Below are positions 1 through 24,000 of a stretch of 24,000 bases of DNA, in pieces. Positions within the stretch are counted from its first letter, which is position 1, and every line of letters starts with the position of its first letter. The position numbers were made by a program, and so were the translations under genes. This DNA is from Filimonas zeae (GTDB taxonomy: Bacteria > Bacteroidota > Bacteroidia > Chitinophagales > Chitinophagaceae): positions 1,048,785 through 1,072,784 of the forward strand of contig NZ_BMIB01000004.1 in the NCBI RefSeq assembly GCF_014641615.1. Reading direction: 5' to 3'. Below the pieces are notes generated by a model, which did no database searches, was not told the origin of the DNA, and saw nothing but the letters and a program-made list of their open reading frames with translations.

Positions 1-445
1 GCGGTTTGTCTTTTTCCGGCGCACCGGCAAACAGGTGCAGGTTATGCAACTTATCGCCGTTAAACTCTACGGATATTTTATGCGGCTCCGTTAATACAAA
101 CGTAGCCACATTGCCTAGCAGCTTAGGTTGTATACCATATACCTCTGGCCGTATTTTTACGCTCTGTACATTTTCATTGTTCTTACGTACCATTACTTCT
201 ACCGGGCCTTCCATATCAAAATGCACCATCGAGGCTTCCTGCACTTTATCCAGATCTACTTTTACCTTGTACTCAAACAGGTCCTGCCACTTACCACCGG
301 GCTTGCGTACCCGCACGGTATAATCATCATTGTGCATGGAGTAGATTACGGCCGCCGGGGCGGGCCAGGTAACCAGCTGCTGCGCCCGTGCGCAGCAGCA
401 TGCGGTTAATAAGGTTACTACACAAAGCCATTTCCTTCCATTCAT
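1..445 (-). CDS. Secreted carbohydrate-active enzyme, N-terminal part only (gene continues past the left edge). The N-domain resembles the beta-sandwich that precedes beta-helix GH28/GH49-like catalytic domains
   Basis: Absent from the ORF track because no stop lies in the window. My translation of the reverse strand from ATG (445..443) stays open to position 1: MNGRKWLCVVTLLTACCCARAQQLVTWPAPAAVIYSMHNDDYTVRVRKPGGKWQDLFEYKVKVDL...VEFNGDKLHNLHLFAGAPEKDKP. It has a signal peptide and lies 33 bp downstream of the SusD-like stop on the same strand. The family assignment is from memory of similar N-termini and is weak. Confidence 0.7.
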   Translation of the reverse strand, partial: MNGRKWLCVVTLLTACCCARAQQLVTWPAPAAVIYSMHNDDYTVRVRKPGGKWQDLFEYKVKVDLDKVQEASMVHFDMEGPVEVMVRKNNENVQSVKIRPEVYGIQPKLLGNVATFVLTEPHKISVEFNGDKLHNLHLFAGAPEKDKP

Positions 446-478
446 ACTCTCATCTGTTATTAGCGTGAACACCTGCCA

Positions 479-2323
479 TTAATACTGCGGGTTTTGCAGC
501 AGCCGTGGGTTCAGGGTTATCTGATCCTGCGGAATGGAGGTGAGATAATTCTTCTTTGTCATAGGCACCGCCGGAGGGCCGCTGAGTATTACCGCCCCTG
601 TTGCCGCATCTACCCCAAACGCATAGGTACCGGGTTTGTACGATGGCAGTTTGGTATAGGGGTTGGTAAACGTAGCTATCTCCGTAGGCTGCCCGTTGTA
701 CTGCACTATCATGCCTTTGGGTGTCTGGTTCAGCTCCTGCTCGGCAATGCCCCAGCGGAACAGATCGGTAAAGCGGGTATTCTCGCTTAACAGTTCCAGC
801 GTACGCTCGCGGCGTATTTCGCCCAGCATGGTAAGGGAGGGGTAAGGTGCTATCAGTGCGTTGGTAAGCGGTGCAGCCCCCGCACGCGCTCTTATCTTGT
901 TGATAGAACTGTTTAAGTCTGCATCTGAAATAGTACCGTTGCCCAACTCGCATTTGGCTTCCGCATAAATGAGATATACTTCTGCCAGGCGTATCTGCGG
1001 ATAGTCGTACGATTCCTGATAATCATTCCGGCCCGGATGCTCACTGCTCCATTTACGGCTGCCGTAGCCGCTGCCACCATTGCTTAAATCGGGATACGAT
1101 ACGTTGATGTAAGAAGGCCAGTTGGCTACGGTTAAATAATTGGCCAGTGTATAGTTGGCTCCGTAGGCCGAGCTGAAACCCCAGTACTTCTGGCGGGGTG
1201 CGCCGGTTATACAGGTCATGCGCGACTCGCGGTTTTCAAACTCATCGGTCATTAACGCATAACCCTTTGCCAGTGGCGATACACTATAAGGTAATCCGTC
1301 TTTACACAAAAACATATCCATCAGCTTGCGGGATATACCACCGCCACCGGTATGTGTAAGGTTGGCATTGCCCGTTAACAGGGTATAGTCGTACTTGCTG
1401 GAAAGAATGTATTCTTTGTTGGCCGCTTTGGTAAGTCCCTTCGGGTTAGAAGCCGCATCTTCCAGTATAAACAGGTAGCGGTAACTGAGGGAGTCTACAC
1501 CGGAGAACAGCGAGTAATCGCCATAGCTCATCACCTGCTGACTCAGTGCTGCTGCCTCTGTAAGGTATTTTGTAACATTACCGGCATCATATCCATTGCT
1601 GCCTGCACCGGACGAAACGCCATCACCATCGGTAGTCTTGCCTACATATTTTTCGTAAGTACCCTCATACAGCAGCACTCTTGCTTTAAACGCCATGGCC
1701 GCCTGTTTACTTACCTGCCCTTTATCGCCGGCAGCAATAGCTGCCTCCAGTGGCAGGCCATCTATAGCCACATCCAGATCAGACAGTATCTGCTTTGTAA
1801 CCTCATAGCGGCTGTTGCGCGGTGCAGTAAGCAGGGTGCTGTTTACATCGGCCACTACTGTATCAACAGGCACACCGCCAAAACGCTTCAGCAGAAAAAA
1901 GTGATGCCAGGCGCGGAAGAAATAAGCGGCAGACACATACTGTTTAATACCTGCATAATCTCCGGGGTACTGTGCTACTTTGGCTATCAGAATATTATTG
2001 CCGCGTATATACGCATAAGGGTTGTTCCAGTACATATCTGCTGCGTTCAGCAGCGAGGGCCATCCGTAACCGGGGTTCAGCAGGTCGCTGCCCCAATCCA
2101 TCCAGTTATAAATATTACTGCCGCTTACCGGGCGAAAGCCAATCATTTTGTTATAAAAATCATTGGCCGCAGCTTTAAACTGCTCAGGCGTTTTAAAATA
2201 CACGGCTTCTGTAGGCTGATCCAGCGGATTCAGATCCAGAAAGGTTTTGGTGCAGGACGCAAACAGTACTGCAAACGCCGCTGCTGTGACTATATTCAAT
2301 GCTTTTATTGCAGGCATAACCAT
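479..2323 (-). CDS. susD: SusD/RagB-family nutrient-binding outer-membrane lipoprotein
   Basis: 614-aa ORF with an ATG start. The N-terminus MVMPAIKALNIVTAAAFAVLFASC carries a lipoprotein signal ending in Cys. Its size, aromatic-rich composition and position 13 bp downstream of a SusC-type transporter match the canonical SusC/SusD pairing. Confidence 0.9.
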   Translation of the reverse strand: MVMPAIKALNIVTAAAFAVLFASCTKTFLDLNPLDQPTEAVYFKTPEQFKAAANDFYNKMIGFRPVSGSNIYNWMDWGSDLLNPGYGWPSLLNAADMYWNNPYAYIRGNNILIAKVAQYPGDYAGIKQYVSAAYFFRAWHHFFLLKRFGGVPVDTVVADVNSTLLTAPRNSRYEVTKQILSDLDVAIDGLPLEAAIAAGDKGQVSKQAAMAFKARVLLYEGTYEKYVGKTTDGDGVSSGAGSNGYDAGNVTKYLTEAAALSQQVMSYGDYSLFSGVDSLSYRYLFILEDAASNPKGLTKAANKEYILSSKYDYTLLTGNANLTHTGGGGISRKLMDMFLCKDGLPYSVSPLAKGYALMTDEFENRESRMTCITGAPRQKYWGFSSAYGANYTLANYLTVANWPSYINVSYPDLSNGGSGYGSRKWSSEHPGRNDYQESYDYPQIRLAEVYLIYAEAKCELGNGTISDADLNSSINKIRARAGAAPLTNALIAPYPSLTMLGEIRRERTLELLSENTRFTDLFRWGIAEQELNQTPKGMIVQYNGQPTEIATFTNPYTKLPSYKPGTYAFGVDAATGAVILSGPPAVPMTKKNYLTSIPQDQITLNPRLLQNPQY

Positions 2324-2336
2324 CGTTTTAAAGAAT

Positions 2337-5300
2337 CTAAAAAGTGAGATTTACACCGAACGACCAGGTTCTGAAAAAGGGATAACTGTTATCGCTGCTT
2401 TCTCCACGTTCCGGATCAAAACCATCGCGCACAGAGGTCAGCTCAAACAAATCGTTCCCGGAAAAGAATACTCTGGCCCTTTCTGATTTTATGCGTGACG
2501 ATATGGAACGGGGCAGTGTATAACCTATCACCAGCATCTTCAGGCGGGCATAGCGCAGGTTCTGCACATTTACATCGTTAAACTGCCAGTTCCAGTTGTT
2601 TACGTTGGCATCAAAAGAAAGGCGTGGGAAAGGCGCACCTGTGTTATCCGGTGTCCATGTTTTACCTATATACGTAGTGTTTACGTTAAGATAGTTGCGG
2701 AAGAAAGGCGCACGGCCATTACCTGTACGCAGTATGTTCCACTTGTATACACCCTGTATAAACGCACTGAAATCAAACCCACGCCATTGTGCACCCAGGT
2801 TAACACCAAACTGATAATGCGGGTCGGCATCACCATAGAAATACAGGTCGCCACTGCCTTTGGCACCGGTGCCGGTAGCGGTAATTTTATTATCTCCATC
2901 CAGGTCAACCACCTTCAGGTCGCCGGGGCGCAGCACGTTGGTAGCACCGGCACCACCACTGTAAGTAGCTACACGGCCGGTTGAACCGTATCTGGCAAAA
3001 TAGTCGTTGGCTTCCTGCTGTGTGGTAAAATAGCCATCGGTTTTATATACATACAGGCTGTTTAATGGGTAGCCTTCGCGCGGGGTAGTATACTTACCCT
3101 CGGCCCAGGTGTTGGCACCGGCGTAGGATAAAACCGTATTTTTTGCATTAAACAGGTTAAAGCCTACGTTGTACTGCACCTCACCCACTTTGTCTTTCCA
3201 GTTCAGCGTCAGTTCCCACCCACGGGTACGCAGGGTACCGCTGTTGGTGGTAGGTGCCGGGCCACCCAGTGTGGTAGGGTATACCACTCGTATCAGCATA
3301 CCTACGTTTTTGTTCTCAAACATTTCAAACACACCGCTTAACCGGTTATGCAGGGTACCAAACTCCAGGGCTATGTTCTTCTTCACCATTCTTTCCCAGG
3401 TACGCTGGTTAGTGGTAATACCATTCAGGTAACCGGTGGGCTGTAACGCCGGAGTAGAACCAAACAACGCAGTGCCGGTGCCTATCAACGCCAGATAATC
3501 GTAGTTGCCCAGGCTGGCTTGTCCGCCTGTTTCACCATATCCGGCTTTCAGTTTTAATTCGTTCAGCCAGGTGGCACGCTCCATAAACTTCTCTTCGGTA
3601 ATGCGCCATCCGCCTGATACGCCGTAGAAATTGCTCCAGCGGTTGCTTACATCAAAACGGGAGGAGCCATCGCGGCGACCGAGAAACTCCAGCAGGTACT
3701 TTCTCTTGTAATCGTAGTTAACACGGGTAAAGTAAGATACCAGGCCCCAGTGGCTGGCCCCGCCGGAGTTTAATCCGGTAAAGGAAGCCGTGGTGGGCGA
3801 TATAGCGGTGTTGATATCATACAAACCTTCGTACTGTAACTGAGAACGCGAAGCGTTGAGGCTTCTGGTTTCAGACAACTCGGCAGAGGTGCCGGCCATT
3901 ACCGCCATGTTGTGATGCTGTGCAATGGTTTTTATATAATCTGCCTGGGCGCTATAGGTTTGATATACCGTGTTGCCCACTGTTTCTGAAATGTTGGGGT
4001 TATTAGGTGGGGCGTATTGTACCGAGTTCACTTTGGTACCCAGCCAGTTCCACAGGTTAAAGGTTTGGTTGTACGCCGTGTTCCAGCCGTCGCGCTTTAC
4101 CACTGCTGCGTTACCGGTAAGCTTTAAGCCTTTGGCTACTTCTGCTATCAGTTTTGCGTTCAGCCTTATAATACCTTCTCTGTTTTTAGCAGTACCGCCA
4201 GATTTGGTAAAGGCCACAGGGTTTCTGTACCCATAATCATCGTAGTACTGGCCCAGCTTGTTGTATACGGGAAATATAGGTGCATCAAAAAAACCGTTAC
4301 CTATTCCATTACGCGGGCTTTGCACCGTGCGGTTGTCGAACGATACACCAGTTTCTAACCGCACGCGATCGCTGATATTATAATCGTAGTTAAAGCGCGC
4401 GGTGTATTTCTTCTCGCCATCATAGGCTGTTTTCAGCAGGGATTTGTTATCGGAATAGCCCAGCGAAAACATATAGGCGGTTTTGCCATTGGAGCCACGG
4501 ACAGACAGGTTTTGCTGATTGCTCCACGCGGAGCCATATAAGGCATCCTGCCAGTTGTTGTTGGCGTAGTGGTGTACAATACCGGCAGGGTCGGTATAAT
4601 CAAACGAGGAATCTGCCGCCATCTTTATCAGGTTTTCTTTGGTCCACTGCGGAAACCATTCTATCGGGTTACCGGCCACATCCCTTTTATCAGAAGTAGA
4701 GGTTTGCAGGTACAGGCCCGCCCATTGCGACATAGAAGCCCAGGGTACGGTAATGCCAATGCTATTGAGGTTAAAGTTGGAGTTATAGCTTACTACCATT
4801 TTACCTCCCTTACCTCTTTTGGTAGTTACCAGTATAACACCACCCTGCGCACGTGCGCCATAAATAGCGGCAGAGGCATCTTTTAACGCCGTAACGGTTT
4901 CAATATCGTTGGGGTTAATCTGGTTAAACTCCCAGGTGCCAATCAGCGGCACACCGTCTACAATAATCAGCGGGTCCACCCCGGAAATGGAAGAGGCGCC
5001 ACGCATTACAATACCCAGCCCTTCATTACCGGGGCGGGTAGAGGTGCGGGTAATCTGCAGGCCGGGTATAAAACCCTGCAAGGCCAGGCCGGCATTGGCT
5101 ACCGGGCGGTCTTTAAACACTTCCTCGCCTACCTGCACAATAGAACCGGTAAGGGTGGCTTTTTTACGGGCGCCATAACCTACCACCACCACATCGCCCA
5201 GGTCGGCAGCGTTTGCTTTTTCTAACTGAATGGCTACGGTGCCGGAGGCATCGGGCGTTACCGTAAGCGTGGTGTAACCAATATGGCTTACCACCAGTTT

Positions 5301-5513
5301 ACCACCTGCGGGTAGCTGAATAGTAAAACGGCCCTGCGCATCGGTAGCAGTGCCGGTAGCGGCTCCTTCTACTTTAATGGCCACATTAGCCAGTGCGGTA
5401 TCGGCACCCGCATCGGTAACCCTTCCCTTCAGGGTGCGGGTTTGGGCCCAGGTACACAGGCTGCCCAGCAGCACTGCCAGTAAGGGCAATAAAAACAATC
5501 TGATTGTTCTCAT
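2337..5513 (-). CDS. susC: SusC-type TonB-dependent outer-membrane transporter
   Basis: The ORF track starts at 5579, but the first 22 codons have no signal peptide. The ATG at 5513 gives MRTIRLFLLPLLAVLLGSLCTWAQ. This is followed by a carboxypeptidase-regulatory-like domain (LKGRVTDAG...ANVAIKVEG), a plug region (VVVGYGARKKATLTGS) and a long beta-barrel ending ...WSFGVNLTF with a terminal Phe. Confidence 0.92.
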   Translation of the reverse strand: MRTIRLFLLPLLAVLLGSLCTWAQTRTLKGRVTDAGADTALANVAIKVEGAATGTATDAQGRFTIQLPAGGKLVVSHIGYTTLTVTPDASGTVAIQLEKANAADLGDVVVVGYGARKKATLTGSIVQVGEEVFKDRPVANAGLALQGFIPGLQITRTSTRPGNEGLGIVMRGASSISGVDPLIIVDGVPLIGTWEFNQINPNDIETVTALKDASAAIYGARAQGGVILVTTKRGKGGKMVVSYNSNFNLNSIGITVPWASMSQWAGLYLQTSTSDKRDVAGNPIEWFPQWTKENLIKMAADSSFDYTDPAGIVHHYANNNWQDALYGSAWSNQQNLSVRGSNGKTAYMFSLGYSDNKSLLKTAYDGEKKYTARFNYDYNISDRVRLETGVSFDNRTVQSPRNGIGNGFFDAPIFPVYNKLGQYYDDYGYRNPVAFTKSGGTAKNREGIIRLNAKLIAEVAKGLKLTGNAAVVKRDGWNTAYNQTFNLWNWLGTKVNSVQYAPPNNPNISETVGNTVYQTYSAQADYIKTIAQHHNMAVMAGTSAELSETRSLNASRSQLQYEGLYDINTAISPTTASFTGLNSGGASHWGLVSYFTRVNYDYKRKYLLEFLGRRDGSSRFDVSNRWSNFYGVSGGWRITEEKFMERATWLNELKLKAGYGETGGQASLGNYDYLALIGTGTALFGSTPALQPTGYLNGITTNQRTWERMVKKNIALEFGTLHNRLSGVFEMFENKNVGMLIRVVYPTTLGGPAPTTNSGTLRTRGWELTLNWKDKVGEVQYNVGFNLFNAKNTVLSYAGANTWAEGKYTTPREGYPLNSLYVYKTDGYFTTQQEANDYFARYGSTGRVATYSGGAGATNVLRPGDLKVVDLDGDNKITATGTGAKGSGDLYFYGDADPHYQFGVNLGAQWRGFDFSAFIQGVYKWNILRTGNGRAPFFRNYLNVNTTYIGKTWTPDNTGAPFPRLSFDANVNNWNWQFNDVNVQNLRYARLKMLVIGYTLPRSISSRIKSERARVFFSGNDLFELTSVRDGFDPERGESSDNSYPFFRTWSFGVNLTF

Positions 5514-5576
5514 ACAGCAATTTGTTGAAGATGGAAAAGAAGTGAACGACATCGCAATCGAAGTTGTTGAACACCT

Positions 5577-5584
5577 CAAAAGTA
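5577..5584 (-). promoter_or_regulatory. Putative Bacteroidota -7 promoter box (TACTTTTG on the minus strand) for the susC/susD operon
   Basis: Plus-strand CAAAAGTA is TAnnTTTG on the minus strand, about 64 nt upstream of the susC ATG. No convincing -33 TTG lies at the expected spacing. Confidence 0.3.
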
Positions 5585-5585
5585 G

Positions 5586-5635
5586 AGGGGGGATTTACCT
5601 GAGGGGGTGGTTTTTTAAACCAAAAAAGGGGGGAT
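5586..5635. repeat. Exact 9-bp direct repeat AGGGGGGAT (5586-5594 and 5627-5635) plus a related GAGGGGGTG (5601-5609) in the HTCS-susC intergenic region
   Basis: Read directly from the sequence. The two exact copies are 41 bp apart, and the proximal copy abuts the putative -7 box. Confidence 0.6.
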
Positions 5636-5645
5636 AAATGTCCAA

Positions 5646-8600
5646 TCACCCCTGATCTGGCTTGCGGATATTTTTATTCAGTTGCAGATTATTATGAAAG
5701 GGCTTCCGGAAACGCTGAATGTATTCCGACGGGTTCATGCCAAACAGTTTAGAAAAATGCGTGCGGAAATATTTGATATCGTTAAAGCCGGTAACGGCTG
5801 CTATTTCGGTTACATTGTTTTCGGTGGTAATCATCAGTTCGGCAGCTTTGCGCAAACGGATAAACCGGATAAACCCGATAATGCTCTGCCCCGATACGGA
5901 GTTTACCTTCCGGTACAGGCTGGACCGGCTCATCCCCATTTCTGTACTGAGGGTTTTGATAGAAAAGGTTTCATCGTCCAGATGATCTTCCACTATGCGG
6001 ATACACTTATCCAGAAACTCGCGATACTCTACGGATACCTTTCCATCGTTCTGTTGCAGGGTAATTTCGTTATAGAAATACTGTTGCAGCGAGTTGCGTT
6101 TTTTCAGCAGGCTTACTACCCGCGCTTTCAGCAACTCTTTTTCAAACGGCTTGGTAATATAATCATCTGCCCCGGCTTCAATGCCCCGCAGGCGGGTTTC
6201 AGAAGCGGTGCTGGCGGTAAGCAGAATTACCGGTATGTGCGATAAGGATGTATTCTCTTTTACCTGTTTACACAAATCCACGCCATCGGTGCCGGCCATG
6301 GTAATATCGCTGATAATTAAATCGGGCAGGTATTGCTGCGCAAGGGCAAGGCCCTCCTGCGCATTCACGGCCTGTAGTACAGTAAACTCATTACTGAATA
6401 CTTTGCTCACATAGCTGCGCAGGTCGTCATCATCATCTACCATCAGCAGCGTAGGCTTTTCGGTAATCAGTGTGGTGAGTTCCCTGCCTTTGTCGGCAGC
6501 TATTTCGGGCGCTTCCGGTTCGGGCAGGGCGGCGGGCGCTGTGGTTTCCGTAGCAGCGCTGATTTCCTGTTCCCCAAAATGGGCAGTACCTTTTAACAGG
6601 GCCAGCGTAAACGTGGTGCCACCGTTCAGCTGGCTTTGGTAGCTTACCTGGCCATGATGCAGGCCGGTAAAATGCTTTACCAGAAACAGGCCTATACCAA
6701 AACCGGTTTTACCGGCAGTGGCACTGTCTTTTACCTGGTAAAAGCGGTTGAACAGTTTGTCCCCTGTGCCTTCGGGTATACCGGCACCGCTATCGTTTAC
6801 CTGTATCATTACCTGCGTGTCGGTAGCTTCCAGCTTCAGCACTACCCCGCCGCCGTTGGGTGTAAACTTAATGGCGTTGGATAGCAGGTTGAATACAATG
6901 ATTTCCAGCTTTTCGCGGTCGGCACACAACGCAATTTCCTGCTCTGCACATTCAAAGCGGTAATCCAGTTTTTTTATCCGTGCCTGCTGTATAAAGCTGT
7001 AGTATACCTCGCTACATAACTCTACCGCATTCAGCATGGTCAGATGCAGGGTGTCGGCCTCGGCTTCTGCTTTGCGGAAAAGCAGCAACTGATCTACCAG
7101 GCTCAGCAGCCGCCGGGCGTTGCGGAACACCATATGCAGGCTTTCCTTTAACGCCGGCTCTTTCTCCTGCTCAATCATTTCTTTTACGGGATCAATAATC
7201 AGCGTAAGGGGTGTACGAAACTCGTGCGACAGGTTGGTGAAAAAGGTAAGCCGCTTTTCATGCACTTCTTTTTCCTTCTGTGCAGTCAGCTGTGCCTCGC
7301 GGGTTTGCAGCTGCGCCACTTTTACTTCATAATGCAGCCGACCCTGGCGGGTTTTATAACTGATGAACAAATAAATAGCGGCAATAAGGCAAACACCATA
7401 TAACAGGTAAGCCCACCAACTGCGGTACCAGGGCGGTAACACGGTTATGCGTATGGCAATTTCCTGCGCATTCCATTCCCCCTCGCCATTGGTGCTTTTA
7501 ACGCGAAACACATAACTGCCTTCATCCAGGTGGGTGTAAGCAGCAGTGCGCATATTGCCTGCCTGGTTCCAGCTTCTATCCCACCCTTCCATATAATAGG
7601 CGTAGGATATTTTGCCCGGTACACTGTATTCCAATGCGGTGTAACTAAAAGCCAGCACGGCTTTGCTGTAAGGCACCGTAATAGCGGCAATGCTGCCACC
7701 GGCCAGTTGTTTTACAAAAGAAGTATCTTCTGCAACGGGTATGTTATTAATAATTACATCTGTCAGTTGCAAAGGCGGCATGGCATGGTTGGCGCGTATG
7801 GCTTCGGGGCTAAACAGGTTTAACCCTTTAATACCACCAAAGGCCAGCTGCCCGTTGCGGAGTGCCAGGCCACTGTTGTAATGAAACTGATTGCTCTGCA
7901 AACCATCTGCCTGGTAGTAGTTGCGGCAGGTATGTTTGTTACGGTCAAAACGCGTAAGTCCGTTAAAAGTACTGAGCCATAAATAACCGTTGCCATCTTC
8001 CAGTATGGTAAGCACCACATCACTGCTCAGTCCTTCGGCGGTGGAGTAGCGTGCGGTAACACGCTGGCGCATTCTGTCAAACAATTGCAGGCCACCGCCT
8101 TCTGTACCCAGCCACAGATTACCGCCTTTATCTTCATAAATACTCCGCACAGCATAGCCAATGTTATAAAAGGTGTGCTTTTTATTCACCCGGTCAATCT
8201 TTACCAGCTGGTTCAGGTTACCGCCCCATAACACGCCGTTGCCATCTTCGTACAACGTAAACAGATCTGACAGGGAAGCATCAAACACTTCAAACTTATC
8301 GGTGGTGGCATTGAGGCTGTACAAAGCACCAAACACGCTGTTCTGGCGCAGGGTAGATACCCATAGGCGGCGACCACGATCTTCCAGTACCGAATACGCT
8401 ACCCGGTCGTTCATATTGTATCCGGGGTTCTGTAACAGGTATTTATCTATTTTACCCGTAGCCGGTGTGTAGCGGTTAAGGCCGTGCCGGAAGGTAGCTA
8501 TCCATATATGCTGCGTGTTATCTGCTTTAATAGCGGTAACGGCATTGTCAGAAAGGGAATGCGCATTACCAGGCTGATTGCTTAACGTAACAAAAGTGTT

Positions 8601-9785
8601 GTGCTGGCGGTTCCATATAGATACGCCTCCACCGTCGGTACCAATATACAGGATTCCATCTTCGGCTTCGTATAAGGCAGATACCACTTTATCGGCCAGG
8701 GAGTTGCTGTTACCCGGCTCCTGCGTAAGCGTTTGAAAACGGCCCTTCTGCGGGTCTATAATAGCTGCGCCACTGGTAGCAGTGCCTATCCATTTGCGGC
8801 CCTGTCTGTCCACAAACAAAGCATGTAAGCCCATTTTACTTAACGCACCCGGCCCTTCGTTTCTGCTCATCAGCATGGCATGCTGCTCACCGGGCTTCCA
8901 GGCCAGCAGGTTGCCCAGCACCGTACCCATCCAGTAACGCCCTTCTTCATCTATCGAAAAAGAAACAATGCTTCCGGCCTCGGGCAGTTGCTGCTGAAAG
9001 CTGAACATAACCGAAGGCTCCGGCATAGCGGGGTTGTAGCCGTACAAGGCATAGCCATCTGCTATTACCAGGTTGCTGCCCTGCATTTCCATACAGGCGG
9101 CATTGGTATGCGAGGCGTTTACCAGTACCAGCTGCTGCGCCGCATAGCTATAGCGCGCCAGCCCGTATTTGTGAATCAGTGCCCATACGTTACCGGCAGC
9201 ATCTATACGTACCGATTTTACTGTGTAACCCGTAACCGGCCGACCTGCCTGCATTAACGTAACAGGCTGCGCTTCCAGGCCGGAGCGGGCGCATACCAGT
9301 AGCCCCATACCTTCTGTGGCCAGGAATATGTTGTTGTTTTTATCGGCCCGCACTTCTTTTACCACGGCTTTCAGTGGCTGGGTTTTATTACCGCGCAGGT
9401 ATACGGTGTTAAACCGGTTCCATAATGGCGATAGGCGGCTTACGCCCTGCCGGGTGCCAACCCATATATTATGCGCACTGTCTTCCGTAACAGCAAGAAT
9501 AATATTATGTACCAGCGATTGTGTGTCGCCCGACTTATTGCGGTACACCCGGCAGTTATAACCATCGTACCGGTTTAGTCCATCAAACGTGCCCAGCCAT
9601 ATAAACCCCTTATGATCCTGAAAAATACTGCGCACCGTGTTGTTAGATAAACCCTGCTCATTATCCAGAAACGATACCGGCGGCAAAGGTGCCGTAGCGG
9701 CTGTTACTGCATATAACAGTGCGGCCATAACGGCAACGACTTTTGGCAGAAAACGGAAAAGCTGATATGGCAGTAGCTGATACAT
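5646..9785 (-). CDS. Hybrid two-component system regulator (periplasmic beta-propeller/Y_Y_Y sensor, histidine kinase, receiver, AraC-type HTH), the typical PUL regulator
   Basis: There is a long N-terminal repeat region with recurring W.GT..GL..Y/F motifs, then a TM helix WWAYLLYGVCLIAAIYLFISY. The H-box is FFTNLSHEFRTPLTLI and the ATPase boxes are LLSNAIKFTPNGG, DSGAGIP and GFGIGL. The receiver reads LLMVDDDDD...DLIISDITMAGTDG...KPF. The C-terminal AraC HTH reads GFNDIKYFRTHFSKLFGMNPSEY. The ORF-track start at 9797 is TTG; the ATG at 9785 (MYQLLPYQ...) is the more likely start. Confidence 0.92.
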   Translation of the reverse strand: MYQLLPYQLFRFLPKVVAVMAALLYAVTAATAPLPPVSFLDNEQGLSNNTVRSIFQDHKGFIWLGTFDGLNRYDGYNCRVYRNKSGDTQSLVHNIILAVTEDSAHNIWVGTRQGVSRLSPLWNRFNTVYLRGNKTQPLKAVVKEVRADKNNNIFLATEGMGLLVCARSGLEAQPVTLMQAGRPVTGYTVKSVRIDAAGNVWALIHKYGLARYSYAAQQLVLVNASHTNAACMEMQGSNLVIADGYALYGYNPAMPEPSVMFSFQQQLPEAGSIVSFSIDEEGRYWMGTVLGNLLAWKPGEQHAMLMSRNEGPGALSKMGLHALFVDRQGRKWIGTATSGAAIIDPQKGRFQTLTQEPGNSNSLADKVVSALYEAEDGILYIGTDGGGVSIWNRQHNTFVTLSNQPGNAHSLSDNAVTAIKADNTQHIWIATFRHGLNRYTPATGKIDKYLLQNPGYNMNDRVAYSVLEDRGRRLWVSTLRQNSVFGALYSLNATTDKFEVFDASLSDLFTLYEDGNGVLWGGNLNQLVKIDRVNKKHTFYNIGYAVRSIYEDKGGNLWLGTEGGGLQLFDRMRQRVTARYSTAEGLSSDVVLTILEDGNGYLWLSTFNGLTRFDRNKHTCRNYYQADGLQSNQFHYNSGLALRNGQLAFGGIKGLNLFSPEAIRANHAMPPLQLTDVIINNIPVAEDTSFVKQLAGGSIAAITVPYSKAVLAFSYTALEYSVPGKISYAYYMEGWDRSWNQAGNMRTAAYTHLDEGSYVFRVKSTNGEGEWNAQEIAIRITVLPPWYRSWWAYLLYGVCLIAAIYLFISYKTRQGRLHYEVKVAQLQTREAQLTAQKEKEVHEKRLTFFTNLSHEFRTPLTLIIDPVKEMIEQEKEPALKESLHMVFRNARRLLSLVDQLLLFRKAEAEADTLHLTMLNAVELCSEVYYSFIQQARIKKLDYRFECAEQEIALCADREKLEIIVFNLLSNAIKFTPNGGGVVLKLEATDTQVMIQVNDSGAGIPEGTGDKLFNRFYQVKDSATAGKTGFGIGLFLVKHFTGLHHGQVSYQSQLNGGTTFTLALLKGTAHFGEQEISAATETTAPAALPEPEAPEIAADKGRELTTLITEKPTLLMVDDDDDLRSYVSKVFSNEFTVLQAVNAQEGLALAQQYLPDLIISDITMAGTDGVDLCKQVKENTSLSHIPVILLTASTASETRLRGIEAGADDYITKPFEKELLKARVVSLLKKRNSLQQYFYNEITLQQNDGKVSVEYREFLDKCIRIVEDHLDDETFSIKTLSTEMGMSRSSLYRKVNSVSGQSIIGFIRFIRLRKAAELMITTENNVTEIAAVTGFNDIKYFRTHFSKLFGMNPSEYIQRFRKPFHNNLQLNKNIRKPDQG

Positions 9786-9836
9786 GGTAACCGGCAAATA
9801 ATAGTGAAGTATGGCTGCGGTAAATTACAGGTTTTA

Positions 9837-11105
9837 CTACAATTCCTTTACCCTATATAAACATGCGCCAAACAAAAAGATAATAAAGTAACATACCACC
9901 GGCAGGTAATAGGCTTTTGCCACATCGTGATTGGCTACCAGCCCCATTACAAACGGGAAAAAGGCGCCACCTACCACGCCCATGGAAATAAAGGAAGAAG
10001 CCTGTTGCGTATGTGCACCCAGGCTTTTTAAACCCAGGCTGAAGATGGTAGGAAACATAATGCTGAAGAAGAAATTTATCATCAGCAGGGCGCTGAACGA
10101 AAACCAGCCCCAGCCCTGCGCCACCATGCAACACATAACCATGCTGCCAAAAGCAAAAGCAGCCAGCATTTTATGGGGCGCCACAAACTTCATCAGCGAT
10201 GTACCTGCTATACGCCCCAGGGCCATCATAGCCATAAACACAATCATATAGTTGGCGGCACTGGCATCGGTAAAGCCCATTACATCATGCCCGTAGTTGA
10301 TAAAGAACCCCCAGGTACCGGCCTGTGCGGCTACGTTAAAAAACTGCGCTATCACCGCCCATACAAAATGCCGGTACTGAAACAGCTTTTTAGCCGGCGC
10401 AGCAGCCTGCGCGGCGGCGGCATTGCCAGCGGTTGCGGCTTTCTGTGCGGTCACCTCTTTATCACCAGCTTCTTCCGCACCGTGTGCGCTGGTAACCGCG
10501 GGTACTTTTACAAAAGCAAAAGCCACTACCACTGCCAGCAGCACTATGCCAATGCCGGTGTATAATGTTTTAACGGAAGCCAGATCGCCCGCAGCGCCGC
10601 TGCCAGCCAGTAACAGACTACTGCCCAGTGCGGGACCAATCATGGTACCCAGGGCGTTGAACGATTGGGAAAAATTGATACGCCGGTCGCTGGTACCCTG
10701 GTGGCCCAGGGCTGCCACAAACGGATGGGCCACTGTTTCCAGTGTAGCCATGCCGCAGCCCAGCACAAACAAAGCCAGGCGGAAAAACGGAAAGGATACC
10801 CTGTCTGCCGCTGGCACAAACATAAACGCACCCAGCGCAAACAACAGCAGGCCCAGTATTACACCGTTTTTATAGCCAAAACGTTTCATAAACAGCCCGG
10901 CTGGTATACTCATAAAAAAGTACGCCCCAAACACGGAAAACTGAATAAGGCCGGATTGCGATTTTGACAAATGCAGCACGTTCTGAAAGTGTTTATTCAG
11001 CACATCGCTGATGGAATGCGCCACACCCCATAACAAAAACAGGGAGGTAACAAACAGGAAGGTGACAATAAATTTCTTCTCTGTAAAAGCAGGCTTTTCT
11101 ATCAT
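9837..11105 (-). CDS. MFS sugar:H+ symporter, FucP / glucose-galactose transporter-like
   Basis: 422 aa, about 12 hydrophobic helices and an ATG start. The N-terminal segment FLFVTSLFLLWGVAHSISDVLNKHFQ...SQSGLIQFSVFGAYFFMSIPAG resembles the FucP subfamily. There is an Ala-rich central cytoplasmic loop. Confidence 0.8.
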   Translation of the reverse strand: MIEKPAFTEKKFIVTFLFVTSLFLLWGVAHSISDVLNKHFQNVLHLSKSQSGLIQFSVFGAYFFMSIPAGLFMKRFGYKNGVILGLLLFALGAFMFVPAADRVSFPFFRLALFVLGCGMATLETVAHPFVAALGHQGTSDRRINFSQSFNALGTMIGPALGSSLLLAGSGAAGDLASVKTLYTGIGIVLLAVVVAFAFVKVPAVTSAHGAEEAGDKEVTAQKAATAGNAAAAQAAAPAKKLFQYRHFVWAVIAQFFNVAAQAGTWGFFINYGHDVMGFTDASAANYMIVFMAMMALGRIAGTSLMKFVAPHKMLAAFAFGSMVMCCMVAQGWGWFSFSALLMINFFFSIMFPTIFSLGLKSLGAHTQQASSFISMGVVGGAFFPFVMGLVANHDVAKAYYLPVVCYFIIFLFGACLYRVKEL

Positions 11106-11134
11106 ATCAATTTTTTAACTGAGGCGCTTGCCGG

Positions 11135-12322
11135 TTAGAATAAGGGTTTACCCTGCTGCAACTTTTGTAAACGCAGCAACGCTTCCAGGTAGTAGTAGTC
11201 GGCATACACTATCGAAGCATCTATCTCACTGCCATTCGGTTTATTCCCCGTACTGTGTAATAAAAGTGCACAGTTGCGTTTACCAGACTGCCAGCGTTTG
11301 GTAGATAGTTCCGCCAGCATAGCAGTGGCTTTCTGCCGGTAATGCTGGCCTGTGGCCGAATCTGTTACCAGGGTACTCAGCTCCAGCAAGGCAGATGCTG
11401 TTACGGCTGCGGCCGAGGCATCGCGCGGAGCATTGGGTATAGCAACGTCATCAAAATCCCAGTAAGGAATCTGTTCATCACCCAGCCTTTGTAAGTACAC
11501 ATTGGCTACCTGCTGCGCAAAGGCCAGGTATTCCGGCTTGCGGGTTTCGCGGTAGCAAAGTGTGTAGCCGTATATAGCCCAGGATTGGCCGCGCGCCCAC
11601 ATACTGCTATCGGCATAACCCTGATGCGTTTGTTTGCGCAGCACCTTACCGGTTACTGTATCGTATACCACTACATGATACGCGGAGTAATCTGGCCTGA
11701 AATGGTGCTGCATAGTAGTATTGGCGTGCTGTACGGCTATATTGTAACAATGAGGGCTTCCATTTTTTGCGGCCCAGAACAGCAGTTCCAGGTTAATCAT
11801 GTTATCGATAATAGTGTTGTGCCCGCCCAGCATTTGCACATTGCGCGGCCAGGATAAAATGGTACCCACCTGCGGATTGTACAACGTAGCCAATGTATCG
11901 GCCGCGGCCAGCAGTATGCGTTTATAGCTGGTATCGCCCGTAAGGCGCAGGCCATTGCCCATGCTGCAATACAACTGAAAACCAATATCATGATCGAAGG
12001 CTTTGTTGTAAGCCAATGGCGTAAGGGTACGGCTGAAACTATCTGCTTTGTTACGCCAGGTGGTATCTCTGGTGTATTCGTATACATACCAGAGCAGGCC
12101 GGACCAGAAGCCGGAAGTCCAATCCTTATAATCCACCAGGCTCCAGCGGCTGGCACCGGCAGCAATACTGCGGGGAATACTGTCGTACCCATGCAGCTGA
12201 CCGGCAGCAACCGTAACCTGCTGCACACTATAATTCAAGGCCGGTTCAGAAGAAAACTTTTTTGCCATGGTACACGCCTGCAAACAGAGGATACCCAGCA
12301 AAGCAATCGTTGTTATGCGCAT
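11135..12322 (-). CDS. Glycoside hydrolase family 88 (unsaturated glucuronyl/uronyl hydrolase)
   Basis: 395 aa with lipoprotein-type signal MRITTIALLGILCLQAC. The motifs DYKDWTSGFWSGLLWYVYEYT and FDHDIGFQ are characteristic of GH88. Its ATG overlaps the upstream lyase stop (TGATG at 12320-12324), which suggests translational coupling. Confidence 0.85.
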   Translation of the reverse strand: MRITTIALLGILCLQACTMAKKFSSEPALNYSVQQVTVAAGQLHGYDSIPRSIAAGASRWSLVDYKDWTSGFWSGLLWYVYEYTRDTTWRNKADSFSRTLTPLAYNKAFDHDIGFQLYCSMGNGLRLTGDTSYKRILLAAADTLATLYNPQVGTILSWPRNVQMLGGHNTIIDNMINLELLFWAAKNGSPHCYNIAVQHANTTMQHHFRPDYSAYHVVVYDTVTGKVLRKQTHQGYADSSMWARGQSWAIYGYTLCYRETRKPEYLAFAQQVANVYLQRLGDEQIPYWDFDDVAIPNAPRDASAAAVTASALLELSTLVTDSATGQHYRQKATAMLAELSTKRWQSGKRNCALLLHSTGNKPNGSEIDASIVYADYYYLEALLRLQKLQQGKPLF

Positions 12323-15198
12323 CAGAATTGTATTTTAGAATAAGTGACTGCAGGCAGCGTAAAAGCCACGCGTATACCACCATTGGTGCGCAGGGTTTTA
12401 CCGGTGTACTCACGGGTGGTATTGTCTGCTGTTAGTTTTAAGCGGTTACCGGTTACGCTGTTTAATGGCAGGGTTAATACCACGGGCTTATCTGCGGCAA
12501 AATACCAGCCATCGCTTTGTTTGCATAAGGCGGCGGCGGTATTGTTTTGTTTTGCGGTAATGCTGTAGGCACCGCTGCCTATGCTGCTGCCGCTGCCCAT
12601 AAACAGGTACTGCAATTGATTACCCTGCTCGCTTATTACACCATATACGCCATTGCTCCAGCGTTGCTGATAACTGGCGGTGGCGGTACTGTCTGCCCCG
12701 CAGAACACCCATTGGGTGCTGCCGTTGCGGGTGTTAATAGTTAAGCCTGTTACTGCGACGCTGCTGGTTTGCGGTGTAAAGCTTTGGATGGCGGTAATAT
12801 CTTTAGGTATGCCTGCTGTAGCAGGTTCCAGTACTACGGTAAAAGGTTTGTTCCAGGCCGCTCCTGTTTGCCGGGCTATAATAGTGGGTAATGGCAGGGT
12901 AGCTACGCTCTGCGGAAGCCCCATACGATCAATGGCTTTAGAGGGCGGCGCTTTTACGGCAAATACTTCCCGGTTGGGTTCTCCCTTCATCCACATATGC
13001 ATCTGTAATTCCGGGCCATTGGGCATCGTCAATTGAAACTGTGCCTGAATATCCTTATCCGTAACTACCGATTTTTTATCCCAGAAATAATCATAGGCCG
13101 ATAAGTGACCACCAGCAAACGTTAGCCGCTCTGTGGGTTGCAGGTTCAGCGGTGCACCTGCACTATCCAGTACGGTTAGCTGCTGGCCCATGCTGTGATA
13201 GAAATAATCGTGCATTTTATCTTTTCCATCCTGCCGGGCAGAGCGGAACACATCTATGTAATACCCGGTTGTATCGCTGGTTCTGACAATGCCGAGTAAC
13301 CTGTTCTGCCGGGCCTGTGTTTCCGGTTCCAGAAAGGCCACACTGGCAAAACTTACCAGCGGAAAAAAGCCTGCTTTTACACCGGAGGCGGGATAACTGT
13401 GCAGCAACTCAAAACCATGATTGCTTTTCATAACCGGATAGGCAGAGATACCATCTACCGCTACGGTATTATGCGCCGGAAACTGCGAATAGTACTCGCC
13501 ATAGTCTGGCTGAAAATAACTGGTGCCTATACCTGCTTCGGGTGCCAGCACCATGCCCTTACCAAACAGTTCCATAGAAATACCGCCTGCGTGCATGTGA
13601 TTGCCTTTAGAGCCGGATAGTGCTGCCATTAACCCGTTTACCGGATCAAAGCCGTTGCGCAAGGCCAGGTAGCTTACTTTGGGCGCGCTGAATACCGGAG
13701 TAACATAGGCTGTAATACTGCCGGGTTGTGTGGTATCTGTTGTGGCAGTTACAGGTTCTTCTACCAACAGTGTAGCGGCTATGCCTTCTTTCTTTTCCGG
13801 AGTTGCTGCTTCGCCTGTGTGCCGGTTAAATGCTTCCAGTGTTTTGAGGTAGCGGCTAAAGGCTGCTATCTGTTGCGGCTTGCGGTGCAGCTGTGCATTG
13901 GCTAGCAACTGCCGGGCCGGGGTAAGGGAAAGCCTGCCATAATGCGAATCGCCAAAGGCAGAGAAAAAACCATTGGGAAACAGGTACTGCGCTGCGGCAG
14001 GTACTGCTTTTTCCAGCACGGGCATATCCGGCAGCAGATCGTGCTGAAACTGTTTATCAAAACGCTGTACCACACCGGTAAAATCAGCCAGCACATTCAG
14101 AGAATAGCCGGGGCATTCGTTCCAGATACCGGTGGTGGAATCGTAGCCTTGCTGTAGCAGCTTATACAGGCTCCACTGGCGTTCAGAATCGGTATTTAAG
14201 ATGTTGCTGATATAGTACTGGCGGCCCTTACCATCGGGGTAAGCGCGGTTATCTTCCAGCACTGCGGCAATATTCAGCACGTTGCGTGCTTCTATCAGGT
14301 TCCAGTTATTAAAGGCTACACCGTGGTTAATCTGCACCTCTGCCCACTTTTTAAACACAGCGGTGTACACCTCTATTTGCCGGGGTGACCGCTGTTGCAG
14401 GTATTGGTACAGCAGATCGTAAATACCGGTGAGGCTGGTGAGCAGTGCTGCCTCCTGTATTACCTCAAAGGTGGCCAGCCCGGCAATAGTTTCGTGGTGG
14501 CCGTGGGTAAGGTCATGCGGCGTTTCGCGGTAGTGCATACCGGTCATATAGGTATCAAACAGCCCGAATGCAAAGCGGGCGTATTTGTCATCGTCTGTCA
14601 GGCGGTACAGCCAGGCAGCGGTATGCGCAAAGCCCATCAGCTGGGTGTTAACAGATTCAATGGCACGACCGGTTTTGGCCACTTCCACCCACTCCATGGG
14701 CGCACCGGGTTTGGAGCGGTTTACCAGGTAAACACCCCGCGGGTCGTCTGCATACGGCAGCAGATCTTCCGGTTTGGGCGCCCCGTACGGGGTAATATGG
14801 TCGCGTGCACCAGGAAAGCGTACAGTAGGCACCGGGGCTTCGCCTTCGGCATGGTCAAAAACACCCCCTTTTATATACACCTCTGTATGCCGGGTTTTCC
14901 AGTACATCTGCAGGCGGCTGAGCATCCAGCTACTGTCTGCCTGGCAGCGAGTTACGTAATTATCTATGCTTTCCCGCATGCGGCTTACCGTTTTGCGGGC
15001 GGTTTCGTTTTGCAGTGTCCACGCTTTTAGCCGGGGAAGTTGTGTGTTGGTCACCTCCAGACGGGGGTGTTGCTGCGAAAAGTCTGCTGGTAATTGTATC
15101 GGCTGCGCCGTGGCAACTGCCAGCAGGCTACCCAGCGGCAGCAATACAGTTTTAACCGAAAAGGCAAGCAGCCGGAAAAGCAGAATAGTCTGATTCAT
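12322..15198 (-). CDS. Heparinase II/III-like polysaccharide lyase (large, 958 aa, secreted)
   Basis: The signal peptide is MNQTILLFRLLAFSVKTVLLPLGSLLAVATAQP. An N-terminal helical (toroid-like) half is followed by the segment GNHMHAGGISMELFGKGMVLAPEAGIGTSYFQPDYGEYYSQFPAHNTVAVDG, typical of the Heparinase II/III-like domain. It is paired with GH88. The PL family cannot be assigned by eye. Confidence 0.65.
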   Translation of the reverse strand: MNQTILLFRLLAFSVKTVLLPLGSLLAVATAQPIQLPADFSQQHPRLEVTNTQLPRLKAWTLQNETARKTVSRMRESIDNYVTRCQADSSWMLSRLQMYWKTRHTEVYIKGGVFDHAEGEAPVPTVRFPGARDHITPYGAPKPEDLLPYADDPRGVYLVNRSKPGAPMEWVEVAKTGRAIESVNTQLMGFAHTAAWLYRLTDDDKYARFAFGLFDTYMTGMHYRETPHDLTHGHHETIAGLATFEVIQEAALLTSLTGIYDLLYQYLQQRSPRQIEVYTAVFKKWAEVQINHGVAFNNWNLIEARNVLNIAAVLEDNRAYPDGKGRQYYISNILNTDSERQWSLYKLLQQGYDSTTGIWNECPGYSLNVLADFTGVVQRFDKQFQHDLLPDMPVLEKAVPAAAQYLFPNGFFSAFGDSHYGRLSLTPARQLLANAQLHRKPQQIAAFSRYLKTLEAFNRHTGEAATPEKKEGIAATLLVEEPVTATTDTTQPGSITAYVTPVFSAPKVSYLALRNGFDPVNGLMAALSGSKGNHMHAGGISMELFGKGMVLAPEAGIGTSYFQPDYGEYYSQFPAHNTVAVDGISAYPVMKSNHGFELLHSYPASGVKAGFFPLVSFASVAFLEPETQARQNRLLGIVRTSDTTGYYIDVFRSARQDGKDKMHDYFYHSMGQQLTVLDSAGAPLNLQPTERLTFAGGHLSAYDYFWDKKSVVTDKDIQAQFQLTMPNGPELQMHMWMKGEPNREVFAVKAPPSKAIDRMGLPQSVATLPLPTIIARQTGAAWNKPFTVVLEPATAGIPKDITAIQSFTPQTSSVAVTGLTINTRNGSTQWVFCGADSTATASYQQRWSNGVYGVISEQGNQLQYLFMGSGSSIGSGAYSITAKQNNTAAALCKQSDGWYFAADKPVVLTLPLNSVTGNRLKLTADNTTREYTGKTLRTNGGIRVAFTLPAVTYSKIQF

Positions 15199-15267
15199 AA
15201 TGGCATTTAATCAGCCGGAGCTACGGGAGAGGAATTGGTCTGCCCCTGTTGGAAGCGCCTGCTATGG

Positions 15268-15275
15268 CAAAAATA
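15268..15275 (-). promoter_or_regulatory. Putative -7 promoter box (TATTTTTG on the minus strand) for the lyase-GH88-MFS operon
   Basis: Plus-strand CAAAAATA is TAnnTTTG on the minus strand, 70 nt upstream of the lyase ATG. No clear -33 element. Confidence 0.3.
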
Positions 15276-15417
15276 GATCGGGGTTTATGGAGGGGTGAGG
15301 GAGTTTTTTACCAATTATGAGGGTGTTATTGTTCAGATGGGCGGATGATGGCCTTATTTCTGCCGGAGCTCAAAGAAAGCCCGGTTTCTTTATGAATTCC
15401 CGGTGGCATTGCATCCA

Positions 15418-16131
15418 ATGTGTATGCGAACGTTATTATCCCTTTTCCCACTTTTCTGCCTGCTTTTCTGCTCCGGCAGAAATAAACAGGTATGCATTTA
15501 CGAAAAAAGTGATTTTGTACTGATAGACACCACCTATACCACGGAACTGCCCCGTGAAGCACGCACGGCCCCTGCCGGTTACCCTATCTATTATTTTGGA
15601 CCAGTGAAGGACACCATTGCCATTGGAAAGCAATTTCTCCGGGGCAGAACCCCTATACCGCAATGGCCAAAAGTGCTTCCCGCTACCCGCAATTACTCAG
15701 TTAATAAACTACAAATTCTTGTAGACACCAGCATTACTACAGATTTACCCACCGAATACGCTGCCGAAGATGGAAGCTTTAATAATGCTGCCGCCCAGCA
15801 CTACAATGCACGTTTGGTAACCCTCCGGAACATCTGTGACTCTATAGTGTGGATAGGTAGAAGTTTTGACATAATTTTTATGCGCCTCGAATGCAGGAAC
15901 AGACAGGGTGAATGGGTTGCTGTTCAACAACGCATGGAGGGGTGCGGAACAGGACAACCCAGTATCTATCTGAGGCCGGGAGAAATTATTATAGCCAAAT
16001 CCTCCCGCCTTCAGGGTTCATTTACCACCGATTGCCGGCTTGTATTTGGGCGTGATGACCGTATTGTATATTCCAATACTTTCCGCGAAGCAATAAATGA
16101 AACATTACTTAACGGTGTTCAGACAGATTAA
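15418..16131 (+). CDS. Hypothetical secreted/lipoprotein-like protein
   Basis: The ORF-track start at 15403 is GTG. ATG codons at 15418 and 15424 precede a hydrophobic signal-like segment MRTLLSLFPLFCLLFCSG. I recognise no family. The choice of start is uncertain. Confidence 0.55.
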   Translation: MCMRTLLSLFPLFCLLFCSGRNKQVCIYEKSDFVLIDTTYTTELPREARTAPAGYPIYYFGPVKDTIAIGKQFLRGRTPIPQWPKVLPATRNYSVNKLQILVDTSITTDLPTEYAAEDGSFNNAAAQHYNARLVTLRNICDSIVWIGRSFDIIFMRLECRNRQGEWVAVQQRMEGCGTGQPSIYLRPGEIIIAKSSRLQGSFTTDCRLVFGRDDRIVYSNTFREAINETLLNGVQTD

Positions 16132-16529
16132 TGCGTTTGCACAATTATTACCTTCCCTGCTGCATCTATTTCTTCTAACAGAAACAGACTGTCGTTAAAG
16201 TAATTCATCTCAGGGTCATGATCGCCGTAGAACTCAATACGCTGAGTACTCTTGCGCAAGGCTTCTTTATCCAGTGCTTCCCCAGCCCAATCTGTTGTAA
16301 ACTGATCGGCAATTTCGCTGGCTTCAATGCTTACATGTAAGTCAGCCGAAAAGTGGATGTGAAAGCTATAGCCATCGTCGAAAGTTACTATCAGGTTGTC
16401 ACCGGTAAGTGCCGCTATGGGTTTATTACTACCGGGCATACGGGCAAAGCGATCGTCAATACGTTTTTTGATGTCTAAGGCGGCAATCGTTTGTTCCGGG
16501 TGCAGGAACGCTAAGTGTGTATAAGCCAT
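16128..16529 (-). CDS. Hypothetical acidic cytoplasmic protein (133 aa)
   Basis: ATG-initiated ORF with protein-like composition and no recognisable motifs. Its stop overlaps the stop of the convergent 15418-16131 gene at TTAA (16128-16131). Confidence 0.5.
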   Translation of the reverse strand: MAYTHLAFLHPEQTIAALDIKKRIDDRFARMPGSNKPIAALTGDNLIVTFDDGYSFHIHFSADLHVSIEASEIADQFTTDWAGEALDKEALRKSTQRIEFYGDHDPEMNYFNDSLFLLEEIDAAGKVIIVQTH

Positions 16530-16609
16530 CAGGTGTTTTTTGGATACTATTGTATATAAACGGATAAGCGGCAGTTTTGTTTACAGGTCCTCTTATGCGC
16601 TATTCAAGC

Positions 16610-17170
16610 TTATGGCTTATCGGCTGCCAGAGAAAACACTACACCCGAATCAATAAACCGTAGTTGGCTTTTTTCCATTACAGCGCTCCTTCCCAGATGA
16701 AATCCCGTGTCGGCCTGTATAATTAACGTATCTCCATGCTGTTCATAGGTACCCCATGATTCAGCAAACGCAGGGGTGTTTTGCTGTAACACCTTTACCC
16801 AATTGCCCTCTTTAAAAACAAGCGAAAGGCCACCATCACCCGCACCAATTTCCAGATTTACTGCCACATAGGCGTTTGGTAAACCATCCAGCCCTGCCAA
16901 CAGCAACCTATGCCCCCACACCAGCCCAATAAATCCAATGGCCGCGCAGAACGGCAAAAAAGAACGCTTGCCTTCTTTGTTCACATATCTTCTAACATTC
17001 AGGAAAAGTACCACTATTGCCAGCAGATAAAGCAATCCCATTGACAGTAATCTCAACCAGGTTTCCAGACCAAAATCAACTACATGCACCGGCTTCCATT
17101 CCAGCCAGGCAGCCAACAATCCAATAGCACACACTATCCAGAAAACGGGTTTTATTTTTAACTGCTTCAT
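16610..17170 (-). CDS. Hypothetical membrane protein (about 3 TM helices plus a C-terminal soluble domain)
   Basis: 186 aa with an ATG start. Hydrophobic helices are VFWIVCAIGLLAAWL, LLSMGLLYLLAIVVLFL and FLPFCAAIGFIGLVW. No recognisable family. Confidence 0.55.
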   Translation of the reverse strand: MKQLKIKPVFWIVCAIGLLAAWLEWKPVHVVDFGLETWLRLLSMGLLYLLAIVVLFLNVRRYVNKEGKRSFLPFCAAIGFIGLVWGHRLLLAGLDGLPNAYVAVNLEIGAGDGGLSLVFKEGNWVKVLQQNTPAFAESWGTYEQHGDTLIIQADTGFHLGRSAVMEKSQLRFIDSGVVFSLAADKP

Positions 17171-17241
17171 TCTTAAAGAGTTTAGGGGCAGATCATTTAT
17201 AGCCTTGACAAATCAAATATACACAGATGCTGATAAGCCAA

Positions 17242-17249
17242 TAAATTTG
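17242..17249 (+). promoter_or_regulatory. Putative -7 promoter box TAAATTTG upstream of vsr
   Basis: Exact TAnnTTTG match 54 nt upstream of the vsr ATG. The nearest TTG (within TTGACA at 17205-17210) is too far away for the canonical spacing. Confidence 0.3.
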
Positions 17250-17302
17250 AGGTGCATTCCAATTCCGGCATGAAATAAGATACTTTTCTACCAAACGGCA
17301 GC

Positions 17303-17740
17303 ATGGCAGACGTACACAATAAGGAAACGCGCAGCTATAACATGAGCCAGATTAAGGGTAAGGATACCAAACCCGAAATACTGGTGCGCCGTTTTTTGCA
17401 TGCGCGGGGGTTCCGGTTCCGGCTGCACGATAAATCGCTGCCTGGCAAGCCAGATCTGGTGCTGCCTAAATACAAAACGGTTGTTTTTATTCATGGCTGC
17501 TTCTGGCATGGGCATGCCCACTGCAAGTACTATGTGGTACCCAAAACACGTACAGAATGGTGGCTGAATAAAATTAACACCAACATTACCAACGATCAGA
17601 AAGCAGAAACGCTGCTGGCAGCAATGGGGTGGAAAATAATTACCATCTGGGAATGTGAGCTGAAGAAGGCGGTACTGGATGATACGCTGGCCAGACTTGT
17701 TTTGAGTATATTAGGCAGTAAGCAATTACAAAACAAATAA
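17303..17740 (+). CDS. vsr: Very-short-patch repair endonuclease (Vsr family)
   Basis: 145 aa. The sequence ETRSYNMSQIKGKDTKPEILVRRFLHARGFRFRLH...LPGKPDLVLPKYKTVVFIHGCFWHGHAHC...WKIITIWECELK matches the hallmark Vsr motifs: the PGKPD catalytic Asp region, FxHGCFWHxH and WEC. Confidence 0.9.
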   Translation: MADVHNKETRSYNMSQIKGKDTKPEILVRRFLHARGFRFRLHDKSLPGKPDLVLPKYKTVVFIHGCFWHGHAHCKYYVVPKTRTEWWLNKINTNITNDQKAETLLAAMGWKIITIWECELKKAVLDDTLARLVLSILGSKQLQNK

Positions 17741-17791
17741 CCGGCACTATGCAGAGAGGGTTGCTGCAAAGCACTTATTCAAACAGTTTCG

Positions 17792-18238
17792 TTATCCGGT
17801 AGCTGCCATGCCCTGCATTTCGCCGGAAGCCTCATCCTGTATCTTCCCTCTGCTACGTGCAATACTGATAAGATCAGCATTGAGACTAATCAGCTTTTTG
17901 TACTCGTCCGGCTTCTCCATAACGGCATCAAACAGGTGCAGATTCTCATGAATCAGCGGATCCTGCTCCACATTTGCGCCACTCAGCACCACATACAGGA
18001 AAGAGGGCTCAGCACACCTTAGCCGTATGCGACGTAAAACATCCAGCGAGTTCATACCGGGGAGATAGAAGTCGGCAATAATCATATCCGGACAAGGGTT
18101 TTCCGCCAGAAACGACAGTAAATCAAGGCCAGAAGAACAGCTGGCTACTATGTTAAAATGACCAGGATCCAGCGCTTCCTGCAACAACATCCTGTCATCT
18201 GCATCATCGTCTAATATTATCACGTTCACTTTTTTCAT
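17792..18238 (-). CDS. Single-domain response regulator (receiver only)
   Basis: 148 aa. It has the acidic pocket ILDDDADD, phospho-acceptor context MIIADFYLPGMNS, VVLSG and EKPD (the conserved Lys). There is no output domain. Confidence 0.85.
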   Translation of the reverse strand: MKKVNVIILDDDADDRMLLQEALDPGHFNIVASCSSGLDLLSFLAENPCPDMIIADFYLPGMNSLDVLRRIRLRCAEPSFLYVVLSGANVEQDPLIHENLHLFDAVMEKPDEYKKLISLNADLISIARSRGKIQDEASGEMQGMAATG

Positions 18239-18246
18239 ACACTAAC

Positions 18247-18281
18247 GGTGTTTAAATCAATAGGTATTTAATTTAAACACC
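18247..18281. promoter_or_regulatory. Perfect 11-bp inverted repeat GGTGTTTAAAT-N13-ATTTAAACACC immediately upstream of the 17792-18238 response-regulator start
   Basis: Read directly from the sequence. The arms are 18247-18257 and 18271-18281, and the proximal arm ends 8 nt from the ATG at 18238. It could be an operator or a leader hairpin. Confidence 0.45.
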
Positions 18282-18364
18282 AACAGGATGCCAAAACCAG
18301 ATGATGAGCTGTAAAAATTGTAAAAAATAACTTAAGGTAATACACAATAAATGTTAACGGACCT

Positions 18365-18403
18365 GCACAGCTATGCCGGCAAATTATCCCGGCACCACTG
18401 TGC
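18365..18403 (-). terminator. Compound GC-rich hairpin downstream of the 18421-18822 gene (possible terminator or attenuator, no clean U-tract)
   Basis: GCACAG-CTA-TGCCGG...CCGGCA-CCA-CTGTGC gives 12 paired positions with a 3x3 internal loop, starting 18 nt after the stop at 18421. It is followed on the minus strand by AGGTCCGTTAACATTTATT rather than a T-run. Confidence 0.35.
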
Positions 18404-18420
18404 GCCGTTAGTTGTAAACG

Positions 18421-18822
18421 TTAGCGGAATCTGAGTACCAGATGCGGATAACTACTCTCAGCCAGATCGCCGAGAATAAGCCTGCCCAGTAAAGCCTTTA
18501 AGCCATCATACGAGTCGGGCTTTTCAAATAGATACGTAGGGCGAAAGTTGTCTGCCACTTTCAGATTGGCATTAGCCGACATGGTAATAAATGGGATATC
18601 AGGCTTTGTTCTGGATACTTCCAGCCACAGCTCATGCGCATTCATAACGGGCATGTTGTAATCGGATATAATGATATCCGGCGGAGTATCCAGCATTTCC
18701 AGAATAGCCGCGTGACCACTTTCCACTACATGCACCACAATCTCCGGATGAATTTCATCCACTGCGGTTTTAAAAAAGAACTGGTCGTCTTTGTCATCCT
18801 CCACTAACATGATTCTTATCAT
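18421..18822 (-). CDS. Single-domain response regulator (receiver only)
   Basis: It has LVEDDKDD, DIIISDYNMPVMNAHE, ITMSA and FEKPD. The ORF-track start at 18825 is GTG. The ATG at 18822 sits 4 nt downstream of a strong AGGAGG Shine-Dalgarno (plus strand 18827-18832 CCTCCT). Confidence 0.85.
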   Translation of the reverse strand: MIRIMLVEDDKDDQFFFKTAVDEIHPEIVVHVVESGHAAILEMLDTPPDIIISDYNMPVMNAHELWLEVSRTKPDIPFITMSANANLKVADNFRPTYLFEKPDSYDGLKALLGRLILGDLAESSYPHLVLRFR

Positions 18823-19025
18823 CACACCTCCTTTTTGTTATGAAAGAATACAGCCGGCATAATAGAGGTTAGCGGGCCTTTTTCAACCCGGTATTAGCAA
18901 ATACGATGCTTAAAACGAATCATCCCTTACTTATTAAGATTTCTTTAGCGGTTGCCCCGGATTGTTAAAAAAACATGCATAACAAAGCTGCGCCCCCTAA
19001 TGTTCGTTTTAACGGCTATAAAATA

Positions 19026-19056
19026 AGAGGGCACATCATTATATGATGCACCCTCT
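19026..19056. other. Imperfect hairpin AGAGGGCACATCAT-TAT-ATGATGCACCCTCT flanked by A/T-rich runs
   Basis: Read directly from the sequence. The 14-nt arms have two central mismatches. It lies in the 346-bp gap between the two-TM gene and the response regulator, and its function is unknown. Confidence 0.35.
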
Positions 19057-19133
19057 GTTTATAATAAACGCCCCGGGCACGCTGCCTGCATTAACTGGTG
19101 CTTAATTTTTTCCAATATGTCAAAGAACTTATG

Positions 19134-19163
19134 AAAACCGCCGCCTTACGGGGCAGCGGTTTT
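19134..19163 (-). terminator. Rho-independent terminator closing the 20409-19172 operon
   Basis: The minus-strand RNA reads AAAACCGCUGCC-CCGUAA-GGCGGCGGUUUU. This is a 9-bp GC-rich stem whose single irregular pair is a U-G wobble on the minus strand (a C-A mismatch on the plus strand). It is followed by a U-run and starts 9 nt after the stop codon. Confidence 0.8.
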
Positions 19164-19171
19164 ATTATTGG

Positions 19172-19399
19172 TTACCCTTTTACAGTAATCTGACTAATAG
19201 CCGCGGCCACACTGCCTGCCACCGCCAGGTAACCCGCAGCTGTTATTACACCTGCCGGCAACACCACCGGCGAGGCAATAATTACAGCACTGGCAGCGGT
19301 TAACGCCAGCCCCATATTGCGCAGCTTTTCAAAGAAGGGTGGGGTTTCCTGTTTTGCTCTTTGTTTAAGACTCAACTGATCTATTTGTTTCTGTGTCAT
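19172..19399 (-). CDS. Small two-TM membrane protein (75 aa), function unknown
   Basis: A polar N-terminus MTQKQIDQLSLKQRAKQETPPFFEKLRN is followed by two Ala/Gly-rich hydrophobic helices (GLALTAASAVIIASPVVL and VITAAGYLAVAGSVAAAISQI). It starts 6 bp after the upstream gene stop and is followed by the terminator. Confidence 0.65.
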   Translation of the reverse strand: MTQKQIDQLSLKQRAKQETPPFFEKLRNMGLALTAASAVIIASPVVLPAGVITAAGYLAVAGSVAAAISQITVKG

Positions 19400-19405
19400 G
19401 GTTTG

Positions 19406-19843
19406 TTAATTATAGTTTTTAAATAATGGGGTGATGCCTACAGGCAGTGACTCAATCTGCAGCCACACTTCCTGTTCCAGCTCAAAGGCAGGTTGCAGCA
19501 ACCGCATCAGCTTACTCATGGCCCTTCTGCTACTTTCGCCCTCACCCTTACCTGTTAAAGCGCTTACGGGCGCAATACAGCCTTTTAATTCGCGGGCAGC
19601 ATTGTTGGCAGGGTGTATCAGAATCAACTCGCGGCCAGGCACATCCTGTAACCACAGGTGATTACTGAACTTCGGGCTCTGCCTTTGCAGCAGCCGGTAG
19701 CGACCTTCGGGCACGCACGATGCGTTGGTGCGGTTATCCAGCCAGGGCAGTTCAATGGTATAGCAAACAATATCGCCATGCATTCTGAGTATACCATTGG
19801 TGCCGCGCGGATAATACATACGCTGTAGTTGTAGTGTTATCAT
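19406..19843 (-). CDS. DUF5675-like protein (145 aa); possible Cys/His peptidoglycan-acting enzyme
   Basis: The sequence YYPRGTNGILRMHGDIVCYTIELPWLDNRTNASCVPEGRYRLLQR...VPGRELILIHPANNAARELKGCIAPV matches my memory of the DUF5675 family found in Bacteroidota and phages. That match is unverified. Its ATG overlaps the upstream stop (ATGA at 19840-19843). Confidence 0.7.
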   Translation of the reverse strand: MITLQLQRMYYPRGTNGILRMHGDIVCYTIELPWLDNRTNASCVPEGRYRLLQRQSPKFSNHLWLQDVPGRELILIHPANNAARELKGCIAPVSALTGKGEGESSRRAMSKLMRLLQPAFELEQEVWLQIESLPVGITPLFKNYN

Positions 19844-20409
19844 AACTGCACCAGTCTTTCCAGATTGGCTTCGTTACCGGGTCGGTCTTTAGCCAGCGCC
19901 CTTACTATGCAGCCATCCGGATTGTTATTTACTACTGTTGCCGTATACACCCAATCGCGCCCATTCTCCTGCATTACCGCCATGCCTTTTTCAATCAGCA
20001 CATCCTGCTCCGTAAAAATGGACACCTCTACGGATACCACCTTATAGCGATCTACCGTATCTACCGTTACTGTACTGCCTACCAGGCCCGTGTATTGCGT
20101 TACCACCACATCAAAAATCTGTGGCGCCTTCCACACATCGGCCATGGCCAGGTTAAACGCACTCTGGCCGGGTTTGGTCATTTCCTCATACATGGCTTTT
20201 GCGGCAGGTATGCTGAGGATGGACTTTGCGTATTGAACGGCTTCTCTGAAGCGTTCGCGAACGGATATCTGAAGTGGGGTAGGTGGCACGGATGATTTAT
20301 CCGGCTTGCGGGAAACGATGGTTTTACCCGCCCTTTTGGTGAACACTAACAGATCGCCCACCAGACCACTTAAACCGAAGGTGACTATATTATTTTTTGA
20401 CTCTGCCAT
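19840..20409 (-). CDS. Hypothetical protein (189 aa), first gene of the operon
   Basis: ATG start with an A-rich SD-less leader typical of Bacteroidota. The N-terminus is FGLSGLVGDLLVFTKRAGKTIVSRKPDKSSVPPTPLQISVRERFREA, and the C-terminal half looks beta-rich. No function is recognisable. Confidence 0.65.
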   Translation of the reverse strand: MAESKNNIVTFGLSGLVGDLLVFTKRAGKTIVSRKPDKSSVPPTPLQISVRERFREAVQYAKSILSIPAAKAMYEEMTKPGQSAFNLAMADVWKAPQIFDVVVTQYTGLVGSTVTVDTVDRYKVVSVEVSIFTEQDVLIEKGMAVMQENGRDWVYTATVVNNNPDGCIVRALAKDRPGNEANLERLVQL

Positions 20410-20579
20410 TGTAATTCTTTTTACACGTTATTCAATTTGTGTTTCCATTTGCCACCACCGCTATCCGGGTAAAGCCTTGTTGGGGACGCTTCTCCCAACT
20501 CAGCTTTCAGCGTCGGCCCCGGTTACCGGCGGTTGACATAGCAATGATACTATTGGGGAGAGGGTGTTTTGAACGCGAA

Positions 20580-20642
20580 GTAGGCAAACGACAGTTTGGA
20601 GTATGCAAACGACAGTTTCGTGTAGGCAAACGACATGAGACA
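20580..20642. repeat. Three tandem 21-bp direct repeats: candidate LytTR-regulator binding array
   Basis: The copies are GTAGGCAAACGACAGTTTGGA (20580-20600), GTATGCAAACGACAGTTTCGT (20601-20621) and GTAGGCAAACGACATGAGACA (20622-20642). The 14-nt core GTAKGCAAACGACA is present in all three. The array lies 171 bp upstream of the operon ATG and 223 bp downstream of the LytTR gene. Confidence 0.85.
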
Positions 20643-20648
20643 GGCCTC

Positions 20649-20701
20649 AAACCCTTATGCAGACTGCGTTCTATGTCAGTTACGGCCTGCAGCAAGGGTT
20701 T
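20649..20701. other. Long imperfect hairpin/palindrome (AAACCCTT-A-TGCAG-ACTG...CAGT...CTGCA-GC-AAGGGTTT)
   Basis: Three nested complementary blocks were read directly: 20649-56 with 20694-701, 20658-62 with 20687-91, and 20663-66 with 20677-80. Confidence 0.45.
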
Positions 20702-20705
20702 CAGA

Positions 20706-20727
20706 GCATACCTGCCGCATACCGCCA
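20706..20727. repeat. Tandem 11-bp repeat GCATACC(T)GCC x2
   Basis: GCATACC occurs at 20706-20712 and 20717-20723, read directly from the sequence. Confidence 0.6.
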
Positions 20728-20765
20728 CGCTGTCACCCCGGAAAAAATTCTATAGCAACTGCCCA

Positions 20766-20820
20766 GGCGAAGGGGAAGCGAACCCGTGGCGAACCCACAC
20801 CGAAGGAATGGTGAAGGCAA
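20766..20820. repeat. Five tandem degenerate 11-bp repeats with an invariant GAA core
   Basis: The units are GGCGAAGGGGA, AGCGAACCCGT, GGCGAACCCAC, ACCGAAGGAAT and GGTGAAGGCAA. GAA occupies the same register every 11 bp, starting at 20769, 20780, 20791, 20802 and 20813. Confidence 0.7.
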
Positions 20821-20864
20821 AACCGACCCGCAAAATGGCAGACATACATTAAATAAATATACGT

Positions 20865-21182
20865 TTACTCACCCAGGAAGGTGATGCGCTTATAAAATGC
20901 CTCGCGGTATGTTCTTCCGATAGGCACCTCGCGACTGCCGAGGTTTATAAGCTCCGCTGTAAAGAATACAATATGATCAAGAGAAACTACATAGGCAGTA
21001 TGCACGCGGCAAAACTGAACATACCCTACCGTCTGATGCAGTTGTGTAAGCGGTTTTCGAATGAGAATACTTTCGGTAGTAGTTATAACAGTGGAGTATA
21101 TTTTCCCTCCCTCTATTAGCATAATATTACTTTGTTCAACGCATACATAGCGTGGGTACTGCGGTAGGTAGAGGCGCGGCAT
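20865..21182 (-). CDS. Stand-alone LytTR-family DNA-binding protein (105 aa, no receiver domain)
   Basis: VCVEQSNIMLIEGGKIYSTVITTTESILIRKPLTQLHQTVGYVQFCRVHTAYVVSLDHIVFF...LGSREVPIGRTYREAFYKRI follows the LytTR domain pattern (I..IE...., r.sL..le..L....F.RvHrsyiVnl..I, vPvsR.y). The protein is essentially the domain alone. Confidence 0.8.
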   Translation of the reverse strand: MPRLYLPQYPRYVCVEQSNIMLIEGGKIYSTVITTTESILIRKPLTQLHQTVGYVQFCRVHTAYVVSLDHIVFFTAELINLGSREVPIGRTYREAFYKRITFLGE

Positions 21183-21227
21183 GATTCCAGGTTTTAGATT
21201 TATATAATGAATAACTAAGCAGACGGA

Positions 21228-22217
21228 TCAGGCAAACAGCTTGCGCCGTCTCAATGCAGATGGCGCACAGCCAAAACGGCGTTTATAATACCTGAGCAGG
21301 CAGGTTTCACTCATCCCTATTTCACAGGCACAGCATTTAACCGAAGCACCTTTACGCCTCAGATAGTCACAGGCTTTCAACAACTGCTGCTCTATTATAT
21401 ACTGCTTTACTGTTTGGTTAGTAATACTAAAAAAAGCAGTATATATAGTAAAATCGCTTACACCAAAATGTTCAGCCAGCACGCCAGTAGTAAGGTGTTT
21501 ATGAAAGTGCTTATGAATATAAGTCTGTATTTCTGTAGCCAGTGGCACCATGCCGTTATTCATTTTCCTGCTGCGCATTAACTGCCGCAAGCGTAGTACA
21601 TATCCATTTAACAGGCTATCTGCCAGGGAAAGTGCCCGTACACAACTACCGGGGTTATGGTAATCAATAGCAATTAACCGACTCAGCAATGCATCTCTCC
21701 CCGGCAAGCCCGAAACTGTAAGCTGCATTACAGAACGCCTTTCGCCGGACGACACACAGGCACTGAAATGAGCCAATTGAGCGTTTACCGTAGCCAGGTG
21801 TTGCACCTGCTGCTGCGTTAAAGTAATACAGGCAAACTGATACATGCCAGGGGCTAATCGCATGTAGTGTTCCGTTGTGGCCGGGCTATGCGCCAGCAAA
21901 CACTCCCCCTCGTGAAATTTGTGCTGCCCTACCCCTTCTGTATATACCAGTGCATTACCCTTCATCACCAACCACAGTGCAGTAATAGCTTCCGGCACCG
22001 ACACTGTTAACAACTGATGCTCTTTTACATAAATCTGGTACAGATGAAAGGTAACAGCACCTATTGATGCAGACTGGATCATTACAGCGCCTTCTTTCCA
22101 TACAATACTACGGACTGCTGCACCTTTTAGCTGGTGCGTTGCATAGGCATACTGTTGTGGCAGCTGATTAACAATAGCAACATCTTCTTCGGGTTTACCG
22201 ATAGGCAGAAATGTCAT
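21228..22217 (-). CDS. AraC-family transcriptional regulator with an uncharacterised N-terminal (cupin-like?) sensor domain
   Basis: The C-terminal HTH reads IQTYIHKHFHKHLTTGVLAEHFGVSDFTIYTAFFSITNQTVKQYIIEQQLLKACDYLRRKGASVKCCACEIGMSETCLLRYYKRRFGCAPSALRR. The ORF-track start at 22256 is TTG; the ATG at 22217 (MTFLPIGKPEED...) is more likely. Confidence 0.8.
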   Translation of the reverse strand: MTFLPIGKPEEDVAIVNQLPQQYAYATHQLKGAAVRSIVWKEGAVMIQSASIGAVTFHLYQIYVKEHQLLTVSVPEAITALWLVMKGNALVYTEGVGQHKFHEGECLLAHSPATTEHYMRLAPGMYQFACITLTQQQVQHLATVNAQLAHFSACVSSGERRSVMQLTVSGLPGRDALLSRLIAIDYHNPGSCVRALSLADSLLNGYVLRLRQLMRSRKMNNGMVPLATEIQTYIHKHFHKHLTTGVLAEHFGVSDFTIYTAFFSITNQTVKQYIIEQQLLKACDYLRRKGASVKCCACEIGMSETCLLRYYKRRFGCAPSALRRRKLFA

Positions 22218-22588
22218 TGGGTACGTTTTTATGGTTGGGCAATTGTTCTGAAACAAATATCATTATATAACAATGATAGAAGTCAAATATTTGCCACCTA
22301 AAACGGAGAAACAACGGTTCTTATTGAAAAGAAACGTTAAAATATCCACAGGTATTTACCAACGGGTTGGCAGGCTTCTTATATAACAATATCATTTAAC
22401 TGAAAAAGCAACACATATGCAGAAGTGAAAATATTAATGTCTTAAAACAGGCAGTACTGCAAATATCGTTAGGGATGAGGCTGAAATGCCCTGCCAGTGC
22501 TGTTACAGCTTTTGCATACCTTTTATAGGGGGCGGAAATGCGTACTTCACATCAACTGTTGATTCAGAAATATTTTTTCTGAGCCGTG

Positions 22589-22909
22589 TTATGCTTTTGC
22601 TGATTGCGCCTTACGCCTGGTTTTATCAGAGCCTCTTTTACGTTCGCACGAGCCTTCAACCGGCTCAAACCCCTGCATCTTTTTATCCAGTGCATTCAGC
22701 AGTCGCAAAAACTCTTCTATACGCTCATACATAAAAAGCCTGTTACTATTTTCCTGTCCGCTACTACTATCAGCACTGTGATATACCGAAGCCGTGTAGA
22801 ACTGCCACAGCAATTTTCTGCACTGCTTATAAGGGTAGTTTAAAAAGAAAAACCGCACCTCCAGACACAGCTCTTCCAGTAATTCATCGGGTATGTTTTG
22901 AATGTTCAT
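22589..22909 (-). CDS. Hypothetical small protein (106 aa)
   Basis: ATG start and a helical, charged composition (MNIQNIPDELLEELCLEV...YERIEEFLRLLNALDKKMQ) with a basic tail. It is co-directional with the upstream 106-aa gene and 44 bp from it. A weak AT-rich hairpin TCAGAAA-TATTT-TTTCTGA (22564-22582) follows the stop. Overlapping plus-strand ORFs look less protein-like. Confidence 0.5.
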   Translation of the reverse strand: MNIQNIPDELLEELCLEVRFFFLNYPYKQCRKLLWQFYTASVYHSADSSSGQENSNRLFMYERIEEFLRLLNALDKKMQGFEPVEGSCERKRGSDKTRRKAQSAKA

Positions 22910-22953
22910 AGCGGATTACGAAGCGGTATTTAACGGATTTAAACGATACATAG

Positions 22954-23274
22954 TTAGCAAACGGGCTGATTATGGCTGCTCACCCCCTCACTGGCAGCAG
23001 GTGCCTTGTGTTTACGATAGACTACTTCACCAGATTCCAGCGCTTTCAAAACAAACGCATCGCCGCTGGTGCCTAGCGGATTATCTAAAACAGGCTTATA
23101 TATTATGCACCTGGCTTTGAAATCTGGCTTTGCCAGATTTTGGATTACTTTGATAATTTCCGCCCCTGGATAGTCAGCACCCTCATCAGGAACAATAATA
23201 AGGCTTAAAGAGAGTGTTTGCTGCTCCTGAATTTGCCAGCTGCATCCGCTATTATAGCTTGCTATGCTTGCCAT
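22954..23274 (-). CDS. Hypothetical small protein (106 aa); the C-terminal half is reminiscent of a minimal nucleotidyltransferase fold lacking catalytic Asp residues
   Basis: ATG start. LSLSLIIVPDEG...ARCIIYKPVLDN...FVLKALESGEVVYRK resembles the hhDxDhhIIV...vDvivyt...f...al.eG.vlY layout of MNT-type proteins, but the G-S and D-x-D positions are substituted. This is a memory-based resemblance only. Confidence 0.45.
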   Translation of the reverse strand: MASIASYNSGCSWQIQEQQTLSLSLIIVPDEGADYPGAEIIKVIQNLAKPDFKARCIIYKPVLDNPLGTSGDAFVLKALESGEVVYRKHKAPAASEGVSSHNQPVC

Positions 23275-23494
23275 TTTCCAGTTATAACAGACAGTTTTGG
23301 AGATTGGGAAATACGCTACGAGCCTGTCGATAAGTAATCGCAGATCGAAATTTTGCTATGGGGTGAGGTGTTTTAATATGGTATGCATACAATTGAATGT
23401 TTTTATCCTGTCGAGGAGATCCCCTTTTTACAGGCATTTTGTAATAAAAACCGATTGTAAGACTACCGCGCGCAGTGAGGAAAGCATTTAATAA

Positions 23495-23848
23495 AAAAGA
23501 CGCGGGCTAGTCCTTAACTTTACAAATAAAAAATTGTCCGTTGTACAACTTCCACATCATGGTTCTTATAAAAACTACCACGCCCCATTCTGGGAGCAAA
23601 TATTAAAAGCGGATAAACGGCATGCGATCGCATCAGCAGGCGTAAATGCTAAATATAAGCATCCACATTTTGAAGTTCTCAAAACCTTCCACGAAAACGG
23701 ATATAACATACACTGCACCAGCATCGCTCATGGTTCGCAAGAGTTTTTAGAACATATAAAGAGAACTGCTGCTATTAGTGGCAAGCTAGATACATTTAGC
23801 ACTCTTATAAATTCCTACACACCAGGAGACAAAGTTTTCCAAGCTTAA
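23495..23848 (+). pseudogene. C-terminal remnant of an MBL-fold hydrolase of the ComEC/Rec2-related type
   Basis: VVQLPHHGSYKNYHAPFWEQILKADKRHAIASAGVNAKYKHPHFEVLKTFHENGYNIHCTS matches the ...vLkvpHHGS....fl....p..aiiS.g..N.ygHP...vl..l...g..v..T C-terminal signature. The N-terminal metal-binding motifs (HxHxDH) are missing. The reading frame is preceded by in-frame TAATAA (23489-23494), and the ORF-track start at 23534 is TTG. Confidence 0.6.
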
Positions 23849-24000
23849 AAACCATGAAAAGATTAATAGTAAATTAGTTAGTAAAAAGTGCCTTTAAGGT
23901 TTACAAACCTTACTACACCCAATTCAAGAAAATTCACCTTTGATTACGACAGCTCTCAGGCTATACAAAATAAAATAGAACTTCTTAGCTATTACTTACC

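Follow-up and report, generated by a model that had tools for sequence, protein, structure and literature searches.

A 24,000-nt stretch of DNA from the soil bacterium Filimonas zeae, here called the window, carries five co-directional genes on its minus strand, two for regulators and three in a compact operon. What is such an operon, with a predicted peptidoglycan peptidase and a holin-like membrane protein, doing outside a prophage? The best explanation, to which we give about an even chance, is a domesticated holin/endolysin-like module, activated by a LytTR regulator and used for controlled lysis or release in a manner comparable to type 10 secretion.

Organization of the locus

In the direction of transcription, a gene for an AraC/XylS-type regulator (positions 21228–22217, minus strand as all features below; 329 aa from the ATG; HTH_18, 1.2e-12) precedes a gene for a soluble, receiver-less LytTR DNA-binding protein of 105 aa (20865–21182). 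After a 455-bp gap (20410–20864) follow the genes for a 189-aa protein (19840–20409), a DUF5675 protein of 145 aa (19406–19843) and a 75-aa two-TM hairpin protein (19172–19399). All five open reading frames of the first-pass annotation were found again, and the sequence itself shows the ATGA overlap, the spacing of 6 nt between the last two genes and the 455-bp gap. The three tightly packed operon genes are probably translationally coupled. All three are intact, with purifying selection evident over dS values of up to about 2; dN/dS for all genes lies between 0.03 and 0.23.

The operon is closed by an intrinsic terminator hairpin (19134–19163; 12-bp stem, then UUUUCAU; −19.8 kcal/mol, z −4.7). 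Although it had been regarded as strand-specific, the same segment also folds on the plus strand, there too with a U-rich tail, so that strand specificity does not hold. This is one of two details that were overstated in an otherwise upheld picture of gap, compact operon and terminator. A second terminator-like hairpin is located at 19026–19056. Further downstream there are two stand-alone receiver (REC) genes (18421–18825 and 17792–18238, together spanning 17792–18825; PF00072, about 2e-10 each), whose synteny with the cassette holds across the Filimonas clade (loci L038 and L044–L046); a functional tie between them and the cassette is possible.

The first gene of the cassette varies among relatives: it belongs either to the 189-aa Ig-domain family or to an unrelated 251-aa family, and we call these loci 189-type and 251-type, respectively.

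Regulators, repeat boxes and leader

The AraC-type gene, for which an alternative TTG start at 22256 would give 342 aa, ends 45 bp before the LytTR gene begins; given this short distance the two are probably co-transcribed. The LytTR protein consists of a single Pfam domain (PF04397, 1.5e-9, residues 12–100) and has no second one. In L044, L045 and L046 the order AraC, LytTR, gap and operon is maintained at 71–89% identity, with the AraC-type gene in synteny (dN/dS 0.15–0.23) and LytTR-only orthologs at the same position (dN/dS about 0.1).

Within the gap, three copies of a direct repeat, spaced at 21 bp, form a putative activator binding site (20579–20641; TRF: period 21, 2.7 copies, 88% matches). 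Their cores read CTGTCGTTTGC at 20584–20594 and 20605–20615 and ATGTCGTTTGC at 20626–20636. With at most one mismatch the core CTGTCGTTTGC occurs three times in the gap and four times in the window, compared to 0.48 expected instances. The gap had been described as dense with phased direct repeats; the 21-bp phasing is real, but this is one family of three units, and dense is not the right word. The three CTGTCGTTT boxes, and likewise the leader described below, persist despite saturated synonymous divergence, and in L046 and L208 the cores are kept while the spacers have diverged. A core search of the window found no box upstream of the regulators' own operon.

Eleven bp past the last repeat core begins a putative promoter (20542–20572), which combines a weak −33 element, TCAA (20569–20572), a distance of 19 bp and a −7 box, TATCATTG (20542–20549). 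A sigma-70-like match (TTCAAA/TATCAT) lies in the same region, and TAGTATCATTG is unchanged in five genomes. In L022, phased repeats of its own with a spacing of 20 bp precede a TAGGTTTG −7 box. The promoter is followed by a nearly invariant leader of about 90 nt (20450–20538), a branched hairpin inside a 5' UTR of roughly 125 nt. It folds with −49 kcal/mol (z −3.7), is about 90% identical to that of L046, where dS exceeds 1, and shows 37 consensus pairs with one compensatory change; no Rfam family matched at E values up to 10.

Judged from these sequence features, the minimal LytTR protein appears to switch the cassette on via the three evenly spaced predicted boxes. An association of LytTR with the cassette had been suspected, and it does recur together with conserved phased boxes: in three separate lineages of 189-type cassettes, receiver-less or membrane-anchored LytTR genes are located upstream. 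L157 has a LytTR-only gene (29% identical) upstream of the cassette, and LytTR genes are found upstream also in Pelobium (L015, L022). However, they are missing from four other 189-type lineages, and a single one of the approximately 70 251-type loci was found to have a LytTR gene at a distance of up to 5 kb. Since most relatives do without it, LytTR is one of several interchangeable regulators, and most relatives of the cassette use others. Nor are related proteins undescribed in Bacteroidota, as had been supposed for LytTR-only regulators, because 'LRS-like' LytTR systems of Bacteroides have been published, though these possess membrane segments (PMC6193735).

The first-pass annotation had overlooked that 21-bp direct repeats could just as plausibly be read by the AraC-type protein. 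AraC/XylS activators (AraC at I1-I2, XylS) bind direct repeats approximately 21 bp apart, abutting the −35 element, and the AraC gene is syntenic in four out of four Filimonas-clade loci. It could be this protein, then, that reads the three phased boxes, with LytTR acting elsewhere or on the leader/operator region. We consider this unlikely: at L157 and in Pelobium, LytTR is present while no AraC gene adjoins the cassette, the 293-bp upstream region of L157 holds one CTGTCGTTTG box, and beside the stand-alone 189-type genes of Chitinophaga lie AraC genes that show no relationship beyond the HTH.

A conserved enzyme and membrane protein pair

The DUF5675 protein (PF18925, 9.2e-30) has in addition a weak Pfam match to Tlde1_dom (0.074) and an invariant H...GC motif (H77, G88 and C89 in 40 out of 40 sequences). 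For its AF2 model (pLDDT 89), the top three PDB matches are all to Tlde1a, an L,D-carboxy/transpeptidase (prob 0.95–0.99), with modest similarity (TM 0.48, E 0.014). A hydrophobic N-terminus or signal peptide was not found. The protein is predicted to be a Cys/His peptidoglycan L,D-peptidase of an endolysin-like kind. A preprint classes DUF5675 as C82-like, and its available part reports no enzymology for the family. Homologs occur in 156 phage records, 5-kb microviruses included, and in 206 IMG/VR loci. In one 5-kb microvirus DUF5675 is among the few genes that are not annotated as core virion or replication functions, and in Vibrio phages it adjoins proteins with TM helices.

The 75-aa protein has two hydrophobic segments, at about residues 29–47 and 50–70; its holin-like character is suggested by hydropathy and synteny. 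It matched no known holin family and has no charged C-terminal tail, which is typical of holins, and the window holds no spanin-like gene. Its homologs (40–66% identity, dN/dS 0.03–0.05) follow directly 3' of DUF5675 at nearly every one of about 90 Bacteroidota loci (the window, L006, L009, L013, L015, L017–19, L022, L039, L040, L157 and nearly all of 80 metagenomic loci). The fold search agrees with the action on the envelope proposed earlier, and a holin-like two-TM protein adjoins the predicted enzyme. The trio as a fixed unit, in contrast, has to be given up. The conserved core is the DUF5675/75-aa pair, which in about 70 of the 80 closest metagenomic loci is preceded by the 251-aa gene, and the 189-aa family for its part is often found stand-alone, without DUF5675. 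Relatives of the pair are widespread in Bacteroidota, yet undescribed.

The 189-aa protein (dN/dS 0.10–0.18; no signal peptide, no Pfam match) was modelled by AF2 (pLDDT 81) with an N-terminus that is conserved but left unstructured, followed by a segment of three helices and, at the C-terminus, a bacterial Ig-like domain. Big_6 matches are found in 9 of 25 family members, and fold searches returned generic Ig matches only. A profile search (E up to 1e-3) places 4,257 cluster representatives in this family. It is a candidate cargo or partner subunit, a role that is conjectural because the family so often lacks DUF5675.

The window, which extends only 1.7 kb beyond the AraC gene, contains neither phage structural genes nor tRNA genes, and flanking genes differ from locus to locus. 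The 189-aa and 75-aa families have no match in INPHARED or in 80 viral DUF5675 loci, nor the 251-aa family in phage collections; none of these 80 loci holds a homolog of any of the three. The view that this is not a prophage block is therefore supported.

Given its similarity to Tlde1, DUF5675 might instead be an antibacterial toxin, with the 75-aa protein as immunity factor and the 189-aa protein as adaptor. This appears improbable, as neither T6SS, PAAR, VgrG nor other delivery genes were found in the window or the surveyed loci. DUF5675 genes are frequent among microviruses and tailed phages, a setting consistent with lysis, and the 75-aa protein lacks a periplasmic domain and is conserved across families, unlike fast-evolving immunity proteins.

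Proposed controlled lysis or release and related systems

Taken together, a module for controlled lysis or release would have arisen from a holin/endolysin pair of phage type, now located in the chromosome outside any prophage and placed under a dedicated transcriptional gate. The probably co-transcribed AraC-type and LytTR-only genes would supply the LytTR protein. Binding of the three boxes, judged by their geometry and conservation and by published LytTR behaviour, would activate the promoter, and the conserved leader at the start of the transcript would probably add a second checkpoint. The 75-aa protein would insert as a hairpin and let the signal-less DUF5675 protein reach the sacculus, where its Cys/His site may cut or edit peptide stems. 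By lysing part of the population or opening the wall locally, the module could then release or deliver the signal-less Ig-domain protein, as cargo or targeting subunit, by the logic of type 10 secretion or of a regulated lysis cassette. The gated envelope cassette first proposed is thus supported in part, by the non-prophage setting, the L,D-peptidase-like fold and the recurring LytTR, but the core is a pair and LytTR is rare at 251-type loci.

The same parts would serve a suicide (abortive-infection-like) or stress-triggered autolysis switch, in which lysis itself is the purpose (for example phage defence, DNA or vesicle release) and the 189-aa protein a sensor or regulator. In other systems, programmes of lysis and bacteriocin production are gated by LytTR regulators, and in several genomes the cassette lies among defence-type or toxin-antitoxin genes, but PADLOC finds no defence model for any cassette protein and we regard this as quite improbable. 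That the operon is a decaying phage or mobile-element remnant, beside the regulators by chance and without present function, is very improbable: GC is lower from 16 kb onward (0.39–0.49 versus about 0.50), a Vsr gene and a ComEC-like fragment are nearby and DUF5675 is truncated in L013, but the genes are intact and selected, boxes and leader are conserved and the core pair is retained in about 90 loci with differing flanks.

How does the proposed LytTR-gated release module compare with known systems? The analogy to LytSR/CidR control of lrgAB and cidAB in Staphylococcus and Bacillus was the motive of the earlier reading. A LytTR-family regulator combined with holin-like control of murein hydrolases, which in Filimonas is predicted, is common to both, whereas Pfam detects no LrgA/LrgB or CidA/CidB domains here, and receiver domain and LytS-type kinase are lacking. 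HdrRM/BrsRM of Streptococcus mutans and the LRS-like operons of Bacteroides have in common with the cassette a receiver-less LytTR protein and 9–11 bp direct repeats of about 21–22 bp period ending about 10–11 bp upstream of the promoter (PMC6193735). The Bacteroides LRS-like promoters also share the −33 element, the 19 bp and a TAnnTTTG-like −7 box (PMC6193735). The Filimonas regulator differs by pairing with an AraC-type gene and not with a co-transcribed membrane-inhibitor gene, and its boxes, three rather than two, lie upstream of the target operon, with none found before the regulator operon.

The DUF5675 lysis modules of phages (Vibrio siphophages such as vB_VhaS_R21Y, crAss-like cr50_1, many Microviridae) share the signal-less enzyme family at 33–40% identity, in tailed phages often with adjoining TM proteins, but not the 75-aa, 189-aa or 251-aa homologs, and the Filimonas locus lacks surrounding phage genes. 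The Tlde1/Tldi1 T6SS pairs of Salmonella Typhimurium (PDB 7UO3, 7UO8, 7UMA) provide the closest solved fold and the same predicted L,D-carboxy/transpeptidase-type Cys/His chemistry on peptidoglycan stems. DUF5675, however, has 145 residues versus about 174, its His and Cys lie closer together in the sequence and there is no T6SS context; the gene that follows it codes for a membrane hairpin rather than for a periplasmic immunity protein.

Finally, type 10 secretion/lysis cassettes are known from Serratia (ChiWXYZ), Salmonella (chitinase/typhoid toxin) and Yersinia entomophaga (PMC10109510, PMC10847048, PMC10101115, PMC9527704). Compared to these, the Filimonas cassette has an L,D-peptidase-like DUF5675 enzyme instead of a muramidase or L-Ala-D-Glu endopeptidase, a membrane protein outside the known holin families, no spanin gene, a Bacteroidota host and, in the 189-aa protein, only a candidate cargo. 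Common to both, and here predicted from the genes, are a phage-derived holin and peptidoglycan hydrolase outside a prophage, signal-less neighbours and a dedicated transcription factor.

Organization of the locus

Five open reading frames on the minus strand were found at the positions given by the first-pass annotation, which had proposed a gated cell-envelope or lysis module. In transcription order they encode an AraC-type regulator (21228-22217; Pfam HTH_18, 1.2e-12), a 105-aa protein with a LytTR domain over residues 12-100 and no further Pfam domain (20865-21182; PF04397, 1.5e-9) and, beyond a 455-bp gap (20410-20864), a cassette of a 189-aa protein (19840-20409), a 145-aa DUF5675 protein (19406-19843; Pfam, 9.2e-30) and a 75-aa protein (19172-19399). 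The AraC-type, LytTR-only and DUF5675-like calls are upheld by these matches, and the ATGA overlap of the first two cassette genes, the 6 nt separating the 75-aa gene from the DUF5675 gene and the 455-bp gap can each be read directly from the sequence. Two descriptions had been too strong: the gap, called dense with repeats, holds a single repeat family of three 21-bp units (20579-20641), and the terminator hairpin (19134-19163), called strand-specific, folds on both strands. The placement outside any prophage is supported: the 24-kb window has neither phage structural genes nor tRNA genes, and the partner families were not found in phage collections. The 189-aa protein shares 100% identity with an NCBI entry of Filimonas zeae (Chitinophagaceae), and neither it nor the 75-aa protein matches a Pfam family.

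The order of AraC gene, LytTR gene, gap, operon and two receiver genes is syntenic in three metagenomic relatives, whose 189-aa proteins are 89%, 86% and 71% identical to the one studied here. All genes are under purifying selection (dN/dS 0.03-0.23, with synonymous sites largely saturated at dS 0.4-2.6). Immediately beyond the cassette on its downstream side are the two stand-alone receiver genes (18421-18825 and 17792-18238, minus strand), which are syntenic in the metagenomic contig L038 of a near-identical relative and in the Filimonas-clade relatives L044-L046; a Vsr endonuclease gene beside them (17303-17740, plus strand) is syntenic in L038, L044 and L045. Neither a cognate kinase gene nor a Dcm methylase gene occurs within the window. 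It is possible that the two receivers act as split partners of the LytTR protein, which has no receiver of its own. A second terminator-like hairpin (19026-19056, minus strand; 14-bp stem, -20.9 kcal/mol, U-rich tail), the stronger of the two, lies between the operon terminator and the first receiver gene, some 80 nt past the former.

The remainder of the window differs in content. A minus-strand polysaccharide-utilisation locus (479-15198), unrelated to the cassette, codes for SusD, a SusC-like TonB-dependent receptor, a hybrid two-component regulator whose output domain is of AraC type, an MFS transporter, a GH88 and a heparinase/ulvan-lyase-like enzyme. At the other end, the segment 22257-24000 has a GC content of 0.39-0.41 and is not syntenic in L044-L046; it contains two ORFs of 106 aa each that carry no annotation (22589-22909 and 22954-23274, both minus strand) and, on the plus strand, a 104-aa fragment (23534-23848) similar to a ComEC/MBL-fold C-terminus.

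The predicted DUF5675 enzyme and its partner proteins

Membership in DUF5675 (PF18925) was defined as a match above the Pfam gathering threshold over the whole domain; the 145-aa protein scores 103.3 bits against a cut-off of 26.7, with residues 6-117 covering profile positions 2-113 of 114. It has no hydrophobic N-terminus (maximum 17-residue hydropathy 0.89). We know of no activity assigned to this family. Three residues, H77, G88 and C89, are invariant in 40 homologues within the motif HPANxAxxELxGCIAP, the catalytic-type His ... Gly-Cys arrangement expected of the YkuD/Tlde1 L,D-transpeptidase-like superfamily; the His-Cys separation of 11 residues is below the spacing of 14-17 that is canonical there. 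The AlphaFold model is confident (pLDDT 89), and the fold search suggested in the first-pass annotation returned Salmonella Tlde1a as its three best and only meaningful PDB matches (probability 0.95-0.99, E 0.014-0.06), albeit with modest scores (TM 0.48-0.49). Tlde1a is a T6SS effector of the L,D-carboxy/transpeptidase type. The match agrees with a sub-threshold hit of Pfam Tlde1_dom (0.074) and with the label 'C82-like' for DUF5675 in a 2026 preprint; a sequence-level profile search of PDB gave no match. The family is also found in 156 phage records: it adjoins TM-helix proteins in Vibrio phages and occurs in 5-kb Microviridae, and IMG/VR holds 206 DUF5675 loci, many of them microvirus-sized. 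Taken together, phage distribution, fold and motif make a lysis enzyme acting on peptidoglycan stems the best reading of DUF5675, as predicted from sequence and structural model. In one Chitinophagaceae MAG the DUF5675 gene is truncated to 82 aa between intact 188-aa and 69-aa genes (L013:10591-10839), an example of cassette decay.

By hydropathy, the 75-aa protein is a two-TM hairpin ending in ...SQITVKG. A signal-less enzyme of predicted muralytic type next to a small TM protein corresponds to a phage-type holin/endolysin pair, although the 75-aa protein has no NCBIfam or significant PHROG match and lacks the typical charged holin C-terminal tail. Its homologues (40-66% identity) directly follow DUF5675 in L006, L009, L013 and L017-19 from Chitinophagaceae and other Bacteroidota; the same order is seen in Flavobacterium and Flavisolibacter (L039, L040) and, with few exceptions, in the 80 closest metagenomic DUF5675 loci, whereas tblastn found no homologue in any of 80 viral DUF5675 loci. 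Since the partner is kept in cellular loci and missing in viral ones, DUF5675 plus the 75-aa protein is, judged by gene neighbourhood, the conserved core, specific to cells rather than phages.

The gene preceding this core varies. About 70 of the 80 metagenomic loci carry a 251-aa protein there and a TM protein of about 58 aa downstream, usually with a divergent 67-aa gene upstream and with flanking genes that differ by locus. The resulting four-gene cassette (251-aa, DUF5675, ~75-aa TM, ~58-aa TM) is very common in Bacteroidota (L129-L206, e.g. L129:3731-5807 and L139:3763-5807); the 67-aa product is HTH-like, the flanks include HipAB, DUF6943, ECF sigma/FecR and RteC-like genes, and neither Pfam nor PHROGs contains any of the partner families. 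The Pelobium operon encodes, in order, a 190-aa protein, a 208-aa paralogue, DUF5675, a 95-aa TM/coiled-coil protein and the 75-aa protein.

The 189-aa family gave 28 matches in a word-indexed search, and a profile search (E up to 1e-3) yielded 4,257 cluster representatives, almost all of about 187 aa, yet there is no Pfam entry for it. In the structural model a conserved N-terminus of about 26 residues, not confidently structured, precedes three helices and an Ig-like sandwich. The fold searches proposed for it gave generic Ig domains as their only matches; Big_6 is matched by 9 of 25 family members. At 23 of 34 genome loci the gene stands alone, and the neighbours of such genes in the loci scanned are unrelated (a class A PBP, a GH20 enzyme, a helicase, RHS proteins). 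In Chitinophaga, the AraC genes beside stand-alone copies are related to the window's AraC protein in the HTH alone, and a conserved AraC partner is rejected. Upstream of one stand-alone gene, an Ilyomonas MAG has four or more copies of the 36-nt repeat GATGTAAAAGAACTAAAGTTGAAAGCAAATCACAAC with unique spacers of about 30 nt (L008:9600-9830), which look like a CRISPR array. The 251-aa family starts with MAxQKGIIKLxGTIGDITF, which resembles the 189-aa start, both beginning MA..K...G..G...F; homology through a common N-terminal signal is not claimed, as profile-profile comparison gave 7% probability and aligned different segments. No relative of either protein was found in phages, whether INPHARED and the 80 viral DUF5675 loci were searched by tblastn or IMG/VR was scanned with a pattern, and a phage origin of these partner genes is therefore rejected. 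The 189-aa protein is a candidate cargo, targeting subunit or regulator.

Putative operator, leader and regulators

The repeat core CTGTCGTTTGC has four matches in the window against 0.48 expected. Across relatives, the three TGTCGTTT cores hold the 21-bp register and their spacers vary; in the most distant relatives the upstream half of the gap can no longer be aligned, and TAGTATCATTG with the next ~90 nt is almost invariant. The putative operator consists of three 11-bp boxes with 10-bp spacers; 11 bp beyond the last box comes a weak -33 element, which 19 bp separate from the -7 box TATCATTG. A matching geometry has been described for LytTR regulatory systems and Bacteroides 'LRS-like' promoters (PMC6193735), which fits the LytTR protein as reader of the three boxes; the AraC-type protein, encoded just upstream of it, remains a rival in this role. 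The proposed link between cassette and phased repeats was found again in Pelobium L022, where 20-bp repeats precede a TAGGTTTG -7 box. The metagenomic locus L157 has a single CTGTCGTTTG box in its upstream region, inside a hairpin with a T-run. There, this hairpin is followed by about eight 11-bp phased repeats (TAACCCCGACG, TTTCCTTGAGG, TTACAAATAGG and similar) just upstream of the 188-aa gene (L157:4290-4385). The contig L038, whose DUF5675 is 97% identical, ends inside the 21-bp array (L038:1-24), which suggests that these repeats break short-read assemblies.

LytTR genes accompany the cassette in other lineages as well. In L157 a LytTR-only gene (29% identical) immediately precedes a paralogue, which is followed by a 188-aa gene, DUF5675 and the 75-aa gene, and a membrane-anchored LytTR protein is encoded upstream in Pelobium L015 and L022 (Pfam 1e-10 and 7e-13), so that the link recurs independently in two further lineages. 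In four other 189-type lineages, LytTR genes are missing for 10 kb around, and among about 70 loci of the 251-type a single one has such a gene within 5 kb; HTH_17, ECF sigma/FecR, RteC-like or 67-aa HTH-like genes are the neighbours instead. This census used local HMMs, a word-indexed homologue search having given two proteins only. With three LytTR-bearing lineages against many loci without, LytTR is, as far as gene content tells, a recurrent and non-universal regulator of the cassette; the association expected by the first-pass annotation holds in separate lineages and fails in most 251-type loci.

Between the putative promoter and the 189-aa gene lies a leader of about 90 nt (20450-20538, minus strand), nearly invariant in five genomes despite saturated synonymous sites; as a source of a further copy, L207 reaches only 67 nt upstream of the gene. 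Its predicted fold is a branched hairpin (-49 kcal/mol, z -3.7); among the few divergent copies, the consensus structure of 37 pairs shows one compensatory change and several that are wobble-compatible. Rfam gave no match at E up to 10, which excludes a known RNA family at this level; a leader peptide is rejected because a 10-codon ORF loses its stop in L046 and L208 and the conservation shows no codon pattern. The segment is a candidate for a new cis-regulatory RNA or an extended operator. Possibly it acts as operator instead of RNA structure: a motif GTCAA-N(3-14)-CCGGTA, which may be a shared operator, is present in four lineages at a distance of 50-125 nt ahead of the start codon of the 189-type gene. 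Its sites are L004:9930-9951, L015:5739-5758, L022:9934-9954, and L044:3417-3430 with orthologous positions (window ~20520-20533); upstream sites make up 8 of 17 matches in 1.9 Mb. Other 189-type genes (L006, L009, L010, L011, L013, L014, L017-L019) carry a conserved element of about 50 nt (GCAGGTATATCG..CTGATACTAGT.AGG..GGGCCCCCTGC) some 100-200 nt upstream, followed in some loci by a T-rich stretch and then by three to five locus-specific 11-bp tandem repeats, with compensatory change in 5 of 13 predicted pairs. In six L006-type loci with this hairpin element, Rfam at gathering threshold found tRNAs only and gave no match at the element itself.

Proposed model and known systems

We propose, as the most likely model, that LytTR would transcriptionally gate a domesticated holin/endolysin-type module, that this module would produce controlled lysis or wall opening, and that the signal-less Ig-domain 189-aa protein would thereby be released. 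For this full mechanism, drawn from the analysis as a whole, we see an even chance; we are more confident of the enzyme assignment and of the status as a non-phage conserved cassette, and less so of the physiological outcome. A broader and rather doubtful idea is that DUF5675 and the 75-aa hairpin form the core of a Bacteroidota-wide, non-viral export-or-lysis apparatus, an unrecognised analogue of type 10 secretion, with the upstream 189- or 251-aa protein as dedicated signal-less cargo or targeting subunit, and gated in some lineages by a minimal LytTR protein and a new leader RNA. To our knowledge, no holin/endolysin-based secretion or programmed-lysis system has been described in Bacteroidota.

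The locus is a compact case: a single enzyme with its membrane partner, one candidate cargo, a minimal regulator and an operator defined by three boxes. Similar cassettes number in the hundreds among Bacteroidota of soil, freshwater and the sea, and this one can represent them. It could give functions to three large families (DUF5675, 75-aa and 189-aa) and perhaps a lysin chemistry that is new for Gram-negative walls. LytTR signalling of the receiver-less kind, described chiefly in Firmicutes, would be extended to a defined target operon in Bacteroidota, and, separately, the invariant leader may be a new regulatory RNA.

Among known systems, LRS of the HdrRM/BrsRM type share a soluble transcription factor with only a LytTR domain, as is the 105-aa protein. 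A canonical LRS also autoregulates through direct repeats of 9-11 bp, 11-13 bp apart and about 10 bp upstream of its own operon's promoter. Here the LytTR transcription unit contains no TM inhibitor gene (its neighbours are the AraC gene upstream and the 455-bp gap downstream), and repeats of the right geometry stand only ahead of the target operon, with no copy upstream of the AraC-LytTR unit; a canonical LRS is rejected because both inhibitor and autoregulatory boxes are missing. A phage lysis cassette is likewise rejected, because the locus has no phage context and the membrane protein lies outside known holin families. Against a Tlde1/Tldi1 effector-immunity pair speak the membrane hairpin downstream, in place of a periplasmic immunity protein, and the lack of T6SS linkage: the window has no VgrG, PAAR or Hcp domain, and no T6SS-type recurrent gene cluster accompanies the surveyed cassette loci, as judged by gene clustering rather than domain scan. 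LrgAB/CidAB holin-like systems are dismissed, as none of the five proteins matches LrgA or LrgB in Pfam, and so is a known defence system, PADLOC being negative for every cassette protein. The gene content is compatible with type 10 secretion, combining a non-prophage holin-like protein, a hydrolase-like protein and the signal-less 189-aa candidate cargo, and the proposed model would follow the same logic as type 10 secretion systems and cellular lysis cassettes.

What the first reader, a model, noticed from the sequence alone, without database searches (positions are those of the whole stretch)
20580..20642. Three 21-bp direct repeats with the spacing LytTR regulators use, directly between the LytTR gene and the operon
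Seen: GTAKGCAAACGACA recurs three times at exactly 21-bp intervals. Read on the operon sense strand it is TGTCGTTTGCMTAC. A near-consensus -7 box lies about 31 bp promoter-proximal: TATCATTG on the minus strand (plus 20542-20549), one mismatch from TAnnTTTG. That would centre the repeats at very roughly -50, -71 and -92.

Established: LytTR-domain regulators (AgrA, ComE, PlnC/PlnD and related) bind pairs or triplets of about 9-bp direct repeats separated by about 12 bp, which is 21 bp centre to centre.

Inference: this array is the operator of the adjacent 105-aa LytTR protein and makes the downstream operon its regulon.
Basis: partly seen in the sequence, partly recalled or inferred. Interest (0 to 1): 0.65.

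Follow-up and report, generated by a model that had tools for sequence, protein, structure and literature searches.

The report
Three-repeat LytTR-type operator, multi-copy promoter module
The three 21-bp-spaced repeats are a real, strongly conserved activator-binding site in front of a promoter, most likely used by the small LytTR protein encoded next door; the same site, promoter and a new ~100-nt folded RNA recur at four other places in this soil Bacteroidota genome.

Summary
GTAKGCAAACGACA occurs three times at an exact 21-bp spacing (20580, 20601, 20622).

The array is not unique and not REP-like. The same triplet sits in five copies of one ~400-bp module in this genome. In sense order (window minus strand) the module runs: 5x11-bp array, palindromic hairpin, 3x21-bp repeats, 30 nt, -7 box TATCATTG, then a ~100-nt rod-like structured RNA. 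Only the window copy carries genes (189-aa protein, DUF5675 peptidase, 75-aa membrane protein).

Three related contigs keep the array. In the closest, all 56 bp are identical while third codon positions are 56-81% identical. In the most distant, only TGTCGTTT plus a changed 12-13-bp spacer survives, which is the LytTR rule of a 9-bp repeat and a 12-bp spacer.

A congener has a 28%-identical LytTR-only gene before the same operon. It has no AraC gene, and three different, degenerate repeats stand in the same register. The genome's other short LytTR gene is also followed by three 21-bp repeats, 30 nt and a -7 box, and this is conserved in a sister species.

Verdict: the array is a functional operator (about 0.9). 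The adjacent LytTR is the probable binder (about 0.6) but is unproven. Its regulon is five promoters, not one operon. Earlier notes of this scan reported a 21-bp array rule in other Chitinophagaceae.

The parts
21228..22256 (-). AraC/XylS-type regulator gene (342 aa; C-terminal HTH_18, unassigned N-terminal domain). It lies 45 bp upstream of the LytTR gene.
   Evidence: Pfam HTH_18, E 1.3e-12. Orthologues are present in L031, L054 and L055 at 66/54/45% identity and absent from the G002 locus.
20865..21182 (-). Receiver-less LytTR DNA-binding protein (105 aa). Candidate activator.
   Evidence: Pfam LytTR positions 3-97 of 98. Of 32 LytTR genes in the genome, 30 have open frames of 232-290 aa; this one (120-aa open frame) and one other (173 aa) are the only short ones. 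Orthologues are 84/70/53% identical, and a 28%-identical LytTR-only gene holds the same position in G002.
20766..20820 (-). 'Box A': five 11-bp phased units with core sTTCGC, at the upstream edge of the module.
   Evidence: Conserved in the paralogous modules and in solo copies. In G002 the same position holds a 5x11-bp array of different sequence, CTTTAAAGCTT.
20645..20705 (-). 'Hairpin B': palindrome CTGAAACCCTT...AAGGGTTTGAG with a 35-37-nt loop.
   Evidence: Arms are conserved, with compensatory and G-U changes among paralogues. A short-loop version occurs upstream of other DUF5675 operons.
20622..20635 (-). Distal repeat TGTCGTTTGCCTAC (about -98 to -85).
20601..20614 (-). Middle repeat TGTCGTTTGCATAC (about -77 to -64).
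20580..20593 (-). Proximal repeat TGTCGTTTGCCTAC (about -56 to -43).
20542..20573 (-). Core promoter: -7 box TATCATTG (20549->20542) and a weak -35-like TTCAAA (20573->20568). There is no TTTG -33 element.
   Evidence: The -7 box is identical in 4 of the 5 paralogues (one base shorter in the C2 copy) and in all three orthologues, always 30 nt from the proximal repeat. The sigma-70-type scan lists TTCAAA-18-TATCAT.
20445..20541 (-). Structured leader RNA of ~97 nt: a rod-like hairpin with conserved loops ACGCUGAAAGC, GAGARGCGUC and GCUUUACC.
   Evidence: MFE -46.3 kcal/mol, z -4.55. Seven copies in the genome, E 1e-15 to 1e-21. All fold alike. Cells paired 84.5% against 31-50% in slid controls, and 9 pairs change on both sides. 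No Rfam match.
19840..20409 (-). First operon gene, 189 aa, no known family.
   Evidence: No Pfam or PHROG hit. 28 homologues found, all in Bacteroidota where named.
19406..19843 (-). DUF5675 protein (145 aa), a C82-like cell-wall peptidase fold according to a 2026 preprint.
   Evidence: Pfam PF18925, E 9e-30; phrog_1501; bioRxiv 10.64898/2026.04.11.717860. Ten paralogues in the genome.
19172..19399 (-). 75-aa small protein with a hydrophobic C-terminal half.
   Evidence: The ORF is paired with DUF5675 in all 10 loci.
19112..19163 (-). GC-rich hairpin followed by a U-run, read by eye as a terminator (19163->19133), then the 'end box' GTTCTTTGACATATTGG (19128->19112).
   Evidence: Sequence; the terminator scan did not list this hairpin. 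The end box follows every copy of the module RNA.

Best explanation
The three repeats are the activator operator of a Bacteroidota-type promoter.

Shown: each unit is a ~9-bp recognition core, TGTCGTTTR, followed by a 12-bp spacer. The three cores lie on one face of the helix at about -50, -71 and -92. The proximal one ends 30 nt upstream of the -7 box TATCATTG, and the promoter has no -33 TTTG element.

Inferred: the receiver-less 105-aa LytTR protein encoded directly upstream binds the three cores cooperatively and recruits RNA polymerase.

Shown as sequence, not as transcript: what follows the promoter is first a ~100-nt rod-like structured RNA, then, at this locus only, the genes for the 189-aa protein, the DUF5675 peptidase and the 75-aa protein.

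Shown: the same operator-promoter-RNA module stands at four other loci without protein-coding cargo. The regulator would therefore control five promoters in trans.

Inferred: because the LytTR protein has no receiver domain, its activity is probably set by its own expression, perhaps through the co-transcribed AraC-type sensor, or by an unknown partner.
For: 1. Purifying selection. Against the orthologue L031, the array is 56/56 identical and the -7 box 8/8. The leader is 92-97% identical. Third codon positions of the flanking genes are 56-81% identical and the rest of the gap is 61-80%.

2. Core and spacer. In L055 (LytTR 53% identical) only TGTCGTTT(A) of each unit is kept, and the 3' half and spacer have changed. 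This equals the documented LytTR rule of 9-bp direct repeats, 12-bp spacers, sited 4-11 bp upstream of the -35 (PMC6193735). Here the proximal repeat ends 6 bp before a -35-like TTCAAA.

3. Strict phasing. TGTCGWTT pairs occur only at period 21 (10 against 0 at other periods).

4. Linkage. A LytTR-only gene precedes this operon in G000, L031, L054, L055 and G002. In G002 the LytTR is 28% identical and AraC is absent. There, three different, degenerate 21-bp repeats sit in the same register, with 6 of 14 columns invariant and 0 of 2000 shuffles reaching that.

5. Independent replicate. The genome's only other short LytTR gene (162 aa, C4:70753-71241) is followed directly by TACGTTGCCTA / TACGTATTCTA / TACGTTGCCTA at period 21. 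Then come 30 nt, the -7 box TAGCTTTG and a Por_Secre_tail gene. The same layout is kept in the sister species G001.

6. Enrichment. Arrays with a period that is a multiple of 21 are enriched near LytTR genes: 7 within 2 kb against 1.9 expected, P 0.0035, and 6 of the 7 lie on the 3' side.

7. Not coding. No frame is open across the repeats in all five paralogues.
Against: Four of the five operator copies, and both copies of the variant operator TGTCGATTACCCC, are not next to any LytTR gene. At least four of the five modules begin just after a co-directional gene, so the adjacency here could be incidental.

Documented LytTR operators are pairs, not triplets.

An AraC-type gene is adjacent in four of the five related loci.

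Six short LytTR genes in other genera have no 21-bp repeats nearby.

Arrays of 21 bp are pervasive in this genome (117 of 278 tandem arrays), and most are far from LytTR genes.

A Flavipsychrobacter MAG has a 14-unit array with the same core but no short LytTR gene.
Confidence: 0.6

Rival explanations
1. The operator is real, but it is bound by an unlinked regulator. This could be one of the 30 receiver-containing LytTR response regulators of the genome, or a member of another family that reads 21-bp direct repeats. On this reading the adjacent LytTR gene is a bystander.
For: Four of the five operator copies and both variant-operator copies have no regulator gene beside them. At least four modules sit right after some co-directional gene. 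The genome has 32 LytTR genes and many 21-bp arrays.
Against: The LytTR-only gene keeps its place before the operon in five genomes or contigs, down to 44% cargo identity. The operator changes where the LytTR has diverged to 28%. The second short LytTR gene shows the same arrangement.
Confidence: 0.2
2. The 342-aa AraC/XylS-type protein encoded just upstream binds the repeats. Family members such as AraC (I1-I2 sites) and XylS read direct repeats 21 bp apart (from memory).
For: The gene is adjacent and probably co-transcribed with the LytTR gene, and this is conserved in L031, L054 and L055. A 23%-identical full-length paralogue lies beside another DUF5675 operon at C1:506459.
Against: It is absent from the G002 locus, which keeps the LytTR gene, the three-repeat register, the leader and the operon. 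The conserved core is one contiguous ~9-bp block, not two blocks a helical turn apart. Residues in the putative recognition helices differ among orthologues (Y/D, E/D/Y, L/N) while the cores are invariant. The helix positions were assigned from memory of MarA.
Confidence: 0.1
3. The repeats are not a transcription operator. They are protein-binding sites of a mobile or recombining cassette, for example transposase or recombinase arm sites. Alternatively they are one small instance of the unexplained 21-bp minisatellites of Chitinophagaceae.
For: The module is multi-copy (5-7 copies plus decayed ones) and confined to this species group: 0 of 40 relatives by DNA search and 0 of 150 family genomes by RNA model. 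It has a defined 3' end box, and one copy (C7) is flanked by the end box on both sides. Of 278 tandem arrays, 117 have periods that are multiples of 21.
Against: Copies are only 73-76% identical, so they are old and not recently mobile. No transposase or recombinase gene is associated. The copy number is always exactly three, at a fixed 30-nt distance from a conserved -7 box. The long arrays have palindromic units, and these repeats do not.
Confidence: 0.07

Closest known systems
LytTR Regulatory Systems (HdrRM/BrsRM of Streptococcus mutans; Zou et al. 2018, PMC6193735)
   Same: The regulator is a LytTR protein without a receiver domain. It acts on direct repeats of ~9 bp with a 12-bp spacer, sited a few bp upstream of the -35-equivalent of the activated promoter.
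   Different: There are three repeats, not two. The operator lies downstream of the regulator gene, and no copy lies upstream of it, so there is no evident positive autoregulation. No transmembrane inhibitor gene is paired with the regulator; an AraC-type gene precedes it instead. The phylum is Bacteroidota, with a -7/-33 type promoter.
AgrA / ComE / PlnC-type operators of LytTR response regulators
   Same: Direct repeats with a 21-bp centre-to-centre distance on one face of the helix, just upstream of the promoter, with activation of a short regulatory RNA plus an operon. This echoes AgrA P3 and RNAIII (from memory).
   Different: Those regulators carry a phospho-receiver domain that drives dimerisation, and they use pairs of sites. 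Here there is no receiver, there are three sites, and there are five identical promoters in the genome.
AraC/XylS-family direct-repeat operators (araI1-I2, XylS at Pm; from memory)
   Same: Direct repeats 21 bp apart next to the promoter, and a gene of that family is adjacent.
   Different: Those half-sites are 15-17 bp with two conserved blocks, and the proximal site overlaps the -35. Here the conserved block is ~9 bp and ends 30 nt before the -7 box. The AraC gene is missing from the congener locus.
21-bp intergenic array rule in Chitinophagaceae, noted earlier in this scan (e1-4218830, e1-3960604; AI notes, not published)
   Same: An exact 21-bp register, unrelated unit sequences, intergenic position, and the same bacterial family. 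This genome shows the rule strongly.
   Different: Those arrays are long and variable in copy number, and in this genome their units are often palindromic. The array studied here always has three non-palindromic copies at a fixed distance from a promoter.

Membership tests
LytTR-type direct-repeat operator | Repeats are direct, not inverted. | tested here: met
   Three head-to-tail copies on one strand.
LytTR-type direct-repeat operator | A conserved core of ~9 bp separated by 12 (11-13) bp, giving a 21-bp period. | tested here: met
   The four-genome alignment keeps (C)TGTCGTTT in every unit and lets the next 12-13 bp vary. The period is exactly 21. The rule is taken from PMC6193735.
LytTR-type direct-repeat operator | Site lies immediately upstream (4-11 bp) of the -35-equivalent of the regulated promoter. 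| tested here: inconclusive
   The proximal core ends 6 bp before a -35-like TTCAAA and 30 nt before the -7 box. The promoter and start site are predicted only, and the promoter-like hits are no more numerous than in shuffles.
LytTR-type direct-repeat operator | A pair of repeats. | tested here: not met
   There are always three: 5 paralogues, 3 orthologues, the G002 locus and the second LytTR locus.
LytTR-type direct-repeat operator | Bound by a LytTR-domain protein. | not testable with these tools
   Needs EMSA, footprinting or ChIP.
LytTR Regulatory System (LRS) | The regulator is a LytTR protein lacking a receiver domain. | tested here: met
   105 aa, Pfam LytTR positions 3-97 of 98, no other domain.
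LytTR Regulatory System (LRS) | Two-gene operon in which the regulator is followed by a transmembrane inhibitor gene. | tested here: not met
   The next gene lies 455 bp downstream, behind its own promoter, and encodes the 189-aa protein. The upstream partner is an AraC-type protein.
LytTR Regulatory System (LRS) | Autoregulatory direct repeats upstream of its own operon. | tested here: not met
   No TGTCGTTTR pair lies upstream of the araC-lytTR genes. The only exact copies in the window are the three studied.
Rfam RNA families (for the leader RNA) | Match to a curated covariance model. | tested here: not met
   No hit on the leader at E <= 1 in 19000-22500.
REP / MITE-like dispersed repeat | Many near-identical copies, terminal inverted repeats, no fixed relation to promoters. 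| tested here: not met
   Only 5 (+2 variant) copies, 73-76% identical, always with the same promoter and RNA.

The most novel reading that the evidence does not exclude
The module is a lineage-specific regulatory cassette that duplicates as a unit. A receiver-less LytTR activator reads a three-unit, 21-bp-phased operator and switches on a family of undescribed ~100-nt rod-like RNAs. One of these RNAs is the leader of a lysin-like DUF5675 cassette, and four are free-standing and could act in trans or as decoys. By extension, the unexplained 21-bp minisatellites of Chitinophagaceae would be expanded arrays of LytTR-type binding sites.
Probability: 0.15. Interest if true: 0.75.

Novelty: new variant of a known kind. 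Interest (0 to 1): 0.55.

Why it matters
Receiver-less LytTR regulators have been characterised only in Streptococcus mutans, and nothing comparable is described for Bacteroidota.

This locus offers a compact, testable case with one small protein and one 56-bp operator. It predicts five genomic targets and a clear read-out, an abundant ~100-nt RNA.

It also gives the first mechanistic handle on two loose ends:
- how the ten-member family of DUF5675 cell-wall peptidase cassettes in this genome is controlled;
- why tandem arrays in Chitinophagaceae keep an exact 21-bp register. LytTR genes are significantly close to such arrays here.

Tried and rejected
- Coding repeat (21 bp = 7 codons): rejected. 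No frame is open across the array in all five paralogues, and frame boundaries differ.
- Known RNA: no Rfam match to the leader or the gap.
- Search for the module in relatives. Blastn gave 0 of 40, the two-repeat pattern gave 1 weak match in 400 family genomes, and RNA model R1 gave 0 of 150 (only 27 candidates were scored per genome, and the divergent G002 leader was missed).
- Whole-collection pattern scan: only a Flavipsychrobacter MAG, holding a long array of another kind. That MAG has no short LytTR gene.
- General rule 'short LytTR gene followed by 21-bp repeats' in other genera: six genes in G005, G007 and G026 have none on either side.
- LytTR homologues by word search: only the protein itself and one orthologue. 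PDB phmmer gave no hit.
- Distant homologues of the 189-aa protein (P0012, P0016, P0018, P0023): not linked to LytTR or DUF5675.
- REP-like hairpin: the palindrome arms occur only about 10 times, all in this system.
- Literature: no paper on 21-bp arrays in Bacteroidota turned up.

Full report
**Observation**

The + strand of the window reads GTAGGCAAACGACA (20580), GTATGCAAACGACA (20601) and GTAGGCAAACGACA (20622). Tandem Repeats Finder reports period 21, 2.7 copies, score 93. A pattern search finds the three exact copies, and none of 100 shuffles reaches the observed count. On the minus strand, the sense of all neighbouring genes, the unit is TGTCGTTTGCMTAC. TATCATTG lies at 20549->20542, 30 nt from the proximal repeat. 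The 105-aa ORF 20865-21182(-) is one complete LytTR domain and nothing more. The gene before it is an AraC-type regulator. The genes after the gap encode a 189-aa protein of no family, a DUF5675 protein and a 75-aa protein. A 2026 preprint places DUF5675 structurally with C82-like cell-wall peptidases.

**The array is one of five, inside a larger module**

The same triplet occurs at five loci in the genome: C2:1297268, C4:1069364 (the window), C4:1200496, C5:569745 and C7:36858.

Aligning the five shows that about 400 bp are homologous. In sense order the module contains:
- a block of five 11-bp units ('box A', window 20766-20820);
- a palindrome CTGAAACCCTT...AAGGGTTTGAG (20645-20705);
- the three repeats;
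- a 30-nt spacer with a conserved CAAA;
- the -7 box;
- about 100 nt of conserved sequence;
- an 'end box' GTTCTTTGACATATTGG.

Only the window copy has genes between the conserved 100 nt and the end box, which here lies at 19128->19112, after the 75-aa gene and a GC-rich hairpin with a U-run that I read as a terminator. The terminator scan did not list that hairpin.

At C4:1200496 and C5:569745 the module runs straight into a hairpin terminator and a convergent gene. The module is therefore a self-contained transcription unit.

Two further modules carry a variant triplet, TGTCGATTACCCC, in the same register (C1:451175 and C2:1297432). A decayed copy lies beside the C7 module. Pairs of TGTCGWTT occur 10 times at period 21 and never at periods 17-20 or 22-25. 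No reading frame is open across the array in all five copies. So the motif is neither unique to this operon nor REP-like. It has the distribution of a small regulon.

**What the promoter makes**

The ~97 nt after the -7 box (20541->20445) fold into a long rod with MFE -46.3 kcal/mol and z -4.55. A covariance model finds seven copies in the genome (E 1e-15 to 1e-21). Each copy folds on its own into the same architecture, with different outer-stem sequences.

On ten sequences (seven paralogues, three orthologues), 84.5% of cells pair, against 31-50% when partners are slid. Nine pairs change on both sides, and 0-1 of 500 shuffles do as well. Rfam has no match.

Two RNA copies (C1:1018830 and C4:344605) have a -7 box but no TGTCG repeats. 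Operator and RNA are therefore separable parts.

**Selection on the array**

Three related contigs carry the same gene order. LytTR identity is 84% (L031), 70% (L054) and 53% (L055).

| Feature (G000 vs L031) | Identity |
|---|---|
| Repeat array | 56/56 |
| -7 box | 8/8 |
| Leader RNA | 92-97% |
| Rest of the intergenic gap | 61-80% |
| Third codon positions of flanking genes | 56-81% |

In the four-way alignment the most distant contig keeps only TGTCGTTT(A) in each unit. The 3' half of the 14-mer and the spacer have changed, while the -7 box and most of the leader are invariant. The functional unit is therefore a core of about 9 bp plus a 12-bp spacer.

This is the rule documented for LytTR regulators, including receiver-less ones: two 9-bp direct repeats, 12 bp apart, 4-11 bp upstream of the -35 (PMC6193735). 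Here the proximal core ends 6 bp before a -35-like TTCAAA. The promoter has no TTTG -33 element, which fits dependence on an activator.

**Who binds**

This cannot be settled by computation, but four lines favour the adjacent LytTR protein.

1. A congener (G002, locus L050) has a 107-aa LytTR-only gene, only 28% identical. It is followed by a 392-bp gap, then a 186-aa homologue of the first operon gene (44% identical) and DUF5675. There is no AraC gene. In the same register (30 nt upstream of its -7 box TACTATTG) stand three degenerate 21-bp repeats of a different sequence. Six of 14 columns are invariant; 0 of 2000 shuffles reach that at this register, and 7 of 300 at any register. Regulator and operator have changed together while the architecture stayed.

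2. The genome's only other short LytTR gene (162 aa, with a stub of a receiver) is followed directly by three repeats, TACGTTGCCTA / TACGTATTCTA / TACGTTGCCTA, at period 21. Then come 30 nt, a perfect -7 box TAGCTTTG and a gene with a Por_Secre_tail domain. The sister species G001 keeps the same layout with a 73%-identical regulator. Geometry and part of the core, CGTT(T)GCCTA, match the window.

3. Of 32 LytTR genes, seven have an array with a period that is a multiple of 21 within 2 kb, against 1.9 expected (P 0.0035). Six of the seven arrays lie on the 3' side of the gene.

4. The AraC protein is less conserved (66/54/45%) and varies at positions that I place, from memory of MarA, in its recognition helices, while the cores are invariant.

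Four points weigh against the adjacent LytTR. Four of the five operator copies have no regulator beside them, and at least four modules simply follow some co-directional gene. Documented LytTR operators are pairs. Six short LytTR genes in other genera have no such repeats. No operator copy precedes the araC-lytTR genes, so there is no LRS-type autoregulation.

My estimates: about 0.9 that the array is a functional operator of this promoter, and about 0.6 that the adjacent LytTR protein is its binder. The rivals are an unlinked regulator (0.2), the AraC-type protein (0.1) and a non-transcriptional role (0.07).

**Context seen on the way**

DUF5675 plus the small membrane protein occur ten times in the genome. 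The nine other loci have, between an unassigned ~240-420-aa gene (one is DUF4272) and a ~206-aa first gene, gaps of 420-1300 bp. Most of these gaps hold long tandem arrays with periods of 21, 42 or 63 bp; one (C3:1399521) has a longer unit whose period I did not measure, and I saw no such array in three gaps. Several also hold a short version of the same palindrome, and seven of the nine share a second type of closed-stem leader.

Genome-wide, 117 of 278 tandem arrays have a period that is a multiple of 21. Three-copy matches occur 28 times at period 21 and 39 times at period 42, against 0-2 at every other period from 13 to 45. Earlier notes of this scan describe the same 21-bp rule in other Chitinophagaceae.

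**Comparison with known systems**

The array works like a LytTR operator and meets the core, spacer and direct-repeat criteria. It fails 'pair of repeats'.

The locus is not a canonical LytTR Regulatory System. It has no paired membrane inhibitor and no autoregulatory site, it sits in a different phylum, and it has an AraC-type partner.

I file it as a new variant of a known kind. The multi-copy promoter-RNA module and the RNA itself appear to be undescribed.

**Limits**

All promoter and start-site assignments are predictions. The relatives that carry the locus are few and closely related. The mapping of contact residues rests on memory.

Noticed in passing
whole genome G000 (for example C1:342947-343406, C2:1404905-1405194, C5:215663-216080, C6:477-836): 117 of 278 tandem arrays have a period that is a multiple of 21 bp (21, 42, 63, 84, 105 or 126). 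Their unit sequences are unrelated and often palindromic. A three-copy scan gives 28 hits at period 21 and 39 at period 42, against 0-2 at every other period from 13 to 45.
   Followed up: partly
G000 C1:161619, C1:504945, C2:147050, C2:764345, C2:1405961, C3:407204, C3:584479, C3:1167314, C3:1399521 (plus a leader-only hit at C3:868472): Nine further DUF5675 cassettes: a ~206-aa (or 252-aa) protein, DUF5675, an ~80-aa protein and, in most, a ~61-aa membrane protein. Each lies behind a 420-1300-bp gap. Most gaps hold long 21/42/63-bp arrays, and seven of the nine share a second conserved closed-stem leader (GTCAACAGCGG...GAACGGCCGTTCGCC...ACCGGTTACTGCGCAG).
   Followed up: partly
window 20766-20820: Five 11-bp phased units (core sTTCGC on the minus strand) form the upstream edge of the module. 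Solo copies exist at C1:451026, C1:1018508 and C4:345078. The G002 orthologous gap has a 5x11-bp array of a different sequence (CTTTAAAGCTT) at the same position.
   Followed up: partly
window 20645-20705: A palindrome with conserved 11-bp arms, CTGAAACCCTT / AAGGGTTTCAG, and a 35-37-nt loop. Changes among paralogues are compensatory or G-U on the minus strand. A short-loop version lies upstream of other DUF5675 operons. It has no U-tract, so it is not a classical terminator.
   Followed up: partly
window 19112-19128 (minus strand); also C19:372-384: The 'end box' GTTCTTTGACATATTGG follows every copy of the module RNA, here only after the three-gene cargo. It also occurs in the rRNA operon between tRNA-Ala and the 23S gene. 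Its function is unknown.
   Followed up: no
G000 C4:70102-71241; L046 (G001) about 1950-2090 in minus-strand (reverse-complement) numbering: A second receiver-less LytTR gene (162 aa) is followed directly by three 21-bp repeats (TACGTWKYCTA), 30 nt, the -7 box TAGCTTTG and a 182-aa T9SS-sorted protein. The layout is conserved in a sister species.
   Followed up: yes
G000 C1:451175-451229 and C2:1297399-1297453: A variant operator, TGTCGATTACCCC x3, in the same module type and register. At C2 it stands in tandem upstream of the TGTCGTTTGCMTAC triplet. This suggests a second specificity sharing the TGTCGWTT half.
   Followed up: partly
L032:2640-2950 (Flavipsychrobacter sp. MAG, DATJDP010000081.1): About 14 tandem 21-bp units that mix the cores ATGTCGTTTGCCT and ATGTCGTTAGACA, between two convergent genes. 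The core is the same as the window operator, but there is no promoter context and no short LytTR gene in that MAG.
   Followed up: partly
G000 C1:1018830-1018928 and C4:344605-344701: Two copies of the structured RNA have their own -7-like boxes (TAAATTTA, TATCTTTA) but no TGTCG repeats. At C1 the box A element is inverted relative to the RNA.
   Followed up: no
G000 C1:506459-507406: The only full-length paralogue of the window's AraC-type protein (23% identity) lies just downstream of another DUF5675 cassette of the same subtype, with a 252-aa first gene.
   Followed up: no
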